A stretch of DNA of 64,000 nt from an uncultured Bacilli bacterium (GTDB taxonomy: Bacteria > Bacillota_I > Bacilli_A > RF39 > UBA660). The notes under the pieces were generated by a model. It saw nothing but the letters and a program-made list of their open reading frames with translations. It was not told the DNA's origin and ran no database searches. Below are positions 1 to 64,000 of the stretch, piece after piece. Made by a program: the position numbers and the translations under genes. The DNA lies in NCBI GenBank assembly GCA_947628235.1, contig CANQZC010000004.1, forward strand, positions 12,314 through 76,313, read 5' to 3'. Positions within the stretch are counted from its first letter, which is position 1. The number at the start of each line of letters is the position of its first letter.

Positions 1-521
1 AATTAACTTTAAACGAAGAGTATCCTTATATTTATCTTTATGTCGATGGAGAACCAATGATTGAAGGAAAAGAGATAGAAGACTATCTTTGGGTAGCTGA
101 TGATTTCGGTGTTATGGCTTCTAAAGTAGGAAAGATTTCCTTTTCCTTTGAAGAGGCTCCTCAAAGTTTTCAAGTCTATACGATCGATGTTTCTGCTATT
201 CAAGAATTTTGGGAAACAAGGGAGCAGTTTGTTCTTTCTAAAAATACAGGAAATCATATTTCTGGTACGATAACTGCTTCTCAAGATGGTTACTTATTCT
301 TTAGTATTCCTTATGAAGAAGGATGGGAAGCATCTTTAGATGGAAAGAAAGTTCCTTGTCAATCTCTTTTAGATACCTTTTTAGCAATTGAAGTAAAGCA
401 AGGGACGCACACTGTAGAATTAAATTATCATGTTCCGGGAATAAAGGCAGGAATCTTTCTTAGCCTAGGAAGTTTTCTTCTCCTTTTGGGATATGAGAGA
501 TACCGAAAAAGACACTGTTAA
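1..521 (+). CDS. C-terminal portion of a large membrane protein, YfhO-like; the reading frame is open back to the window edge (5-prime partial)
   Basis: The frame of the 57..521 ORF has no stop back to nt 3. The IPYEEGWEASLDGKKV motif and a C-terminal TM resemble the YfhO family C-terminus. The 9..284 minus ORF is antisense to it. Confidence 0.4.
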   Translation, partial: LTLNEEYPYIYLYVDGEPMIEGKEIEDYLWVADDFGVMASKVGKISFSFEEAPQSFQVYTIDVSAIQEFWETREQFVLSKNTGNHISGTITASQDGYLFFSIPYEEGWEASLDGKKVPCQSLLDTFLAIEVKQGTHTVELNYHVPGIKAGIFLSLGSFLLLLGYERYRKRHC

Positions 522-1078
522 TCAGTGTCTTTCTCTGTATATTTAGATTCAAATAAATTTTGTTCTTCGTTTTCTTCCTCTTTGATTTCAATTTTAGGGA
601 GTTCATCAATTCCTCCTAATCCGAAGTAATCTAAAAAGTCATTGGTCACTCCATATTGTTTTGGATGACCAGGAAGATTTGATCTTCCTACTTCTTGAAT
701 TAGATTTTTGATGAGTAATTTTCGAATGACATAACTACTATTTACGCCCCGAATTTCATCTACTTCAATTCTAGTAATTGGCTCATTATACGCGATAATC
801 GCTAGAGTCTCTAAAGCAGATTGCGTTAGATTGGAGTTTTCTTCTTCTAGCATAATTTTTTGGTAGTACTTTTTATGTTCTTGCTTGGTCGTTAATTTAA
901 AGTGTTCTCCTAGCAATTCTAATTGAATTCCTCGATTTTCATCTTGATAGTCTTGGTATAGTTCTTGAATTAGTTTTTTGACTTCTTCGGTAGGAATTTC
1001 TAAAATGGAACTGATTTCTGCTATCGTTAATCCATCAGCACCTTTTACAAAAAGTAATCCTTCGATGACTGCTTTCAT
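518..1078 (-). CDS. scpB: Segregation and condensation protein B
   Basis: The translation has the ScpB-like N-terminus IEGLLFVKGADGLTIAEI and an acidic C-terminus; it is 4 nt overlap-coupled to scpA. Confidence 0.8.
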   Translation of the reverse strand: MKAVIEGLLFVKGADGLTIAEISSILEIPTEEVKKLIQELYQDYQDENRGIQLELLGEHFKLTTKQEHKKYYQKIMLEEENSNLTQSALETLAIIAYNEPITRIEVDEIRGVNSSYVIRKLLIKNLIQEVGRSNLPGHPKQYGVTNDFLDYFGLGGIDELPKIEIKEEENEEQNLFESKYTEKDTD

Positions 1079-1797
1079 TTTTCTCCCCCCGTTTCCCGAA
1101 TAATAATATTATCAAAATTTTTCGTCTGTTCAATACTAATTTCTTGCTTTTTGGACATACTTAAGATAGCAAGGAAAGTAACTACTACATATTCTTTGGT
1201 TACAAAATCAAATAAATCTTCAAAAGAGACTTCCTTTTTCTTTCTTAAAATATCACGAATTTGAACACATCTTGTTCCTACCGAATATTCTTTCGAAGCG
1301 ATTTTCGTGTTTAATGGCTTTTGAAATTCTTTAGAATCTAAGAATTTTTGAAAAGCTGCTAGTAAATCTTCTAAAGAAATCCCATAGTCTATTTTCCCTT
1401 TTTCTTCTTGATATTCTAAAAGGTCGCTTGGTTCTTTTGTATAGACTTCTTTTCGATAGGATTCTAGTTCTTGGAAAGTTGCGGTTGCTTCTTTATAAGC
1501 TTGATACTCAAGGAGACGGTTAATCAACTCTTCTTTAGGATCTTCTTCCTCCTCGTCCTCTTTTTGAGGAAGCAATACTCGTGATTTCATTTCTACTAGT
1601 TCTGCTGCCATCACTAAGTATTCACTAGCGATATCTAGATTCATTTCTTCCATTTTTTCAATGTAATCTAGGTATTGCTTGGTTATTTCTTCAATGGAAA
1701 TGTCGCAAATATTGATATCTGACTGCTTAATTAAATGAAGAAGCAAGTCGAGTGGTCCATCAAAAGATGGTAGGGTAATTGTATATTCCATAAGCAT
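1075..1797 (-). CDS. scpA: Segregation and condensation protein A
   Basis: The LDLLLHLIKQ ... EITKQYLDY N-terminal motif is typical of ScpA. A true start at the third codon (MEYT) is possible. Confidence 0.8.
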   Translation of the reverse strand: MLMEYTITLPSFDGPLDLLLHLIKQSDINICDISIEEITKQYLDYIEKMEEMNLDIASEYLVMAAELVEMKSRVLLPQKEDEEEEDPKEELINRLLEYQAYKEATATFQELESYRKEVYTKEPSDLLEYQEEKGKIDYGISLEDLLAAFQKFLDSKEFQKPLNTKIASKEYSVGTRCVQIRDILRKKKEVSFEDLFDFVTKEYVVVTFLAILSMSKKQEISIEQTKNFDNIIIRETGGEK

Positions 1798-1938
1798 CCA
1801 ACTTTCTCATTCATTATAATATTTTTCAAAATAAAACTCAATACTTTCTATTTTTATACAAAGATTTTCAAAAAGAACTTTTTTTTTCCAAAAATTTAAG
1901 ATATACTATAGTTAGTAAAATAGTAAAGGGGAATAGAT

Positions 1939-3540
1939 ATGGTATTCAGAAAACCGTATGCATTTTTAATCAAACACTTTAAATTACTCCATATTTTGAT
2001 GACGATAGGAATGATTTTCTCTAGTTATCGTACGGAGTTAATGATTAGTTTTTTAAATGAATATATCGGTTCTAACATTTCTGTCATGGGAAAAGAAATC
2101 GTCTCATCCTTGTATAATGTATGGGTATTTCTAGTTCCTGTTTTAATCTTAATTATCTCTATTGTCCTATTAGTCACTATGACAATAAAGAAAAAACCTA
2201 GATTGTATTATATTTTAATGATTATTGTCCATGTTGCATTAATTGCTATCTATATTTATGGATTTGTAGTTTTTGGAAAGATGCAAGAGACTATTGTAGA
2301 GGTAAGAACGATTAAGGCTCTTCGTGATGTCCTCCTCTATGGTATCCTTTTCCAAGGAGCTTTCTCATTAGTTTCATTAATCCGTGGCGTTGGATTTGAT
2401 ATTAAGAAATTTGACTTCGGTCGAGATTTACAAGAATTAGATATCTCAGAATCAGATAGTGAAGAGTTTGAGGTTTCATTTAACTTTGATTTAAACGATA
2501 AGACTAGACAAGGAAAGAAATTCCTACGCCTTTTGAAATATCAATACTTAGAACATAAATTTGTTTTCCGAATCGCGGGAGGGATTGTTTTAGCAGCACT
2601 TCTTTTCTTCGCTTATTCTCATTATAATATCTATAATAAAACGAATCCAGAGGGAACTAGTTTCTATATGAATGGATTTACCTTGGGCGCAGAAAAAAGT
2701 TATTTAGTAAATCAAGACTTCCGGGGAAATATTATCGGTGATGGAAGTATTTACTTAGTTGTTGTAGATATCAATATTAAAAACAGTTCTCCAACTCCAT
2801 CTCCATTCGCAACAGGTGGAGTAGAACTAAATATTGCGGGAGATGTTTATCATCATACCGATAAGTACGATGCGGTTTTAGATGATTTAGGAGTTGTCTA
2901 TAAAGGACAAAATATTGCTCAAGAATTTACACACTACCTTTTTGTTTATGAAATTCCAGTAACGGCTACGAAGAGTAAGATGAAACTAGGCTTTAGTAAT
3001 GCTGATAATGGAAAGACGGCATATGTAAAATTAAAAGTAAATGATTTAACACCACAAGATAAGAAAGTCCAAGAGTATACTTTAGGCCAAGAAGCTAAAT
3101 TGAACGATAGTACTCTAGGAGATAGTACTTTAAAAATTGATAGTTATGAATTGAGAAATCGTTTTAGTTTAAACTATCGGTATTGTTCTACGAGAACTAA
3201 GAAATGTATTGATTCTGTAGAATATTTGATGCCAAACTTATATAACTCTAATTATAATAAGACACTTCTTAGAATTGATGGAACTTTTACTCTAGATGAG
3301 AATATGCATTCAGAGACTATTAAAGATTTTTATGGATTCTTCCAAGCATTTGGAAAGATTGAATATGAATTGAACGGGGAAACAAAGTATCAGAATGTTT
3401 ATTTAGGAGATGTAAGACCATCTAAAGTAAAATCGAATTCTTATTATATTGAAGTGATTCAGGAAATTAAGGCAGCAGACAAAATTGTCTTGATTTTCCA
3501 AGTAAGAAACAATGTTTATCGGTATTATTTAAAAAAATAA
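1939..3540 (+). CDS. Polytopic membrane protein (about 5 N-terminal TM helices) with a large extracytoplasmic domain; function unknown; first gene of the accessory block
   Basis: Long ORF with several hydrophobic N-terminal segments. Nothing identifiable as a prepilin-peptidase motif. Confidence 0.45.
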   Translation: MVFRKPYAFLIKHFKLLHILMTIGMIFSSYRTELMISFLNEYIGSNISVMGKEIVSSLYNVWVFLVPVLILIISIVLLVTMTIKKKPRLYYILMIIVHVALIAIYIYGFVVFGKMQETIVEVRTIKALRDVLLYGILFQGAFSLVSLIRGVGFDIKKFDFGRDLQELDISESDSEEFEVSFNFDLNDKTRQGKKFLRLLKYQYLEHKFVFRIAGGIVLAALLFFAYSHYNIYNKTNPEGTSFYMNGFTLGAEKSYLVNQDFRGNIIGDGSIYLVVVDINIKNSSPTPSPFATGGVELNIAGDVYHHTDKYDAVLDDLGVVYKGQNIAQEFTHYLFVYEIPVTATKSKMKLGFSNADNGKTAYVKLKVNDLTPQDKKVQEYTLGQEAKLNDSTLGDSTLKIDSYELRNRFSLNYRYCSTRTKKCIDSVEYLMPNLYNSNYNKTLLRIDGTFTLDENMHSETIKDFYGFFQAFGKIEYELNGETKYQNVYLGDVRPSKVKSNSYYIEVIQEIKAADKIVLIFQVRNNVYRYYLKK

Positions 3541-3633
3541 AAAGTCGCAGAAATTACGATTATTTTAAAATCGCGGATTTTGACTACCAAATTGAAGAAA
3601 AGTATGTTATAATTTAGAAAGGATAGAGTCGAC

Positions 3634-4326
3634 ATGAAAAGATATCTAATATATATGATACTACTGACAGGAATGCTTGTCATACCAAACCATGTATCTG
3701 CGATTCTCTGTGATTACCGAACAATCGCAGATTATCGGGACTTGGCAAGTAATATTCGAACCTATACCAATTATCAAATGGTAGATGGACAACCAGTTTT
3801 TACAATTACATTTACAAATATTTATGATGATATTTATATTGTTGATGAAACGAATCCAGATAAAACGAAGAAATATACAAGTAAAAACTTTGATGATGAA
3901 ACAACTCTTGTATTAAGTGGATATAAAGATAATCAGAGATTAACCTTTAAGATATACACTAGTACGGATGGATGCTACGGACAGATTTTAGGGACTAGAT
4001 ATGTTACATTACCTAATTATAATGAACTTTCAGTAGATCCTATTTGCGTCGGAGCAGAGGAGTACTCTTTATGTCAAAGATGGGGCGCTAATTCCATTAC
4101 TAACTATGACGACTTTGTAAGTAAGGTAAATAAATATAAAGAAGCAAGAAAACAAAAAATTACTTCTACAGCAGAGAAACAACCATTGACATGGAAAGAA
4201 AAAATTTTAAAGTTTATTGGTAATTATTATGTATATTTAGTTTCAGGAATTGTTATATTGATTTTAATATTAGCCGCATTAAAATCAATATCTGCAAAGA
4301 AACATGAATTCAATTTTAAAGTGTAG
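3634..4326 (+). CDS. Secreted protein with a signal peptide and a C-terminal TM anchor; unknown function
   Basis: The N-terminus MKRYLIYMILLTGMLVIPNHVSA is a signal peptide. A hydrophobic C-terminal helix is followed by basic residues. An RBS lies upstream, preceded by an extended -10 tgtTATAAT. Confidence 0.45.
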   Translation: MKRYLIYMILLTGMLVIPNHVSAILCDYRTIADYRDLASNIRTYTNYQMVDGQPVFTITFTNIYDDIYIVDETNPDKTKKYTSKNFDDETTLVLSGYKDNQRLTFKIYTSTDGCYGQILGTRYVTLPNYNELSVDPICVGAEEYSLCQRWGANSITNYDDFVSKVNKYKEARKQKITSTAEKQPLTWKEKILKFIGNYYVYLVSGIVILILILAALKSISAKKHEFNFKV

Positions 4327-4341
4327 GTGAATAAGAAAAAT

Positions 4342-7300
4342 ATGAAAAAGAAAAAAACAAGAGGGAAAACACTTTTACTATTGTGTTTAATTGCTTGCTT
4401 GATGATTTTTTCAGCAACCCCATTTGTAAGTGGGGAAGGAGAAACTCCTTCTGGTGGAGGAGTTTCTACAGGCGGTGACGATGGCGGAGAAGCAAGCGGT
4501 AAAGGTGAATCATGCAATTCTATGACAGGGAACAGTTATGTAAGATGGGGAATAAGAGTTTCTATTGTTGGAGATGATTCTAAGCCTATTGCAGGAACTC
4601 ATGCAATTAATGTAGTACCTAAAGTTTGGGAAAAAGGAGCTTATGTTGATTGGGCTAACGGAACCTTTTATTCTGTTAGCAATGGAACCAAAACGAAATA
4701 TGAATATTTAAGTTCTCTAAGTTCTGATGTCCTTAATGGAAAAGATGTAACTCCTGTTACGGAAACTACATGGAGTGGAATGGGATTCATTAGTGCAGAA
4801 GCTTTAATTAGTAAAGCGGCATTAGCTTTGAATATTCACAATAGTATTCCAAAGGACTACACCGGTAGTAAGGTTACATCTGATATCAAAGCACTATATA
4901 ACTATATAGCTACTGTAGATGCTTCTAATAATTATGCATGGACAGATGCATTATTCTCTTTACTTGGATGGAATAAAAAAGTTGCGGAATTAACTGAGGA
5001 AGAAATTTCTAGCACTTATGTTATGTTTGAACCAGTTATGGGATTAGAGGTAAAAACGGCTAGTACTGGTTGCGATAGTTATCATGGTGTCGTAGCGACG
5101 ATGACAGAGATGGCAACTATTTTATCTCCGGGAACTTCTACATGGTCTATGGGAAAAGACATGGTAGAAAAATTTGGAGCTCAGATATATGCTCCAGCAA
5201 ACTGTGGATATGATAAATGTGCTCCTAAAGATATTGAAAGTTATAATAATCTAGCAATATCAGCTGCTAAAGGAAGGGGAGCTTGGAGAAAATTAGTGGA
5301 TGCTACTACTACTCAAGCTGTTAGTTATATTTGGCTAGGTGCTGTTATTCAAAAAGAGGAATCTTGCCCTGAAGTTATCAAACAAATCAATGCTATGAAG
5401 ACAGGCGGAAAAATAGATCAGAGCAAATATGATGATTTAGTTGCAAAGGTAAAAAATGGACAGCTTACTCTTGAACTTGCTCAACAACTTAATTTACAAT
5501 CTGCTAGTGGAAAGTTCTTAGTTATGACACAACCACAAGATTATGATTATCTTGATAAAACTTACTATGGTGATACAACGATTAATCCAACAGGACTTGC
5601 AAAATGTGAAAACCACATTCCACAACCACCAACGGCTTGCGATCCTTCTTTAGCACATGCAGATGTTTATGTTGACCCTTGTACAAATGGACAAACATAC
5701 TTTAGAGATGATGGTAATGAAGATAACTGGTTAAAATGTGAAACAGCTTACTATTTTAACGGTACTGCTTATTCATCAGATAATACTGGACATGTTGCTA
5801 CAGATGTAGAAGCATGGCAAAGTGATGGAAGAATTCAAGTTAGTTCTAAGTTTCAAGCTGTTATGGGAAGCCATAGACAGGTTGGAAATAAAGAGTTTTG
5901 TGAAGTTTTCTGCCGAGAAGAATATGAAACATATTTTCCAACTTCGGTTACAGGCATAAGAGCTGGACGGACTTTTGTTTGGGGACAATCTGATGGCACT
6001 TATGGAACAGTAAGAATTATTAAACACTGTTCTAATCAAGATTATAATAAAGATGCTGGTGAAGGATATCGATTTAAAGAATGGGAAAGCAAGTATAAGG
6101 AAAATGAACGACAATTAGTTACAAATTGGCTTGACTATAACTTTAATAAATGGGCTGATGATAATATTAAAGTAACACACGCTTCTGATAGCACACTTCA
6201 TGCAAATGGAGGATGCTGCGCCGTTGAAAAAACTAATCCAATTACAGGTCGCGCATATTGCAAGACCCCTGGAACAAAATGGACAGCCAAAAAGGAACAC
6301 CCATTTACTAGCAAAGGTAATCCTGATAACAATGACTGGATGAAAGCTTATGGTAGCATAGATGCTAAATTTAATGATTATAGTTGTACTTCTGAAGACG
6401 ATGCAAAAAACAAGGTTAAAAGTCCAAATACGCAAACTTACTATAATAACTATACTATAAATGTTGCACAAGAACCTGAAATTATGGCAGAAATATTAGA
6501 GTGCGCACAAAATATAAAATATGTATATAATGCTGTTGTATATTTTGTATTCCAAGAACCTGTTAATGCTCAGTATGGACCAAACTCAAGACAATTCCAA
6601 TATGATGATGAGTTATTAATAGACCCATCTAAAGAGGATGGTTATAACAAAGACAATGTTGATACAAGCACTTGTGAACGTGCTAGAGTATATTCATATG
6701 AATGCTCAGGTTCTGATTTAGATGCTCATTGCGATGCTACTGAAGAGTGGGTACTTGATTGCTCTAAGACCCGTGTCACTTGGGATATTGAAGGAAATTG
6801 GACTTACAAATATAATGCAGAGGATTTCCAATGGTATTCTTTAAAAATTGATAGTACTTTAATCAATAAAAAGGAAAAGCCAAGCATTGATGATGCATAT
6901 TTCTATTTCCTTGGATTTGGATTACCAACAGCATTTAGTTTGACAGATGGTACCTATGATATGAAAGTCGTTGTTGGAACAATTGGAGATACTGGCGTTA
7001 CAGAAGGTGATCAACAATATAATGTTGATAACGGACATTTCTGGCCATTAACTGATTTTACAGATCATAACGTTTACGGCTTTGAATATCAATGTACATA
7101 TGAAGTAATAAACGAAATATTTGGTTATGATTGCCAATATGCGGCAGGTCAATTAACCGGGGTATCTCCAGAATATTGTGACCCAACAGATGACGGAGAT
7201 TCAAATGGATATTTGAAAGGTATTGATATTGTTTATAGATTGATTCAACTTTTAGACGATACGGATAGCATTGATAAAGCCTTCCCTGGTATCGATGGAA

Positions 7301-7719
7301 ATGGTAGAAATCAGGGAATGAACTGGAAATTACCAGAGAGTGACTTACATGACATTTTAAATTCGAATGTGATAAACAATAGCAATGCAATGTATGAATT
7401 AATGTTGGATGTAAATGCAATTCAGTACATTAGGGAAGATAATAAGAAATATTTTGATATGGGATTAGATCCTTATACTTCTTATGATTCAGAAAGCGGC
7501 GGATATAAAATTATTTGTGTCGGAGGTACTGACAAAAATAAATATTGTGCAAGTACGTTCTTGGATGATCTTCAAAATTTAAATGGTAATTTTTTAAATT
7601 ATCCACTTATGGGTACTTGTTTACCTAATGGTTTATCAGCGGAGCCAAGAGCTCGAGAAATATTAGCAAATGGTTGCGGATATTCATATGTATATCCACC
7701 ATTCACATGGACGAGGTGA
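4342..7719 (+). CDS. Very large (about 1125 aa) Cys-rich secreted protein, candidate surface or adhesin-like factor of the locus
   Basis: The ATG at 4342 is preferred over the GTG at 4327 because AGGTGA lies 11 nt upstream. A signal peptide is followed by a Gly-rich segment. There are dozens of Cys residues and no C-terminal anchor. Confidence 0.55.
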   Translation: MKKKKTRGKTLLLLCLIACLMIFSATPFVSGEGETPSGGGVSTGGDDGGEASGKGESCNSMTGNSYVRWGIRVSIVGDDSKPIAGTHAINVVPKVWEKGAYVDWANGTFYSVSNGTKTKYEYLSSLSSDVLNGKDVTPVTETTWSGMGFISAEALISKAALALNIHNSIPKDYTGSKVTSDIKALYNYIATVDASNNYAWTDALFSLLGWNKKVAELTEEEISSTYVMFEPVMGLEVKTASTGCDSYHGVVATMTEMATILSPGTSTWSMGKDMVEKFGAQIYAPANCGYDKCAPKDIESYNNLAISAAKGRGAWRKLVDATTTQAVSYIWLGAVIQKEESCPEVIKQINAMKTGGKIDQSKYDDLVAKVKNGQLTLELAQQLNLQSASGKFLVMTQPQDYDYLDKTYYGDTTINPTGLAKCENHIPQPPTACDPSLAHADVYVDPCTNGQTYFRDDGNEDNWLKCETAYYFNGTAYSSDNTGHVATDVEAWQSDGRIQVSSKFQAVMGSHRQVGNKEFCEVFCREEYETYFPTSVTGIRAGRTFVWGQSDGTYGTVRIIKHCSNQDYNKDAGEGYRFKEWESKYKENERQLVTNWLDYNFNKWADDNIKVTHASDSTLHANGGCCAVEKTNPITGRAYCKTPGTKWTAKKEHPFTSKGNPDNNDWMKAYGSIDAKFNDYSCTSEDDAKNKVKSPNTQTYYNNYTINVAQEPEIMAEILECAQNIKYVYNAVVYFVFQEPVNAQYGPNSRQFQYDDELLIDPSKEDGYNKDNVDTSTCERARVYSYECSGSDLDAHCDATEEWVLDCSKTRVTWDIEGNWTYKYNAEDFQWYSLKIDSTLINKKEKPSIDDAYFYFLGFGLPTAFSLTDGTYDMKVVVGTIGDTGVTEGDQQYNVDNGHFWPLTDFTDHNVYGFEYQCTYEVINEIFGYDCQYAAGQLTGVSPEYCDPTDDGDSNGYLKGIDIVYRLIQLLDDTDSIDKAFPGIDGNGRNQGMNWKLPESDLHDILNSNVINNSNAMYELMLDVNAIQYIREDNKKYFDMGLDPYTSYDSESGGYKIICVGGTDKNKYCASTFLDDLQNLNGNFLNYPLMGTCLPNGLSAEPRAREILANGCGYSYVYPPFTWTR

Positions 7720-7725
7720 TAGGTA

Positions 7726-8160
7726 ATGAGAGAGTCATTTTGGGGTGTTATGATTATAGGAATGGGAATAGTATCTATGTTTCTTGTATACTTTTTCCAA
7801 TCTATCACTAACACGGATGAGCATAATTATGAATTGTTAAAAGAAACAACGGAAGCAGCAATGTATGACGCGATTGATCTTGCTGCTTACCGTTATGATG
7901 AAACAGTTCGAATTGATAGAGAAATTTTTGTAGAAAGTTTCTTTAGAAGATTCGCACAGGATGCAACTTTACAACATCAATATCATGTTTGGATTTATGA
8001 TGTTCATGAGGAACCACCTAAAGTTAGTATTAGAGTAGAGACGATGGGATCTGAAATTTCTACGACGATGAGTGGTGGAGACAGCATTAATTTTAAATTA
8101 ACGGATACAATTAATGCCATTTTGGAAACAAAATGGGGTGTTAATGGATATGGAGGATAG
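7726..8160 (+). CDS. TadE-like pseudopilin/minor pilin candidate
   Basis: The MRESFWG N-terminus followed by a hydrophobic helix is shared with the ORFs at 12445 and 13000 (MRESIG, MREAVG). The small size fits a TadE/TadF-like protein. Confidence 0.35.
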   Translation: MRESFWGVMIIGMGIVSMFLVYFFQSITNTDEHNYELLKETTEAAMYDAIDLAAYRYDETVRIDREIFVESFFRRFAQDATLQHQYHVWIYDVHEEPPKVSIRVETMGSEISTTMSGGDSINFKLTDTINAILETKWGVNGYGG

Positions 8161-8165
8161 AAAAT

Positions 8166-9026
8166 ATGAATAATTTTATGATTTCTGCAAAAAGACTTAT
8201 CACAAACAAAAATACCGTTACCATCATAGGCGTTCTTATCGTTCTTGTTATTCTATACTGGGGATATAAGTCTACTATTGATAATGCGGTAAAACCAGTT
8301 AGTGTTCCATTTGCTAATAAGTTAATTGGACCACAAACTGAGATTACAGCTGATGATATCAGTTGGAAAAATGTTGCTAACGCAGCAAAAGATAATACAG
8401 TATTGATGAGAGAAAGCGACATTGTTGGAAAATACACTGCTGTAAATGCTACGATTCCAGAAGGAAGTATGTTTTATAGTGATGTATTAATCAATAAGGA
8501 AGATCTTCCTGGTTCTTGGTTAACAAGAATTAAAACAGATGTTAATGGAGTACCTGAAATTCCTTATTACATTTCTGTAAATATCGTTACTACATTTGGT
8601 AAATCTATTCAACCAGATGATTATATTGATATTTATATGAAAGCAAAAGATGAATCAGACTTGATTATGTTCGGTAAACTTATCGAAAATATTCAAGTAT
8701 TAGCAGTTAAAGATATGAGTGGTGAAGATGTTTTCAAAGATGTTGATAGCGATGCTACTCCAGCTTACTTATATTTCGGTGTATCTAGTGAGTTACATGA
8801 CTTATTAAGAAAAGCTTTATATTTAAGTAGTATTGGTGTTGAAATCATCGTTGTACCACATGGAGGTATTTCTCCAGTTACTGGAGATGTAGTTGTAAGT
8901 AGTGCTTATCTAAGAGACTATATCGATGCACACAGTGTTGTTATTCCAACAGATGAAGAATATGTTGAAAACTTAGATGGAAGCAATACAAATACAAACA
9001 CTGGAACAAATCCAGCAGGAAATTAA
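8166..9026 (+). CDS. CpaB/RcpC-like Flp pilus assembly protein
   Basis: An N-terminal TM is followed by a SAF-like segment (ITADDISW ... GKYTAVNATIPEGSMF). Placement just upstream of the CpaF ATPase supports the call. Confidence 0.45.
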   Translation: MNNFMISAKRLITNKNTVTIIGVLIVLVILYWGYKSTIDNAVKPVSVPFANKLIGPQTEITADDISWKNVANAAKDNTVLMRESDIVGKYTAVNATIPEGSMFYSDVLINKEDLPGSWLTRIKTDVNGVPEIPYYISVNIVTTFGKSIQPDDYIDIYMKAKDESDLIMFGKLIENIQVLAVKDMSGEDVFKDVDSDATPAYLYFGVSSELHDLLRKALYLSSIGVEIIVVPHGGISPVTGDVVVSSAYLRDYIDAHSVVIPTDEEYVENLDGSNTNTNTGTNPAGN

Positions 9027-9069
9027 TAAAAAGTAAAAAGAAGAATGAATAAAAAGGCTTGGTGAATAT

Positions 9070-10395
9070 ATGGATAATATATTTGATCAGATGGACTTCG
9101 GTTCATTACAACAATATCTTGACAATGACGATGTAACCGATATTTCCTACAGTAATGGAGGACAATTATGGTTAAAGACATTATCTCATGGTATATTTAG
9201 AGTAGAAAATCCTTTAATCGATAACAATTTCATGGAAAAGTTAGCATTCCAATGTTCCAATGTTGTTGGTCATAGTTTCAACGCAGCTCACCCTTTCCTA
9301 GATAGTGAAAGCGCTGAGTTGCGTATGAACTTTATCCATGATTCTATCGCTCGAAATGGGATTGCATGTGTTATTCGTAAAACACCAGCAAAGATTCGTT
9401 TGGAACATGATAAAATTATTGAAGAAAAATATATTACAGAAGATATTCATGATTTATTAATTCGTTGTGTTCACGGTCATTGTAATATGATTGTATCTGG
9501 AGAAACTGGTTCAGGTAAAACTGAGTTTGTAAAATACTTAGCTTCTCACACATACGAAAATGAAAAATTGATAACGATAGAGGATACCCTCGAACTTCAC
9601 TTGGATAGAATTTATCCACACAGAGACATCGTTGCTATGAAAACAAATAATGTTGCTAGTTATACCGATGTACTTGTTTCTTGTATGAGACAGAACCCTA
9701 AATGGATATTACTTTCCGAGGTTCGTAGTGCAGAGGCAGTACTTGCTGCCAGAAACTCTATTTCTTCTGGTCACTATATTCTTTCTACTATCCATGCCGA
9801 TAGGGCAACATCTATCCCTAACCGTATGTATAGTTTGCTAGAAACAAACCAAGAAATTGATCAATTCTTAAGATCTATCTATCGATATATTCAAATTGGT
9901 ATTTATATCCGTGGATATCAAGATAGAGTATCTAAAAGATTTGTTCGTGAGATTGCGGAAGTTTGTGAATTTTATGTTACGGAAGAAAATGAAGCAAAAT
10001 ATAATATTTTATTTCAAAAAACTCCAGCAGGAAAAATTACAAAGCATCCGCCAAGCAAATATTTAGTTGCTTATTTGGAGGCTCAAGGAGTTATCCTTCC
10101 AGAAGGTTTTATGGCAGGAGAAGCTACCGACAATGGAGTTTCTGCCTCTGAGACACTAGAAAAGGAAGATCCTTTCGCAGAACCTGCAAATAGCGAAGAA
10201 GGAGAAGGAGGACAAGAAGTACAACCTACTTCAACAGTTCCTACTGCCCCTGTAAGTCAACCAATGAATCCTATGGCAAGTCAACCTCAACCCACGATGA
10301 CTGTGCCACAACAAGTGAGTCCAATGACTCAACCACAAATGATGGCTCAAATGCCACCACAGGCAAGTCCAACGACTGCTTTTCCAACACAATAA
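9070..10395 (+). CDS. CpaF/TadA-family (VirB11-like) secretion ATPase with a C-terminal P/Q/T/M-rich tail
   Basis: Walker A GETGSGKTE, the ILLSEVRSAEA Asp-box region and the TIHA His-box are present. The last 90 or so aa are low complexity. Confidence 0.8.
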   Translation: MDNIFDQMDFGSLQQYLDNDDVTDISYSNGGQLWLKTLSHGIFRVENPLIDNNFMEKLAFQCSNVVGHSFNAAHPFLDSESAELRMNFIHDSIARNGIACVIRKTPAKIRLEHDKIIEEKYITEDIHDLLIRCVHGHCNMIVSGETGSGKTEFVKYLASHTYENEKLITIEDTLELHLDRIYPHRDIVAMKTNNVASYTDVLVSCMRQNPKWILLSEVRSAEAVLAARNSISSGHYILSTIHADRATSIPNRMYSLLETNQEIDQFLRSIYRYIQIGIYIRGYQDRVSKRFVREIAEVCEFYVTEENEAKYNILFQKTPAGKITKHPPSKYLVAYLEAQGVILPEGFMAGEATDNGVSASETLEKEDPFAEPANSEEGEGGQEVQPTSTVPTAPVSQPMNPMASQPQPTMTVPQQVSPMTQPQMMAQMPPQASPTTAFPTQ

Positions 10396-10413
10396 TAGAA
10401 AAGGAGGAAAAAT

Positions 10414-11319
10414 ATGAGTGTAACAGTAATCTTTTTTATCTGCTCTGTTATTGTTATCTTCATCTTAGTCTATAGAAGTGCGAATGGAGAAAATGTATAC
10501 AAATATGTAAGTGATAGAACAGCTTTTATCTATGATCGATTTGCACCTTATTCTTTTAAGACGATTCGTGACAAGGTAAAAGATTTAGGACAAGAATATA
10601 CGACGCACCAATACATTGTACAAGTTGTCAGTTTTGCTTTAGGTGCAGCAGTAATTTCTTACTTATATTTCTATAACTTAATTATTTCTGTCATTTATGC
10701 TATTATTGCTGTTTGCTTTATTCCTTATTTGACATATTTACGGTGTAAAAGAATTTACAGTGAATTTATTTTCGAGCAAATTCAAATTTACACAACTAAT
10801 ACAATTATGGAATTCGCAACAACACAATCTTTCGTTAAGGCACTAGAAGGTGTTTACGAATCTGGAGTACTTGAAGATCCTGTAAAGACAGATGTTAAAG
10901 TCATGATTGATATGTCTTATGAAAATGGTACAATTGATCAGTCTTTAAGTTTTATGAGTACTAAATATGACTTCTATATGGTAAAGAATATGCATCAATT
11001 GTTCTTACAAATTACGAATGAAGGTGCAAAGGATACTGCTGAGTCTCTAGAAAACATGTCACAGGATATCGATATGCTTGTTGAAAATGTATATCGAGAT
11101 AGACTAGACAGAGCTCAGTTTCATAAGAAGTTCTTACAATTTGGTATTATCTTATACTTTATGTGTATGTTACTTCAGTTCTTATTAGGATCTGAAACTT
11201 ATCTAGAAATGCTTGAGAGATGGTATGTACAATTGCTACTTCACGCGATTTTAATTGTTAATACTTTCTTCTTACTAAAAGGAGAAAAATACTATAATGA
11301 GAATGTAGGTGCGGAATAA
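10414..11319 (+). CDS. TadB-like (GspF-family) membrane protein
   Basis: Topology of an N-terminal TM, a cytoplasmic domain, then paired TMs. It sits directly after the CpaF-like ATPase and its stop overlaps the next start (TAATG). Confidence 0.45.
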   Translation: MSVTVIFFICSVIVIFILVYRSANGENVYKYVSDRTAFIYDRFAPYSFKTIRDKVKDLGQEYTTHQYIVQVVSFALGAAVISYLYFYNLIISVIYAIIAVCFIPYLTYLRCKRIYSEFIFEQIQIYTTNTIMEFATTQSFVKALEGVYESGVLEDPVKTDVKVMIDMSYENGTIDQSLSFMSTKYDFYMVKNMHQLFLQITNEGAKDTAESLENMSQDIDMLVENVYRDRLDRAQFHKKFLQFGIILYFMCMLLQFLLGSETYLEMLERWYVQLLLHAILIVNTFFLLKGEKYYNENVGAE

Positions 11320-12104
11320 TGGAATTTATAATTATTGCAGTTATTATTGTATTTATTTTGAACTATAACCGTGTAGTAGATACCAATCGGTTTGTTACCG
11401 ATACGGAACCATACTTTAGAGCATTGATGGAAGATGATTATGTTTTCTTACTTAATATTCGTTATCCAGGCCGTGATATTAATGTTAATGAATTATATGG
11501 AATTCGTGTAAGAAATGGTATTATTACGATTATTGCTTTAATCTTCTTATTCTTTAATCAATTATCTTTTATTTACATATTAATTGCTTTTATTGCTGGA
11601 TATCTAGTATTTAAAAGCCCATATAATTCTTTAAAATCTTATTACAAAGCAAATTTACACCATATTAACTTGATGCTTCCTTACTATTTAAAGAGTTTGG
11701 AAATCTTGGTACAACACTATACCGTACCAGTAGCATTAAGTAGAAGTATTGATACAGCTCCAGAAGTATTCAAGCCAGGACTACAAAGATTAGTAGCCAG
11801 AATTGATGCCGGAGATTCTAGTATTCAACCTTATATTGATTTTGCTAATGAATATCCAGTTCGTGATTCTATGCGTATGATGCGTTTGTTATATCGTTTA
11901 GGATTAGGATCTCAACAGGATAAGCACGAACAAGTTATGATGTTCTCTAGAACCGTTTCTGCTTTACAAAATAAGGCAAGAGAACAAAAATATAAGGAAC
12001 GCCTAGAAACCATGGAAAATCAAACCATGATTATGTTATTCTCTACTGGTGGTGGAGTTATGGGACTTATGTTACTATCTATGATGGTACTTATGACCTT
12101 TTAA
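11319..12104 (+). CDS. TadC-like (GspF-family) membrane protein
   Basis: Similar GspF-like topology; position in the gene order. Confidence 0.45.
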   Translation: MEFIIIAVIIVFILNYNRVVDTNRFVTDTEPYFRALMEDDYVFLLNIRYPGRDINVNELYGIRVRNGIITIIALIFLFFNQLSFIYILIAFIAGYLVFKSPYNSLKSYYKANLHHINLMLPYYLKSLEILVQHYTVPVALSRSIDTAPEVFKPGLQRLVARIDAGDSSIQPYIDFANEYPVRDSMRMMRLLYRLGLGSQQDKHEQVMMFSRTVSALQNKAREQKYKERLETMENQTMIMLFSTGGGVMGLMLLSMMVLMTF

Positions 12105-12114
12105 TCAAAATTTA

Positions 12115-12144
12115 TTGAAAAATAAAAAAGTAATGTGTTATAAT
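12115..12144 (+). promoter_or_regulatory. Sigma-A type promoter: TTGAAA, 18 nt spacer, TATAAT with an upstream TGT (extended -10)
   Basis: The hexamers can be read directly in the intergenic region upstream of the small pilin gene. Confidence 0.4.
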
Positions 12145-12171
12145 AATGTTAGAATGTAAGGTGGTGAGAGA

Positions 12172-12411
12172 ATGAAAGAAGCTGCAGGTGAAGCAAACTT
12201 AACTGTAGTTGCAATTATCTTAATTGCAGTAATCGTAGCAGTAGCTACCCCATTAATCAATAGTTTGATGAGAAGTTCAGCTAGAAGATCTTGCTGTACT
12301 GATGCCGGAGGTGTTTGGAAAAGCAACAACTGCATAGCAGCATCAAATGACAGAACTGGTCAATTCGACTCTGCTGGATATTCAAGCTGCGTATCAGAAG
12401 CTGGACAATAA
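12172..12411 (+). CDS. Small Flp/class-III-signal-peptide-like pilin candidate with a Cys-rich C-terminus
   Basis: A short charged leader MKEAAG is followed by a 25 aa hydrophobic helix. The protein is 79 aa and lies between TadC-like and TadE-like genes. It is noncanonical because the G/XXXXEY motif is absent. Confidence 0.4.
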   Translation: MKEAAGEANLTVVAIILIAVIVAVATPLINSLMRSSARRSCCTDAGGVWKSNNCIAASNDRTGQFDSAGYSSCVSEAGQ

Positions 12412-12444
12412 TCCGTTCATGTAAATTTATAGGAGGTAATAGCT

Positions 12445-12978
12445 ATGAGGGAAAGCATAGGGACTTCATTTATGTTAAATTTTATAGTTTTATTTATATT
12501 TTTAGTGTTTGCCTTCTTAGCTGGAACTTTTAGCTATTACAAGGCCTATAGAGTTAACAATTATATCGTTAACTCTCTTGAAATCTATGAAGGATATAAT
12601 GAATATTCAAAGGATCAAATGGATGTAGGACTAACTAGTATGGGATATGATATTACAACAAAGATAGATTGTCCAAGTACATGGGAAAACACGAGTCAAA
12701 GTTATTTGGCGCGTGAAAATGGAGAAATTGCTAAATTTAATGTAATAGGGCAAAGAGCTTTAGTGGATTTAAACCATCCAGACGAGGGATATTGCGTTTA
12801 TTTGTATTGGAATGATGATTCCACTCTTGCCGCAGACAATTCCTATGGATTGGAAACAACAGATGTTTACTATACTTATGGTGTCTTAACATACATGAAA
12901 TTTCGTTTTCCTGTCATTGAAAACATTTTGAGAATTCCTATATTTTCTAGAACCAATAGAATGTATTATTTTGGATAA
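12445..12978 (+). CDS. TadE/TadF-like pseudopilin candidate
   Basis: The MRESIG N-terminus plus a hydrophobic helix is paralogous to the ORFs at 7726 and 13000. Confidence 0.35.
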   Translation: MRESIGTSFMLNFIVLFIFLVFAFLAGTFSYYKAYRVNNYIVNSLEIYEGYNEYSKDQMDVGLTSMGYDITTKIDCPSTWENTSQSYLARENGEIAKFNVIGQRALVDLNHPDEGYCVYLYWNDDSTLAADNSYGLETTDVYYTYGVLTYMKFRFPVIENILRIPIFSRTNRMYYFG

Positions 12979-12999
12979 GTTAGAATGGGGTGAGCCTAG

Positions 13000-13473
13000 A
13001 TGCGTGAGGCAGTTGGAAATACTTTTATTGTAAATTTATTATTAGTCTTTTTAGGCGTTATGTCTGCTTTACTAATAGGATCTATTAGTTATTCTAAGGC
13101 GTTCAAAGTAAAAAATAGAATTATTTATATTATTGAAAAATATGGTGACTGGGATGTTACGGCAGGTGGAGAAAATTTGGTTCAAGCGGAAATAGAAGCT
13201 AACTTGAGAGATATTGGGTATCATTTAGCTTTAGCCAATAGAGAGTGTCCACCTAGAGACGGTGCTTTAACAAAATATGGTACCAATAGTACTACCACTA
13301 GTAGAACTACTTATCATTATTGCGTTTATGAGTATAACAATGAGAAAGGCCACTATTTTGGTGTGACATCATATATGCACTTTGATTTGCCTTTAATTGG
13401 AAATTATATTGAATTTCCTGTATATGGGGAGACTAAGTCATTGTATGATGTAGGTCAGCACTACAATAATTAA
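13000..13473 (+). CDS. TadE/TadF-like pseudopilin candidate
   Basis: The MREAVG N-terminus plus a hydrophobic helix. Confidence 0.35.
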   Translation: MREAVGNTFIVNLLLVFLGVMSALLIGSISYSKAFKVKNRIIYIIEKYGDWDVTAGGENLVQAEIEANLRDIGYHLALANRECPPRDGALTKYGTNSTTTSRTTYHYCVYEYNNEKGHYFGVTSYMHFDLPLIGNYIEFPVYGETKSLYDVGQHYNN

Positions 13474-13492
13474 CAAAGAAAGGTGATATTGC

Positions 13493-14467
13493 ATGAATGT
13501 TATCGTTTCTAATAAATATCAATTGATGCTAGAAAATCTAGGAATCGATGTTATTAAAAGTTTAAATGGGGAGTTTGAGGCTGATGAAATTATTAGCACT
13601 TTCCAAAACTTTTTTTATCAAAGAATGATTCTTGATATCACAGCGATTAAGGATTATAAGGATATTAGAAATCTTCAAAAATTATCTATAGCTTTACCTA
13701 TGGAAAAAGTAATTCTTTTACTAGATGATACAGAAGAAAGTACCTCTCCTGCTTATCTATCTAAGTTGATTTCTATGGGAATTTACAATTTTACAAGAAA
13801 TGTTGATGGAATTCAATATTTGTACAACCATCCAAATAGTTATCGTGATGTTGCACAATTCCATCAATTAGACGAAGTAGCTGTTGTTCCACAAATGCCA
13901 AATCAAGTTACACAAAATGTTGTTGTTCAAAATATTGGAACGGGTTATAGTGGAAGAATTATCGGTGTAAAAAATATTACCAAAAGTTCTGGCGCAACTA
14001 CATTAGTATATATGATGTATAATGAATTATCTAAGTACTATAATGTGGCAGCTATTGAAGTTGATAAAACCGATTTTACTTATTTAAAAACGCCAGGTCT
14101 TGTTTCTACTGTTAGTGGAAATGTAAATAGTGAAGTAGGTAAATATCGCGACTGTGATGCTATTATCATCGATGTCAATAACAGTGTTCAAGCAGAAGGA
14201 TTATGTAATGAAATCGTTTATTTGATTGAGCCTTCTGTTATCAAATTAAATCGTTTAACAATGGTAACTCCTCAAGTTTTACGAAATCTAAAGGATAAAA
14301 AGGTTGTATTAAATAAAAGTTTATTAAGTTCAAAAGATGTATTAGATTTTGAATATGAAGCAAGAATTAAAGTATTCTATAATCTTCCGCCTCTTGATGA
14401 ACGTGAAAAGAAAAATAAACCACTCGTTGAATTCTTAAATAAATTAGGTTTTGATCGAGTACAATAA
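13493..14467 (+). CDS. TadZ/CpaE-like protein with a receiver-like N-domain and a degenerate ParA/MinD P-loop
   Basis: The N-terminal 120 or so aa look receiver-like. The sequence GVKNITKSSGATTL occupies the place of the KGGVGKTT P-loop. The position matches that of tadZ. Confidence 0.35.
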   Translation: MNVIVSNKYQLMLENLGIDVIKSLNGEFEADEIISTFQNFFYQRMILDITAIKDYKDIRNLQKLSIALPMEKVILLLDDTEESTSPAYLSKLISMGIYNFTRNVDGIQYLYNHPNSYRDVAQFHQLDEVAVVPQMPNQVTQNVVVQNIGTGYSGRIIGVKNITKSSGATTLVYMMYNELSKYYNVAAIEVDKTDFTYLKTPGLVSTVSGNVNSEVGKYRDCDAIIIDVNNSVQAEGLCNEIVYLIEPSVIKLNRLTMVTPQVLRNLKDKKVVLNKSLLSSKDVLDFEYEARIKVFYNLPPLDEREKKNKPLVEFLNKLGFDRVQ

Positions 14468-14492
14468 CTTTAATATAATCAGAGGTGATATT

Positions 14493-15275
14493 ATGAGAAG
14501 TAAATTAACAAAAACTATTATTTTAATAGTTTTTGTCGTGTTTTTAGGGATAAAAAATGTAAGTGCTCTTACATGTACTTACTCAAGAAATGTTAGTGGT
14601 GAAGAACAAACATATACCATCAATTTAACTACTAAAGCGGTGACTTATACGTATTTTCGTATTCCTATGGCAGAACCTCAGACGACAAATAAGACGATGG
14701 TATTTTCTTTTACTACTTGTCCACCCTCTATTACTGTAACTGGAAACACCATTGCAGACGGCGGTAGTAGTGGAGATTATAAATTAAAAACTCCTACTTC
14801 GTCTTCCTCTTCCTCTTCAAATCTTGAGTATGGCGGAGGTGTTGGTCAGCTAACACACGAATCTAATGTAACTAATTGTGGAAGTATCACAGACATTCCA
14901 AGTGCTATTCCTAAAACAACAAAAATTATTTATATGTTTTTACAAGTTCTTATCCCTGTTATTTTAGTGATTATGGGAATGCTAGATTTAACAAAAGGTG
15001 TTATGTCTCAAAAAGAAGATGAGATAAAAAGAGGACAGCAAACTTTAGTAAAAAGATTGATTGCTGCGGCGATGGTCTTCTTTGTATTTGCACTTGTGAA
15101 AATGCTTGTTAGTTTTGTATCTGATGGTAATACTACTGTCACAGACTGCTTAAATTGCTTTATATCTGGCGAATGCGATGATACTGTTCCTCCTGTTGAA
15201 GGGGAAGAAAGTTCGTCTACTATGGTTCTTGAATGGAATGAAAGTTCAGATGCTCAGATTGCTATGGTAAGTTAG
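14493..15275 (+). CDS. Secreted hairpin-family protein P1 (VirB2/TrbC-like two-helix pilin-like domain) with a larger N-terminal region
   Basis: The ATG at 14493 follows a GAGGTGA RBS. It has a signal peptide and the conserved ...GMLDLTKGVMSQKEDEIKRGQQTLVKRLI... loop between two hydrophobic helices. A CG..I..IP motif and a C-terminal CLNCF complete the pattern. Confidence 0.6.
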   Translation: MRSKLTKTIILIVFVVFLGIKNVSALTCTYSRNVSGEEQTYTINLTTKAVTYTYFRIPMAEPQTTNKTMVFSFTTCPPSITVTGNTIADGGSSGDYKLKTPTSSSSSSSNLEYGGGVGQLTHESNVTNCGSITDIPSAIPKTTKIIYMFLQVLIPVILVIMGMLDLTKGVMSQKEDEIKRGQQTLVKRLIAAAMVFFVFALVKMLVSFVSDGNTTVTDCLNCFISGECDDTVPPVEGEESSSTMVLEWNESSDAQIAMVS

Positions 15276-15285
15276 GAGGACTAAT

Positions 15286-15813
15286 ATGAAAAAATTTTTT
15301 ACGATATTTCTTTTATTAGGAACTCTTTTGATAGTAATTGGAACCAGTCCTGTTCCTGTTTATGCAGATGAAGCTCCAGCATGGCTTAGTGGAGAGAAAG
15401 TTTCTTGTGGCAATATTCAAAATATTCCTAAAAAGGTTCCAGAATTTGTTAGTATGTTTATTTTAATAGCACAAGTAGTAGTACCTGTCTTACTAGTTTT
15501 ATTTGGTATGATAGATTTTGCGAAAGGTGTTATGTCTCAAAAAGAAGATGAAATCAAGAAGGGTCAACAAACTTTTATAAAAAGATTGTTGGTGGGTGCT
15601 ATCGTCTTCTTCGTCGTAGCGCTTGTCAAGATGCTTGTTAGTATTGTAGGAGATACGGATACTAATAAAGAAAATATTATTTCTTGTATCGATTGTTTTG
15701 TTAATGGAGTAGAAAACTGTGGAGGAACATCTTCTGGTGGAGGTGGAGGCGGTAATCCAGACCCAGGAAGAAATCCTACTGTAGATCGTTATCCAACTTA
15801 TGAACAAATTTAA
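15286..15813 (+). CDS. Secreted hairpin-family protein P2 with a Gly-rich C-terminal tail
   Basis: Signal peptide ending VYA; motif GMIDFAKGVMSQKEDEIKKGQQTFIKRLL; SCIDCFVNG. Confidence 0.6.
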   Translation: MKKFFTIFLLLGTLLIVIGTSPVPVYADEAPAWLSGEKVSCGNIQNIPKKVPEFVSMFILIAQVVVPVLLVLFGMIDFAKGVMSQKEDEIKKGQQTFIKRLLVGAIVFFVVALVKMLVSIVGDTDTNKENIISCIDCFVNGVENCGGTSSGGGGGGNPDPGRNPTVDRYPTYEQI

Positions 15814-15867
15814 CTACTTTTCAATTGATAAAAAAAATAGTATAATGACTTTGAAGGAGTGTATGTT

Positions 15868-16266
15868 ATGAAAAAGGAAAATTTAAGAATGCTAAGTTTA
15901 ATGAGCGTACTTTTTGTAGGTCTATTTGTACTGGCATCACCAGTTCATGCTCTTGAATGTGTTGGTGTAACAGTTGATGCTAATATTGTTAGAGTAGTTC
16001 ATTCTGTAATTGTATTAATTCAAATTGTAGCGCCAATCTTACTTGTTATTTTTGGTATGTTAGATTTAGCAAAAGGTGTTATGGCACAAAAAGAAGATGA
16101 AATCAAGAAGGGTCAACAAACTTTTATAAAAAGATTGATTACTGCAGCGATTATTTTCTTCGTTATAGCGCTTGTTAGAATGTTAGTAAGTTTTGTAACC
16201 GGTGATGGTTCTGATAGCGAGATTATGACATGTATTGATGCATTCATCAATGGTGAAAATTCGTAA
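15868..16266 (+). CDS. Secreted hairpin-family protein P3 (minimal pilin-like form)
   Basis: The ATG at 15868 lies 8 nt after GAAGGAG. It has a signal peptide ending VHA. Its motif GMLDLAKGVMAQKEDEIKKGQQTFIKRLI contains a 51-nt tract identical to P2. Confidence 0.6.
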   Translation: MKKENLRMLSLMSVLFVGLFVLASPVHALECVGVTVDANIVRVVHSVIVLIQIVAPILLVIFGMLDLAKGVMAQKEDEIKKGQQTFIKRLITAAIIFFVIALVRMLVSFVTGDGSDSEIMTCIDAFINGENS

Positions 16267-16283
16267 CTAGCAGGAGGTTACTA

Positions 16284-17381
16284 ATGGTAGAAAAATTAAA
16301 ACAACTGGATAAGAAGGTTTATATCATGGGAGGTATTGTGTTAGGAATAATTGTTCTCCTAATCATTCTCTTGGTAGTTATAAAAATTTTATCTGGTCCA
16401 GGCAAAAATTATAGTAAATTAGAAAAAAAATTATCTTCTGCAGCAGAAAGTTATTTAAAAGCTAATCCAGATTCTGTTCCTGCTGATGGGGAAAGTATTG
16501 AATTAGATTCAGCAACTTTAATTTCTGCTGGAAAGTTAAAAGAATTAAAAAAATATGTAGATGATGAGTGCACAGGTCGTGTTTTAGTTAGAAATAACGG
16601 TGGACTAGCCCAGTATTTACCACACTTAGATTGTACAAATTATACCACACAGCATCTTTATGATAAGGTCATTGAAGATAATCTTGTTGTTGATTCTGAA
16701 AATCCATATGAAGGTGGACTATATGAAGTTAACGGAGAATACATTTTCAAAGGGAAAAATGTTAATAACTATGTTTCTTTTGGTACTCTTACATGGAGAA
16801 TCATGAAAATCGATGAAAATGGCAACTTAAGACTTATTAAAACTAGTGCAGAAAAAGCGAAAAAGATATGGGATAATAAGTACAATTCAGATTTAGATAA
16901 AAATTATGGAATCAATGATTATGAAAATAGTTATCTTAGAGAGGTTCTAGACCAAAGTTACAAAGGAGTAACAGAAAAGAATCGTGCTCACATTATTCCA
17001 CATGATGTTTGTGTAGGAAAAAGAGCAAAAAACAATATGACTCTTTCTTATGATATTGATTGTGCAAGTATCTTAGAAAAACAATATATTAGTGTTATTA
17101 ATACTTTAGATTATCCAATGGCCAGTCTAGATGAAAATTGTAAAAAGGTAGGCGATGGTGCTTGTTCTAATTACAATTATCTAAATGGTACAATTAGTAC
17201 TAGTTGGACAAGTATTGGTGTTAGTGATAACTCTTATGAAGTATATGATATCAGTGCTGGTTATGTAAGTACTTTAAGAGCAAGACAAACCGTAAGTTAT
17301 AGTTGGGTTATCTATCTTAGCGGTCAAGAACTATATACAAAGGGTTCTGGAACTGCAGAAGATCCATATGTAATCCAATAG
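16284..17381 (+). CDS. Membrane-anchored extracytoplasmic protein (single N-terminal TM), unknown function; it is inserted within the hairpin-gene array
   Basis: Hydrophobic segment at residues 15-35, then a 330 aa hydrophilic domain containing Cys residues. Confidence 0.4.
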   Translation: MVEKLKQLDKKVYIMGGIVLGIIVLLIILLVVIKILSGPGKNYSKLEKKLSSAAESYLKANPDSVPADGESIELDSATLISAGKLKELKKYVDDECTGRVLVRNNGGLAQYLPHLDCTNYTTQHLYDKVIEDNLVVDSENPYEGGLYEVNGEYIFKGKNVNNYVSFGTLTWRIMKIDENGNLRLIKTSAEKAKKIWDNKYNSDLDKNYGINDYENSYLREVLDQSYKGVTEKNRAHIIPHDVCVGKRAKNNMTLSYDIDCASILEKQYISVINTLDYPMASLDENCKKVGDGACSNYNYLNGTISTSWTSIGVSDNSYEVYDISAGYVSTLRARQTVSYSWVIYLSGQELYTKGSGTAEDPYVIQ

Positions 17382-17387
17382 AGATTT

Positions 17388-17416
17388 ATTGACAAACAAA
17401 AATAGGTATAGTATAA
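17388..17416 (+). promoter_or_regulatory. Consensus sigma-A promoter: TTGACA, 17 nt spacer, TATAAT
   Basis: Perfect hexamers can be read directly. A GAGGAGG RBS lies 6 nt before the P4 ATG. Confidence 0.55.
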
Positions 17417-17441
17417 TTATTATAATTAGAGGAGGAAGAAA

Positions 17442-17831
17442 ATGTTACAAGTTTTAGCAAATATTGATACAAATTTAACTTACACTTGTGGAGACATTGG
17501 AATGAGTTTTAATGGGATGCTTCCATATGTTGTATCTATGATCGTTTTGATTATCAAGATCGTAGTACCAATTTTATTAATTATCTTTGGTATGTTAGAT
17601 TTGGCAAAAGCAGTTATGGCCCAAAAAGAGGATGAGATTAAGAAAGGTCAACAAACTTTCATTAAAAGACTTATTGCTGCTGTTATTGTATTCTTTGTAA
17701 TTACTATTGTTCAAATGATTATTAGTTTCGTATCAAATGATAATGATAGTATTGCAAGTTGCTTTAAATGCTTTGTTAACGGTGATGCTAGTGCATGTAC
17801 ACCAGATTCATCAACACAAGTTGGATTCTAG
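17442..17831 (+). CDS. Hairpin-family protein P4 with no cleavable N-terminal signal peptide; candidate major pilin-like subunit
   Basis: Motif GMLDLAKAVMAQKEDEIKKGQQTFIKRLI; SCFKCFVNG. It has its own consensus promoter upstream and two terminators downstream. Confidence 0.6.
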   Translation: MLQVLANIDTNLTYTCGDIGMSFNGMLPYVVSMIVLIIKIVVPILLIIFGMLDLAKAVMAQKEDEIKKGQQTFIKRLIAAVIVFFVITIVQMIISFVSNDNDSIASCFKCFVNGDASACTPDSSTQVGF

Positions 17832-17834
17832 TAT

Positions 17835-17866
17835 AAAAAAGATGCTCAACATCTTTTTTCTTTTAT
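17835..17866 (+). terminator. Rho-independent terminator (AAAAAGATG, loop CTCAA, CATCTTTTTT)
   Basis: A perfect hairpin followed by a T-run. A second A/T-rich hairpin at 17881..17908 is also followed by a T-run. A TGgTATAAT extended -10 at 17908..17916 follows. Confidence 0.55.
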
Positions 17867-17937
17867 TAAAGAATGATAGAAAAACTATTTATTAAATAGT
17901 TTTTTTTTGGTATAATAACATAGAAGGAGTAGCTTCT

Positions 17938-20073
17938 ATGGAATATATAGTAAAGATTTTAAGAACATTATTTTTCCACATAGATCGTGTTGTTTATGAA
18001 GGAATTGGAAGTGTTTATGATTTGTTGTTAAGAATAGCTAGAACAACTATTCTTAGTGACGATATGATCGGTGATTTTAGTGAGAGAATTTATGCCCTTA
18101 TTGGGATTTTTATGCTATTTAAGATTAGCATATCTCTCATTACATATGTTTTAAACCCGGACGAGTTTGTTGACAAGGAAAAAGGATTCTCTTCTATCAT
18201 AAAAAGAGTCGTTATTTCCCTCTTTTGCTTAGCTCTTGTTCCATACGGCTTTAAAGAACTATTTAGTTTGCAAACCATTTTATTAGAGGACAATACTTTG
18301 GCAGCTATATTTTTCGGCGATATTGATGATAGCGCCTATAAAATTGATACTGCGGGAGATAAAATAAAATTTATTTTGATGTATACATTCTTTCAACCAA
18401 ACTATCAGGGACTCTATGAAAATGAAGGTAATACTAAACTAGCAAGTTGCGCAATTACTTATGAATTTGAAGAAGTCTCTGGCTCTAGTCAGGGTAGAGT
18501 CAAGAAAAATGACGATGGCGCTTTTATGCTAAATCAAGAATGTTTCGGAACTTATAATGCAGATAGTCATGAATATGTACCATCAACTCCAGATACAAGT
18601 GCGCTTAATAGTGATTCTGATTATGGATCATATTGGGATGATAAAGATCTTTACCAAACTTATGCACAGGGTGTTGCTAGACAGAATTTTTACTTAATGT
18701 TTAGACACAATATAGCAATGGCTGAAAGAGGGAAAGATAAAGGTCTATATCTAGTAGATTATATGGCACCACTTAGTACAGCCGTTGGAGTAGCTGTTCT
18801 TTGGGTTTTAATTTTATTCTGTATTGATGTTGCTGTTCGTAGCGTAAAATTATCATTCTATCAGTTAATCGCGCCAATTCCAATCTTATCTTATGTAGAT
18901 CCTAAGAGTAAAGATGGAATGTTTACTAAATGGCTAAAACAAGTTGGAACAACTTTCTTAAGTCTATTTATGAGGTTAATTGCTTTATATTTAGCAATAT
19001 ACTTAATCTCTGAAGTTTCTGAATCAGGAATCAGAGATGTTATAACAGGAGAAAGAGTAACTGACTGGTGGGTACAAATCTTTGTTATCATCGGTGTGTT
19101 AATGTTTGCAAAACAATTACCAAAGATTCTTGAAGATACTTTAGGAATTAAGGGGACTGGTGATTTTACATTAAATCCATTAAAGAAGCTAGAATCTATT
19201 CCAGGTGGAAAAATGTTATCTGCTCCAGTTAAAGCAGTCGGAAATCTAGGAAAAGGTATTGCACGTGGAGCAACCTTAGGTGTTGGAGCAGCAGCTGGTG
19301 TAGGAATTGCAGGATTAGTAACTGGTCAAGGACTTCGTGGCGGCGCTATGGGAAAAGCTTTATTAGGTGCTGCTAGAGGAGAAAAATTTGGTAAAAACTT
19401 TGCAACTTCTTATGGAGCTGGACGAGCTAGAAAGAAAGAATTGGATCAGATGAAAGCAGATGGTGTTAGTGCAAGCCAAGTTAGAGGCGAGAAATTTTAT
19501 AATGCTTTCCATGGTGAAACCAAAGCAGAACATGTACAACATGCAGTAGATACAGCAAAAGCAATTCAAAGTAGATATGAATCTTATGAAAAAACAGCAG
19601 TAGGTGTCGATTCTTATGCAAAATACGCAGATAAACAAGCTAAGGCAGCTGCGGCTAGAGGTGATTTTGAATGGCAAAGAACTTGGGAGGACATTCGTGA
19701 TGACAGAATAAAAGAAATTCATACGAAAAATGGTGAAATTTCTACTTCTAAAAATGTAAGTGATTCATCATTCTTTGTAACGGATGCACATGGAACCGTT
19801 GATTATAGTCGTAGACTTGACAAAACTGGTGTAGAAGAAGGAACAACTCAGGTAAATGCAGCCTTGGCAAACTTAGCACATAGCATGACGCAACTTGCAA
19901 CTCAGTTCAACGAACAATATTCAACAGTGGCTGGATATTCTAAAATTGATGGAACTAAGGATCCAAAGGGTATGAAAAATGAGGCTCTTGGTGCTCAACA
20001 ATCTATTGAAACTAACTCTGCAAATACAACTATAAACGATGTTGCAAAATATACTGGCGGTTCTAAAAAATAA
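17938..20073 (+). CDS. VirB6/ConG/TcpH-like polytopic membrane protein with a Gly/Ala-rich hydrophilic C-terminal region
   Basis: It is 711 aa with 5 or more TM segments spread over the first 400 aa. It lies upstream of VirB3-like and VirB4 genes. Confidence 0.45.
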   Translation: MEYIVKILRTLFFHIDRVVYEGIGSVYDLLLRIARTTILSDDMIGDFSERIYALIGIFMLFKISISLITYVLNPDEFVDKEKGFSSIIKRVVISLFCLALVPYGFKELFSLQTILLEDNTLAAIFFGDIDDSAYKIDTAGDKIKFILMYTFFQPNYQGLYENEGNTKLASCAITYEFEEVSGSSQGRVKKNDDGAFMLNQECFGTYNADSHEYVPSTPDTSALNSDSDYGSYWDDKDLYQTYAQGVARQNFYLMFRHNIAMAERGKDKGLYLVDYMAPLSTAVGVAVLWVLILFCIDVAVRSVKLSFYQLIAPIPILSYVDPKSKDGMFTKWLKQVGTTFLSLFMRLIALYLAIYLISEVSESGIRDVITGERVTDWWVQIFVIIGVLMFAKQLPKILEDTLGIKGTGDFTLNPLKKLESIPGGKMLSAPVKAVGNLGKGIARGATLGVGAAAGVGIAGLVTGQGLRGGAMGKALLGAARGEKFGKNFATSYGAGRARKKELDQMKADGVSASQVRGEKFYNAFHGETKAEHVQHAVDTAKAIQSRYESYEKTAVGVDSYAKYADKQAKAAAARGDFEWQRTWEDIRDDRIKEIHTKNGEISTSKNVSDSSFFVTDAHGTVDYSRRLDKTGVEEGTTQVNAALANLAHSMTQLATQFNEQYSTVAGYSKIDGTKDPKGMKNEALGAQQSIETNSANTTINDVAKYTGGSKK

Positions 20074-20093
20074 TAAAAGGGGTGTGAAAAAAT

Positions 20094-20426
20094 ATGGGAC
20101 AATATTTAATACCGGCTAACTCGAAAAAATCCATGCTAATATTAGGTGTATTTAATCAACTTGACTTATGGATATTTCTAGTTGGATTACTCATTTCGTT
20201 AGTATTACTATTAATACTTCCAGTGGACCAATTGCCGTATGCAATTACGGCAATTGCCCCTGGTGCATTTTGTGCATTCTTGGTAATGCCAATACCAAAC
20301 TATCACAATGTGCGTACTTTTTTTAGAGTAGCATTTGTATTTTATACAACTAGACAACATTTTGTATGGAAAGGATGGTGCTTTAATAGTGGCGAAGACG
20401 GCGAGAAGCAAGTATACAGAAGCTGA
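20094..20426 (+). CDS. VirB3/PrgI-like small two-TM protein
   Basis: It is 110 aa with two hydrophobic helices and sits immediately upstream of VirB4. Confidence 0.4.
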   Translation: MGQYLIPANSKKSMLILGVFNQLDLWIFLVGLLISLVLLLILPVDQLPYAITAIAPGAFCAFLVMPIPNYHNVRTFFRVAFVFYTTRQHFVWKGWCFNSGEDGEKQVYRS

Positions 20427-20934
20427 TGTTCCTGTAAAAAGCATTACGAATGGTACTATTTTACTAGATAATGGTCAAAAGGTTACTGGTGTTAAAATTA
20501 TGCCTAGAAATATCTTTATCTTGGAACCAGCAACGCAGAATGCCATTATTACTAACTTAAAAACAGTATTCAATGTTATCGATTTTGAATTCTGGATTAT
20601 TGTTGCTGATAGACCAGTAGATATTAATGTATATCTTTCTCAATTGCAATTACTATATAACACAACCACTGATCCTGCCCGTAGAAAGATTATTAACGAA
20701 GATATCAATAAAGCAAATATGTTTGCTGCTAATAATGTAGTTGATACAGAATACTTCTTAGTTTTTAAAGAGAAAGATAATGAACTTATCAATAAGAGAA
20801 TTAGAAACTTAATTGGAAACTTTGCAAATGCTGGATTAACGGCATTCCAAACAACCAATGACGATTTAAGAATGATTTTAGACAACTTCTTAAATGGTGG
20901 TATGACAACAGAATTTGGGACGGTGTTATCATGA
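20335..20934 (+). CDS. VirB4 N-terminal-domain-like protein encoded as a separate ORF; start uncertain (the ATG at 20335 overlaps the previous gene; a GTG at 20389 follows AAGGATGG)
   Basis: Its 199 aa plus the next ORF's 595 aa add up to a typical VirB4 length, with Walker A about 440 aa from the combined start. Its stop overlaps the next start in ATGA. Confidence 0.4.
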   Translation: MYFIQLDNILYGKDGALIVAKTARSKYTEADVPVKSITNGTILLDNGQKVTGVKIMPRNIFILEPATQNAIITNLKTVFNVIDFEFWIIVADRPVDINVYLSQLQLLYNTTTDPARRKIINEDINKANMFAANNVVDTEYFLVFKEKDNELINKRIRNLIGNFANAGLTAFQTTNDDLRMILDNFLNGGMTTEFGTVLS

Positions 20935-22718
20935 TGGATGTTAGAAGCCAAATTGCTCCTAAAGGCTTGGAGTTTAAACCTGCTTCTTTTGTAATAAGTG
21001 ATAAATATGCAACCATCTTAACGGTTATTGGATATCCTAAATATATTTATCCTGGATATTTATCATCTTTAACATCTATGTCAGGTATCAAATTAGTTAT
21101 TAAAAATATCCCACTTCCTTTTAGCTCTATTCAAAAAATGTTAAACAAGGAAATTGCGGATTTAAAACAAAGATATCAAGATGAACATGATAGAACGATT
21201 CAAGAGCGTATTAGACAAGACTACGACTCTTTGGAACAATTCGTTTCTGAGTTAGCTGCTAGTCAAGCAAAAATCTATGATTTTCAAATGCATATTATGA
21301 TTACAGCCAATTCTGAAGATGAATTAACGGTAAAAAAATTACAAGTAAGAAATTATTTGGAAGCAATGGAGATGAGAGCAATCCCACTTCGCTTCGAACA
21401 AGAAAAAGTATTAAAATCTATGTTAGCAATCTATCCTAAACAGGATATTGAAGATAGAATTGGAACTCCAATTCCAGCGCCAACGATTGCTGCTATGTAT
21501 CCATTTATTTTTGATAGTATTAAGGACCCAGGACTTTCTACTTTATTAGGGGTAGACTTTTCTGGTGGAGTTATTTTGTTTAATCAATTCTTATATCAAA
21601 TTAAGAAGGAGCACAATCGAAATAACGCTAATATGATTATCCTTGGTACTTCTGGTAGTGGTAAATCTACTGCTGCTAAACTATTACTTAGATCACATCT
21701 TCGTAATAACAATCAAATTGTTGTTATTGACCCTGAAGGGGAACTTGAAGATATGTGTAAACTCTATAGTGGAGACTTTATCAGTTTAGGTAAAGGTGGA
21801 GATTTCGGTATGATTAATCCCCTTGAAGTAGTTATGGATGCTGATGAAGAAGAGATTAAGCAAGGACTAGGATACACAACTTTAACGAGAACTTTACAAT
21901 CTGTAAAAGCATTCTTGAAGTATTATGATCCAACAACAGAAGAAGATGTTACCAATATGTTTAGTGAGATTCTTCAGGAAACTTATCGAAGATTTAACAT
22001 TAACTTTGAGACAGACTTTACAAAGTTGACATCTGAAGATTATCCAACTTTAAAAGATGTTTACGCAACGATTAAAGGAAAAATCTTATCTATGCCAGAA
22101 AGAACACAAGAAAGAGATGTTTTGGAAAGACTAGAGTTAAAGATTCGTCCACTTATCAAGGAATTAAGATATTACTTTGATGGACATACAACAATTCATT
22201 CTAATAGTGATTTCATTGTATTTAACATTAAGGAGTTAATGAATTCTGATACAAATATTAGAAATGCATTATTCTTCAATGTTCTTAAGTTTGCATGGAG
22301 TTTAACTCTAGATGCTTCTCATAATACGGTATTAATGGTTGATGAGGCACATGTATTGTTAAGTAATCAAAATGCCTTAGGTGCGGATTTCTTAGCGCAA
22401 ATTCAAAGACGTGCTAGAAAATATAACACAGGAACCATTATTATTACACAACAACCAACCGATTTCTGTGATCCAGCCGTATTTGTTCAAGGAAAAGCAA
22501 TTTTTGATAACGCTTCTTATTATTTAGCAATGGGATTAAAGAAGCAAGCAGCTGAAGATTTAGCTCGTTTAATTGATTTAAATGAAAGTGAAATTGACAG
22601 TATTAAGAGATATGGTCAAGGAGAAGCATTATTCATATGCGGTTCAAGACGCATGAGAATTAATATTGTTGTAACAGATGAAGAATTAGAGTCTTTCGGT
22701 AAAGGCGGAGGACTATAA
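20931..22718 (+). CDS. VirB4-family type IV secretion ATPase (ATPase domain portion)
   Basis: Walker A ILGTSGSGKSTAAKLL; Walker B region VLMVDEAH; a C-terminal region typical of VirB4, PrgJ, TcpF and TraE. Confidence 0.8.
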   Translation: MMDVRSQIAPKGLEFKPASFVISDKYATILTVIGYPKYIYPGYLSSLTSMSGIKLVIKNIPLPFSSIQKMLNKEIADLKQRYQDEHDRTIQERIRQDYDSLEQFVSELAASQAKIYDFQMHIMITANSEDELTVKKLQVRNYLEAMEMRAIPLRFEQEKVLKSMLAIYPKQDIEDRIGTPIPAPTIAAMYPFIFDSIKDPGLSTLLGVDFSGGVILFNQFLYQIKKEHNRNNANMIILGTSGSGKSTAAKLLLRSHLRNNNQIVVIDPEGELEDMCKLYSGDFISLGKGGDFGMINPLEVVMDADEEEIKQGLGYTTLTRTLQSVKAFLKYYDPTTEEDVTNMFSEILQETYRRFNINFETDFTKLTSEDYPTLKDVYATIKGKILSMPERTQERDVLERLELKIRPLIKELRYYFDGHTTIHSNSDFIVFNIKELMNSDTNIRNALFFNVLKFAWSLTLDASHNTVLMVDEAHVLLSNQNALGADFLAQIQRRARKYNTGTIIITQQPTDFCDPAVFVQGKAIFDNASYYLAMGLKKQAAEDLARLIDLNESEIDSIKRYGQGEALFICGSRRMRINIVVTDEELESFGKGGGL

Positions 22719-22741
22719 AATTTTAGCGAGTAGGTGAATCT

Positions 22742-24763
22742 ATGAATAATAAGCCAAATAACGGTGGCGGTGGAACCCCATCGTTATCACCTTCTGTGAA
22801 GGAAAGAGATTTAGAGAGTCAAGGGAAAAATTTGATGGAGGGAAAAGCTCGTGCTGTTACTCCTCCTCCTATTCCTAAAAGTAATCCAAGTAGTTCCAAT
22901 GCATCTTTACCTAAGCAGGGTGGAATTCCTAGTCAAGAAAGGGTAGGTTCTAAGGAAGGTATTGGCAGTCAAGGAGGACTGCCACCCAGAGAAAGCATTA
23001 ATAGTGGTGCTGGAACTCCAGCTGCACATAATGGACAAGGTGGGGGAGTTGCTGCAGGTGGAAAATCTAATCCACAAGCTCAGGCTTTAAAAAATAGAGT
23101 GGCTTCTGCTGCTCTTCAGGCGGCAGGAGTACCTAAGGCTGTTAGTGATATGGCTGTCAATTCAAAACTTGGTAAAAAAGCTATGACGGCGATGCAAGAC
23201 CCTGCTAAAGCGGCTCTTAATGGTGTAAAAAATGTAGGAAAAAGTGAAGCTGAAAAGGATGCTGCTGAAAAAGAAGAGGAAGAAAAAGAAAAGGAAAAAA
23301 CAACAGGCGGAGTTACTTTGAGGGTACCTCTTTCCGTAAAACTTACTATTTTCTTAGGAATTTTACCTTCTTTTTGCTTTATTATCATTTTTATGATGAT
23401 TATTGTTTCTTATGTAGCCGATGAAAAAGCATTTAATATTTTCATGGGTAAAATTGTAGGAGATAAAGATGCTAGCGATATATATGATTTCAAAGAAGAA
23501 ATGGGTATGGGTGGTACTCTAGACGATATTGGTATGGGTACTGGTGGAATTACTTTTGATGAATTCTTAAATAGATATCAAAATTTAGGAAATATTTATG
23601 AATATTTTGATTGTGAATCTAAAGAAGAATGCTTAGAGAGAGACGAAGTAAAATTTTATATCAAAGTCAATGATATTATGCTTCGTTACTATCATAAATA
23701 TAATGGTATTAATTTAGACTGGGAGTTGTTAATGTCAACCGTATTAAGTCTAGACATTGATGTGAAAGAAATGTTTAAAGAACTATGGCATTCTTATAAC
23801 TATGATGATGTTGAAAATTATGAAATCTTAATGGATTTAGATTGGGATTATGATTATAAAAAAATTCCTGGGTATGATTATTTAAGCCCTAGCGATTATC
23901 GCTATGATTTACAGATACTCGCGAAAAATATGGTTACGAAAACGACTACTCAGACTTGTACAAAATTAGTAAGAAATGAAGATGGTTCTACTTCTACCGT
24001 AGTAACGAAAACAAGAACAGATACAGATATCGAAGATATGTATCTTCAACCAGGACAACCATATTATTTAAAATGCGATGCTGGAGAAACTTATCATATT
24101 TCTAGTAATTACCGGTTAGATATGGATAAATATGATGAATTTTTATCTGAATACTTAGAGAAAAAATTATATTTGCCTGAAACGGCAGATGATAGTTATA
24201 TTCCAGATGAAAATGGTCAAATCACAATTGATCATGTAACAGGAGATAGTTTATCTGCTAAAATGGTTAATTTAGCCCTTGCTCAACAAGGAATAGAGGG
24301 TAGTTATGAACACAACGGTGATAATAATGTCATTTATAATACTTGGTATTATGGAAGAGAAGTTAGTGGATCAGCTTATCCTTGGTGTGCAGCTTTCGTA
24401 TCTTGGGTAGTAGCGCATACCGAACATGATGGTACTCAGTTATTAAGTATTTTAAATCATAAATCTGCATCTGTGCAGAATTGGGCCAGTTATTTTCAAA
24501 ATACTTCTACATTACAGCTTAAAAATTCTTCCTATTTAGGAGGTAATTACACACCAAAACAAGGAGATATGATTTTCTTCTCTTGGAAAGGTGATAATGG
24601 TTGTAGTAATACTGGAATCAGCACCATGGATCATATTGGTATTGTCGTTGAAGTACAAGGAAATAATGTTATTACTATCGAAGGAAATACTGCCAATAAG
24701 GTAGCAACCAGAACTTATGCGTTAGATAGTTGTGAAATTACAGCCTATGGGGTTTGGTACTAA
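22742..24763 (+). CDS. Membrane-anchored peptidoglycan hydrolase with a C-terminal CHAP domain (functional analog of VirB1, TcpG and CwlT)
   Basis: A 190 aa G/P/S/A-rich N-terminal region is followed by one TM. The C-terminus has the CHAP Cys (YPWCAAFVSW) and His (DHIGIVVEV) motifs. Confidence 0.65.
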   Translation: MNNKPNNGGGGTPSLSPSVKERDLESQGKNLMEGKARAVTPPPIPKSNPSSSNASLPKQGGIPSQERVGSKEGIGSQGGLPPRESINSGAGTPAAHNGQGGGVAAGGKSNPQAQALKNRVASAALQAAGVPKAVSDMAVNSKLGKKAMTAMQDPAKAALNGVKNVGKSEAEKDAAEKEEEEKEKEKTTGGVTLRVPLSVKLTIFLGILPSFCFIIIFMMIIVSYVADEKAFNIFMGKIVGDKDASDIYDFKEEMGMGGTLDDIGMGTGGITFDEFLNRYQNLGNIYEYFDCESKEECLERDEVKFYIKVNDIMLRYYHKYNGINLDWELLMSTVLSLDIDVKEMFKELWHSYNYDDVENYEILMDLDWDYDYKKIPGYDYLSPSDYRYDLQILAKNMVTKTTTQTCTKLVRNEDGSTSTVVTKTRTDTDIEDMYLQPGQPYYLKCDAGETYHISSNYRLDMDKYDEFLSEYLEKKLYLPETADDSYIPDENGQITIDHVTGDSLSAKMVNLALAQQGIEGSYEHNGDNNVIYNTWYYGREVSGSAYPWCAAFVSWVVAHTEHDGTQLLSILNHKSASVQNWASYFQNTSTLQLKNSSYLGGNYTPKQGDMIFFSWKGDNGCSNTGISTMDHIGIVVEVQGNNVITIEGNTANKVATRTYALDSCEITAYGVWY

Positions 24764-24766
24764 GAG

Positions 24767-25456
24767 GTGCTTATGAAAAAAATAATTGGACTATTTGTAT
24801 TAACCCTTTTTATTAGTGGGTGTAGTAGTGAATATAATGTAAAAATTACTTCTGATAAGATAGAGGAAAATATCAACATTGTTGTGGATAAAAGTTTAAT
24901 AGGAGAAGATGCGGGAAATCCAAATGACCCTGTCAATCCAACAGAATCAGACGATCAAATTACCCCATTTATCAAAGGAGATCAATATCCATTTTCTAAT
25001 AATACTTCTCAAAAATATGAAAAAGTGGTTACTGAAGATAAAGATAATTATTATATTCAATTAAATTATTCTTTTCTTCCATCTCAATATGGAAACTCAA
25101 CTGCACTTTCTAGTTGCTTTGAAAAACATGAATTTGTAGAAAATGAGAAGTATTATGAAATCAAATTGGGAGGAGCTTTTTACTGTTTATATTCTGATGC
25201 TTTAACCATTAATTTAAATACTCCAAATATTGTTAAAGAAAACAATGCAGAACAAGTGAATGGCGATACCTACACTTGGACAATCAATAATCAAAATGTT
25301 CGAAATACAGATATTTCTATTAAAATTATGAAGACAACCAAATGGCAACAATATCTTATTTATGGAATTATGATTGGTGTTATAGTAATTGTTGTGATTG
25401 GTGCTCTTGTTTTAGCGAATATATTTGCGAATAAAGAATCTCGTAATAAAATCTAG
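24767..25456 (+). CDS. Lipoprotein with a C-terminal TM anchor
   Basis: Lipobox FISGCSS; a C-terminal hydrophobic helix followed by KESRNKI. Confidence 0.5.
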   Translation: MLMKKIIGLFVLTLFISGCSSEYNVKITSDKIEENINIVVDKSLIGEDAGNPNDPVNPTESDDQITPFIKGDQYPFSNNTSQKYEKVVTEDKDNYYIQLNYSFLPSQYGNSTALSSCFEKHEFVENEKYYEIKLGGAFYCLYSDALTINLNTPNIVKENNAEQVNGDTYTWTINNQNVRNTDISIKIMKTTKWQQYLIYGIMIGVIVIVVIGALVLANIFANKESRNKI

Positions 25457-25466
25457 GAGGTGCTAT

Positions 25467-26855
25467 ATGAAAAAGAGAATGAAAAAAATTTTTATAGCCA
25501 ATTTAGTGATATGTCTTTGTCTATTTCATATAGCAAATGTTTTTTCCTATGAATACATAGATTCAAAGAATAAAACACCAGTGGAGCAAAAGAAAAAAGA
25601 AATTTATCAAATGCAGCAGATGTATCAGTTCCTTTTAGGGGAAGACGAGTCTAACTACATTATGAATTATAGTGGAGCATGTAGTACGGTTACTGTCGAA
25701 GGTAGTGGTACATATACACTAGATCAGTATATTGCTGGAGTTGTTAAGGCGGAGGTAGGATCTGAATCTGATAAGCCAGAACTTTTAAAAGCACAGGCAA
25801 TTGCCGCTAGATCTTTTGTTATTGCTAGTATGGGAGAAGATACTTTGACCTGTACCGTTCCTAATGGTCAAAGTTTCCAAGCATTCTCTGAAGTAAGTGA
25901 TGGAAACTCAGCAGATGCTCCTTACATTAAAGCCGCTCAAGAAACTTCTGGAATGGTTATTATGAAAGATGGAAAAGTAGCGCTTACGCAATACTTATCT
26001 TATCCAAATAGTAAATTCTGTTATGAAGTGGATGGAAAGTGGCATATTAATTTTCAAAAATTTGGAAGTGATTCAAGCACTGCTTGGGAATGGGTTGGAC
26101 CTTCTAAAGCAGAAGTATTAGCTGCTAATAACTGGGCTCCTCAGTCAGGAGCACCTTCTACTACTCACCATTTTGGAATGAGTCAAATTGTAGCTGGATG
26201 GATGGCAGCAAATGGCAAAACATATCAAGAAATTCTAGAGACTTTCTATGGGGAAAGTATTGGTATGTTAAGCGACGGTAATTACACTGGAGAATTAGAG
26301 TTTGTAGATTCTGATTTCGGTCAAATTACTTATTGGAACCAAGGAGATTTTGGTAATTATTACTATTCTTCTGATGTATCTACTCCTCAGTATAAAGGTT
26401 CTAGTGGAAAGTGGGCAACAATTGCTAGTCACGGTTGTGGTCCATCTTCTATGGCTATTATTTTATCTAGTTTTACGGGACAACAAATCTCTCCAATTAC
26501 GACGACACAACAAGTGTGTAAATTAGGAGGATGTACAAGTGGCGGTAGTACTTATGGTTCTCTTGCCCAACTTGCTAAACAATATGGATACAAAGCAGAA
26601 TTTGTTGGCAAAGATGGTAATCTTTCTAAGGTAACCAATGCCCTTGCTAGTGGAAATTCTTTAGTAGTAGCGCTTATGGGACCTGGAGTATTTACGAGTG
26701 GTGGTCACTATATTGTTCTTACAGGAACAAGATCTGATGGAATGGTATCTGTTGCTGATCCTGCAAGTAGAAAAAGAACACAACAAAAATGGTTTTCATT
26801 TAATTTAGTTGTTTCACAAGCAAAAGGTAGCGGATTCTTAATTGTTACTAAATAG
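25467..26855 (+). CDS. Secreted bifunctional cell-wall hydrolase: a SpoIID/LytB-like domain plus a C39-like cysteine peptidase domain
   Basis: The ATG at 25467 follows a TAGGAGGTG RBS. The SpoIID-type motif LLKAQAIAARSFVI is present. The C-terminus has GCGPSSMAIIL ... GGHYIVLTG, a Cys and His pair. Confidence 0.55.
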   Translation: MKKRMKKIFIANLVICLCLFHIANVFSYEYIDSKNKTPVEQKKKEIYQMQQMYQFLLGEDESNYIMNYSGACSTVTVEGSGTYTLDQYIAGVVKAEVGSESDKPELLKAQAIAARSFVIASMGEDTLTCTVPNGQSFQAFSEVSDGNSADAPYIKAAQETSGMVIMKDGKVALTQYLSYPNSKFCYEVDGKWHINFQKFGSDSSTAWEWVGPSKAEVLAANNWAPQSGAPSTTHHFGMSQIVAGWMAANGKTYQEILETFYGESIGMLSDGNYTGELEFVDSDFGQITYWNQGDFGNYYYSSDVSTPQYKGSSGKWATIASHGCGPSSMAIILSSFTGQQISPITTTQQVCKLGGCTSGGSTYGSLAQLAKQYGYKAEFVGKDGNLSKVTNALASGNSLVVALMGPGVFTSGGHYIVLTGTRSDGMVSVADPASRKRTQQKWFSFNLVVSQAKGSGFLIVTK

Positions 26856-26864
26856 GAGGAATTT

Positions 26865-27557
26865 ATGAGAAAAAAGTTAATCTTATTACTTTTATTGGTA
26901 ATGTTATGTTGTGGATGTGAGGCAAATTATACTTTAAAAATCAATGATGATTTAACGGTAGTGGAAACTATTAGCGCTACGGAAGGCCCTGAATTCTTTA
27001 GTGAATATCCAAAGTCTTCTGTACAATGGGTAGTTGGTTCTGTTTTTATAGAACCAAACCTAGAGTATATTAATAAAATAGGGTACGATATTAATTACAT
27101 TACTTCCAAAGAAGAGGGAGGAGCTAAACTTATTGGAAAATATAGTAGTTTAGACGAATATAAAGAGAAATCTGAATTTCCTAATCAAATAGATGGGGAA
27201 TGGAATTATACGAAAGATGGAGATCTTATTACCCTTTCTTTAAAAGGAAGATTTTCCGCTGATGAGCAAGATCAAGATGGAAGATATAAAATAGATAATG
27301 GAACTATCAGTATTACGGTTCCCTTTACCGTAACCAATCAAAACGCTGATAGCGTAAATAAAGAAACAAATACCTATACTTGGCATTTTGATAATGAAAA
27401 GGAGAAAGAGTTAACGATTACTTTTGACTCTTCTAGTTTAAAGAAAGATGAATTTCCATATATCGTAATTGCTATTGTAGTTGTTTTAGTTATCATTATT
27501 TTCTATGGAATAATGATAGCAATTGATAAAAATAAGCGTAGAAATAAATTAGATTAA
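26865..27557 (+). CDS. Lipoprotein with a C-terminal TM anchor (architecture paralogous to the ORF at 24767)
   Basis: Lipobox LCCGCEA; a C-terminal hydrophobic helix followed by KNKRRNK. Confidence 0.5.
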   Translation: MRKKLILLLLLVMLCCGCEANYTLKINDDLTVVETISATEGPEFFSEYPKSSVQWVVGSVFIEPNLEYINKIGYDINYITSKEEGGAKLIGKYSSLDEYKEKSEFPNQIDGEWNYTKDGDLITLSLKGRFSADEQDQDGRYKIDNGTISITVPFTVTNQNADSVNKETNTYTWHFDNEKEKELTITFDSSSLKKDEFPYIVIAIVVVLVIIIFYGIMIAIDKNKRRNKLD

Positions 27558-27575
27558 TAGAGAGTAGGTGATACC

Positions 27576-29783
27576 TTGAAATTAAAATTTCGTGCTGAGA
27601 CAAAGGATGTAGTTATCTTTTGCATCTTTTCTGCAGTTCTTTTCTTTCTTATTTGCTTAGCTGTATCGAATGTAGGAATTTTTATTGCGGAAAATGAATT
27701 TGTTGGTTTCAATATCATTCCTGCTTTAACAAGATATTTACCATTTACCTTGATGCTTTTTATTATTTCTATTATAGCTATGTTCTTAAGTGTTCAGTCT
27801 TGGTTTATTGAAAGAGAAGAAGGTATTGGTATTCAAATTGGTGCCAAAAAGGAAAAAAATTATTCTAGATGGGCCAAAGATAAAGAAATTCAAAATGGAC
27901 TAGATGTAGTAGCCGTTGATCCTCTAGCGCCTAAGACTGATGCTGCTGGTATACCATTAATTATGACACCTAAAAAAGTTTGGGTAGATAATGGTGGATA
28001 TCACAACCTAGTTATCGGTTCTACTGGTGCTGGTAAAACACAGACTACTGTACTTCCTATGGTAAATTTACTTGCAAAACATGATGAGTCTATGATTATT
28101 ACAGACCCTAAAGGTGAAATTTATGAATTAACTTCTAACTATTTAAAAAGTTTAGGATACAATATCGTTCTTTTGAACTTCCGTGATCCTCAGCAAGGAA
28201 ATAGTTGGAATCCAATGTATTTACCATATTCTTTATATAAACAGCATAAAATTGATAAATCTATCGAGTTATTGGAAGACTTAGCAGCCAATATCTTAAA
28301 GGACCCTTCTGCGAAGGGACAAGACCCATTCTGGGAAAATACATCAGCAGATTACTTTTCAGGATTGTCTTTTGCGCTTTTTGAAGATGGTGATGAGTCT
28401 CAAATTAACTTAAATAGTATTAACTTAATGACGACAGTAGGAGAAGAGAAACTAGCTAATACTACCTATATTAAAGAGTATTTTAGTTTTAAAGATCCTG
28501 CTAGTACAGCTTATATTAAAGCATCATCAACATTGATGGCACCAAATGAAACAAAAGGATCTATCCTTTCTGTATTTAAACAGAGAGTTCAATTATTCGC
28601 ATCTCGTACCAATTTATCTGAGATGCTTGCCAATAATGACTTTGATATGCGAGATATTGGTCGAAAAAAGACGGCTGTATTTATCGTTATTCAAGATGAA
28701 AAAACAACTTATCATACATTAGTTACGATTTTCTTGAAGCAATGCTATGAAACACTTATTTCTGTAGCGCAAGAAAGTGGAGGAAAACTTCCTCATAGAA
28801 CTAATTTTATTCTAGATGAGTTTGCTAACATGCCACCATTAAAAGATGTTACTACGATGGTTACAGCGGCTCGTTCTAGAAATATTCGTTTTACGTTTAT
28901 TATCCAGAACTTCTCTCAATTATATGAAGTATATGGAAAAGAAAATGGTGAAACAATTAAAGGTAACTGTGGTAACATCGTTTACTTAATTAGTACAGAG
29001 TTAAGTGCTTTGGAAGAGATTAGTAAAATGTGTGGAGAAGTAAAATCAAAAGAAAAAGAAAAGACTTCCTCTACGCCACTGGTTACTGTCAGTGATTTAC
29101 AAAGAATGGAACAATGGCAAACAATTATCCTTCGTATTCGAACGATGCCATTTAAGACTAAATTAACTCCTAACTTTAAGATGGATTGGGGACATAATTT
29201 CCCTAAAGCAGATTATCCACAAAGAGAGGAAATTCCTGTTCAAATCTTTGATTTAAAGGGATTTGTAGAGAAGAAAAGAGAAGAGAAAATTAATAATTTA
29301 TTAGGAAATTCCGGAACTCCTGGAGGAGGAGTTCCAACTCCAATTCCAACTCCTGGAATGCCAACTTCTCAGTTCCCACCTACGCCATTTGGAGCAGGAA
29401 CACCAAGCAACCCTTTCTCTTCTAGACCATTCCCACCAAAGGCTGGCATGACGAATGCTGCGGAAAAGAAACCTGCTGGTGGAGGAATTAATGTAGAAGA
29501 CTTAGTTAAGAGAATAGATGCGAAAATTGCTGAATTAGAAGAAGAAGAAAAGAGAGAAAAAGAGGCACAAGGTGGTGGAATTCCAAATCCAGAGATACCA
29601 AATCCAGAGATACCAAATCCAGAGATACCAAATCCGGAAATTTCAACACCTATGGAAACACAGCCACAAATGCCTGTTTCTTCTCCTGTCACGCCAACTA
29701 GAGAGCCAGAAAAACCTAAAGAGACAACTGCTCCAAAAGTTAGCGATGATGAATTCTTTGATGATTTCTTTGGAGATGATTAA
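27576..29783 (+). CDS. VirD4/TraG/TcpA-like type IV coupling protein with a Pro-rich repetitive C-terminal tail
   Basis: Two N-terminal TMs; Walker A LVIGSTGAGKTQT; Walker B region ILDEFANMP. The start is a TTG, 5 nt after TAGGTGA. Confidence 0.75.
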   Translation: MKLKFRAETKDVVIFCIFSAVLFFLICLAVSNVGIFIAENEFVGFNIIPALTRYLPFTLMLFIISIIAMFLSVQSWFIEREEGIGIQIGAKKEKNYSRWAKDKEIQNGLDVVAVDPLAPKTDAAGIPLIMTPKKVWVDNGGYHNLVIGSTGAGKTQTTVLPMVNLLAKHDESMIITDPKGEIYELTSNYLKSLGYNIVLLNFRDPQQGNSWNPMYLPYSLYKQHKIDKSIELLEDLAANILKDPSAKGQDPFWENTSADYFSGLSFALFEDGDESQINLNSINLMTTVGEEKLANTTYIKEYFSFKDPASTAYIKASSTLMAPNETKGSILSVFKQRVQLFASRTNLSEMLANNDFDMRDIGRKKTAVFIVIQDEKTTYHTLVTIFLKQCYETLISVAQESGGKLPHRTNFILDEFANMPPLKDVTTMVTAARSRNIRFTFIIQNFSQLYEVYGKENGETIKGNCGNIVYLISTELSALEEISKMCGEVKSKEKEKTSSTPLVTVSDLQRMEQWQTIILRIRTMPFKTKLTPNFKMDWGHNFPKADYPQREEIPVQIFDLKGFVEKKREEKINNLLGNSGTPGGGVPTPIPTPGMPTSQFPPTPFGAGTPSNPFSSRPFPPKAGMTNAAEKKPAGGGINVEDLVKRIDAKIAELEEEEKREKEAQGGGIPNPEIPNPEIPNPEIPNPEISTPMETQPQMPVSSPVTPTREPEKPKETTAPKVSDDEFFDDFFGDD
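29583..29642 (+). repeat. Four tandem 15-bp repeats, CCAAATCCAGAGATA, encoding (IPNPE)x4
   Basis: Three copies are identical and one has diverged. They lie in frame inside the VirD4-like tail. Confidence 0.8.
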
Positions 29784-29867
29784 AAGACCTTTCTTATGGA
29801 AGGTTTTTTTCATGAATGAAAGATTTGTGTGATATAATAAAAGTAGTATTAATAAGAGAGGGATGCT

Positions 29868-31007
29868 ATGCAATTTCATATGGATTCTGATAATTTCAAA
29901 AATGCTAAAATGAAAGTAGTAACAGGAAGTGAATCTTCCTCCCTATCAAACAATACTCTTTCTAATGTATCAACGACTGAAGTTTATGAAGAGTATGAGG
30001 AAGAAGAAAAACCTAAAGGATTTTTTTCTGGTTTGGTTTATGAACATTTTGGCGAAGAAATAGAAGAGGCAATTCAAATGATTCAAGAATTAGCGCCTCA
30101 AATTGGATTAAACACGGATCATTTAACAGATCAATTAATTTATGATCACATTATCTTTTTCGGTTCTTTAGCGCTTCAACTAAAAGGATTGGATGTCGAA
30201 AATCCAGACGAAGAGAAATTAGCGATTATTCTTTTTGATTTCCTTGCAAATTCAGGTATTTCTTATGAAGAACTAGAAGCAAATTTTACGAATATTACAG
30301 AAGTCATTCAAGAATATTTATCTCCTTTAGCAGAAAAAACTGGTTTAGAGATGAACTTAGATAGAGATCATATTAAAAATCTTTATGATGCATTTTCTAA
30401 GAAGGAAGAGAAGAGGGGAGAAGCAGTTACAGAAGCTATTTTAGATATTTGTCCTGACTTAGCAGATAGCATTTCTGCCAAACTTAGAGAAAATAATATT
30501 TATGTAACTTCTGACTTAATAAAAAAATCTTTACCACCAATTTTTAAAGATGCTTCCTCTTCTATTACTGAAATTAAAAATATTATAGGATTATTTCAAG
30601 GAAATATTTTAGATATGTTGAAAGCGATAGGAAAACTAACTGACTTTTTAGACCTAGGAATAACAGATGTTGGGGTTACGATAGGTGGAACCTTGATGCT
30701 TTTTGGAGGAGATTTACTAGACGATACTTGGACGAGTATACAAGCATGGGGAAATAAAACCATAAATGATGTTAAAAATTTTGGTGCAGAAGTTTTAGAC
30801 TGGGGCGAGCAAGCTATTCAGGATGTTAAAGAATGGGGAGAACAGGCTATTCAAGATGTCAAAGACTGGGGCGAGCAAGCCATTGAAGATGTTAAGGATT
30901 GGGGAGAGCAGACTATAGAAGATGTCACAGTTTGGGGAGTGGAAGCTTGGGAAGATGTAGAAGACTTTTTTTCTGATGCCGGAGACTTTCTTTGCTTTTG
31001 GAATTAA
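29868..31007 (+). CDS. Acidic protein with a C-terminal 11-aa tandem repeat (WGEQAIQDVKD-like) x5; unknown function
   Basis: The ORF is preceded by TGTGATATAAT. Repeat units at 30821..30985 differ at synonymous positions. Confidence 0.45.
   Translation: MQFHMDSDNFKNAKMKVVTGSESSSLSNNTLSNVSTTEVYEEYEEEEKPKGFFSGLVYEHFGEEIEEAIQMIQELAPQIGLNTDHLTDQLIYDHIIFFGSLALQLKGLDVENPDEEKLAIILFDFLANSGISYEELEANFTNITEVIQEYLSPLAEKTGLEMNLDRDHIKNLYDAFSKKEEKRGEAVTEAILDICPDLADSISAKLRENNIYVTSDLIKKSLPPIFKDASSSITEIKNIIGLFQGNILDMLKAIGKLTDFLDLGITDVGVTIGGTLMLFGGDLLDDTWTSIQAWGNKTINDVKNFGAEVLDWGEQAIQDVKEWGEQAIQDVKDWGEQAIEDVKDWGEQTIEDVTVWGVEAWEDVEDFFSDAGDFLCFWN
30821..30985 (+). repeat. Five tandem 33-bp in-frame repeats
   Basis: TGGGGCGAGCAAGCTATTCAGGATGTTAAAGAA recurs with silent substitutions. 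The last unit is degenerate. Confidence 0.7.
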
Positions 31008-31023
31008 GAGGAGGAAAATATAA

Positions 31024-31299
31024 ATGAAAGAAAAATATTTACCATTAGGAACGATAGTATTGCTTAAAGGCGCAAATAAAAGATTAATGATAACAGGATT
31101 TGAAATTGTGAAGTCAAAAGATAAAAAAAGATATGATTATTGTGGATGTTCTTTTCCTGAAGGTCTGATTGATAGTAAAAGCATGTTTGCCTTTAACCAT
31201 GATCAAATTGAAAAAATTTATTATATGGGATATCAAGATGAAGAACAGAAAAAATTTGAAGAATATATTAAAAATAAAGCAAAAAAAGTACAAGAATAG
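31024..31299 (+). CDS. Small cytoplasmic protein, DUF4176-like
   Basis: A PLGTIVLLKG N-terminal motif was recognised from memory of that family. This call is weak. Confidence 0.3.
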   Translation: MKEKYLPLGTIVLLKGANKRLMITGFEIVKSKDKKRYDYCGCSFPEGLIDSKSMFAFNHDQIEKIYYMGYQDEEQKKFEEYIKNKAKKVQE

Positions 31300-31308
31300 G
31301 AGGATAAT

Positions 31309-32391
31309 ATGGAATATATTATTATTGGACTACTATGTGTCATTCTCATTCTTTTAGTCATTTTACTGGTGAGACCAAATCATGATGATTCAACCTTGGA
31401 ACGAATTAGTAAAATGGAAACAGAAATGATTAAGGAAATTGGAGATTTTAAAACGGATTTTACTAGAGATATTAGAGATGATTTTGAAAAGACTAACGAT
31501 AGAATCGATCATCGTTTACAATTAATTAGTGAAAGAGTAAATGAACGATTAGATGAAAACTTTGAAAAGACCAATAAAACATTTACTTCTGTGTTAGAGA
31601 GACTTTCTAAAATTGATGAAGCACAAAAGAAAATTGATAATTTATCTACAGATATTGTTTCTCTTCAAGGAATATTAACAGATAAGAAAACAAGAGGAAT
31701 TTTTGGAGAAGTAAATCTAGAACATATTATGAGTAATGTATTTGGCGCTAATAATACGAAGATTTTTGAGATGCAACATTCTTTTGAAAATGGAACGATT
31801 GCCGATTGCGTTTTATTTGCGCCAGAACCATTAGGAGTAATCGCTATTGATTCCAAATTCCCATTAGAAAATTACCAAGCAATGGTAAATAAAAAAAATA
31901 GTACTGATGTGAGAGCAAATGCTGAAAAATTGTTTAAATCAGATATGAAGAAGCATATTGATGCCATTAGTAGTAAGTATATTATTCCAGGAGTAACGAG
32001 TGATCAAGCTATTTTATTTTTACCAGCAGAGGCTATCTTTGCAGAAGTAAATGCTTACCACACAGAATTGTTAGAATACGCTTACAAGAAAAGGGTATGG
32101 ATTACTTCTCCTACAACATTAATTAGTACTTTAACAACGATTCAAATCATTATGAAAAATATCGAAAGAGATAAGTATGCACAAGTGATTCATAAAGAAT
32201 TACAATTATTAGATAGTGAGTTTTCCAGATATCGGGAAAGATGGGATAAACTTTATCGTAGTATTGAAACTGTTAGTAAGGATGTTAAAGATATTCATAC
32301 CACAACGGATAAAATTACCAAAAGATTTAATAGTATTAATCAAGTAGAAATGGGGAAAACGATAGATGAAGAAAATACTCTCGATTCTTAA
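31309..32391 (+). CDS. rmuC: DNA recombination protein RmuC
   Basis: An N-terminal TM and coiled-coil-like segments are followed by a conserved C-terminal RmuC-type region (ADCVLFAPEPLGVIAIDSKFPLENYQ). Confidence 0.65.
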   Translation: MEYIIIGLLCVILILLVILLVRPNHDDSTLERISKMETEMIKEIGDFKTDFTRDIRDDFEKTNDRIDHRLQLISERVNERLDENFEKTNKTFTSVLERLSKIDEAQKKIDNLSTDIVSLQGILTDKKTRGIFGEVNLEHIMSNVFGANNTKIFEMQHSFENGTIADCVLFAPEPLGVIAIDSKFPLENYQAMVNKKNSTDVRANAEKLFKSDMKKHIDAISSKYIIPGVTSDQAILFLPAEAIFAEVNAYHTELLEYAYKKRVWITSPTTLISTLTTIQIIMKNIERDKYAQVIHKELQLLDSEFSRYRERWDKLYRSIETVSKDVKDIHTTTDKITKRFNSINQVEMGKTIDEENTLDS

Positions 32392-32974
32392 TTATATAAT
32401 GATTGGAATTGCTTTTTTTGGTAGTTTTTATTATGTAATAACAAGGGATAGAGAGATTGGTTTAATTTTAAAAGATGCTTCTATTCTATTTACGATAACC
32501 GCTCCTTATTGGATAGAAAAATTATTTCATAAAAAGATTTCAATCGTTATCAAGTTTGTTTGTGTATTATTTGTTTTTAGCGCACATTTCTTAGGAACAG
32601 CAGTAGAGCTTTATAACCATATTTCATATTTTGATAAAGTTATTCATACCATTTCTGGAGCATTAACAGCACTATTTGCGATGCTTCTTTTAAATGTTAT
32701 GGGGATGTATCATAAGAAGAATCTTTTCTTTAATATTCTATTTATGCTTTCCTTGACTCTTTTAGTAGCTGGTGGTTGGGAAATGTTTGAGTATGTAGCA
32801 AATATCTTTTTTGGTGGAGATGCCCAAAGAGTAGCTTTAACGGGAGTAAATGATACCATGCAGGATATTATTGTTGCAACTTTAGGTTCTATTGTGATTT
32901 GTATTTGTTATGTTTTAGAGGAGAAGAAAGATAGAGATTGGTTAGTAAAAGGATTTATGAATGGAATAAAATAG
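32366..32974 (+). CDS. Polytopic small membrane protein (YjdF/DUF2238-like?)
   Basis: Four or five TM helices. The family assignment is weak. Confidence 0.3.
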   Translation: MKKILSILNYIMIGIAFFGSFYYVITRDREIGLILKDASILFTITAPYWIEKLFHKKISIVIKFVCVLFVFSAHFLGTAVELYNHISYFDKVIHTISGALTALFAMLLLNVMGMYHKKNLFFNILFMLSLTLLVAGGWEMFEYVANIFFGGDAQRVALTGVNDTMQDIIVATLGSIVICICYVLEEKKDRDWLVKGFMNGIK

Positions 32975-33033
32975 TGGAAATTTAATTCTTATTTTGCTAT
33001 AATAAAGTTGTAATAATACACGAGGAGGAAAGT

Positions 33034-33540
33034 ATGGAAATAATTAAGGAAAATAAGAAGATGATTATTTTTTTAGTAGTAATCCTTATATTGATTATAG
33101 GAATACTAGTGCTTAGTTTATTTGAAAAATCTGATAGTAGTAATTTGATGGTAAATTGTAGTAGAACTGTTCATTCAAAAACATCAGAAATTACACAGAG
33201 TATAGAAATATATGATTATATTTCTTATAAAACGATGATTCTAAAAATTGTTGTAGGAATAGATCAAGATGTAAATCAGAATATGTTAGAAAATTATCTA
33301 GCGATTATTGAATTTCAAACAAAACAAAAAATACAGTCAGCGGCTGGCGGAGAAATTCCTAAAGATGTGGTAGTTAGTTCAAAAATTGAAGGAAACAAGG
33401 CTATTATTTCTATTGAAAACAAACTTACCGAAGAGAATGCGGTAGAGATGTACCAATTATATGATACGAATTTTTATGAGATGACAAAAGAAGAGATGAA
33501 AAATTATTTTATTGAGGATGGTTTAACATGCGAAAGTTAG
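33034..33540 (+). CDS. Membrane-anchored hypothetical protein
   Basis: An N-terminal TM is followed by a hydrophilic domain. A TGcTATAAT extended -10 lies at 32995..33003. Confidence 0.4.
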   Translation: MEIIKENKKMIIFLVVILILIIGILVLSLFEKSDSSNLMVNCSRTVHSKTSEITQSIEIYDYISYKTMILKIVVGIDQDVNQNMLENYLAIIEFQTKQKIQSAAGGEIPKDVVVSSKIEGNKAIISIENKLTEENAVEMYQLYDTNFYEMTKEEMKNYFIEDGLTCES

Positions 33541-34823
33541 TTGAAAAAAGTTTATTTTTCTTATTAGCATTTGTAATATGCTTTGAAACAGTTTTAGCAG
33601 CACCAGTTTCTTGTGAATATCCACAATTAGATATGACTTTAACATATTATGATGGTCAAGATAAGCCATCAATCAGTTATTCTAATTGGGCACAGTCTGA
33701 TTGGTATGTTAATTTATTAGCTGTAAAACTTGGACAGCATAAATATGCCGAAGATGAAGTTCGTATTGATCAAAACTTATACAGACAATTCCAAGGAGAT
33801 ACTTGTCCTGATAAAATGTATGTTTGTGAATATACAGAGTGGAGTGCTCAATTACCAAGCTTACTTAGTTTAGGACAAGATATCGCCGGTGTTTTAGCGC
33901 TTATTCCGGCTCTTTTTGGGGCTGATACACTTGGATTTTCTGATGAAATGCTAGAAGAAGGTTGGTCTCTTTTTACACTAGGAAAATCTGAATTATATGT
34001 TATGAATTATGAATCTTATGAAAACCATGAATATCGTATCTACGAAGGTGGTCTTGTATCAGATGATTTAGATATGGCTTATATGGAAGGATATGAAGGC
34101 TGTAATGGTGATGGCGGAGGACTTTGGTGGCTGCTAGGAGGAGTTTGTGGTATTCTGTGGTCTGCTATCGATGGAGTTATTGGAGAAACAATAATTGGTG
34201 ATGGAATCGATGTTCTATTTTATAAAAATTTTACTTGTAAAAAAGCGAATTATCAAGGGGAAAATTCTACTGTAGATGTTAACTGCTCTTTTTTGACAAC
34301 AAAAACCCATGAGTATCAAACTTATGTGAGTGAGTATAGCAGTTGCGGAGATGATTCTTGTAGAGCAAATGCGGTTAGTAAGTTAAATAGAAAACAATCA
34401 GAACTTGAAGCTTTGTGCAAAAAAGTTCTTCGAAATTACGAATATAATGAAACTCAAACTGAATGTATTAATAATTGCATTTCTTTGCGTAAGACATTAA
34501 ATAAATATAAAGAAGGAACCGATTTGCATATGGATTTTGAAGATACAGATTCAAATAGTTGCCGATTCTCCGATAGAATGGCAGCATGGTTAATGCGAAT
34601 TGTATCTTGGGTAAGATATATTGTACCTGCTATTATTATCATTTTAACGATTTTAGATTTTATTAAGGCAATTGCTGCTGATAGTGAAGATGAGATTAAA
34701 AAGGTCAGTGGTAGATTTGTAAAACGACTAATTGTCGCAGTCATTATTTTCTTACTTCCACTTATTCTAGAATTTTTACTTGGAATATTTGATATATCAA
34801 CCAATAATTATTGCTTAAAATAG
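33528..34823 (+). CDS. Large secreted Cys-rich protein P6: unique ectodomain fused to a C-terminal hairpin-family (pilin-like) domain
   Basis: Signal peptide ending VLA. The C-terminal 80 aa (WLMRIVSWVRYIVPAIIIILTILDFIKAIAADSEDEIKK...RLIVAVIIFLLP...NNYCLK) match the small hairpin proteins. Confidence 0.6.
   Translation: MRKLVEKSLFFLLAFVICFETVLAAPVSCEYPQLDMTLTYYDGQDKPSISYSNWAQSDWYVNLLAVKLGQHKYAEDEVRIDQNLYRQFQGDTCPDKMYVCEYTEWSAQLPSLLSLGQDIAGVLALIPALFGADTLGFSDEMLEEGWSLFTLGKSELYVMNYESYENHEYRIYEGGLVSDDLDMAYMEGYEGCNGDGGGLWWLLGGVCGILWSAIDGVIGETIIGDGIDVLFYKNFTCKKANYQGENSTVDVNCSFLTTKTHEYQTYVSEYSSCGDDSCRANAVSKLNRKQSELEALCKKVLRNYEYNETQTECINNCISLRKTLNKYKEGTDLHMDFEDTDSNSCRFSDRMAAWLMRIVSWVRYIVPAIIIILTILDFIKAIAADSEDEIKKVSGRFVKRLIVAVIIFLLPLILEFLLGIFDISTNNYCLK
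34596..34823 (+). repeat. Near-identical dispersed repeat: the 3-prime ends of P6 and P7 (second copy at 35962..36189)
   Basis: Aligned by eye, the two copies are about 90 percent identical over about 225 bp. Confidence 0.7.
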
Positions 34824-34848
34824 ATAGACATCTCTATCTATTTTTTTT
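34820..34848 (+). terminator. Rho-independent terminator: TAGATAGA, loop CATC, TCTATCTA, T8
   Basis: A perfect 8-bp stem that includes the P6 stop codon, followed by a T-run. Confidence 0.6.
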
Positions 34849-34878
34849 AAATATGATATAATTATGTTAGGTGATGTT

Positions 34879-36189
34879 ATGAAACAAACTCGGATTTATC
34901 TGCTTTTTATTTGCTTTTGCCTCTTTTTTGGGGGGAAAAATGTATTGGCAAAAGAGGTTTCAAAAACTTGTAAGTATACTTATGTAAATGAATTGACAGA
35001 AAATGGTAATACGGATACAGTTGCTGCTAACCGAGGAGGAACTATCACTTTAAGTGTATATACAGATGGTTCCCAAGATGGGCAAGGAAAAAGTAATGGT
35101 ACTTTTTTAGCTGAAAATTTTGGTGGGCATGAAGAAATTTTAAACTGGGGAAAATCAGATAATGATGCTCCTGATATCAAAGGAACTTCTTGCCCAGATT
35201 ATATTGGTGTTATTGTTCAAGGCCTTGGAGATCGTAAGTGGTATGGATTTACCTCTAGTGGTTTATCTAGTTATGGACCTAAAGTTGCTTCTCATGATAA
35301 CAGTAATTCTATGGCAGTTTTAAAAAATGATAGTTTGGAAGATCCAACATATACTTGCTATTATCCTGATGAAAATAATTCTTATTATAGTATTACAGTT
35401 GATACTAATCAAAAGACTTTGACAGCCAAGTCTACTTTAGCAAGTTTAAATATTTTTTACTCAGTAAGTGATCAATTACAAGAGAGTTGGTTCTCTGAGG
35501 AACGAGGAACAGATAAGTGCTTACCTACTGTTGCTTGTTCGACAGATTCATTAACTATTAGTTATTCTTATATTTTTAATGACTCTATGGAAGCAGCTGC
35601 TGCCGGATATAAAAATTGTGAATTACAAAAATGCTCTGGTGATGATTGTGATGAAACGAAAGAGTATTCATGCATTACATATACGAAGTATTTAAATGAT
35701 ATAGATTCTTTATATTCACAAATAAAAAGCGCAACTGGAGATACAGCTAATTTGTATAAACAAGTTCATGATAAAGAAGAAACATTGGCAACCTTATGTC
35801 AAAGTGTCATGGCTAATTATACTTATGCAGAAAACTGTGTAAAAGCTTGTTTACAAATGGAAAAAGATATAAATTCTAGAAAAGAAAAATATGGAATTGA
35901 TGTAATCACGAATCCTACTAATAGTTGCAGCATTTCTGTAAGATTAGCAACATGGTTAATGAGAATTATATCTTGGGTAAGATATATCGTACCTGCTATT
36001 ATTATTATCTTAACAATTCTAGATTTTATTAAAGCTATTGCTGCCGATAGTGAAGATGAAATGAAAAAAGCCAGTGGAAAGTTTGTAAAACGACTAATTG
36101 TTGCAGTCATTATTTTCTTACTTCCACTTATTCTAGAATTCTTACTTGGAATATTTGATATATCAACCAATAATTATTGTTTAAAATAG
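34879..36189 (+). CDS. Large secreted Cys-rich protein P7: a different ectodomain fused to the same C-terminal hairpin domain
   Basis: The ATG at 34879 lies 5 nt after AGGTGA. It has a signal peptide ending VLA. The last 225 or so nt are about 90 percent identical to the 3-prime end of P6. Confidence 0.6.
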   Translation: MKQTRIYLLFICFCLFFGGKNVLAKEVSKTCKYTYVNELTENGNTDTVAANRGGTITLSVYTDGSQDGQGKSNGTFLAENFGGHEEILNWGKSDNDAPDIKGTSCPDYIGVIVQGLGDRKWYGFTSSGLSSYGPKVASHDNSNSMAVLKNDSLEDPTYTCYYPDENNSYYSITVDTNQKTLTAKSTLASLNIFYSVSDQLQESWFSEERGTDKCLPTVACSTDSLTISYSYIFNDSMEAAAAGYKNCELQKCSGDDCDETKEYSCITYTKYLNDIDSLYSQIKSATGDTANLYKQVHDKEETLATLCQSVMANYTYAENCVKACLQMEKDINSRKEKYGIDVITNPTNSCSISVRLATWLMRIISWVRYIVPAIIIILTILDFIKAIAADSEDEMKKASGKFVKRLIVAVIIFLLPLILEFLLGIFDISTNNYCLK

Positions 36190-36214
36190 ATAGGAAACCC
36201 TATCTATTTTTTTC
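36186..36214 (+). terminator. Rho-independent terminator: ATAGATAGG, loop, CCTATCTAT, T-run
   Basis: A perfect 9-bp stem followed by TTTTTTTC. Confidence 0.6.
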
Positions 36215-36246
36215 TGTTTTATAGTATAATAGAATTGGTGAATAGT

Positions 36247-38385
36247 ATGGAAGAGAAGATATTAGAAATTTTAAATCGAGAAAGACGAGCACTCGGTGTT
36301 CATGAAATAGAAACATTGATGAAACTAGGAACAGCAGAAGATTTAAAGGAACTATTAAAGGCCTTAAATACTTTAGAACAAGATACAAAAATATATCGTA
36401 CTAAAAAGGGTAGTTACATGCTATTTGAAGATAGTAATTCTAGAGTTGGAATTCTTTCTGTCACCTCTAAAGGGACTGGCTATGTGATGATGGATAATGG
36501 AGAAGAGATAAAAGTCTATGAGGAGCACTTGAATGGAGCGGTTCATAAAGACAAAGTTATCGTCAATATTATCGATAAAAATAGTGAGCCTATGGAGGGA
36601 GAAGTCGTTCGGATTGTCGAACGTGGTGTAAAGCAGATTGTAGGTACTGTTTTCTATAAACATGGTAAGATATTCGTAAAACCAGATGACCAAAAAATTC
36701 AACGAAGTGTCAGAATTGATGTCAATTATCATAAGAATTTAGTAGACGGACATAAAGTTGTTGTCAAACTTTTATCTCCTACCAAAGAATTAGATTATCG
36801 TGGAGAAATTATAAAAGTGATTGGACACATCAATGACCCTGGAGTAGATATTTTATCAATTATGGCAAAGTATGGTATCAATGATGTCTTTAGCGATGAA
36901 GTAATGGAAGAAGTAAGTCATCTTCCAGATAAAGTAACGGAAGAAGAAATTCAAAAAAGAGTGAAAGATCCAAAACAAGATTTAAGAGATGAAGTTATTT
37001 TTACCATTGATGGAAATGACACGAAGGATATTGATGATGCTATTTCAATCCATAAACTAGAGAATGGAAACTATCTATTAGGAGTTCATATTGCCGATGT
37101 TAGTTACTATGTTAAAGAAGATGGAGAATTAGATAAAGAAGCTGCTTCGCGAGGAACTAGTGTTTATTTAGCAGATCGTGTAACCCCAATGCTACCTCAC
37201 GAATTATCGAATGGAATCTGTTCTTTAAATCCTGGTGTAGATAGATTTGCTATCTCTTGTTTTATGGAGATAGATTCTACAGGAAATGTTGTGAAATATG
37301 ACATTTTTGATAGTGTTATTCGTTCTCGTATTCAAATGACTTATGATAAAGTAAATCAAATCTTAGAAAAGAATGAAATACCAGAAGGATATGAAGATTA
37401 TGTATCTCATCTAAAAATGATGCAGGAATTAGCAACTATCTTAAGAAAACATAAAGAAGAAAAAGGATATATTGATTTTGAGATAGAAGAAGCTAAAATC
37501 ATTGTTAATGAAAAGGGAGAAGCCATTGATGTTCAACTTAGAAATCGTGGGGTTGGAGAAAAATTGATTGAGGACTTCATGATTATTGCCAACGAAACCG
37601 TGGCTAGTCACTTCTATTATATGGATTATCCTTTAATATATCGTGTCCATGGTGAACCTAGCGAAGAGAAGATGACAGAATTCCTTCACCTAGTGAGTGT
37701 GTTAGGATATCAAATTCATGCGAATACAAAGAAAATAACGCCAAAAGTAGTTCAAGAAATCTTAAATGAATTAAAGGATAAAAAAGAATATTATATTTTA
37801 TCTAGTCAAATGTTAAGAAGTATGCAGAAGGCAGTCTATGATACGAAAAATATTGGTCACTTTGGACTAGCTAGTAAAATCTATTGTCATTTTACTTCGC
37901 CAATTCGAAGATATCCAGACTTAACCGTTCATCGTTCTATTCGCAAATGTCTTTTAAACCCTGATGTAGATATGAGTGTTATCAAGTCTTGGGAAGCGAA
38001 ACTTCCTTATTATGCAGAACATTCTTCTGAAACAGAAAGAGCATCTGTGGATTGCGAAAGAGAAGTCGACGATATGAAAATGGCAGAATACATGTTATCT
38101 CATATTGGGGAAGAATTCCATGGTATTATTACGAGTGTTATGAGTTTTGGATTCTTTGTTCAACTTCCTAATATGATTGAAGGACTTGTTAGAATTGAAG
38201 ATTTAAAAGATGATTACTATACTTACGATGAAAGTACTTTCTCTTTATCAGGAAAGAAAAATAAACGAGGATATCGTTTAGGGGATGAAATAGATGTGGT
38301 TGTAAAGACAGCCTCTAAAGAAGCTCATACGATTGACTTTATAACGAAAAAGGATGCTATCAATGAAGAAAAGAAAACTGCGTAA
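36247..38385 (+). CDS. rnr: Ribonuclease R
   Basis: The RNB catalytic region motifs and a C-terminal S1-like domain are present. The ATG at 36247 is preferred. Confidence 0.85.
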   Translation: MEEKILEILNRERRALGVHEIETLMKLGTAEDLKELLKALNTLEQDTKIYRTKKGSYMLFEDSNSRVGILSVTSKGTGYVMMDNGEEIKVYEEHLNGAVHKDKVIVNIIDKNSEPMEGEVVRIVERGVKQIVGTVFYKHGKIFVKPDDQKIQRSVRIDVNYHKNLVDGHKVVVKLLSPTKELDYRGEIIKVIGHINDPGVDILSIMAKYGINDVFSDEVMEEVSHLPDKVTEEEIQKRVKDPKQDLRDEVIFTIDGNDTKDIDDAISIHKLENGNYLLGVHIADVSYYVKEDGELDKEAASRGTSVYLADRVTPMLPHELSNGICSLNPGVDRFAISCFMEIDSTGNVVKYDIFDSVIRSRIQMTYDKVNQILEKNEIPEGYEDYVSHLKMMQELATILRKHKEEKGYIDFEIEEAKIIVNEKGEAIDVQLRNRGVGEKLIEDFMIIANETVASHFYYMDYPLIYRVHGEPSEEKMTEFLHLVSVLGYQIHANTKKITPKVVQEILNELKDKKEYYILSSQMLRSMQKAVYDTKNIGHFGLASKIYCHFTSPIRRYPDLTVHRSIRKCLLNPDVDMSVIKSWEAKLPYYAEHSSETERASVDCEREVDDMKMAEYMLSHIGEEFHGIITSVMSFGFFVQLPNMIEGLVRIEDLKDDYYTYDESTFSLSGKKNKRGYRLGDEIDVVVKTASKEAHTIDFITKKDAINEEKKTA

Positions 38386-39496
38386 AAAAAGAATTTTTAT
38401 AACGGTACTTTTTCTTCTTGGATTAGGAATTCTTTGCTTTTCCTTTTTTCATAATACTTTCTCTTTTCGGGCGAAAGTAGAGGAATATGCTAACAATGAG
38501 GAAGAAGAATTAGTTCCAACTCAAAAAGAGAAAAGAATGTCTTTGGCGATGGTAGGAGATGCTTTAATTCATGAAGTTGTCTATCGAGATGCATATCAGA
38601 ATGGGAAATATGATTTTACGAATATGTTTACCGAAATAAAGCCACTTCTTACTTCTTATGATTTAAAATATTATAATCAAGAAACGATTATTGGTGGAGG
38701 AACGCCTAGTACTTATCCTAGATTCAATACACCAGAAGCCTTCGCCAATAATTTAACAACTATGGGTTTTAATGTCGTTAGTTTAGCGAATAATCATACC
38801 TTAGATAAAGGAGAATCTGGTATTTTACATTCTGTTTCTTATTGGAAGAAAAAAGAAGGAGTAGTTACGGCTGGAAGCTATTCTTCTTGGGAAGATAGGA
38901 ATAGCGCACCGATTTATAGTAAAAATGGAATCTCCTATGCTTTTTTATCTTATACTGTAGCAACGAATGGGTTAAAAGCTCCTTCAGGAAAGGAATATTT
39001 AGTAAATGTCTATTCCAAAGAACAAGCAAAAAAAGATGTAGAAGCAGTGAAAAAGAAGGGTGCGGAAGTCATTATGGTAGCGATGCACTGGGGAGATGAG
39101 TATACACATACTCCTAATGCGAAACAAAAAGAAATTGCTTCCTATTTATCTAGTTTAGGAGTAAATCTAATTATAGGAGCACATCCACATGTGATTCAGC
39201 CAATTTCTTATGTAGGAGATACTTTAGTCATTTATTCTTTAGGAAATTTTATTTCTGGTCATGAAGTTCCAACACTAGATAAGACAATTGGTCTTTTCGT
39301 TGGATTAGATATTGTCGTTGGGGAAGATGGGAAAGTTCGCTTTGAAAATATCGATAAGCAACTTCTTTATACCTATTGTACTTCTTCTAGAAAGAATTTT
39401 AAGGTTTATCCATTTTCAAAATTGACAGATAAAATTTTAAAGAATTATGAAAGTATAGAAAAAGATTATTTAAAAATCTTAGACAAGAAAGTGTAA
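38354..39496 (+). CDS. CapA/PgsA-like (PGA_cap family) membrane-anchored metallophosphatase-like protein
   Basis: MHWGDEYTHTPN ... LGVNLIIGAHPHVIQPI are motifs of the capsule-synthesis CapA family. It has an N-terminal TM. Confidence 0.65.
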   Translation: MLSMKKRKLRKKRIFITVLFLLGLGILCFSFFHNTFSFRAKVEEYANNEEEELVPTQKEKRMSLAMVGDALIHEVVYRDAYQNGKYDFTNMFTEIKPLLTSYDLKYYNQETIIGGGTPSTYPRFNTPEAFANNLTTMGFNVVSLANNHTLDKGESGILHSVSYWKKKEGVVTAGSYSSWEDRNSAPIYSKNGISYAFLSYTVATNGLKAPSGKEYLVNVYSKEQAKKDVEAVKKKGAEVIMVAMHWGDEYTHTPNAKQKEIASYLSSLGVNLIIGAHPHVIQPISYVGDTLVIYSLGNFISGHEVPTLDKTIGLFVGLDIVVGEDGKVRFENIDKQLLYTYCTSSRKNFKVYPFSKLTDKILKNYESIEKDYLKILDKKV

Positions 39497-39508
39497 GGGT
39501 AGAAAAGT

Positions 39509-40855
39509 ATGAAAAGAGTAGTAAGAAAAAAAGAAAAACCGTTAAGTGACGAGGAACTGCTTTTAGAAGATCAACCAAGGTCTAAAGATAAGAAAAAAGA
39601 GAAGACTTTGGAGAAAAAGCAGTCTTCTAAACCAGAGAAAGAGAAGGTATTAGAGAAAGAAAAATCTTCTAAAAAGGAGAAAGAAGAGATTTTCAAGGAG
39701 GAAAAGCCTTCTAAAAAGAAGAAAAAGAAATCTTTCCCTTGGGGATATGCCTTTTGTTGGGTCGTTCTTTTAAGTATTTTGTCATTTGGAGTTTATTTAA
39801 TTCTTTCTAATCCTACGATTTCTAAGGAAGAAAAACCACAGGTAGAAGAGAAAGAAGAACCGAAAGTAGAGGAAGAGTCAAAAGAAAGAAGAATGTCTTT
39901 AGTTATGGTAGGGGATGCCTTAATTCATGGCGCTGTTTATTATGACGCTAAAAAATCGAATGGAACTTATGATTTTACGAAGATGTTTACTTCTATCCAA
40001 AAGATGATTAAGCCTTATGATTTAAAATACTATAATCAAGAAAGTATTATTGGGGGAGGAGTTCCTCAACATTATCCTAGATTAAATTCTCCAGACGAAA
40101 TTGGAAAAAATTTAGTATCGGCAGGATTTAATCTTGTCAGTTTAGCGAACAACCATGCTCTTGATCAAAATGAATCGGGAATTCTTTATTCTAATGCTTT
40201 TTGGAAAAAACAAAAAAATGTCATTACAGCAGGAACCTATTCTTCTTGGGAAGAGAGAAATGCACTACCTGTCTATGAACAAAATGGAATTACCTATGCA
40301 TTTTTATCTTATACGATGAAGACGAATGGACTTACGATGCCAAGTGGAAAAGAATATTTAGTAAATGTCTATTCAAAAGAACAAGTAAAAAAAGATATTG
40401 AAGCAGTGAAAGAAAAAGGGGCTGAAGTCATTATTGTGTGTATGCACTGGGGTGAAGAATATACTCATGTTCCTACCAAACTTCAAAAAGAAGATGCTAC
40501 TTATCTATCTAGTTTGGGAGTTAATCTCATTATAGGAGCGCATCCACATGTTATTCAGCCAATCGCCTATGTAGGAGATACCTTAGTCATTTATTCTTTA
40601 GGAAATTTTATCTCAGCTCAAAAAGTATTAGGACTTGAAAAGATTATTGGTCTTTTAGTTGGACTAGATATTGTGGTTGAGGAAGATGGGAAAGTTCATT
40701 TTGAAAATATGAAAACAGAATTACTTTATACTTATTACGATAACAATAACCGTAACTTTAAAGTTTATCCTTTTAGTGAACTTACGGATAAAATCTTAAA
40801 GAATCATGATACCATTGAAAAAGAGTACTTAGAGATTTTAAGCAGGGAGGTATAA
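39509..40855 (+). CDS. CapA/PgsA-like paralog with a K/E-rich low-complexity N-terminal insertion
   Basis: It carries the same motifs as the ORF at 38354 and the two proteins align throughout. Confidence 0.65.
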   Translation: MKRVVRKKEKPLSDEELLLEDQPRSKDKKKEKTLEKKQSSKPEKEKVLEKEKSSKKEKEEIFKEEKPSKKKKKKSFPWGYAFCWVVLLSILSFGVYLILSNPTISKEEKPQVEEKEEPKVEEESKERRMSLVMVGDALIHGAVYYDAKKSNGTYDFTKMFTSIQKMIKPYDLKYYNQESIIGGGVPQHYPRLNSPDEIGKNLVSAGFNLVSLANNHALDQNESGILYSNAFWKKQKNVITAGTYSSWEERNALPVYEQNGITYAFLSYTMKTNGLTMPSGKEYLVNVYSKEQVKKDIEAVKEKGAEVIIVCMHWGEEYTHVPTKLQKEDATYLSSLGVNLIIGAHPHVIQPIAYVGDTLVIYSLGNFISAQKVLGLEKIIGLLVGLDIVVEEDGKVHFENMKTELLYTYYDNNNRNFKVYPFSELTDKILKNHDTIEKEYLEILSREV

Positions 40856-40856
40856 C

Positions 40857-41300
40857 ATGGAGATTACCAATCGAAGAGCTAAATATGATTATCTGATTGA
40901 AGAAACATACGAGGCTGGTATTGCTTTAAAAGGGACAGAAATTAAATCTATTCGTAATGGAAAAGCACAATTGAAAGATAGTTACGCGATTTTAAAGAAC
41001 GAAGAAGTTTATCTTTTGAATATGCACATTAGTGTTTATAAAGAAGGAAATATTTTTAATCATGAAGAAACGAGAACTAGAAAACTATTGCTTCATAAGA
41101 AAGAGATTTTAAAGATTAGAGATAAAATAGCCTTAGAAGGTTATACTTTAATTCCTATCAAAGTATATTTTGTGAAAAATCGAGCCAAAGTATTGTTAGG
41201 GATCGCTAAAGGTAAGAAAACATACGATAAAAGAGAGTCTATTAAAAAACGGGATATGGAAAGAGATATGAAGCAACATATGAAAAATTCTTATCGTTAG
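40857..41300 (+). CDS. smpB: SsrA-binding protein
   Basis: The N-terminus NRRAKYDYLIEETYEAGIAL is typical of SmpB. The C-terminal tail is basic. Confidence 0.85.
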   Translation: MEITNRRAKYDYLIEETYEAGIALKGTEIKSIRNGKAQLKDSYAILKNEEVYLLNMHISVYKEGNIFNHEETRTRKLLLHKKEILKIRDKIALEGYTLIPIKVYFVKNRAKVLLGIAKGKKTYDKRESIKKRDMERDMKQHMKNSYR

Positions 41301-41389
41301 AAAGATTATGAAAAACAAGAGAAAACTCTTGCATTCAAAATAAAAATATTATATACTTAAGGTGTAAGACTAGCGAAGGGAGTGTGCTT

Positions 41390-41653
41390 ATGCAAATTAC
41401 ATCTGTAAATGTCAAGAAAATTGACAAAGAAGAATCTAGAATGAAAGGGATTGCTTCTGTATTAATCGACGACTGCTTTGCAGTTCGTGATATCAGAATC
41501 ATTGAAGGAAACGATGGACTATTTATCGCTATGCCTAGTCGTAAGAATGCAGAAGGCGAATATCATGATATAGCGCATCCAATTAATTCAGAAACAAGAA
41601 AAATGTTTGAAGATGCAATATTTGAAGCTTACAATAAAGAAGAAGCTGAATAA
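41390..41653 (+). CDS. spoVG: SpoVG
   Basis: MQITSVNVKKI ... GIASVLIDDCFAVRDIRIIEGNDGLFIAMPSRK matches the SpoVG family. RBS GAAGGGAG. A TTGCAT ... TATACT promoter-like pair lies at 41330..41358. Confidence 0.85.
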   Translation: MQITSVNVKKIDKEESRMKGIASVLIDDCFAVRDIRIIEGNDGLFIAMPSRKNAEGEYHDIAHPINSETRKMFEDAIFEAYNKEEAE

Positions 41654-41676
41654 AAAACTCGAAAGAGTTTTTTTTC
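41652..41676 (+). terminator. Rho-independent terminator: AAAAACTC, loop GAAA, GAGTTTTTTTT
   Basis: The hairpin and T-run can be read directly after the spoVG stop. Confidence 0.55.
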
Positions 41677-41720
41677 ATATCTAGAAAACTTGGACATATA
41701 TATAATTAGGAGGAAAAAAT

Positions 41721-42002
41721 ATGGACAAGGAGATGGCATCTTTTAATCATAATATTACCATTACAGAAAGAAAAAATATTGTGGTAAGTGGGGTAAAAAA
41801 GATTGATAATTTTGATGCGGAAGAATTTTTAATTGAGACTTCGATGGGTCATTTATTGATTAAAGGAAATGACTTAGAAATTATTAAATTAGATACCTAT
41901 CAAGGAAATGTATCAATTAAAGGAAAGTTCAATAGTTTAAGTTATACCGAAAATACCAAAAAAGAAAAAGAAGACTCTATTTTTTCTAAGTTGTTTAAGT
42001 GA
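41721..42002 (+). CDS. yabP: Sporulation protein YabP
   Basis: At 93 aa it has the ITITERKNIVVSGVKKIDNFDAEEFLIETSMGHLLIKG pattern typical of YabP. Its stop overlaps yabQ. Confidence 0.65.
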   Translation: MDKEMASFNHNITITERKNIVVSGVKKIDNFDAEEFLIETSMGHLLIKGNDLEIIKLDTYQGNVSIKGKFNSLSYTENTKKEKEDSIFSKLFK

Positions 42003-42274
42003 TTCCACTTTCTATTCAAATAGAACTCATTTTCTTTTCTTTTGGATTCGGTCTTTTCTTTTTTGTCGTATACTTTCTCTGTGAACGATTTCTTTATTGT
42101 GAAAATGTCTATTTTAGAATCTTAAATACGGGAAGTCTCGTTTTAGCGTCCACACTACTTTATTTTTTAGGAATTGAAAAAATTAGTGATGGAATTTTAC
42201 ACCTTTATTCTTTATTTTTAATTTTGTTAGGTTTTGTCTGTGGAGAGATGATTGCAAGAAGACTAAAAAAATGA
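41999..42274 (+). CDS. yabQ: Spore cortex protein YabQ-like small membrane protein
   Basis: At 91 aa it has 3 TM helices and follows yabP. Confidence 0.45.
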   Translation: MIPLSIQIELIFFSFGFGLFFFVVYFLCERFLYCENVYFRILNTGSLVLASTLLYFLGIEKISDGILHLYSLFLILLGFVCGEMIARRLKK

Positions 42275-42297
42275 TACAATGAGTTTAGGGTGAGGAT

Positions 42298-42735
42298 ATG
42301 GCAAAGCGTAGAAAAGAGATGACCTCTCAAGCAAAATGTCGATTAATTGTTTTTGGCTCTCTTAGTATGATTGCCTTTTTTACTTTAGTTTTTACCCTAT
42401 TATCTTATAGTACTACGATCTATCAACTAGAGAAGCAAAAAAAAGAGTTAGAAAAATCTTATGCTGAGTTACAGGAACATGCTGATGAGTTGAAACTAGA
42501 AATCAATAAATTACAAGATCCAGAATATTTAGCGCAGTATGCTAGAGAGAACTATCTTTATTCTAAAGAAGGGGAATTGATTATTAAGATTAATCAGACG
42601 AATGAAGAAGTAGCCAAACAAGAAGATAAGTTAGATAGAAATAAAAATATTATTACGATCTCTTTAGTTGTCATAGCGTTCGTATTCTTATATATTATCT
42701 TTGGAGGACATAGAAAAAAGAAATCAACTAAGTGA
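42298..42735 (+). CDS. Septum formation initiator family (DivIC/FtsB-like)
   Basis: One TM, then a coiled-coil (ELEKSYAELQEHADELKLEINKLQDPEY). It follows yabPQ, as in Bacillus. Confidence 0.5.
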   Translation: MAKRRKEMTSQAKCRLIVFGSLSMIAFFTLVFTLLSYSTTIYQLEKQKKELEKSYAELQEHADELKLEINKLQDPEYLAQYARENYLYSKEGELIIKINQTNEEVAKQEDKLDRNKNIITISLVVIAFVFLYIIFGGHRKKKSTK

Positions 42736-42743
42736 TTTCTTTT

Positions 42744-43295
42744 TTATGCTTTTAATTCTTCTAAGATACTTTTCTTTTCTTTTTGCTCTTCATAGAGTTC
42801 TTTTTTCGTATACTTTTTAAAGAACGCTACAATACGAGAAGGGAACTTTCTCATGAATTTGTTGTAATCCTTTGTAATATCGTTATAATACTTTCGTAAA
42901 GCAACAATTTCTGATTCCGATTCCATCAATAGAATTTGCGTTTTTACATATCCTTCGTTTTTCTTTAAATCTTCGTATTTTTCAACATAAGATTGAAACT
43001 CTGCAATCGCTGGATAGAGTTGTTTATCTAACTCAATATTGGATACACTTTGGGAACGAAGTTGAATAATGGTTGGTAAGATGGTTCCGGTATCTTCAAT
43101 ATTGGTAGTTTCTTTAATAAAATCAACGGATTTATTTAATAAATCAAATCTTTTTCGTAGGACAGAGTCAATGCTTACTTCGGCTTCATTAATACGAATA
43201 AGATATTCTTGAAAATGATTATAATTGAATAAAAAGATTAAAGCGAGAATTCCACTGACTGCTATCACACTTAAAATGATAACTGCTACTGTCAT
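42744..43295 (-). CDS. lemA: LemA family protein
   Basis: An N-terminal TM is followed by a LemA-like helical domain. Confidence 0.5.
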   Translation of the reverse strand: MTVAVIILSVIAVSGILALIFLFNYNHFQEYLIRINEAEVSIDSVLRKRFDLLNKSVDFIKETTNIEDTGTILPTIIQLRSQSVSNIELDKQLYPAIAEFQSYVEKYEDLKKNEGYVKTQILLMESESEIVALRKYYNDITKDYNKFMRKFPSRIVAFFKKYTKKELYEEQKEKKSILEELKA

Positions 43296-43340
43296 ACTAT
43301 CACCATTCTCATTATAGCAAATTTCTTTGTTCTTGACAAC

Positions 43341-43646
43341 TTAGATAGAAGGATAAAAAATTTCGCTCGTATTAATTTCTTCATCAAATTTAATATAGTT
43401 CACATAAATTAATAAGAGTAAATACCAATTTCCAGTAGTGGGATCACTTAAAATAATATGATCTTTTCCAGACTGTTCAATAATACCTTTAAAGACACGG
43501 TCTCGCCATTCTAAGGAGTCCGCAAAAGAAGTATATACTTCCACTTTCTTTCCTTTGTTTAACCGTAAAATGTTTTCTACATATGACTGTTCATTTAAGG
43601 GAGGAGTATTTTGATAGGGAGAAATATTTCCATAATTATTGTTCAT
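43341..43646 (-). CDS. Hypothetical small protein
   Basis: ORF only. Confidence 0.3.
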   Translation of the reverse strand: MNNNYGNISPYQNTPPLNEQSYVENILRLNKGKKVEVYTSFADSLEWRDRVFKGIIEQSGKDHIILSDPTTGNWYLLLLIYVNYIKFDEEINTSEIFYPSI

Positions 43647-43727
43647 AAAATCATCCTTTCTCTTAAAATATATTTTCTAAATGTTAGAAATATGATATAA
43701 TGACCTTAGAATTGTATAGGTGATAAA

Positions 43728-44174
43728 ATGAAAAAGTTCAGTATAGTTTTAGTAATGGTGGCAGTTCTATTACTTTGTCCATCTATGGTACATGCGATTG
43801 ACCCACTTCCTAGTCATACGACATATGTAGCTTGTGGAGATGCGAAGTCTATTCCTCAACCAGTTCCTCAGTTAACTAGTGTGGCATATACTTTAATTAT
43901 TATAGCAGTACCTGTCATTTTAATTGTTTTTAGTATTGTTACTCTGGTAAAGGCGGTTACAGCAGGTTCTCCTGATGAAATTTTAAAAGCGAGAGGTAAA
44001 TTAATTAAGAAGTTTATTGCTGCTGCTATTATTTTCTTTGTAGCAGGAATTACACAGTTTGTAGTTACGAAGGCAGCGGATGATTCCGAAGGAAATAATA
44101 TTGCTTCTTGTATTAGTTGTTTTCTTTATTATGATGGATGTACGGAATCAGAGCCACCAGAGGCTTACCGATAG
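43728..44174 (+). CDS. Orphan secreted hairpin-family protein P5 (divergent pilin-like paralog)
   Basis: Signal peptide ending VHA. ACGDAKSIPQPVP is followed by two hydrophobic helices flanking AGSPDEILKARGKLIKKFI, then SCISCF. The upstream sequence AAATATGATATAAT is shared with P7. Confidence 0.55.
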   Translation: MKKFSIVLVMVAVLLLCPSMVHAIDPLPSHTTYVACGDAKSIPQPVPQLTSVAYTLIIIAVPVILIVFSIVTLVKAVTAGSPDEILKARGKLIKKFIAAAIIFFVAGITQFVVTKAADDSEGNNIASCISCFLYYDGCTESEPPEAYR

Positions 44175-44257
44175 ATTTGACAAAAACAAATTATTTATGA
44201 TACGATTATGGCGTCTTCTTTGGAGGACGCTTTTTTCTATTCTAAAGGAGGTTTCTT

Positions 44258-45133
44258 ATGACAAAAATATTAGTCATTCCCCCACATAAAGAGGATATTT
44301 CTGAGTTACTTTCCAAAGTAGATGGAATTCTCGTTGGAGTGAAAAATTTCTCTAATAATTTTACGGAAATTTCTAAGGAAGAATTAGAAAAGATTACGAA
44401 GGAAGTAAAAAAGGCGAATAAAGAAATTTTTATCTCGTTAAATAAGAATATGCATCATGCTGATTTAGAAGCATTAACAGAACTATTAAAAAAATGTAAT
44501 CAATTAAAAGTAGATGGTGTTTTTTATTATGATGTAGCAGTTTTATCTATCCATCATAAACTATCGTTAGAAATCCCTCTCATTTGGAGTGCGGAACATC
44601 TAACGACGAATGCCTATACGATAGGATATTGGGAAAATTTTGGTATCAGTGGAACTTTTCTATCTAATGAAATTACAATGAAAGAAATTTTAGAGATTCA
44701 TCAAAGTACTAAGACATATACCTTTGTTCAAGTTTTTGGGTACCTACCAATGTATGTTTCTAGACGACTTGCTATTGATAATTATTTAAAGCATTTTCAT
44801 TTAAAACGGGATGCGAAAGAATTTTATCTATGGAAGGAGAATCATACTTATCCCATCTTAGAGAGAGAAAAATCTACAGAAATCTATTCTTCTTTCTTAT
44901 TGAACGCTATTTCAGAATTTTTAGAATATCAAGAAAGTGGAATAGAATATGCGATTATTAGTGGCTTTTTAGTTCCTTATTCATCTTTAGAAGAAGTTAT
45001 TACTTGCTTTCAAGAAGTAACGGAAGAAAATGTCGAAGAGAAGAAACAAAAGATTCAAGAACTGTTCCCTAATACAGGAAATGGATTTTTATATAAAGAA
45101 ACGGTTTATCAGGTGAAGAAAAATGAAAAATAA
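44258..45133 (+). CDS. Peptidase U32 family protein (YrrN-like)
   Basis: Family-level resemblance only. It is adjacent to the second U32 gene and overlaps it. Confidence 0.45.
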   Translation: MTKILVIPPHKEDISELLSKVDGILVGVKNFSNNFTEISKEELEKITKEVKKANKEIFISLNKNMHHADLEALTELLKKCNQLKVDGVFYYDVAVLSIHHKLSLEIPLIWSAEHLTTNAYTIGYWENFGISGTFLSNEITMKEILEIHQSTKTYTFVQVFGYLPMYVSRRLAIDNYLKHFHLKRDAKEFYLWKENHTYPILEREKSTEIYSSFLLNAISEFLEYQESGIEYAIISGFLVPYSSLEEVITCFQEVTEENVEEKKQKIQELFPNTGNGFLYKETVYQVKKNEK

Positions 45134-46337
45134 ACCAGAATTACTTGCTCCAGCAGGAGATTTAGAAAGATTAAAAGTAGCGCTTCTTTATGGAGCAGAT
45201 GCTGTCTATTTTGGTGGACCTTCTTTTGGGTTAAGAGCCAATGCGATTAATTTTACTTTCGATGAAATGAAAGAAGCAGCTCTTTTTGCGCATTCTTTAG
45301 GGAAAAAAGTTTATGTTACAGTAAATATTATTCTTCATAATAAAGAGGCTAAAGAATTAGTTTCTTATCTTCAAAATATTGAAAAAACGGGAATCGATGC
45401 CATTATTGTAAGTGACCCTTATGTCATTTCTATGGCTAAAAAATATACTTCTTTAGAAATTCATTTATCCACACAACAATCTACCATCAATTATGAGGCT
45501 GCTTCCTTCTTTCAAAAAGAGGGAGTGAAAAGGATTGTCTTAGGAAGAGAATGTAGTAAAGAAGAGATAAAAGAGATTATTACTAGAGTTCCTATTGAGA
45601 TAGAGACATTTATTCATGGAGCGATGTGTGCAGGATATAGTGGAAGATGTGTATTATCTAACTTTCTAACAGATCGAGACTCTAATCGTGGTGGATGTAG
45701 TCAGATTTGTAGGTGGGATTTCAAATTACAAGATCAAGATGGAAAAAGGATAGAAGGGGAAAGAGATTTTACTCTTTGTAGTAAAGATTTATCCCTATTA
45801 AAATATATTCCTGAAATGATTGATATGGGCATCAGTTCTTTTAAAATAGAAGGAAGGATGCGTTCCGTTTACTATATCGCGACGGTTGTTTCTGTGTATC
45901 GAAAAGCGATTGATAAGTACTTAGAAGAAAAAGAGAACTATGTCTATGATGAAAGATTAGAGACGGTTCTTAGAAATTGTGCTAACAGGGATTCTGTTCC
46001 CCAATTCTTTGATGGTTCGACAGGAGAAGAATGTAGTTACTATAATGGTAGGGAAGAGGTATCTAATCAAGACTTTTTAGGAATTGTTTTAGCATATGAT
46101 GAAGAAAAAAAAGAAGCTGTTATTGAGCAGCGTAACTATTTTCAGAAAAAGGATAAGATAGAAATTTTTGGGCCTCATCACGAAGATATTTTCTATGAAG
46201 TAGGCGATATTTATGATGAGGATGGAAATTTAATAGATATTGTAAGACATCCACGGCAGATAGTAAGGATTCCTATGAATGAGAAATTGGAACCTTACGA
46301 TATGCTTCGGATTGCAAAATTAAAGGTTGACAAATAA
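45123..46337 (+). CDS. Peptidase U32 family protein (YrrO/PrtC-like)
   Basis: PELLAPAGDLERLKVALLYGADAVYFGG and E-x-F-x-HGA-x-C motifs. Confidence 0.7.
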   Translation: MKNKPELLAPAGDLERLKVALLYGADAVYFGGPSFGLRANAINFTFDEMKEAALFAHSLGKKVYVTVNIILHNKEAKELVSYLQNIEKTGIDAIIVSDPYVISMAKKYTSLEIHLSTQQSTINYEAASFFQKEGVKRIVLGRECSKEEIKEIITRVPIEIETFIHGAMCAGYSGRCVLSNFLTDRDSNRGGCSQICRWDFKLQDQDGKRIEGERDFTLCSKDLSLLKYIPEMIDMGISSFKIEGRMRSVYYIATVVSVYRKAIDKYLEEKENYVYDERLETVLRNCANRDSVPQFFDGSTGEECSYYNGREEVSNQDFLGIVLAYDEEKKEAVIEQRNYFQKKDKIEIFGPHHEDIFYEVGDIYDEDGNLIDIVRHPRQIVRIPMNEKLEPYDMLRIAKLKVDK

Positions 46338-46397
46338 GAAAAAAAGTAGTATTATTTGGTAGACTTAATGTTAAAAGGAAAGTTAAGGGTGAATTTT

Positions 46398-46868
46398 ATG
46401 TCAAGTACAAAAGAGATTTATCTAACAGAAGAAGGGTTAGAAGAAATAAAGAAGGAATTAGATTTCCTCAAACTAGAAAGAAGACCTGAAATTATCCAGG
46501 CTTTGAAAGATGCAAGAGCACTTGGAGACTTAAGTGAAAATGCAGAATACGATGCTGCTCGTAATGATCAAGCACAAGTAGAAGCAAGAATTCAAGAATT
46601 AGAACACATGGTTGAAAAGGCCGTTGTTATTAAAGAAGTTAGTAAAGATGTCGTTGCAATTGGAACAAAAGTAACGATTGAATATGTAGAAGATCAAGAA
46701 CAAGAAGAGTATTCTATTGTGGGAAGTAAGGAAGCAGATCCATTCGCGAATAAGATTTCTAATGAATCACCTATTGCGAAAGCAATTATGGGAATGCGTG
46801 TTGGAAATGTGGTTTCTGTTGATAGCCCAAATGGAAAATACGATGTGAAGATTGTCGCAATTGCTTAA
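46398..46868 (+). CDS. greA: Transcription elongation factor GreA
   Basis: A coiled-coil N-domain is followed by a C-terminal FKBP-like region, GTKVTIEYVEDQEQEEYSIVG. The ATG at 46398 follows AAGGGTGA. Confidence 0.85.
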   Translation: MSSTKEIYLTEEGLEEIKKELDFLKLERRPEIIQALKDARALGDLSENAEYDAARNDQAQVEARIQELEHMVEKAVVIKEVSKDVVAIGTKVTIEYVEDQEQEEYSIVGSKEADPFANKISNESPIAKAIMGMRVGNVVSVDSPNGKYDVKIVAIA

Positions 46869-46925
46869 GTAGAGAGTTTTCTCTACTTTTTTTTCATAAA
46901 AAAATTCTAGGTATCTAGAATTTTA
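46868..46925. terminator. Convergent hairpins between greA and clpP (GTAGAGA...TCTCTAC then T8; AATTCTAG...CTAGAATT with A/T runs on both sides)
   Basis: The inverted repeats can be read directly. Confidence 0.45.
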
Positions 46926-47488
46926 TCAATTAATCCATATTCTAAGGCTTCTTTCGCATCTAGAAAGAAGTCTCTTTCGGTATCTTTTTCAATGACCGAA
47001 AGAGGTTGATTCGTATTTTTTACCAAAATCTCATTCAATCGTTTTCTTGTTTTTAAAATATGTTCGGCTGCAATTTTAATTTCTGTTGCTTGTCCTTGCG
47101 CTCCTCCTAAAGGTTGATGAATCATAACTTCACTATTCGGTAAGGAAAAGCGTTTTCCTTTCGTTCCACTAGAGAGTAGAAAAGCCCCCATCGAAGCAGC
47201 CATTCCAAGACAGATAGTAGAGACATCACTTTGAATAAAATTCATCGTATCATAGATGGCCATTCCAGCCGTCACACTTCCTCCCGGAGAATGAATATAA
47301 ATCGAAATATCTTGATGATTTAGGGAGTCTAAATAAAGCAGTTCACTCACGATAATATTCGCTAAATTCTCATCGATTTCACCCGTTAATAGAATGATTC
47401 TATCTTCTAAGAGACGAGAGTAGAGATCATAGACTCTTTCACTACCATGTTTTTTTTCAATGACATTTGGAATTAACAAGTTCATCAT
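46907..47488 (-). CDS. clpP: ATP-dependent Clp protease proteolytic subunit
   Basis: The Ser-His-Asp context is present: [11 protein letters not shown] and MIHQPLGG. Confidence 0.9.
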
Positions 47489-47590
47489 CTCCTGTTATTA
47501 GCATAGGATGAAATAGAGAAAAATATTCAAAAAATAATGACAAGGATAGCTTTTTTTGGTAAAATGGATATTAGAGAATAGAGGGATTGT

Positions 47591-49255
47591 ATGGGTGAGA
47601 AAACGGTACAAGTAATATATCATCAACTCGAAGTGAAAGAGTTTCCAGTTGGAACCACTCTCAAGCAAGTAAGTAAGAGTTTTGGACACAATTATCCATA
47701 TGATATCTTAGTTGCTAAAGTGGATAATGACATTGTCGAATTAGGAGATTCGATTACCAAAAAATGTAGTGTAGATTTCTTTGATCGAAGCAGTGCCTTA
47801 GGATATAGTGTATATACAGCAAGTGCGATGTTTATGATGATTGTTGCGGTGAAACATCTCTTTGGAGAAGAAAAAGAAGTATATATTGATCATTCTATTG
47901 ATTTTGGTGTTTTCTGCCGTATTGATGGTGTAGAAATTACAGAAGAGGTTGCTCATGATATTGAGGAAGAGATGCATAAGATTTATCGAGATGATTATCT
48001 TTTCAAAAAAGTGAGTGTTTCTAGAATTGATGCGATTCAATACTATAAGAAAAAGAAAAAAATGGATAAAGTGCGAGTATTAAAATATATTTCTAATACC
48101 TATGTCAATCTTTATCGGTTAGATGATGTATATGATTATTTCTATACAAAACTTGCTTATAGTACTAGACAAATTAATGATTTTAAGATTACGAGAATTG
48201 ATAATCGTGGTTTTGTACTATCTTTTCCAAGTACATTAAATCCAGAATGTACCTTAGATTATGTTCATCATGAAAAGGTCTTTGAAGAATTTCAAAGGTA
48301 TAATACTCTTTGCATGAAACTAGGAATTAATACAGCAGCGGATTTGAATGAAGTGGTTTCTTCTGCAAAAGAGGCAGAATTGATTCGTTTAGCAGAGACA
48401 AACTATAATACGCAATTAGTCAATATTGCTTCTATCATAGAAGAAAAACCAGAAATTAAACTCATTTTATTAGCTGGACCTTCTAGTAGCGGAAAGACAA
48501 CGACAGCGCGGAAGTTAGTTACTTGTTTAAAAAGTAGAGGAATCAATATTATTCAACTTTCTACGGATGATTATTTTGTAAATAAAGAGGATACTCCGAA
48601 AGATGAGAAGGGAGAATATGATTTTGAATCTCTCTATACGGTAGATTTAAATTTATTTAATAAACATCTATCTCAATTATTAGATGGAAAAAGAGTAGAA
48701 ATTCCAACTTATAATTTTGTGACAGGAAAACGAGAATATCATGGTAATTTCGTTAAATTAGGTCCGAAAGATATGTTGATTGTAGAAGGAATTCATGCGT
48801 TAAATGATTTACTTACTATGTCTATTGATCGAAAGAATAAATTTAAAATTTACATTAGTCCATTAACACAGATGAATATTGATCATCATAGTCATGTTCA
48901 TACAAGTGATTTAAGAAAGTTAAGACGTATCGTACGAGATAGTAAAACTCGTGGGTACACAGCATCGCAGACACTTAGTATGTGGGCTTCTGTGGAAAAG
49001 GGAGAAAGAAGAAATATCTATCCATTCCAAGATGAAGTGGATGAGGTTATTAATTCTTCTTTAATCTATGAAATAGGAGTTTTAAAGACTTATGTAGAAC
49101 CATTACTTTTCTGTGTGGAGGAAAATGACCCATCTTATCCAGAAGCACTTAGGTTAATTAATTTCTTACGAAATTTCTTACCAATTCCTGGAGATGATGT
49201 TCCAGTAGATTCTGTTTTAAGAGAATTTATCGGTGGAAGTTGCTTTAAAAATTAG
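47591..49255 (+). CDS. Uridine kinase/phosphoribulokinase-family nucleoside kinase with an N-terminal TGS-like domain
   Basis: A P-loop LLAGPSSSGKTTTARKL sits in the C-terminal half. The N-terminal beta-grasp-like region precedes it. Confidence 0.55.
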   Translation: MGEKTVQVIYHQLEVKEFPVGTTLKQVSKSFGHNYPYDILVAKVDNDIVELGDSITKKCSVDFFDRSSALGYSVYTASAMFMMIVAVKHLFGEEKEVYIDHSIDFGVFCRIDGVEITEEVAHDIEEEMHKIYRDDYLFKKVSVSRIDAIQYYKKKKKMDKVRVLKYISNTYVNLYRLDDVYDYFYTKLAYSTRQINDFKITRIDNRGFVLSFPSTLNPECTLDYVHHEKVFEEFQRYNTLCMKLGINTAADLNEVVSSAKEAELIRLAETNYNTQLVNIASIIEEKPEIKLILLAGPSSSGKTTTARKLVTCLKSRGINIIQLSTDDYFVNKEDTPKDEKGEYDFESLYTVDLNLFNKHLSQLLDGKRVEIPTYNFVTGKREYHGNFVKLGPKDMLIVEGIHALNDLLTMSIDRKNKFKIYISPLTQMNIDHHSHVHTSDLRKLRRIVRDSKTRGYTASQTLSMWASVEKGERRNIYPFQDEVDEVINSSLIYEIGVLKTYVEPLLFCVEENDPSYPEALRLINFLRNFLPIPGDDVPVDSVLREFIGGSCFKN

Positions 49256-49269
49256 AAAGAAGGAAAAAA

Positions 49270-50274
49270 ATGATTAGAGTAGCAATTAACGGATTCGGAA
49301 GAATAGGAAGACTAGTATTTAGAATTATGGAGGAAGACCCAACATTTGAAGTTGTCGCTATTAACGATTTAACCGATGCAGAACAATTAGCGTATTTATT
49401 AAAGTATGATACTTCTCATCGTTGTTATCGTCTAGATGATATTTCTCATGATGAAAATTCTATCATTGTAGGAGGAAGACATATTCGTGTCTATGCAGAA
49501 ACTGATCCTGCTAACCTTCCTTGGGGAGAACTTGGAATTGATGAAGTATTTGAATGTACTGGTAAATTTACTGATTTAGAGAAAGCTTCTGCTCATATTC
49601 GTGCTGGAGCTAAAAAAGTAATTATCTCTGCTCCTGCCAAAGGGGATTTAAAGACAATTGTTTACAATGTTAATGAAAATACATTAGATGGTAGCGAGAC
49701 AGTCATTAGTGCTGCTAGTTGTACAACAAACTGTTTAGCGCCTGTTGTCAATGTATTAGAGAAAAACATTGGTATTGTAAAAGGATATATGACAACCGTT
49801 CATGCTTATACAAACGATCAAGCAACTCTTGATATTGCTCATAAAAAGGGAATTAATGCTCGTCGTGGTAGAGCTTGTGCTGCCAACATTGTTCCATCAT
49901 CAACAGGAGCAGCCAGTGCTTTAGGACTTGTTATTCCATCTGTTCAAGGAAAAATGGATGGAGGAGCTCTTCGTGTTCCTACGACAGATGGTTCTGTTGT
50001 TGATTTAACACTAGAACTTACAAGACCTACAACCGCAGAAGAAATTAATCAATTATTCCGTACGAATGCTAGTGAAACATTAGGATTTACGATGGATCCA
50101 ATCGTATCTAGTGACATTATTGGTTCTTATTTAGGAGGATTAGTAGATGGTCAATTAACAAAGGTACTAGATGTAAATGGTAGTCAACTAGTAAAAGTCG
50201 TAGCATGGTATGACAATGAGATGGGATACAGTGCTCAAATGGTTAGAACAGCAAAATATTGGGGCCAAATGTAA
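49270..50274 (+). CDS. gap: Type I glyceraldehyde-3-phosphate dehydrogenase
   Basis: NGFGRIGR Rossmann motif; ASCTTNCLAP active site. Confidence 0.9.
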   Translation: MIRVAINGFGRIGRLVFRIMEEDPTFEVVAINDLTDAEQLAYLLKYDTSHRCYRLDDISHDENSIIVGGRHIRVYAETDPANLPWGELGIDEVFECTGKFTDLEKASAHIRAGAKKVIISAPAKGDLKTIVYNVNENTLDGSETVISAASCTTNCLAPVVNVLEKNIGIVKGYMTTVHAYTNDQATLDIAHKKGINARRGRACAANIVPSSTGAASALGLVIPSVQGKMDGGALRVPTTDGSVVDLTLELTRPTTAEEINQLFRTNASETLGFTMDPIVSSDIIGSYLGGLVDGQLTKVLDVNGSQLVKVVAWYDNEMGYSAQMVRTAKYWGQM

Positions 50275-50281
50275 AGTGACA

Positions 50282-50312
50282 AAATACTTCCTTCGGGAAG
50301 TATTTTATTTAT
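50282..50312 (+). terminator. Rho-independent terminator: AAATACTTCC, loop TTCG, GGAAGTATTT, T-rich tail
   Basis: A perfect 10-bp stem with a tetraloop. Confidence 0.65.
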
Positions 50313-50352
50313 AAAAAACTATGTTATAATAGAAAAGAAAGTAGGTGAGTTC

Positions 50353-51207
50353 GTGCCTATTATACTAATTCTATTATCCGTATTACCAGTTATTCTTTTA
50401 GGGAGATATATTTATAAAAACGATTTTGAAAAAGAGCCAAAAGGATTATTAGTGGGACTTTTTTTGATGGGATTTGGATCGATTGCGCTCACCCTTGTAT
50501 TAACCTTTGCATTAGAGATAGTCTTTCCTTTCTTTTCCCCAGAAAATGAAAATTCGATTAATCTTTTCGAATTAATTCCATATATTTTTATTGGTGTAGC
50601 GTTGATTGAGGAGTTTTCAAAGTGGATATTTTCTTATTTGATTGGATATCATACAAAAGAGTTTAATCATGCCTATGATGCTATTGTATATTCTACTTTT
50701 GTAGCGTTAGGGTTTGCTTGTATTGAAAACATTCTCTATGTTTTTATGGGAGGAATTGGGACAGCCTTCACGAGAGCGATAACCGCAGTTCCAGGACATG
50801 CTTGTTTTGGAGTCATTATGGGATTTTACTTAGGACTTGCTAAAACAGCAGAAAGAAATCAAAATAGAAAGGTAATTCGAACCAATTTAATAAAGAGTCT
50901 TCTTTTCCCTATTTTAGCGCATGGACTTTATGATTACTTTATTTTTGCAACCGCTACTGAAGCCTTCTTTAAGGTTCCATTTATCTTATTTGTTATCTTC
51001 TTATTTTCTGTAGCGCCTAAGTTGATTCGTCAATTAGCGGCGATTCATTATGATATTCAATTAGGAGTTATGACTCCAGAACCAGTTAGTTATATGGCAA
51101 CTCCTATGGGAATGCCTCAATATACTTATCAATTCTGCCCAATTTGTGGAGAGAGAGTAGTTGGCCGTTTCTGTTCACGCTGTGGACATGACCATTTTCA
51201 AGGATAA
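50353..51207 (+). CDS. PrsW-like intramembrane protease with a C-terminal zinc ribbon
   Basis: EEFSKW and HGLYD motifs sit in polytopic membrane helices. The C-terminus has CPICGERVVGRFCSRCGH. A GTG start follows AGGTGA. A TGtTATAAT -10 lies upstream. Confidence 0.55.
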   Translation: MPIILILLSVLPVILLGRYIYKNDFEKEPKGLLVGLFLMGFGSIALTLVLTFALEIVFPFFSPENENSINLFELIPYIFIGVALIEEFSKWIFSYLIGYHTKEFNHAYDAIVYSTFVALGFACIENILYVFMGGIGTAFTRAITAVPGHACFGVIMGFYLGLAKTAERNQNRKVIRTNLIKSLLFPILAHGLYDYFIFATATEAFFKVPFILFVIFLFSVAPKLIRQLAAIHYDIQLGVMTPEPVSYMATPMGMPQYTYQFCPICGERVVGRFCSRCGHDHFQG

Positions 51208-51230
51208 ATTTGTAAAAATCATTGATTTTT

Positions 51231-51259
51231 GTTGACAAATAAAGAATTATTCGATATAA
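51231..51259 (+). promoter_or_regulatory. Consensus sigma-A promoter (TTGACA, 17 nt spacer, TATAAT) of the infC-rpmI-rplT operon
   Basis: The hexamers can be read directly. Confidence 0.55.
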
Positions 51260-51428
51260 TCATTCGTGTAATGAAAAAAAGGAAAGCGATGTATCCACAT
51301 CCACCTGATTGCTAAAGCAATAGGTAAAGGCCTAACATAATAATTTATGCGTGCTTAAAAGTGGATACCCTGTATGCACTTTTTTCATGGTATAGGATAC
51401 CATTTTCAGTTATGAGGAGGTGTTTGTT
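51260..51428 (+). promoter_or_regulatory. infC operon leader with alternative hairpins (candidate L20-responsive attenuator)
   Basis: GTATCCAC at 51289 and GTGGATAC at 51361 can pair at long range. Hairpin AAAAGTG...CACTTTT is followed by T5. Hairpin TGGTAT-agg-ATACCA is followed by T4. All of this lies upstream of the RBS GAGGAGG. Confidence 0.4.
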
Positions 51429-51959
51429 ATCGCAAACAAGGAAAAAGATTTGTTCATTAATGAGCAAATTCACGCGAAAGAAGTAATGGTCATTGGTCCA
51501 AACGGTGAACAATTAGGAATTAAAAATATTAAGGATGCTTTAACTCTTTCTACCTATGCAGGGTTTGATCTTGTTTTAATTAATCCATCTGGTAATCCAC
51601 CAGTATGTAAGATTATGGATTATAATAAGTTTAAATACGAAAGTAAAAAGAAACAGAAAGAAAACTTAAAAAAACAAAGAGAAACCAATTTAGAAATGAA
51701 AGAATATCGTCTCTCTGTAGTTATCGATGTTCATGATTTTCAAACGAGAGTAAATCAAGCTTCTAAATATTTAGAGAAAGGTCACCGTGTGAAGGGGTCT
51801 ATTCGCTTTAAAGGAAGAGAAATGGCTCACACAGAGTTAGGAAAAGAGGTATTACTACGCTTTGCTGAGGCATTAGCGGAAGTATCTGAAATTGAACAAA
51901 AGCCACTTCTAGACGGTCGTAATATGACAATGATACTTATGCCAAAAAAAGAAAAATAG
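51429..51959 (+). CDS. infC: Translation initiation factor IF-3, probable non-canonical AUC start
   Basis: IANKEKDLFINEQIHAKEVMVIGPNGEQLGI aligns with IF-3 N-termini. The in-frame GTG at 51420 overlaps the RBS. ATC lies 8 nt after GAGGAGG. Confidence 0.75.
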   Translation: MANKEKDLFINEQIHAKEVMVIGPNGEQLGIKNIKDALTLSTYAGFDLVLINPSGNPPVCKIMDYNKFKYESKKKQKENLKKQRETNLEMKEYRLSVVIDVHDFQTRVNQASKYLEKGHRVKGSIRFKGREMAHTELGKEVLLRFAEALAEVSEIEQKPLLDGRNMTMILMPKKEK

Positions 51960-51969
51960 GAGGAAAATT

Positions 51970-52164
51970 ATGCCAAAATTAAAAACACATAAAGGAACTA
52001 AAAAGGTATTAAATGTTCGTGATGGTGGATCTGTTAAAATTGGTCACCCAGGAACAAGACACAATACAGGAAAGAAAAACGCTGCTTCTAATCGAAGTGG
52101 AAGACATGCTTCTGCGCTTAGTAAGGCAGATGCTAATAGATTTAAGAATCTAAAGATTAAATAA
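51970..52164 (+). CDS. rpmI: Ribosomal protein L35
   Basis: MPKLKTHKGTKK N-terminus; 64 aa. Confidence 0.9.
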   Translation: MPKLKTHKGTKKVLNVRDGGSVKIGHPGTRHNTGKKNAASNRSGRHASALSKADANRFKNLKIK

Positions 52165-52182
52165 CAGAAGGAGGATGAAAGA

Positions 52183-52707
52183 ATGGCAAGAGTAAAAGGT
52201 GGAACTATCCACGCTGCAAGAAGAAAAAAAGTTTTAAAACAAGCTAAAGGTTACTTTGGAAGTAAACATAAATTATATAGAACTGCTAAAGAACAAGTAA
52301 TGCATTCTTTAAAATATGCTTATAGAGATAGAAGACAAACAAAGAGAAATATGAGAAAGTTATGGATTACTCGTATTAACGCTGCTTGTCGTATGAATGA
52401 GATTAGTTATTCTAAGTTCATTGATGGATTAAATAAAGCAGGAGTAACTATTAATAGAAAGATGTTAAGTGAAATCGCTATTCAAGATAGTGAAGCATTT
52501 ACAAAATTAGTAGTAGTTGCTAAAGATGCCTTAGCTGGAAAAGCAGGAAAACCTGCTAGTAAAGAAGAAAAAGTAGTAGCTGTAAAAGAAGAAGCAGAAG
52601 ATTTATCTAAAAAGACCGTTGCTGAGTTAAAAGAAATGGCAAAAGCAGCTGGTGTAGAAGGATATACTACTATGAAAAAAGCAGATTTATTAGAGGCTTT
52701 AAAATAA
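52183..52707 (+). CDS. rplT: Ribosomal protein L20 with a C-terminal extension of about 55 aa ending in a Rho_N-like helix-hairpin motif
   Basis: The first 120 or so aa are canonical L20. The extension is ...[33 protein letters not shown]. Confidence 0.8.
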
Positions 52708-52730
52708 GAGTGAACTTCATTCTTATTTTT

Positions 52731-52757
52731 TTATCTCGTTTTAGCACTCTCACTTGA
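52731..52757 (+). promoter_or_regulatory. CIRCE-like inverted repeat (HrcA operator): TTAGCACTC, N9, AAGTGCTAA
   Basis: It matches the CIRCE consensus at 17 of 18 positions and overlaps the -35 of the clpB promoter. Confidence 0.6.
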
Positions 52758-52771
52758 CAAGTGCTAAAAAA
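52744..52771 (+). promoter_or_regulatory. Sigma-A promoter: TTGACA, 16 nt spacer, TATAAT
   Basis: The hexamers can be read directly upstream of clpB. Confidence 0.55.
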
Positions 52772-52819
52772 GGAGTATAATGAAGTAGGAATGAGGAATT
52801 CTAGAAAGAGGGGGATAGT

Positions 52820-54937
52820 ATGAATATGCAAGATCCATATCAAGAAAATTTAGAGAATGTATTAGAAAAATACGGACGAGATATTACGAAGTCTGTTCGG
52901 GATGGAAAGGTTGATCCTGTTATTGGAAGGGATGAAGAAGTTCGTAGTATTACCCGTATTTTATCACGAAAGACAAAGAATAATCCGGTTCTAATTGGGG
53001 AACCTGGCGTTGGAAAAACAGCTATTGTAGAGGGTTTAGCGCAACGAATTGTAAAAGGTGATGTACCTCTTAGTCTAAAGGGAAAAACAATCTGGGAACT
53101 CGATTTAGGCGCTCTTATTGCTGGAGCAAAATATCGTGGTGAATTTGAAGACCGGTTAAAAGCCGTTTTAAAAGAAATTCAGAAGACTGATGGAGATACT
53201 ATTTTATTTATTGATGAACTTCATATGATTGTAGGGGCTGGAGCAGAAGGCGCTATGGACGCTGGAAATATGTTAAAACCGATGTTAGCGCGTGGAGAGA
53301 TTCACATGATTGGCGCAACTACTTTAAATGAGTATCGTAAGTATATTGAGAAAGATGGCGCTTTAGAGCGTAGATTTCAAAAAGTAAAAGTATCGGAACC
53401 TACCGTATTAGATACGATTACTATTTTACGTGGATTAAAATCTCGTTTTGAAGTATTCCACAGTGTTAGTATTAAAGATAAGGCATTAGTTGCTGCAGCT
53501 ACTTTATCTGATCGATATATTACTGATCGATTCTTACCAGATAAGGCGATTGATTTAGTAGATGAGGCATGTTCTACCATTAAGGTTCAAATGGATTCTG
53601 TACCTACCGAACTAGATACATTAACTAGAAAAATTATGCAACTAGAAATTGAACTACAAGCTTTAAAGAAAGAAAAAGATGAACTTTCTAAGAAGAGAGT
53701 AGAAGAGATTCATGAGAAGTTAAAGGGTATGAAAGAGGAAGAGAAACGCCTTCGTAGTCAATGGGAAGATGAAAAAAATATTCTTGCTAAAATTAATGCT
53801 AAAAAAGAAGAGATTGAAAAATGTACTTTTGAACTAGAACAAGCAGAGAATAACTATGACCTAGAGGTAGCTGCTAGACTTCGTCACGGTGTTCTTCCTA
53901 CCTTAAATAAAGAATTAGAAGATTTAAGAAGTACCACAAACTCACAAATTTTAAGTGATGAGGTAACGGAAGAAGATATTGCGAAGATTGTTTCTAAATG
54001 GACGAATGTACCTGTTGCCAAATTAGTAGGCGGCGAAAGAGAGAAATTATTAAATCTAGAGGAAAATTTAAAGCGAAGAGTGAAAGGTCAAGACGAAGCA
54101 TTAAAATTGGTTAGTGAGGCCATTATTCGTGCCAGAGCAGGTATTAAAGACCCTAATCGACCAATCGGTTCTTTCCTTTTCTTAGGCCCTACCGGTGTAG
54201 GAAAGACGGAGGTAGCCCGTTCTTTAGCAGAAGAACTTTTTGATGATGAAAGACATATTGTTCGAATTGATATGAGTGAATATATGGAAGCTCACAGTGT
54301 CGCTAGATTGATAGGAGCGCCTCCAGGATATGTCGGATATGATGAAGGTGGACAATTGACAGAGAAAGTAAGAAGAAATCCTTATAGTATTGTCCTATTT
54401 GATGAAATTGAAAAGGCTCATCATGATATTTTTAATATTTTACTACAAATCTTAGATGATGGTAGAATTACGGATTCGCAAGGTAGAACAGTAGACTTTA
54501 AGAATACGATTATTATCATGACTTCTAACTTAGGAAGTGAATATATCTTAAGCGAACAGGAAGATGGCGAAGAATTAGTTTTAAAAGAACTAAAGAAGAC
54601 ATTCCGACCAGAATTCATTAACCGAATTGATGAAGTAGTTATCTTTAAATCCTTAACCAAAGAGGTAGTGGGAGATATCATCGATAAGATTATTGGGGAG
54701 ATAGAAGCTCGGCTATCTGATAAAAAGATTCACTTAATTCTAACGGAGAAAGCCAAAGAGTATATCATGGAGGAATCTTTTGTTCCAGAATATGGCGCTA
54801 GACCAATTCGCCGTTTCATTTCTAGAAATTTAGAGACCCTAATTGCTAGTAATTTAATTATGGATAATATCAAGTTTCAGTCAGAATTAATCATTGATGT
54901 TGATAAAAATGGATTTTTTTTAAGAGAAAATAAGTAA
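52820..54937 (+). CDS. clpB: ClpB-type AAA+ disaggregase lacking the N-terminal domain
   Basis: It has two NBDs (GEPGVGKT and GPTGVGKT) and a long coiled-coil M-domain between them. It begins at the position equivalent to NBD1. A terminator hairpin GAGAAAATA...TATTTTCTC plus T6 spans the stop codon at 54923..54951. Confidence 0.8.
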
Positions 54938-54984
54938 TATTTTCTCTTTTTTGGTATAATGGAAGAAGATAGGGTAGTGAAAGT

Positions 54985-55809
54985 ATGAAGGATAGAAAAA
55001 AATGGGGAATTATTTTTCTTAGTATTATCTTGCTTTTGCTTGTTACTACAGTAGTGACGCATAATCTTTCTTCCATGAGAACAGATTCCGGATGGGATAC
55101 GAGTTATGATGGAGGAGGCAGCAGTAGTAGTTCTGATGGTGATGGTGGAGATCTCTTCTTTTTAATCTATTTGATTTTAGAATATCCTATTATTGGTATT
55201 CCTCTTTGTATTTTCTTAATCTATAGTGTTTTTGCTAGTATGCATCCTAAGAAGATTACAGTAGATCCGAATACTAATATTCAATACATTCAAAACTTAC
55301 ATTTTCCAGAAGAGGAAGAAAAAATCATTCTTCGTGCTTATCAAGTATTCTATGAAACACAGTTAGCTTGGATGAATTTCGATTATCCAAAGTTACAAAA
55401 CTTACTAACGGATGAACTTTACAATATGTATAAAACACAATTAGAGGCATTAGAGTTAAAAGGTCAAAGAAATATTATGAGTGATTTTAGAATCTTATCT
55501 ATTTCTTTGAATGGTAGAAAGGAAGAAGAAGGGGTAGATACTACCGAGATTTCTCTTTCTGTCAGCTTCTATGATTATGTTGTTGATGCTTCTAACAAAG
55601 TAGTAAGAGGAAAAGATAGACAAAGAGTAACGATGTTTTATCGATTAACCTTTGTATCGAAAGATGTCGAATTAGATATTTGTCCAAACTGTGGCGCACC
55701 ACTTACAACACCAAATTATTGTGATTATTGTAAGTCACCACTTCAGGGAGTTTCTAAAGAAATGAGATTATCAAAGAAAGAAGTATTACATCAACGGATG
55801 GGAGGATAG
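54985..55809 (+). CDS. Membrane protein with an acidic G/S/D tract, a Tim44-like domain and a C-terminal zinc ribbon
   Basis: N-terminal TM; DSGWDTSYDGGGSSSSSDGDGGD; a second TM; C-terminal CPNCGAPLT...CDYCKSPL. Confidence 0.45.
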   Translation: MKDRKKWGIIFLSIILLLLVTTVVTHNLSSMRTDSGWDTSYDGGGSSSSSDGDGGDLFFLIYLILEYPIIGIPLCIFLIYSVFASMHPKKITVDPNTNIQYIQNLHFPEEEEKIILRAYQVFYETQLAWMNFDYPKLQNLLTDELYNMYKTQLEALELKGQRNIMSDFRILSISLNGRKEEEGVDTTEISLSVSFYDYVVDASNKVVRGKDRQRVTMFYRLTFVSKDVELDICPNCGAPLTTPNYCDYCKSPLQGVSKEMRLSKKEVLHQRMGG

Positions 55810-55811
55810 TT

Positions 55812-56351
55812 ATGTTTGATGAATTACAAAAATTAGAACCAGAATTTACAGAAAGTATGTTTCAGACAAAAGTAAATAATATTTTTGTTGCTATGATGAA
55901 TGCGATTATGTTTCGCGATATTGAAAGGGTATCTTCTTCTTTAGGAGAAGAGATGAGAGGAGTTATTTCTAACCGGATTAATGAACTTAATCAGAACCAT
56001 GAGATTCAGATGTATGATGAATTAAATGTTAAACATAATGAAGTAGTAAAAGTAACAATTTTAGAAGATAGATATCAAATAGATGTTAAATTAACGTCAA
56101 GATATATGGATTATAAATTGGATAGTGATAGTAAAGCATTGAAGAGTGGAAATAATTCTAGTAGAATTGAGAAAGTAAATTGGCTCACTTTTGAAGAAAA
56201 GAGAAACCATAAGTCTTTAGGAACTTCTGCGAAATGTCCTAGTTGTGGGGCTCCTATCGATTACAATTATACTGGTGTTTGTGAATACTGCGGTTCGCAA
56301 ATGCCTAAGGAAGATTACGATTGGGTGTTAGTATCATGGACACAAGAATGA
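55812..56351 (+). CDS. Soluble protein with a C-terminal zinc ribbon (Tim44-like?)
   Basis: CPSCGAPIDYNYTGVCEYCGS at the C-terminus. Confidence 0.4.
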   Translation: MFDELQKLEPEFTESMFQTKVNNIFVAMMNAIMFRDIERVSSSLGEEMRGVISNRINELNQNHEIQMYDELNVKHNEVVKVTILEDRYQIDVKLTSRYMDYKLDSDSKALKSGNNSSRIEKVNWLTFEEKRNHKSLGTSAKCPSCGAPIDYNYTGVCEYCGSQMPKEDYDWVLVSWTQE

Positions 56352-57211
56352 AAAAACAGATACCTCTTCTTGTTGCAGCCTTTTTCCTTGTCGGATTACT
56401 CTTTAGTTTTGACAATGAGTTTCGTCTTTCCAATCTAGCCGCAGATTCTGGTTGGGATACGGATTATGATTATGACTATGGTAGCGACTACGATTATGGT
56501 AGTGATTATGACTATGATTCAGGAAGTGATTATCACCATAGTTCTAGCAGTGGAGGATCAGATGCGGGTGGATCTGTTACCTTTGGTACGATTGTCATTG
56601 TTATCTTTCTTGTTGTTCTTGTTATCTGCATTCAAAATTCTAAGAAGAAAACAACGACAAGTAGTACTCCATCTAAGCCAGCTGGACCTTCTATCAATAC
56701 ACTTTTACCAACTACTCCAGAACTTCAAGGATATTTGGATAAAGCTTATAATATCTTTGTCAAGACACAAGAAGCTTGGACGAATTTTGATTATGATACC
56801 TTAAGAACTTTATTAACCGATGAACTTTATAATACTTACTATAGTCAATTAGGGGTTCTTTCTTTAAAAGGACAACAAAATATTATGTCAGACTTCGTTA
56901 TGAAAAAGATTGGCGCTGTTAGTAAAGAAACGGAAGGAAGTATTACTACTTTAAAAGTAGAATTAGAAGTAGAGTTCTATGACTATGTTGTAAATCAAAA
57001 TAAAGATGTTGTTCGTGGAAACAATCATCGTAAAGTAGATATGACTTATTTATTAACTTTCGTATGGGAAGAAAAATCTAGTGATACTTGTCCAGGATGT
57101 GGAGCATCTCTTACTGGCGGAGAAACGATTTGTCCATATTGTGGAAGTAATATTCAAGGAGTTGGTACTACTATGAGACTTTCTAAGAAGGAGAATTTAC
57201 GTCAACGATAA
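56321..57211 (+). CDS. Paralog of the ORF at 54985: a DYDYGS-repeat acidic tract, a TM, a Tim44-like domain and a zinc ribbon
   Basis: DSGWDTDYDYDYGSDYDYGSDYDYDSGSDY; C-terminal CPGCGASLTGGETICPYCGS. Confidence 0.45.
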   Translation: MGVSIMDTRMKKQIPLLVAAFFLVGLLFSFDNEFRLSNLAADSGWDTDYDYDYGSDYDYGSDYDYDSGSDYHHSSSSGGSDAGGSVTFGTIVIVIFLVVLVICIQNSKKKTTTSSTPSKPAGPSINTLLPTTPELQGYLDKAYNIFVKTQEAWTNFDYDTLRTLLTDELYNTYYSQLGVLSLKGQQNIMSDFVMKKIGAVSKETEGSITTLKVELEVEFYDYVVNQNKDVVRGNNHRKVDMTYLLTFVWEEKSSDTCPGCGASLTGGETICPYCGSNIQGVGTTMRLSKKENLRQR

Positions 57212-57250
57212 TCCGTTTGTGATATAATAAATTAGTAAGGTAGTGATAAA

Positions 57251-57556
57251 ATGGATGCTTTTGTTATATTATTTTTAGTCATTGTAATTATTTGTTGGTC
57301 TTGTTACCGAAGAAGGTTAGAAAAGGCTGCTTATGGAATCGCTGCTTTGGATTTAGGACTTCGCCTTTTCGCTTTTATTTCCACGCATATTGGAAAGAAT
57401 GAAGTAGCGACTTTCTTAGGAAGATTTCCAGATAGTTTATTATGGGTAGCAGATAAGTATATGGATGGTATTTTATATACTTTAGTTGCTTGGATGTTTG
57501 TTATCTTGATGATTTATTTCTTATTTTTAATCATTAGAGTATTTTTTAAAAAATAA
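57251..57556 (+). CDS. Small membrane protein
   Basis: ORF with 3 hydrophobic segments, preceded by TTTGTGATATAAT. Confidence 0.35.
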   Translation: MDAFVILFLVIVIICWSCYRRRLEKAAYGIAALDLGLRLFAFISTHIGKNEVATFLGRFPDSLLWVADKYMDGILYTLVAWMFVILMIYFLFLIIRVFFKK

Positions 57557-57616
57557 AAATACTCTTTTTTTGTTTTTAAAAACATTTGTTTGTGATATAA
57601 TGAGTTTGGTGATAGT

Positions 57617-58171
57617 ATGTACGAATATATGAAGGGCATCGTAACAGGGATAGAAAGTATGTATATCGTGTTAGAAAATCAAGGCGTAGGATACTTAATC
57701 TATGTTGGAAATCCTTATTCTTATACGGTAGGGAAAGAAGAGACTATCTATCTTTATCAACAAGTAAGAGAGGATGAACTAAGTCTTTATGGCTTTCATA
57801 CGAAGGAAGAAAAACAATTATTTTTAAAATTGATTGGAGTAAAAGGATTAGGCTGTAAAATGGCTCTTCCGATGTTAGCGAGTGGTTCTATCGATGGTAT
57901 TTTAGATGCGATTGAAAGAGAGAATATTCTATACTTAAAGAAATTTCCAAAGATTGGGGATAAAGTAGCTCGTCAAATTATTTTGGATTTAAAAGGAAAA
58001 CTAAGTTCTGATACAGTTTCTAGAGAAGATGCTTCCCTAGAAGAGTTAGTAGAAGTATTAGAAGGATTAGGATATAAAAATGGGGATATTAAGAAAGTAT
58101 TACCTCATATCCATAAGGAACTTTCTATTGAAGAACAGATTAAAGAGGCTTTAAAATTATTATTAAAATAG
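57617..58171 (+). CDS. ruvA: Holliday junction DNA helicase RuvA
   Basis: An N-terminal OB-like region and a helix-hairpin-helix region (KGLGCKMALPML). It is upstream of ruvB. Confidence 0.8.
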   Translation: MYEYMKGIVTGIESMYIVLENQGVGYLIYVGNPYSYTVGKEETIYLYQQVREDELSLYGFHTKEEKQLFLKLIGVKGLGCKMALPMLASGSIDGILDAIERENILYLKKFPKIGDKVARQIILDLKGKLSSDTVSREDASLEELVEVLEGLGYKNGDIKKVLPHIHKELSIEEQIKEALKLLLK

Positions 58172-58183
58172 GAGGGAGGATCT

Positions 58184-59191
58184 ATGGAAGATCGAATTTT
58201 AACTAGTGAAAAATTAGCAGAAGATAAATTAGAGACTAATATTCGTCCTGAAGAATTAGAGGAATATATTGGTCAAAAAGAAGTCAAAGAAAATTTAGAA
58301 ATCTTTATTAAAGCAGCGAAGATGCGGGAAGAACCATTAGATCATGTTCTTTTGTATGGCCCTCCCGGATTAGGAAAGACAACTCTTGCTTATATTATCG
58401 CACATGAATTAGGTAGTAATATTAAGACAACGAGTGGTCCTTCTATTGAAAAAAGTGGAGATTTAGCTGCCGTTCTTTCTAGTCTAGAACCTGGAGATGT
58501 TTTATTTATTGATGAAATACATAGAATTCCTCGGTTTATTGAAGAGATTTTATATTCTGCGATGGAAGATTTTACCTTAGATATTATCGTAGGAAGTGAT
58601 TCTAGTAGTAGAAATATTCGCATTGATTTACCCCCATTTACTTTGGTAGGAGCGACAACGAGAGCGGGAGATTTAACGGGACCTTTACGGGATCGTTTTG
58701 GCATTATCAATAAATTGAATTATTATAGTGTCGATGAGTTAAAACAGATAGCAAAGCGAACAGGACACGTTTTAGGGGTTGAAATTGAAGAAGATGCGGC
58801 TTTAGAACTCGCTAGAAGAAGTAGAGGAACACCTCGTATTGTCAATCGTCTTTTTAAACGAGTACGAGATTATGCTCTAGTGATGGGAAATGGGACGATG
58901 GATCTAGAGATTACGAAACTAGCTTTAGATAAATTAAAAGTAGATGGTTTAGGACTCGATGAGACAGACTATCATCTTTTAAAATCCATTATTGAAAAAT
59001 TTAATGGTGGTCCAGTCGGAATTGAAGCGATTGCTTCTTCCATTGGTGAAGAACAAACGACGATAGAAGATGTCTATGAGCCTTATTTATTGCAGACTGG
59101 TCTTTTAAAGAGAACAGCGCGAGGAAGAATGGTTACCAAAAAGGCTTATGAGCATTTAGGACTCCCTTATTTAGAGAAAGAAACGAAGTGA
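58184..59191 (+). CDS. ruvB: Holliday junction DNA helicase RuvB
   Basis: Walker [15 protein letters not shown]; Walker B LFIDEIHR. Confidence 0.9.
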
Positions 59192-59258
59192 TATAATTCC
59201 TTTGTTTTTTTTTAGGGAATATGGTATAATTTTAGTTGTTAGAAATTGAGGTTTTGTT

Positions 59259-59912
59259 ATGTTTATTGGGAAGTATAATCGTTCTGTTATTGTGACCTAT
59301 TTAGGGGTATTATCTACGATGATTGGAATTTATTTTGTATTGGGTTTTTCCACTCCTAAAATAACGGGTGCGATGATTTGTTTAATGTTATCAGGAATCT
59401 GTGATATGTTTGATGGAAAAATTGCTAGAATGTGTAAAAATAGAACAGAAGAAGATGTAGAGTATGGAATTCAAATCGATTCTTTAACAGATATGATTTC
59501 TTTTATTGCTTTCCCTATCGTTACACTCTATGGTGTAAGTGCCTATTTCGATGTGGCTTTAAATCCGATTGCCACAGTACTTGTAATTGCCTTATTTACC
59601 ATTGCTGGAATTAGTCGACTAGCGTTTTTTAATCTAGCTGCGAATAGTGAAGATGGACCAGTAAAATATTATTCTGGGTTACCTGTTACGACAACCGCCA
59701 TGATATTTCCAGTCATTTATCTTTTACGTTATGTAAAAGCGATATCTAAGACAGTGTTTGTAAGTATTTATTTAGGAGTATTCCTTTTAATTGCATTCTT
59801 GTTTGTATATAATTTTAAAATTAGAAAGCCAAAGAAAAACTGGTGGTATATCAGTTGTACGGTTCTTGCTATTGTCATGACCGTGATTCTTCTTTGGTTA
59901 AAGTTAAGATAA
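59259..59912 (+). CDS. pssA: CDP-alcohol phosphatidyltransferase, probably phosphatidylserine synthase
   Basis: GICDMFDGKIAR motif. It is polytopic and overlaps psd by 1 nt (TAATG). Confidence 0.6.
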   Translation: MFIGKYNRSVIVTYLGVLSTMIGIYFVLGFSTPKITGAMICLMLSGICDMFDGKIARMCKNRTEEDVEYGIQIDSLTDMISFIAFPIVTLYGVSAYFDVALNPIATVLVIALFTIAGISRLAFFNLAANSEDGPVKYYSGLPVTTTAMIFPVIYLLRYVKAISKTVFVSIYLGVFLLIAFLFVYNFKIRKPKKNWWYISCTVLAIVMTVILLWLKLR

Positions 59913-60769
59913 TGATCTATTTCAGAAAAGAGGGAACTTATGTAGAAGAAAAGACAAGTCGAGTTCTCCTTTTTTTCTATCAAACATTTCTCGGTAGAAT
60001 GCTATTAAAAGGATTAAGTGCAAGATTCATCAGTAATCTAGTAGGAAAGTATATGAGTAGTTCTCTTTCCAAACGAAGAATTCCAAAATTTATCGAAAAG
60101 AATCATATTCTCATGGAAGAATATGAAAAAGAAGAGTACTCTTCTTTTAATGATTTCTTTACTCGCAAAATCCAAGTAGAAAAGCGGCCTTGTCCAAAGA
60201 ATAAAAATCTTGTTTTATCTCCTGCAGATAGTCGTTTAACTGTCTATCCTATTGGAGAAGATTCTTGTTTTTGGATAAAAGGAAGTTGCTATACCCTAGA
60301 AGAATTGCTTCGTTCTTCTTTCTTAGCGCGTTCTTTTCAAGGAGGATATTGCTTTGTCTATCGATTATGTGTGGATGACTATCATCGATATGCTTATGTA
60401 GATGAAGGAAAGGTAGTATCTTCTCAAAGAATTGAAGGAAGACTTCATACCGTACAACCTATCGCTTTTAAAAAGTACCGAGTATTCCATGAAAATACTA
60501 GAGAATATATGGTTTTAAAAACAGAAAACTTTAAAACCATCATTCAAATGGAGGTAGGAGCCTTACTGGTTGGAAAAATCTGTAATCATTCAAAGAAGAC
60601 ATTCCATCGTGGAGAGGAGAAAGGATACTTTGCCTTTGGAGGCTCTACCGTCATTGTTCTTTATCCGAAAGATACTGTTATTCCAGATCAGGATATCTTA
60701 GAAAATTCTAAGAAAGAGATAGAGACAAAAGTAAAATTATTAGAAACAGTAGGAAGAAGGAAAATATGA
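59912..60769 (+). CDS. psd: Phosphatidylserine decarboxylase proenzyme
   Basis: The FGGST self-cleavage motif is near the C-terminus. The start is the ATG at 59912, not 59843. Confidence 0.7.
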   Translation: MIYFRKEGTYVEEKTSRVLLFFYQTFLGRMLLKGLSARFISNLVGKYMSSSLSKRRIPKFIEKNHILMEEYEKEEYSSFNDFFTRKIQVEKRPCPKNKNLVLSPADSRLTVYPIGEDSCFWIKGSCYTLEELLRSSFLARSFQGGYCFVYRLCVDDYHRYAYVDEGKVVSSQRIEGRLHTVQPIAFKKYRVFHENTREYMVLKTENFKTIIQMEVGALLVGKICNHSKKTFHRGEEKGYFAFGGSTVIVLYPKDTVIPDQDILENSKKEIETKVKLLETVGRRKI

Positions 60770-61491
60770 TATTTCGAAAGGCAGTTTTAATTATTCATGG
60801 ATTTGCGGGAGGAGTATATGATGAAGAATCTCTTCAGTATTATTTAAACTCGCGGATGGGAATAGATGTTTATAGTTTTACTCTCCCAGGACATGAGAGA
60901 AATCTAAGCCATGATGTTACTTATCAAGATTGGATTGATTCCACGGAAAAACATATTGAATTATTAATTCATAAAGGATATCGAACCATCTATGTTGTAG
61001 GGCATAGTATGGGAGGAGTTCTTGCTACTTATGCAGCTATTAAATATAAGCAAGTAAAGAAATTAGTGCTAGCTGCTCCAGCGTTTCAATATCTAGATGA
61101 ACATCCAGAATTTAAAAATAAACTGGATGCTTTGATGAAACATGGAATGTCTATCCTTAAAACCTATCAAGCGAAAGAGATTTTATCTAGAGTTTTAAAG
61201 GTTTCCGTACCCATGTTTTTAGAATTTACAAAATTGATTAATCTATCACAGGAGAACCCTTCTAAAGTAACGGTTCCTGTATTAATCTTTCAGGGAACGA
61301 AAGATGAAATTGTTCCCAAAACAAGTTCGCAATTTGTATATGATTCGGTAAAAGGTAAAAAATGGTTAATTTTTTTAGAGGGAACAACGCATGATATTTT
61401 TAAAGATCCCCAAGTCAATAAAATTAATCATGAGATTGAGAAATTTTTTGTTTCGCCCTTTTATCATGAAAAATCGATTAGAAAATGGTGA
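60766..61491 (+). CDS. Alpha/beta hydrolase (esterase/lipase-like)
   Basis: GHSMGG nucleophile elbow. Confidence 0.6.
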   Translation: MIFRKAVLIIHGFAGGVYDEESLQYYLNSRMGIDVYSFTLPGHERNLSHDVTYQDWIDSTEKHIELLIHKGYRTIYVVGHSMGGVLATYAAIKYKQVKKLVLAAPAFQYLDEHPEFKNKLDALMKHGMSILKTYQAKEILSRVLKVSVPMFLEFTKLINLSQENPSKVTVPVLIFQGTKDEIVPKTSSQFVYDSVKGKKWLIFLEGTTHDIFKDPQVNKINHEIEKFFVSPFYHEKSIRKW

Positions 61492-61494
61492 TGT

Positions 61495-62520
61495 ATGAAA
61501 ACAGATGATTTTGATTTTGAACTACCAGAGCGTTTAATTGCTCAGACTCCTCTCGAGAAGAGAGATGAATCTAGGCTTTTAGTACTTCATAAGACAACCG
61601 GAGATTTGGAACATAAACACTTTTCAGATATCTTAGAATATTTAAAAGAAGGCGATGTTTTAGTTCTAAATGATACTAAAGTAATGCCGGCTCGTCTTTA
61701 TGGAGTAAAAGAAGAGACGAAAGCTTTGATAGAGATTTTAATGTTGAAAGAACAAGAAAAAGATACATGGGAATGTCTTGTGAAACCAGCGAAACGAATT
61801 CATTTAGGAGAAACCGTAACTTTTTCATCCAAACTAAAGGCAACCTGTGTCGGGGTTGGAGAGGAAGGTATTCGCAAGTTTCGTTTTGAATATGAAGGAA
61901 TCTTCTATGAAATTTTAGAAGAGTTAGGAGAGATGCCTCTTCCTCCTTATATTCATGAAAAGTTAAAAGAAAAAGATCGTTATCAAACCGTGTATGCGAA
62001 AAATATAGGAAGTGCCGCTGCTCCTACCGCAGGACTTCATTTTACAAAAGAATTAATGCATCAGTTAGAAGAAAAAGGAGTTCTCTTAGTGTATATTACT
62101 CTCCATGTTGGCTTAGGAACTTTTCGTCCTGTCAATGTCGAAGATGTTACAAAGCATAAGATGCATAGTGAGTATTATCAGATGTCAAAAGAAGCAGCTG
62201 AGGTATTAAATACAGCCAAAAGGGAAGGACGAAGAATTATCAGTGTCGGAACAACTTCTACGCGTACCTTAGAGACGATTATGAAAAAATATCATACTTT
62301 TCAAGAATGTAGTGGATGGACAGATATCTTTATTTATCCAGGATATCAATTTGAAGCAATTGATGCTTTAATTACAAATTTCCATCTTCCTAAATCTACC
62401 TTGATTATGTTAGTTAGTGCGTTAGCAGGAAAAGAGAATATATTAAATGCATATCGTGAGGCTGTAGAAAAGGAATATCGCTTTTTCTCTTTTGGCGATA
62501 GTATGTTTATTTGCAATTAA
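61495..62520 (+). CDS. queA: S-adenosylmethionine:tRNA ribosyltransferase-isomerase
   Basis: [16 protein letters not shown]-terminus typical of QueA. Confidence 0.85.
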
Positions 62521-63464
62521 TTGACTTATTAAATAAATTATTACAAGAATACTTTTATGAGGATACCGAAGAAGTTGACTTTTCTTTTTTAAAGAATATG
62601 ACATCGATTGTTCGAACTCCTAAATTTCACTTACAAAAGCAAAGTTATCATAGTCATATGAGAATTTCTAGGAGTTTTTCACTAGCCAAGGAATTTTTAA
62701 CTACGGTTGACCCAAGATATGGAGAATACTTAGAACTTCTTATGACGAGTGGGAAAATTCATATTCATCCGAGAGTAGGAAAATATTTGGAATCTCTATC
62801 TTGTATGATTGCTAGTGAAGAGGACAAACAAATTGAATTTTATGCGACAGATACGATTGAAGATGCTTATACTTTTGCGCATGAAAGTATGCATAGTTGG
62901 AATTGTCGGGAAAAGAATCCTACCTATAATTGGGAATTGATGACAGAAGGAATGTCTATCTTAATAGAAAGTTTAGCGGAAGATTATTTTCGGGGAAAAT
63001 CCTTACGGGAGTATCGAAAGAATAAAAGGGATACTTATTATGCCTTACGAATAAAAGCGATTGCTTTAGAATTTGAAATTCGTCTACTCGAATTTTATCA
63101 ACTTTATCGTTATCTTGATGAAGAATTATTAGACCAAATATTTTCTGGCTTTCCTCACACGGTAGAAGATATTCTAACAAGAGATTTAGAACGTATTTGG
63201 GAAGATAAAGAATTACAATGTTACGATTTAGAAAGAAATGTAATAGGAGGCGTATTAGCGTCCTATATGCATCAAAGAATCTTAGAAAAACCATCTCGTA
63301 TTGGAGAATTTGTGGAACTAAATGATTCTTTAAACGAACTTGCTTTTGAAGATACTTTATACTATTTAGGACTAGAAGTATTGGATGTAGGTACTCTAGA
63401 ACTTAGTAAAGAATCTCAAAAACAATTACAAATGAGTTATCAAAAGGAATTACATAGATTATAA
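62511..63464 (+). CDS. HExxH-motif protein (putative zinc metallopeptidase-like); TTG start uncertain
   Basis: FAHESMHSW motif. It overlaps the queA end by 10 nt. Confidence 0.35.
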
Positions 63465-63475
63465 GGAGGTAAAAT

Positions 63476-64000
63476 ATGAGAAATGTAGGAACTGTTGCAA
63501 GGGGAATTCGTACCCCAATTATTAAGGAGAATGATGATTTAGCGAGCATTGTCGTAGAATCATTAATGGAAGCATCTAAATCGGAACCTTTTTCGTTTAG
63601 AGATCGTGATATTGTCGCTATTACAGAGGCAGTAGTAGGAATTTCAGAAGGAAATTATGTCACAGTAGGTCAAATTGCAGAAGATGTAAAAAGAAAATTT
63701 CCAGAAGGGGAAGTTGGACTTGTTTTTCCAATTCTAAGTAGAAATCGTTTTTCTATGATTTTAAAAGGAATTGCTAGAGGAATGAAGAAAATTACAATGT
63801 TACTTAGTTTTCCAGCAGATGAGGTAGGAAATGGTATTCTAGACGAAGATAAACTAGAAGCAAGTCCTTATCATTTAGGAGATACTCTTACGGAAGCAGA
63901 TTATGAAAGAGAATTTGGAGACTTCATTCATCCTTTTACTGGAATTAATATGGTTCATTTTTATCGTGATTTAATTCATGGCGAAAATTGTGAAGTAGAA
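63476..64000 (+). CDS. 3-prime partial CDS, possibly a CofE/FPGS-like ligase family member
   Basis: The N-terminus VARGIRTPIIKENDDLASIV resembles CofE-like proteins. This is weak. Confidence 0.25.
   Translation, partial: MRNVGTVARGIRTPIIKENDDLASIVVESLMEASKSEPFSFRDRDIVAITEAVVGISEGNYVTVGQIAEDVKRKFPEGEVGLVFPILSRNRFSMILKGIARGMKKITMLLSFPADEVGNGILDEDKLEASPYHLGDTLTEADYEREFGDFIHPFTGINMVHFYRDLIHGENCEVE

Follow-up and report, generated by a model that had tools for sequence, protein, structure and literature searches.

The window analysed here, a stretch of 64,000 nt, carries two large open reading frames, P6 and P7, which lie in tandem on the + strand and encode 431 and 441 aa, as an earlier note on this DNA had reported. 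The start of P7 has since been corrected: translation most likely begins at 34879 and yields 436 aa, not 441 aa. The 436-aa product is identical to the public protein P0016, and the ATG at 34864, with which the reading frame opens, lies directly 3' of an extended -10 box (TGATATAAT) and 5' of an AGGTGA ribosome-binding site. The features of the locus are as follows.

32975..33003, + strand: promoter-like site 5' of orf168 and P6 (TGGAAA, 17-nt spacer, TATAAT, with TG)
33034..33540, + strand: orf168, 168 aa, membrane-anchored, two Cys; overlaps the start of P6 by 13 nt
33528..34823, + strand: P6 (class A), 431 aa, from ORF, BLASTP, Pfam, AlphaFold2 and hydropathy evidence
34554..34847, + strand: direct repeat copy 1, the gene-conversion tract, which runs past the P6 stop codon into the terminator
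34560..34820, + strand: hairpin module of P6 (Cys345, TM1, loop AADSEDEIKKVSGRFVKR, TM2, Cys429), from PF18895, AlphaFold2 and hydropathy
34817..34848, + strand: P6 intrinsic terminator, 12-bp stem AAAATAGATAGA/TCTATCTATTTT and T run (-11.1 kcal/mol, z = -3.9)
34854..34862, + strand: extended -10 box TGATATAAT, read from the sequence and absent from the promoter-scan list
34879..36189, + strand: P7 (class B), 436 aa; the ORF itself opens at 34864
35920..36213, + strand: direct repeat copy 2 (P7 hairpin and terminator), 88% identical to copy 1
36183..36217, + strand: P7 intrinsic terminator (-13.3 kcal/mol, z = -4.4)

One promoter-like element lies upstream of P7 and one upstream of the orf168-P6 pair; the latter agrees with the consensus at 10 of 12 positions and is a consensus match only, and TGATATAAT is a likely promoter of P7. 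At the 3' end of each gene, a 12-bp AT-rich hairpin overlaps the stop codon and precedes a T run, which bears out the near-identical terminator first noted for each gene. Homologues of orf168 were detected only directly upstream of class A genes (in L006, L007, L008, L009 and L037), and orf168 is a conserved partner of P6-type genes.

Each protein opens with a hydrophobic signal sequence (cleavage motif VLA↓A or VLA↓K) and has 14 Cys in its mature form, in agreement with the signal peptide and Cys-rich region described earlier. P6 comprises a signal peptide (aa 1-24), a class-specific ectodomain (25-231), a helical Cys stalk (232-344) and a pilin-like hairpin (345-431); in P7 these are the signal peptide (1-24), a beta-rich ectodomain (25-243), the stalk (244-349) and the hairpin (350-436). 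Neither signal peptide contains a lipobox, and lipoprotein anchoring was therefore dismissed. The AlphaFold2 models (pLDDT 77.8 for P6 and 84.5 for P7) place a beta-rich N-terminal part before a 4-helix stalk and a long helical hairpin.

Ectodomains, stalk and hairpin

By BLASTP, the last 200 aa of P6 and P7 align with 54% identity (E = 3e-53). This common C-terminal region consists of the helical, Cys-bearing stalk (28% identity) and the hairpin (90-94% identity). The earlier note had confined the homology to a C-terminal module of ~80 aa and had described N-terminal regions of ~330 aa as mutually dissimilar; the hairpin module stands, the homology extends through the stalk, and only the first ~230 aa are mutually unalignable. 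Even here some residues are shared and invariant or nearly so (C29/Y31, the Cys of a CP motif, C237 and C253), and a CxY...CP module common to both N-termini is weakly detectable (hhalign E = 2e-4, probability 46%). With a stalk, a Cys framework and this module in common, the ectodomains can no longer be called unrelated.

Ectodomains of both types have orthologues in other species at 37-69% identity (42-46% for full-length orthologues of P6, 65-69% for the best orthologues of P7), and P6-type and P7-type ectodomains are old paralogue classes. Over the same comparisons VirD4, RmuC and RNase R are 77-91% identical; the ectodomains diverge much faster than the flanking genes. The P7 ectodomain used alone as a homologue query, a weak test, returned three fragments only, and no anchor-free ectodomain was seen.

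The sole Pfam match of P6 and P7 is T4SS_pilin (PF18895), at 24.5 bits (E = 2.8e-5) and 25.4 bits (E = 1.5e-5), respectively. Both scores fall just under the gathering cut-off of 26.6, a point against the preferred reading set out below. Across the family, 28 of 37 members match PF18895 at E <= 1e-3, the best at E = 3.1e-7. The sequences and their hydropathy reveal two hydrophobic helices with a charged loop between them, and AlphaFold2 models two long helices at residues 347-383 and 387-420 of P6 and 351-388 and 392-425 of P7, so that the anchor remains pilin-like, as originally proposed. P6 and P7 (431 and 436 aa) are not small hairpin-only proteins, since ~320 aa of mature sequence lie beyond the hairpin. 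In P6 the hairpin is bracketed by C345 and C429, both invariant in one family alignment and C345 invariant in all alignments, and all small pilins have the same flanking-Cys arrangement. The models give no support to a disulfide staple between these residues, because the C-terminal tail that bears Cys429 is modelled at low confidence (pLDDT below 50).

Neither sequence-profile search nor fold search matched a solved T4SS pilin. A PDB search with the full-length profile returned nothing, and one with the hairpin profile returned only noise from TM5-TM6 of rhodopsin; two-helix hairpins attract spurious matches of this kind (rhodopsin, 7tm_1). P6 and P7 have no Pfam (VirB5/TraC) or fold match to VirB5, and NCBIfam offers no name for P6, P7 or the small pilins.

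The type IV secretion locus and the wider family

Five smaller paralogues of the hairpin are encoded in the window, which agrees with the homology to small hairpin proteins noted before. Four of them directly precede the VirB6-like, VirB3-like and VirB4 genes of a type IV secretion system (T4SS).

14451..17831, + strand: small pilin-hairpin array, four genes (274, 175, 135 and 129 aa) with one unrelated 365-aa gene among them
17938..29783, + strand: T4SS core, with VirB6-like (17938-20073), VirB4 (20931-22718), CHAP hydrolase (22742-24763), SpoIID/C39 protein (25425-26855) and VirD4 (27576-29783) genes
43728..44174, + strand: outlying pilin-hairpin paralogue, 148 aa (PF18895 E = 2e-5), at a conserved position

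The array genes share the hairpin module with its flanking Cys, and the 274-aa gene also has the CxY...CP module. The 148-aa paralogue has equivalents in L001, L009, L013, L018, L019 and L037. P6 and P7 belong to the same conserved island as VirD4, whose gene ends 3.7 kb upstream of theirs, with RmuC and other genes between; this separation counts against reading them as parts of the T4SS. A PF00437 (pilus/secretion-type) ATPase locus adjoins the T4SS. No relaxase or integrase domain was found in the scanned ORFs (up to ~47.5 kb) or in the Pfam tables of L001, L004 and L005. A mobile element (ICE) was rejected because synteny is conserved and no relaxase was found. The T4SS is chromosomal, without a detected relaxase, and conserved across a lineage of uncultured gut Bacilli. 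This lineage carries sporulation genes.

The family to which P6 and P7 belong comprises at least 358 clusters at 50% identity, none with a named member, and its top 150 representatives, from a search with 7196 hits, are mostly 300-530 aa long. More than 20 species of uncultured gut Bacilli retain the gene order VirD4-RmuC-DUF2238-slot-RNase R, and the ectodomain classes present in the slot between DUF2238 and RNase R differ between species. In JAAGKN (L005) and CAJUTK (L012), the operon itself includes large genes of the family, with a small pilin gene on one side and the VirB6-like gene on the other. Ectodomain classes are gained, lost or moved between species.

P6 and P7 might instead have no role in a T4SS and be generic secreted, disulfide-rich envelope proteins (e.g., spore- or wall-associated) whose anchor merely resembles PF18895. 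The sub-threshold scores, the tendency of two-helix hairpins to give spurious matches (rhodopsin, 7tm_1) and the housekeeping neighbours RmuC and RNase R would all fit. We nevertheless regard this as very improbable: the family and a T4SS occur together in all loci with enough flanking DNA (the DNA retrieved for 28 related loci includes VirD4), other genomes have family members within the operon, and the small paralogues are located where virB2 is classically found.

Concerted evolution of the hairpin anchor

The last ~225 bp of the two genes had been described as ~90% identical, and we find 208 of 228 positions (91.2%) to agree between 34596-34823 and 35962-36189; random ungapped windows of the P6 and P7 genes give 27.9 +/- 3.5%, with a maximum of 41%. 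A repeat search returned one 294-nt direct repeat (88% identity, spacing 1366 nt), which, with the 90-94% identity of the hairpins, confirms on closer analysis that the C-terminal modules align.

In 9 of 13 genomes, the hairpins of paralogues within a genome share 90-100% aa identity, with a synonymous difference (pS) of 0-0.36 in eight of the nine and 0.51 in the ninth. Hairpins compared between genomes have a median identity of 52% and a median pS of 0.63 (5th percentile 0.48), and P6 still differs with a pS of 0.80 from a hairpin of another genome that has 84% aa identity to it. Between P6 and P7, pS is 0.62 in the stalk and 0.30-0.34 in the hairpin. At -270 to -235 nt before the stop codon, DNA identity rises from ~40-55% to at least 90% in seven genomes, in four of which the high identity runs 30-55 nt into non-coding terminator DNA, and CAJUTK carries two copies, 16 kb apart, that are 100% identical across ~530 nt. 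ERZ27317801 and CALVOZ show no homogenisation (62-73% identity, saturated pS). The anchor is specific to each genome. A recent fusion confined to the genome studied here was rejected, because the same pattern, with genome-specific anchors, recurs in at least nine genomes.

Could protein-level selection and codon bias alone, with no recombination, account for the likeness of the hairpins? No part of the family is more conserved than the hairpin, and the genome is AT-rich with biased codon use. Synonymous divergence, however, is far lower within than between genomes at similar aa identity, the identity extends into non-coding terminator DNA, and the distant CAJUTK copies are identical; we therefore strongly disfavour this explanation and grant it hardly any credence. 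These patterns point instead to gene conversion that homogenises the hairpin anchor within a genome.

The earlier note had proposed cassette-style diversification of a surface-exposed domain, as a likely target of recombination-driven antigenic or host-range variation. In such a system, of which pilE/pilS is an example, recombination would place different ectodomain segments on an unchanging anchor and so produce rapid variation within a lineage. A sharply bounded constant 3' module, a DUF2238/RNase R slot with differing class combinations among species and fast ectodomain evolution are what such a model would lead one to expect. Against it, tblastn with both proteins over the 64-kb window found complete genes only, with no silent, partial or truncated copies; P6 and P7 are complete transcription units; and their classes have orthologues across species at the 37-69% identity given above. 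The comparison of strains for ectodomain swapping came down to one other sample of the species, which has the same arrangement with 99.9% identity over 1598 nt. In the species-level cluster P0021, ectodomain, stalk and hairpin have similar densities of variable columns (8-11 per 100 aa), a limited test because clustering at 90% identity would hide swapped variants. Two metagenome scans for strain-level variants yielded nothing useful, and L049, a candidate strain variant with a truncated P7, was rejected as a low-coverage chimera that switches to GC-rich DNA. We consider rapid cassette variation of this kind quite improbable. Recombination does act at these genes, as had been suggested, but its signal is that of anchor homogenisation, not of ectodomain shuffling, and any cassette-like behaviour is slow, with the class content of the slot changing between species.

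Proposed mechanism and comparison with known systems

The anatomy of P6 and P7, their place as paralogues in a large unnamed family, the genomic context and the concerted evolution of the anchor are shown by the data above. We lean, with restrained confidence, towards reading them as disulfide-rich surface proteins that belong to the T4SS through a PF18895-like hairpin, most likely as minor pilins or adhesins with an added ectodomain. Both would be exported by the Sec pathway, with the signal peptide removed and the ectodomain left outside the cell. The variable ectodomain would sit on the helical stalk, which ends in a VirB2-like two-helix hairpin inserted in the membrane with its charged loop facing the cytoplasm, and the conserved Cys that precede TM1 and follow TM2 probably tie the outer ends of the hairpin together. 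This predicted topology, which is in keeping with the surface exposure proposed earlier, the disulfide staple and docking to the T4SS are in our judgement probable.

The hairpin may be the module that hands P6 and P7, together with the small pilins, to a VirB6/VirB4 assembly platform, and the large proteins would thus serve as minor subunits that sit at the tip, or are thinly scattered along the structure, and present an adhesin-like domain. A 35-kDa domain on each subunit cannot be packed in a VirB2-type filament, so incorporation would be minor at most, and we speculate, with some doubt, that P6 and P7 enter a pilus-like polymer at all. All large paralogues would have to suit the same machine, and repeated gene conversion would keep their hairpin-coding 3' ends, often with the terminator, near-identical within a genome.

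Alternatively, P6 and P7 may be membrane-anchored accessory proteins that never polymerise, such as surface adhesins or wall-spanning parts like the separate adhesins of known Gram-positive conjugation systems, with the hairpin as a mere anchor, possibly docked to VirB6. The ectodomain and stalk are very large (~320 aa), the two genes lie outside the core operon in this window, and Gram-positive T4SSs are stated to use surface adhesins without pili (2025 review; PMC12102498, PMC12857230). A plain anchor, however, needs no pilin-type hairpin common to a four-gene array of small pilins; homogenisation that ends exactly at the hairpin boundary in many genomes would be left without a reason; and other genomes place such genes between a pilin gene and the VirB6-like gene. 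We hold this alternative to be unlikely.

Minor pilins or adhesins of the T4SS, our preferred reading, have their closest counterparts in the VirB2/TrbC/TraA pilins (PF04956, PF18895), which likewise have a signal peptide, two hydrophobic helices, a short charged loop and both ends outside, and whose genes adjoin those of VirB6, VirB3 and VirB4. Those pilins have ~70-130 aa, whereas P6 and P7 have 431 and 436 aa, with ~320 aa of disulfide-rich ectodomain and stalk before the hairpin. VirB2 and TrbC undergo head-to-tail cyclisation, in place of which P6 and P7 have conserved flanking Cys. A tip minor subunit combines a filament assembly module with a bulky domain, tolerated at the tip, for adhesion or the start of assembly; VirB5 and the large minor pilins CofB/TcpB and GspK of type IV and type II systems are tip or initiator subunits. 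The concept is alike, the tip location of P6 and P7 being our proposal, but the folds and assembly machines are unrelated.

In Neisseria pilE/pilS, a single expressed gene has its variable region diversified from silent cassettes. Both cases share non-reciprocal recombination among related pilin genes, in which conserved segments delimit the tracts; here, however, it is the constant region of several complete genes that is homogenised, with no silent copies. The locus offers a clean natural case of module-limited concerted evolution, in which an assembly module is homogenised while the display domain diverges.

To our knowledge, no pilus has ever been seen for a Bacillota T4SS. We give a low probability to a bolder reading, in which a lineage of Gram-positive gut Bacilli uses this chromosomal T4SS, with no relaxase detected, to build a VirB2-type pilus or wall-spanning tube from the small pilins, with P6 and P7 as interchangeable, disulfide-stapled tip adhesins and gene conversion keeping their assembly modules compatible. 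If true, this would be the first pilus-forming T4SS in Bacillota.

Tandem VirB2 paralogues with surface-exposed variable parts are known from Anaplasma and from the Trw system of Bartonella, where they are proposed to form variable surface structures for host interaction; in Anaplasma, VirB2 varies just before the N-terminal Cys and near the C-terminus (PMC3556328; PMC12857230). Multiple pilin paralogues with exposed variable parts are shared with the system described here. Those pilins, however, are small, come from Gram-negative intracellular pathogens and have short hypervariable stretches, whereas in P6 and P7 whole folded domains differ and the hairpin is homogenised.

Gram-positive T4SSs are said to lack VirB2 pilins, with Patescibacteria as the sole exception (reviews PMC12857230, PMC12102498). 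The Bacillota locus and its relatives in more than 20 species differ from this picture: their T4SS is conserved and chromosomal, includes a pilin array and has no detectable relaxase. Patescibacteria likewise are monoderm hosts of chromosomal, relaxase-free T4SSs with arrays of 2-11 divergent VirB2-like genes, whose products share at most 54% identity, and their type IV pilus works with the T4SS (PMC12102498; PMC12857230); the PF00437 ATPase locus that adjoins the T4SS here adds to the likeness. The host here differs in being a member of the Bacillota (uncultured gut Bacilli), and Patescibacteria are not known to have large ectodomain fusions or hairpins that evolve in concert. To the T4SS and its pilin array the Bacillota add an unnamed family, with at least 358 clusters, in which a pilin hairpin bears a large folded ectodomain; it provides concrete candidates for target contact by a monoderm T4SS, and makes it testable whether Gram-positive T4SSs produce pilin-based structures. 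Should the VirB2-type pilus prove real, it would be a counterpart of the essential T4SS found in epibiotic Patescibacteria and a hint that these bacteria live attached to a host or partner cell on which they depend.

Genes, shared 3' ends and protein architecture

Both ORFs described in the earlier note are present on the + strand, but the start of P7 needs revision.

33528-34823, + strand: P6, ORF of 431 aa
34864-36189, + strand: P7, ORF of 441 aa as opened at 34864

P7 most likely starts at 34879, giving a predicted protein of 436 aa. The public protein P0016 matches this 436-aa form exactly. Immediately 5' of the ATG at 34864 is an extended -10 box (TGATATAAT, 34854-34862); between that ATG and 34879 there is an AGGTGA ribosome-binding site. 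Upstream, orf168 (33034-33540) overlaps the P6 start by 13 nt and encodes a protein with an N-terminal membrane anchor and two Cys. Its homologues elsewhere were detected only immediately upstream of P6-type genes (class A), which suggests that orf168 and the class A gene form a two-gene unit.

The reported identity of ~90% between the gene ends was confirmed: 208 of 228 nt (91.2%) match in the segments concerned, against a chance level of 27.9 +/- 3.5% (maximum 41%) for random ungapped windows from the P6 and P7 genes. A direct-repeat search returned a single 294-nt repeat (34554-34847 versus 35920-36213, 88% identical, spacing 1366 nt), which extends beyond the stop codon, across a 12-bp AT-rich hairpin, into a T run. 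The near-identical terminator hairpins noted after each gene fold well (P6, -11.1 kcal/mol, z = -3.9; P7, -13.3 kcal/mol, z = -4.4). The shared C-terminal module had been put at only ~80 aa; a BLASTP alignment spans the last 200 aa (54% identity, E = 3e-53), and of the ~330 N-terminal residues considered dissimilar only the first ~230 are not alignable pairwise.

Both proteins have the expected Sec-type signal peptides (cleavage motifs VLA↓A and VLA↓K) and are Cys-rich, with 14 Cys in the mature part of P6 and likewise in P7. AlphaFold2 models built from 40-sequence alignments (pLDDT 77.8 for P6, 84.5 for P7) have a common plan: a signal helix, a beta-rich N-terminal region to ~residue 250, a stalk of four helices with Cys (~254-327 in P6, ~266-337 in P7), then a linker modelled at low confidence and, last, a helical hairpin of considerable length. 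At the C-terminal end of each protein, two helices of strong hydrophobicity flank the loop AADSEDE(I/M)KK.SG.FVKR. The P6 ectodomain also contains hydrophobic Gly/Trp-rich helices (LPSLLSLGQDIAGVLALIPALFG and GGGLWWLLGGVCGILWSAIDGVIG, ~residues 110-137 and ~197-222; window 33855-33938 and 34116-34193), which are class A-specific, partly conserved among orthologues, absent from P7, and look membrane-active.

The sole Pfam match of each protein is PF18895 (T4SS_pilin), whose entire 71-position model is covered (P6, E = 2.8e-5, 24.5 bits; P7, E = 1.5e-5, 25.4 bits; cut-off 26.6) and which is matched by 28 of 37 family members (best E = 3.1e-7). The proposed relationship to small hairpin proteins stands, with five smaller genes in the window carrying the same hairpin. 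Because no solved pilin was detectable by sequence or fold searches, the pilin assignment rests on PF18895 and genomic context. In P6, C345 immediately before TM1 and C429 after TM2 flank the hairpin, and both are invariant across the 37-sequence family alignment. All five small paralogues share this arrangement, with a Cys before TM1 and 1-3 after TM2, and in every one the mature Cys count is even. We infer an extracellular disulfide that joins both outer hairpin ends; the models neither support nor refute it, because pLDDT of the C-terminal tail is below 50.

Ectodomain divergence and gene turnover

A HMMER scan of the family profile against 1.84 billion representatives matched 7196 proteins at E <= 1e-3, of which 3508 reach E <= 1e-10 and 358 reach E <= 1e-30; almost all of the best 150 of the 7196 are 300-530 aa long, and every member inspected is named only 'hypothetical protein'. 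Full-length orthologues of P6 are 42-46% identical, while P7-type and other classes have only the C-terminal part in common with it. By BLAST, the N-terminal regions group into A (P6-type), B (P7-type), C and others.

These ectodomains had been called unrelated, a description at odds with their common Cys framework. Residues that are invariant or nearly so across classes comprise a CxY motif directly following the signal peptide, a CP-motif Cys (C93 in P6, C105 in P7), and C237, C253, C297, C313 and C317. With profiles of 63 and 52 sequences, hhalign matches the second module of class B to the first of class A (TCYY...KCLPTVAC versus CEY...CPDKMYVCEY; E = 2e-4, probability 46%). Class B versus class C reaches a probability of 96%. 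The 274-aa small paralogue also begins with a CxY...CP module. The N-terminal regions of A and B are joined via intermediates at E < 1e-3, but not at 1e-5. The ectodomains are thus probably very diverged relatives on a common disulfide framework, although these statistics are not decisive.

Between genomes whose flanking proteins are 77-91% identical, ectodomains are only 37-69% identical, and therefore evolve much faster than their surroundings. There was no sign of ectodomain switching inside species in the material available, one further sample and the P0021 cluster. In the former, the P6-P7 arrangement is unchanged at 99.9% identity; in the latter, variable columns are distributed evenly (per 100 aa, 9.1 in the ectodomain, 11.0 in the stalk and 8.0 in the hairpin), although a clustering at 90% identity would leave out swapped variants. 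An apparent strain variant (L049, ENA ERZ27249300, 1863 nt), 99.9% identical to window 33568-35165 before an abrupt switch to GC-rich foreign DNA, was rejected as a chimeric low-coverage assembly.

Large genes of this family occupy three positions: the slot between the DUF2238 and RNase R genes (the window, CANQRL, CANROB and others), immediately downstream of VirD4 (L001), and, in L005 and L012, inside the T4SS operon, flanked by a small pilin gene and the VirB6-like gene.

Genes in the DUF2238-RNase R slot, which differ between species
Window: orf168 + A + B
CANQRL: B + C + B
CANROB: B + B
CAJUTK: B only
Several genomes: orf168 + A

Whole genes could be deleted or duplicated through the 294-nt direct repeats, a process that would fit the range of one to three gene copies per slot.

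Homogenisation of the anchor within genomes

In a codon alignment of hairpins from 49 family genes at 47 loci, 9 of 13 genomes show 90-100% amino-acid identity between their own paralogues, whose synonymous difference (pS) is 0-0.36 in eight of these nine and 0.51 in the ninth. Between genomes, median identity is 52% and median pS 0.63 (5th percentile 0.48); hairpins of P6 and CANQRL are 80-84% identical in amino acids, yet their pS is 0.80-0.85. P6 and P7 themselves differ at a pS of 0.62 in the stalk and 0.30-0.34 in the hairpin. Moreover, identity runs 30-55 nt into non-coding terminator DNA in four genomes. Protein-level selection alone does not account for this pattern.

Seven genomes have a common 5' boundary, where DNA identity rises from ~40-55% to at least 90% at -270 to -235 nt from the stop codon, which is the hairpin start. 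The tract includes the stalk in CANRAT and CAJUTK, and homogenisation is absent from ERZ27317801 and CALVOZ. In CAJUTK010000001.1 (L012/L013, a mouse gut MAG), two genes of class B lie 16 kb from each other, the first within the T4SS operon and the second in the RNase R slot. Their last ~530 nt are 100% identical, and identity stays at 77-100% as far as about -615 nt; of the conversion events observed, this one is the most recent. Ectodomain classes have orthologues across species, while anchors are genome-specific. Read parsimoniously, the 3' module was converted repeatedly after the species had separated.

The observation in the earlier note is real; its interpretation, cassettes swapped for antigenic variation, needs changing. 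The family consists of old, fast-diverging paralogues on a pilin-type anchor kept uniform per genome by gene conversion: the anchor is homogenised, rather than the ectodomains swapped.

The secretion locus and comparison with known systems

The window encodes a T4SS of the Gram-positive type.

7726-12104: DUF5411, RcpC/CpaB-like, PF00437 (T2SSE/VirB11-type) ATPase, and two ORFs of membrane-protein size that lack annotation; immediately 5' of the pilin array
14451-17831: four small pilin-hairpin genes (274, 175, 135, 129 aa), immediately upstream of the VirB6-like gene
17938-20073: VirB6-like (TrbL_4; pLS20_p028 and Mbov_0396 families)
20931-22718: VirB4
22742-24763: CHAP hydrolase
25425-26855: SpoIID/peptidase C39 protein
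27576-29783: VirD4 (CD1115 family)
43728-44174: fifth small hairpin gene (148 aa), ~7.5 kb past the island, position conserved in at least six other genomes

The ATPase module, whose gene order is kept in L005, could be a Tad-like pilus module or supply a VirB11-like ATPase to the T4SS. Between ScpA and this module (1939-7719), ORFs of 533, 230 and 1130 aa without a Pfam match may belong to the same island. The region directly 3' of VirD4 (29868-31299) encodes a 379-aa acidic protein, containing 4.6 copies of a 33-nt tandem repeat (WGEQAIQDVKD), and then a DUF4176 protein. Identity of the larger protein falls to 24-27% between species with 85-91% identical VirD4; it may be a secreted substrate accompanied by a partner protein. 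Two tandem CapA/PGA_cap-like paralogues follow RNase R (38354-40855); related genomes have one or two, and L001 has one fused to a GDSL lipase domain.

The island is bordered by ScpA/ScpB and RNase R/SmpB. The order VirD4, (variable genes), RmuC, DUF2238, slot, RNase R is kept in more than 20 species-level genomes, all uncultured gut Bacilli MAGs (rabbit, mouse, human, goat, rumen), across which VirD4 is 52-91% and RNase R 61-86% identical. Given this conservation, and with no relaxase or integrase domain in any scanned ORF, a mobile element was rejected; the locus is an old chromosomal system.

P6/P7-type proteins most likely belong to the pilins of this T4SS, as members that carry an ectodomain. 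Sec would export them, the hairpin would hold them in the membrane with the ectodomain outside, and the platform that assembles the small pilins would also recognise their hairpin. They would serve as minor subunits, placed at the tip or scattered along the structure, or as adhesins docked on the platform. Given published pilus geometry, a 35-kDa domain on each subunit would be incompatible with a VirB2-type filament, so only minor incorporation is plausible. The leading alternative is an accessory adhesin that is simply anchored in the membrane. A need for all paralogues to fit one machine would explain why hairpin-limited conversion tracts are the ones retained.

Gram-positive T4SSs are described as lacking VirB2 and VirB5, with Patescibacteria the sole exception named; the latter have relaxase-less chromosomal T4SSs with arrays of 2-11 divergent VirB2-like pilins (PMC12857230, PMC12102498). 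Reviews from 2025 regard such arrays as absent from Gram-positive T4SSs outside Patescibacteria, and our searches of the literature turned up no account of such pilins (VirB2-like) from Firmicutes/Bacillota beyond PMC12857230, PMC12102498 and PMC3556328. The T4SS in the window is a Bacillota counterpart of the Patescibacteria system, to which it adds large ectodomain fusions and concerted hairpin evolution. For variable exposed pilin parts, the nearest analogues are the pilin paralogues of Anaplasma and of the Bartonella Trw system; in Anaplasma, as here, variation lies just before an N-terminal Cys (PMC3556328).

What the first reader, a model, noticed from the sequence alone, without database searches (positions are those of the whole stretch)
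43676..44174. Orphan hairpin-family paralog embedded in a sporulation and cell-division neighbourhood, sharing a promoter motif with P7
P5 carries the family hallmarks: a signal peptide, the ACGDAKSIPQPVP motif, two helices, a charged loop and SCISCF. Its loop, however, has diverged (AGSPDEILKARGKLIKKFI). It lies about 8 kb to the right of the block, between lemA and a small minus-strand ORF on one side and the U32 peptidases on the other, near spoVG, yabP, yabQ and divIC. The 14-nt sequence AAATATGATATAAT (an extended -10) appears upstream of both P5 (43682..43698) and P7 (34848..34862), which suggests a shared regulatory module that duplicated along with the gene.
Basis: seen in the sequence. 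Interest (0 to 1): 0.5.

Follow-up and report, generated by a model that had tools for sequence, protein, structure and literature searches.

The report
Conserved stand-alone T4SS pilin-like gene
P5 is a real, conserved, separately transcribed member of a two-helix "pilin-like" protein family belonging to the neighbouring type IV secretion cluster. The 14-base sequence it shares with P7 is the ordinary strong promoter of this genome, not a duplicated regulatory module.

Summary
P5 is homologous to six paralogues in the window (phmmer E 1e-22 to 8e-10). Its best Pfam match is PF18895 T4SS_pilin, at 25.0 bits against a cut-off of 26.6.

P5 is an old, fixed gene, not a recent stray copy. Orthologues of 51-64% identity lie between gerQ (the "small minus-strand ORF") and the U32 pair in all 12 related uncultured-Bacilli gut genomes examined. 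They form a clade (194/200 bootstraps) with its own conserved cytoplasmic loop.

TGnTATAAT occurs 16 times in the window, mostly before start codons. Four unrelated promoter pairs also share 14-mers. Nothing flanking the 14-mer is shared, and no P6/P7 orthologue elsewhere carries the exact 14-mer.

At P5 the invariant TATGATATAAT also overlaps, on the other strand, a sigma-E-like -35 for gerQ.

Most likely P5 is a VirB2-like subunit of the chromosomal T4SS with its own promoter. Four conserved extracellular cysteines probably tie its two tails together. Pilus formation is inferred, not shown.

The parts
43728..44174 (+). P5 coding sequence, 148 aa plus stop: a T4SS-associated two-helix hairpin (VirB2-like, pilin-like) protein
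   Evidence: ORF found. phmmer to six window paralogues gives E 8e-22 to 8e-10. PF18895 T4SS_pilin scores 25.0 bits, E 2e-5, covering model positions 7-71 of 71, just below the 26.6 cut-off. Orthologues of 51-64% identity were found in 12 other genomes.
43728..43796 (+). Predicted Sec signal peptide, residues 1-23 (MKK, hydrophobic core, VHA|I)
   Evidence: Hydropathy. V21 and A23 are invariant in the orthologues, giving a V-x-A cleavage motif. Cleavage is inferred, not tested.
43797..43868 (+). Extracellular N-tail, residues 24-47, with the YVACGDAKSIPQPVP motif. Cys36 is near-invariant in the family
   Evidence: The AF2 model has a beta-hairpin at residues 33-43 with pLDDT 86-90.
43869..43952 (+). 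Transmembrane helix 1, residues 48-75. P62 and K75 are invariant
43953..44018 (+). Cytoplasmic charged loop, residues 76-97 (AVTAGSPDEILKARGKLIKKFI): the signature of the P5 orthogroup
   Evidence: 5 K/R against 2 D/E, consistent with the positive-inside rule. The loop is conserved as AGSxD[DE]IxKA[KR]GKLIKKF in orthologues, whereas the wider family has QKEDEIKKGQQxFIKRL. The clade has 194/200 bootstrap support.
44019..44075 (+). Transmembrane helix 2, residues 98-116
44076..44171 (+). Extracellular acidic C-tail, residues 117-148, with Cys128, Cys131 and Cys138 (SCISCF...GC)
   Evidence: The four-cysteine pattern C36/C128/C131/C138 is present in 115 of 121 family members. The cysteine count in the mature protein is even in 115 of 121. 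Two of the 121 have a single cysteine within the hairpin segment (residues 48-116). AF2 gives a helix at 122-134 and a strand at 139-141.
43688..43701 (+). Bases 43691-43701 (TATGATATAAT) form an extended -10 promoter element (TRTGnTATAAT) for P5
   Evidence: Exact match. TATGATATAAT is invariant in 13 species while the neighbouring bases vary. The 14-mer occurs once per related locus, always before the P5 orthologue. The -35 is poor, TTTTCT at 17-nt spacing (read).
43718..43724 (+). Ribosome-binding site AGGTGAT, 3 nt before the ATG
   Evidence: Sequence. Conserved as AGGTGAT or GAGGATGAT in most orthologues.
43341..43646 (-). gerQ (spore coat protein GerQ), divergent neighbour of P5.
   Evidence: PF09671 at 117.9 bits and TIGR02728 at 103.6 bits. 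Adjacent to the P5 orthologue in all 13 genomes.
43667..43695 (-). Putative sigma-E-type promoter of gerQ. The -35 TCATATT (43689-43695, reverse complement of AATATGA inside the 14-mer) is followed by a 14-nt spacer and the -10 AATATATT (43667-43674)
   Evidence: Both blocks are invariant, and there are no indels in the spacer across 13 species. The same pattern, TCATAT-N13-CATATATA, lies upstream of yabP in all species. The sigma-factor assignment is inferred from the B. subtilis consensus and was not tested.
44210..44238 (+). Intrinsic-terminator-like hairpin GGCGTCTTC-TTTG-GAGGACGC plus a T-run, after P5
   Evidence: 9 pairs, 5 of them GC. dG is -13 kcal/mol. The hairpin is sequence-conserved in species where the U32 genes follow directly. 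Where other genes are inserted, P5 has a different terminator of its own.
44177..44206 (+). Promoter-like site TTGACA-18-TACGAT (with TG) for the U32 pair, lying between the P5 stop codon and the hairpin
   Evidence: Conserved.
34849..34862 (+). Second copy of the 14-mer: an extended -10 in front of P7 (SD AGGTGAT at 34870-34876, likely start ATG at 34880)
   Evidence: It follows a terminator-like AT-rich hairpin and T-run after P6.
34880..36189 (+). P7: a large extracellular N-domain with a C-terminal hairpin of the same family
   Evidence: phmmer E 2.6e-10 to P5. PF18895 at 25.4 bits.
33528..34823 (+). P6: paralogue of P7 with the same architecture
   Evidence: phmmer E 7.8e-10. PF18895 at 24.5 bits.
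14451..17831 (+). In-cluster array of four paralogues (14451-15275, 15286-15813, 15859-16266, 17442-17831), directly upstream of the VirB6-like, VirB3/PrgI-position and VirB4-like genes
   Evidence: phmmer E 4.8e-20, 8.2e-22, 2.2e-14 and 2.7e-21. Alignment. T4SS context.

Best explanation
P5 encodes a small envelope protein of the T4SS-associated, VirB2-like hairpin family. It is kept as its own transcription unit 7.5 kb from the chromosomal T4SS/Tad-like cluster (about 8-30 kb in the window).

Proposed mechanism, with each step marked.

1. Inferred: it is transcribed from a near-consensus extended -10 sigma-A promoter (TATGATATAAT, 43691-43701), translated from a strong SD, and ended at the hairpin at 44210-44238.
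2. Inferred: the Sec signal peptide is cut after VHA23. The mature protein sits in the membrane as a helical hairpin with both tails outside and the K-rich loop in the cytoplasm. Independent support for this topology was found: in other species the C-tail of P5-type proteins is fused to extracellular hydrolase domains.
3. Inferred: Cys36 in the N-tail and Cys128/131/138 in the C-tail form two disulfides that staple the two tails into a small cap. This would be a non-covalent-backbone analogue of the head-to-tail cyclisation of TrbC/VirB2 pilins.
4. Inferred: the hairpin is handled by the VirB4-like ATPase and VirB6-like platform of the neighbouring cluster, either as a pilus or channel subunit or as a wall-spanning stalk. 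P5 would be a variant whose distinct cytoplasmic loop and independent promoter uncouple its supply from the operon copies P1-P4.

The 14-mer shared with P7 is simply the strong promoter type this genome uses. At P5 it is doubly constrained, because its reverse complement supplies the -35 of a sigma-E-like promoter for the divergent gerQ gene.
For: Homology to the six paralogues: phmmer E 8e-22 to 8e-10. The alignment has P62, K75, K94, C36 and C128 invariant.

PF18895 T4SS_pilin is the top Pfam hit for P5, P6 and P7 (E 1.5e-5 to 2.8e-5). It covers nearly the whole model and is 100-1000 times better than the next hit.

Paralogues P1-P4 sit directly upstream of a VirB6-like protein (TrbL_4; MMCAP2_0566 and pLS20_p028 families), a VirB4-like ATPase (AAA_10, P-loop_TraG; Mbov_0397) and CHAP and SpoIID/C39 hydrolases. 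A VirD4-like coupling protein is also present (T4SS-DNA_transf, 194.6 bits). The same gene order is seen in unrelated metagenome contigs.

Conservation: orthologues lie between gerQ and the U32 genes in all 13 genomes. 49 of 148 columns are invariant. The orthologues form their own clade with 194/200 support.

Transcription unit: the extended -10 is invariant, there is an SD, and there is a terminator.

Topology: hydropathy and charge. AF2 pLDDT is 85, with the N-tail hairpin and a C-tail strand forming a small sheet. C-terminal fusions to Peptidase_C39_2, GDSL, YkuD and alpha/beta-hydrolase domains occur in P5-type and family proteins.

Disulfides: the four-cysteine pattern is present in 115 of 121 members, the cysteine count is even in 115 of 121, and only two members carry a cysteine within the hairpin segment.

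Generic promoter.

gerQ sigma-E-like promoter overlap.
Against: The PF18895 score is below Pfam's gathering cut-off. Only 20 of 121 family members reach E<=1e-3, and P1-P4 do not hit it at all. Transmembrane hairpins attract spurious matches such as 7tm_1 and DUF621.

No pilus has ever been shown for a T4SS of a classical Gram-positive bacterium (PMC12857230).

The enzyme fusions are equally compatible with a plain membrane anchor.

No expression data exist. The functional link of P5 to the cluster rests on paralogy and co-occurrence, not on operon membership.
Confidence: 0.6

Rival explanations
1. One reading: P5 and P7 share a regulatory module (the 14-mer) that was copied together with the gene, which would imply co-regulation of the orphan with the main locus.
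For: There is an exact 14-nt match at just two places in 64 kb, both directly upstream of family members. AAATATGnTATAAT is also seen before the P6/P7 orthologues in L007 and L008.
Against: The match is the consensus extended -10. Three other pairs of unrelated promoters in the window also share 14-mers. Matches with two or fewer mismatches precede unrelated genes. The shuffle test is not significant: 7 of 100 shuffles reach the observed count. The flanks are unrelated and the spacing to the ATG is 26 nt against 17 nt. The exact 14-mer is absent from the P6/P7 orthologues in all fetched loci. The P5 and P7 hairpins are only about 30% identical, so a neutral non-coding 14-mer could not have survived since the duplication.
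Confidence: 0.04
2. P5-type hairpins are not filament subunits. They are membrane anchors or scaffolds that hold wall-active enzymes or partner proteins at the cell surface next to the T4SS. In this reading, the bare P5 of this genome is an anchor without cargo, or one that recruits cargo non-covalently.
For: C-terminal fusions of P5-type and family hairpins to Peptidase_C39_2, GDSL, YkuD and alpha/beta-hydrolase domains. P1, P6 and P7 carry large extracellular N-domains. No structural match to solved pilins was found.
Against: A plain anchor does not need a near-invariant cytoplasmic loop, a conserved four-cysteine cap, or 4-7 paralogues per genome. The position of the array directly before the VirB6/VirB3/VirB4-like genes is the canonical VirB2 position. 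In solved conjugative pili both termini face outward (established knowledge, Costa et al. 2016), so C-terminal cargo does not exclude polymerisation.
Confidence: 0.25
3. P5 is functionally tied to sporulation rather than to the T4SS. It is kept next to gerQ because the two share one compact control region, and it acts in the mother-cell or spore envelope.
For: The gerQ-P5 adjacency is invariant. The two invariant promoter blocks are held at a fixed distance in 13 species. The P5 -10 element overlaps a sigma-E-like -35 for gerQ.
Against: The P5 promoter is of sigma-A type. P5-type copies also occur away from gerQ (L016). The protein is a clear paralogue of the T4SS array. The overlap is explained by two back-to-back promoters packed into an 81-nt gap.
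Confidence: 0.08
4. P5 is a decaying or functionless leftover of an old duplication.
For: It is unlinked from the cluster and has a diverged loop.
Against: It is intact in 13 genomes with 49 invariant residues. The signal peptide, cysteines, SD and promoter are all conserved. Its divergence between species (51-64% identity) is similar to that of the in-cluster paralogues.
Confidence: 0.02

Closest known systems
VirB2-like pilin arrays of the chromosomal, relaxase-poor T4SS of Patescibacteria (Pfam PF18895 T4SS_pilin; e.g. Southlakia epibionticum), as described in PMC12102498 and PMC12857230
   Same: Both are monoderm MPF-FATA-type T4SSs on the chromosome. Both have several sequence-divergent two-helix pilin-like paralogues near virB4, and both have type-IV-filament (Tad/T4P) genes nearby. 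Among the 47 window ORFs scanned against Pfam, none matched a relaxase or integrase family. PF18895 is the best Pfam hit for P5, P6 and P7.
   Different: The host here is a spore-forming gut Bacilli lineage, not an ultrasmall epibiont. The PF18895 match is sub-threshold, and the array copies P1-P4 do not match at all. This family has a conserved four-cysteine cap, frequent fusions to large extracellular domains or enzymes, and one member (P5) fixed outside the cluster with its own promoter.
VirB2/TrbC/TraA conjugative pilins of Gram-negative T4SS (PF04956)
   Same: Both have a signal peptide followed by two hydrophobic helices joined by a short basic loop, with both termini on the outer side. 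The gene sits directly upstream of virB3/virB4/virB6-type genes (true of P1-P4). The two ends are joined: by cyclisation in TrbC and VirB2, and by an inferred disulfide staple here.
   Different: No sequence hit to PF04956 and no structural hit to solved pilins were found. The joining would be by disulfides rather than a peptide bond. The host is monoderm. P5 itself lies outside any T4SS operon.
Mycoplasma ICE 'Mbov_0395 family pilin-like conjugal transfer protein' (NCBIfam NF045849), followed by Mbov_0396 (VirB6-like) and Mbov_0397 (VirB4)
   Same: The gene order is the same: hairpin, VirB6-like, VirB4. The window's VirB6-like and VirB4-like proteins hit the Mycoplasma ICE models (E 1.7e-6 and 6.9e-15).
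   Different: The hairpins hit NF045849 only at E 0.2-0.3 (P1, P3), and P5 does not hit it at all. The Mycoplasma genes are on mobile ICEs, whereas this cluster is at a fixed chromosomal site between scpAB and rnr in several species.
Gram-positive extended -10 ('-16 region', TRTGnTATAAT) sigma-A promoters (Voskuil & Chambliss 1998; cited from knowledge)
   Same: TATGATATAAT matches the consensus at every specified position. The same element precedes many genes in the window.
   Different: None as a promoter. The special point is the overlap with a sigma-E-like -35 on the opposite strand.

Membership tests
Window hairpin family (P1-P4, P6, P7) | Significant sequence similarity across the hairpin, including the CG...IP N-motif, P in TM1, the K/DE/K loop residues and the C-terminal CxxC | tested here: met
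   phmmer E 8e-22 to 8e-10. C36, P62, K75, K94 and C128 are invariant in 14 sequences.
Pfam PF18895 T4SS_pilin | Score at or above the gathering cut-off of 26.6 bits | tested here: not met
   P5 scores 25.0 bits (E 2e-5), P6 24.5 and P7 25.4. All are the top hit and cover nearly the full model, but all are below the cut-off. Only 20 of 121 family members reach E<=1e-3. This points to remote or borderline homology, not formal membership.
Pfam PF18895 T4SS_pilin | Located in a T4SS gene cluster | tested here: inconclusive
   This is true for paralogues P1-P4, which lie before the VirB6/VirB4-like genes. P5 itself is 7.5 kb outside the cluster, separated by 10 housekeeping and sporulation genes.
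VirB2/TrbC pilins (PF04956) | Sequence match to the family model | tested here: not met
   No PF04956 hit at E<=0.1. The family profile finds no solved pilin chain at E<=10.
VirB2/TrbC pilins (PF04956) | Signal peptide, two TM helices and a short basic loop, with both termini outside | tested here: met
   Hydropathy and charge. AF2 model. Extracellular enzyme fusions at the C-terminus in relatives. These are predictions only.
VirB2/TrbC pilins (PF04956) | Fold match to solved conjugative pilins (TraA, VirB2, TrwL, CedA1) | tested here: inconclusive
VirB2/TrbC pilins (PF04956) | Polymerises into an extracellular pilus, and is processed or cyclised | not testable with these tools
   This needs microscopy and mass spectrometry. 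The only evidence here is the conserved cysteine pattern, which suggests a disulfide tie.
NCBIfam NF045849 Mbov_0395 pilin-like conjugal transfer protein | Score at or above 40 bits | tested here: not met
   P5 has no hit. P1 scores 10.7 bits and P3 11.2 bits.
Extended -10 sigma-A promoter | TGnTATAAT (TRTGnTATAAT in Gram-positives) at a suitable distance upstream of an SD and start codon, conserved in orthologues | tested here: met
   TATGATATAAT lies at 43691-43701, 26 nt before the ATG, and is invariant in 13 species. The transcription start was not mapped.
Sigma-E-type mother-cell promoter (for gerQ) | -35 resembling kmATATT, a spacer of about 14 nt, and a -10 resembling CATACAnT | tested here: inconclusive
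   TCATATT-N14-AATATATT is invariant in 13 species and parallels TCATAT-N13-CATATATA upstream of yabP. The consensus is recalled from the B. subtilis literature, and there are no expression data.

The most novel reading that the evidence does not exclude
P5 is the separately and strongly expressed major subunit of a genuine VirB2-type pilus or stalk. That structure would be built by a chromosomally fixed, apparently relaxase-less T4SS/Tad hybrid in spore-forming gut Bacilli. Its two ends would be tied by disulfides instead of cyclisation, and its C-terminus would be used in sister species to display wall-degrading enzymes along the filament. This would be the first conjugative-type pilus in a classical Gram-positive lineage, and a possible evolutionary source of the Patescibacteria pilin arrays.
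Probability: 0.2. Interest if true: 0.8.

Novelty: new variant of a known kind. Interest (0 to 1): 0.42.

Why it matters
Recent reviews state that Gram-positive T4SSs lack VirB2-type pilins, with Patescibacteria as the single exception (PMC12857230, PMC12102498). This window shows a very large, unnamed family of VirB2-like hairpins tied to monoderm T4SS clusters in Bacilli. The family has 8,929 cluster representatives at E<=1e-3.

P5 shows that one member has been kept for a long time as an independent, strongly promoted gene. That makes it a natural first target for asking whether such systems build a filament. Relevant experiments are antibody or epitope work, knock-out, and mass spectrometry of the disulfide-tied tails.

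For annotation, the result is also a caution. Identical 14-mers around the -10 are background in AT-rich Firmicutes genomes and do not indicate shared regulation.

Tried and rejected

2. The afdb50 fold library was not available.

3. A profile search of the family against PDB sequences gave only chance transmembrane matches.

4. An Rfam scan of 43000-44600 found nothing, apart from a chance PhrS match at 14.8 bits.

5. NCBIfam found no family for P5.

6. Lipoprotein reading of the conserved Cys36 (V-A-C): rejected. The cysteine lies 13 residues after the predicted signal-peptidase I site and about 20 residues after the hydrophobic core. The cysteine inside the signal peptide (C17) is not conserved.

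7. A first bootstrap script timed out. It was redone with a fast neighbour-joining implementation.

8. The scan tool did not list the P5 promoter because its -35 matches only 3 of 6 positions. The promoter is therefore called on the extended -10 and its conservation only.

9. Cysteine-cysteine distances could not be measured, because the model coordinates are not exposed.

10. The taxonomy of the host could not be refined beyond 'uncultured Bacilli bacterium' MAGs from rabbit and mouse gut. One 5-kb contig is labelled Muribaculaceae, probably a binning error.
Full report
**1. What is at the coordinates**

The ORF is 43728..44174 on the + strand and encodes 148 aa.
- ACGDAKSIPQPVP at residues 35-47.
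- AGSPDEILKARGKLIKKFI at residues 79-97.
- SCISCF at residues 127-132.

Hydropathy shows three hydrophobic segments: a signal peptide at residues 1-23 (MKK, hydrophobic core, VHA|I) and two long helices. The loop between the helices has 5 K/R against 2 D/E. Both tails are acidic, and all mature cysteines lie in the tails.

An AlphaFold2 model built on 121 homologues has mean pLDDT 85. It shows:
- a beta-hairpin at residues 33-43;
- helices at 45-79 and 82-116;
- a helix at 122-134;
- a strand at 139-141.

This amounts to a transmembrane hairpin capped by the two tails.

To the left of P5 lie, in order:
- rnr;
- two PGA_cap genes;
- smpB;
- spoVG;
- yabP;
- a yabQ-sized ORF with no Pfam hit;
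- divIC;
- lemA (-);
- a small minus-strand ORF that is the spore-coat gene gerQ (PF09671, 118 bits; TIGR02728, 104 bits).

To the right lie two U32-family genes and greA.

**2. Family membership**

phmmer with P5 against all window ORFs finds six paralogues. Four small ones sit in an array:

| ORF | E-value |
|---|---|
| 14451-15275 | 4.8e-20 |
| 15286-15813 | 8.2e-22 |
| 15859-16266 | 2.2e-14 |
| 17442-17831 | 2.7e-21 |

The other two are the C-terminal hairpins of two large proteins: P6 (33528-34823, E 7.8e-10) and P7 (E 2.6e-10).

Identity to P5 is 25-37%. With orthologues added, C36, P62, K75, K94 and C128 are invariant.

The window between scpA/scpB and rnr is a T4SS plus Tad-like cluster. 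Its components are:
- an RcpC/CpaB-like protein;
- a T2SSE ATPase and TadB/C-sized membrane proteins;
- the hairpin array;
- a VirB6-like protein (TrbL_4; MMCAP2_0566, pLS20_p028 and Mbov_0396 models);
- a small VirB3-position protein;
- a VirB4-like ATPase (AAA_10, P-loop_TraG; N-terminal part hits Mbov_0397 at E 7e-15);
- a CHAP hydrolase;
- a SpoIID/C39-like hydrolase;
- a VirD4-like coupling protein (T4SS-DNA_transf, 194.6 bits).

Among the 47 window ORFs scanned against Pfam, none matched a relaxase or integrase family.

The same architecture recurs on unrelated metagenome contigs.

For P5, P6 and P7 the best Pfam hit is PF18895 T4SS_pilin, at 24.5-25.4 bits and E about 2e-5 over nearly the whole model. 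This is under the 26.6-bit cut-off. P1-P4 do not hit it. Only 20 of 121 family members reach E<=1e-3. I therefore treat the family as VirB2-like on the basis of position, topology and a borderline profile match, not as a formal Pfam member.

Fold and PDB sequence searches are non-diagnostic.

**3. P5 is an old, fixed gene**

A protein search finds eight close relatives of P5 at 54-63% identity. A scan of one genome per species finds 12 loci in 11 MAGs. Ten are labelled 'uncultured Bacilli bacterium', from rabbit and mouse gut; the eleventh (L009) is a 5-kb contig labelled Muribaculaceae, probably a binning error. One further genome came from an exact look-up.

In the window and in all 12 other genomes, the P5 orthologue lies divergently next to gerQ and upstream of the U32 pair. 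The neighbours are 78-92% identical (GerQ) and 70-84% identical (second U32 gene). P5 is 51-64% identical. This is similar to the between-species divergence of P1, P2 and P4.

Among nine sequences, 49 of 148 columns are invariant. These include the V-x-A cleavage motif, the YV.CG..GIP.P.P motif, the loop and C128/C131.

The 'diverged' loop is the conserved signature of this orthogroup: AGSxD[DE]IxKA[KR]GKLIKKF. The wider family has an almost invariant QKEDEIKKGQQxFIKRL. The P5 type forms a clade with 194/200 bootstrap support in a neighbour-joining analysis.

The overall family is very large and unnamed:
- 1,411 proteins at E<=1e-3 among the 8,000 candidates scored;
- 8,929 representatives at 50% identity with E<=1e-3, of which 728 have E<=1e-30.

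**4. The 14-mer**

AAATATGATATAAT occurs exactly at 43688..43701 and 34849..34862. The match is not a duplicated module, for four reasons.

(a) Bases 4-14, TATGATATAAT, are the Gram-positive extended -10 (TRTGnTATAAT; recalled from Voskuil & Chambliss 1998). TGnTATAAT occurs 13 times on the + strand and 3 times on the - strand of the window. Almost every occurrence is 15-45 nt before an SD and start codon of unrelated genes, including lemA and the VirB6-like gene.

(b) Among those 13 plus-strand sites, four separate pairs share an exact 14-mer spanning the -10. Sites with two or fewer mismatches precede unrelated genes at 3600, 50317 and 59217. The shuffle test is not significant: 7 of 100 shuffles reach the observed count.

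(c) Nothing outside the 14-mer is similar. The geometry also differs. In P5 the -10 is followed by 26 nt before the ATG. In P7 it is followed by 17 nt, with SD AGGTGAT at 34870-34876 and the likely start at 34880 rather than 34864.

(d) In the 21 fetched loci, the exact 14-mer occurs once per locus and always before the P5 orthologue. The P6/P7 orthologues carry aaaataTG[T/G]TATAAT or ttttTGTTATAAT. The P5 and P6/P7 orthogroups both exist in the sister genomes, so the duplication predates the clade. The perfect identity in this one genome is therefore convergence on a consensus.

**5. Why the motif is invariant at P5**

An alignment of the 81-nt gerQ-P5 gap from 13 species shows two invariant blocks separated by a variable spacer of constant length. 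The blocks are ATCATCCTTTCT..T.AAATATATT and TATGATATAAT.

Read on the minus strand, the region is TCATATT-N14-AATATATT, followed by the gerQ SD. The yabP gene is sigma-E dependent in B. subtilis (from knowledge). In all these genomes it is preceded by TCATAT-N13-CATATATA. TGATATAAT on the plus strand is the P5 extended -10.

The two divergent promoters overlap by about 7 bp. This explains the absolute conservation. It also raises the possibility, which is only inferred, that sigma-A and sigma-E holoenzymes compete at this site.

Downstream of P5, a hairpin and T-run at 44210-44238 end the unit. Genomes with genes inserted after P5 have a different terminator there.

**6. Mechanistic reading**

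The conserved features fit a Sec-exported hairpin with an N-out, C-out topology.

First, the cysteine pattern. 115 of 121 family members have exactly the C36/C128/C131/C138 pattern. The cysteine count in the mature protein is even in 115 of 121. Only two members carry a cysteine within the hairpin segment. The two-cysteine paralogues (P3, P6, P7) keep one cysteine in each tail. This argues for a disulfide joining the N-tail to the C-tail, plus a local one. It is functionally reminiscent of the head-to-tail cyclisation of TrbC and VirB2.

Second, the C-terminal fusions. P5-type hairpins in other species carry extracellular domains after S/T/N/G-rich linkers:
- L016 8883-9938 has a Peptidase_C39_2 domain.
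- L016 9953-11029 has a GDSL domain.
- The syntenic orthologues in L014 and L017 are 369 and 397 aa long, with unassigned C-terminal domains.

The wider family adds GDSL, YkuD and alpha/beta-hydrolase fusions. This independently supports an outside-facing C-terminus. It also links the family to cell-wall remodelling.

Third, promoter and position. The array copies occupy the canonical virB2 position, whereas P5 has a near-consensus promoter of its own.

My best reading (confidence 0.6) is a VirB2-like subunit of the neighbouring T4SS whose supply is uncoupled from the operon. The main rival (0.25) is a non-polymerising membrane anchor or scaffold.

**7. Comparison with known systems and novelty**

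The closest described systems are the VirB2-like pilin arrays of the chromosomal T4SS of Patescibacteria. Current reviews call these the only VirB2-type proteins in Gram-positive-type T4SSs (PMC12102498, PMC12857230). The next closest is the pilin-like protein of Mycoplasma ICEs (NCBIfam NF045849; not significantly matched here).

P5 is therefore a new variant of a known kind. Its distinguishing features are:
- a distinct orthogroup;
- a position unlinked from the cluster;
- its own promoter;
- four cysteines;
- a spore-forming Bacilli host.

The specific claim that made the finding stand out, a shared promoter module, turns out to be ordinary. The gene itself is a reasonable entry point to an understudied system. 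That is the basis for the moderate interest score.

Noticed in passing
L004 6609-9633; L009 1569-3886; L013 10533-12865: In three sister genomes, arrays of 3-4 tandem gene pairs are inserted exactly between the P5 orthologue and the U32 genes. Each pair is a roughly 104-aa WXG100-like protein (W.G.DA..F) and a 122-138-aa partner. The window has none. Either the site is a hotspot for small secreted-protein genes, or there is a functional link to P5.
   Followed up: partly
L016 8883-9938 and 9953-11029; L014 501-1610; L017 9905-11098: P5-type hairpins are fused through S/T/N/G-rich linkers to C-terminal extracellular domains: Peptidase_C39_2, GDSL, and two unassigned domains. Other family members carry GDSL, YkuD or alpha/beta-hydrolase domains.
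   Followed up: partly
window 44177-44238 (and L007, L008, L010-L012, L014, L015, L018): A conserved promoter (TTGACA-17/18-TGnTAnnAT) is followed within about 3 nt by a sequence-conserved hairpin, GCGTCTTC....GAAGACGC, and a T-run, upstream of the U32 (TrhP-like) gene pair. The U32 transcript would start at or inside the stem. The element may act as the P5 terminator, as a leader or attenuator, or both. Rfam has no match.
   Followed up: partly
window 43647-43727, and upstream of yabP at 41654-41720: gerQ and yabP share a sigma-E-like promoter pattern, TCATAT(T)-N13/14-(C/A)ATATAT, which is conserved in 11-13 species. The gerQ -35 overlaps the P5 -10 on the opposite strand.
   Followed up: yes
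window 1939-36189: The whole T4SS/Tad-like cluster lies between scpA/scpB and rnr. No relaxase or integrase family matched among the ORFs scanned. In sister genomes, the VirD4-like gene and the P6/P7 orthologues, which mark the rnr-proximal end of the cluster, lie at the same chromosomal position upstream of rnr. This suggests a domesticated, vertically inherited system rather than an ICE.
   Followed up: partly
window 29868-31299: Directly after the VirD4-like gene there are two genes. One encodes a 379-aa acidic protein with WGEQAI[QE]DVK repeats. The other is a DUF4176 gene (97 bits), a family usually associated with type VII secretion.
   Followed up: no
window 34854, 43319(-), 57593 and others; L007 237 and 1348; L008 1368: Many genes have the compact layout TGnTATAAT-N6-(A)GGTGAT-N3-ATG. 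Their 5' UTRs would be only about 10-12 nt long and would begin at the Shine-Dalgarno sequence. This looks like a genome-wide style.
   Followed up: no
L017 11112-11558; L016 8883-11029: Extra P5-type copies exist in some genomes. L017 has a second copy right after the syntenic one. Another MAG has two tandem copies at an unrelated locus between pflB-like and nifJ-like genes.
   Followed up: no
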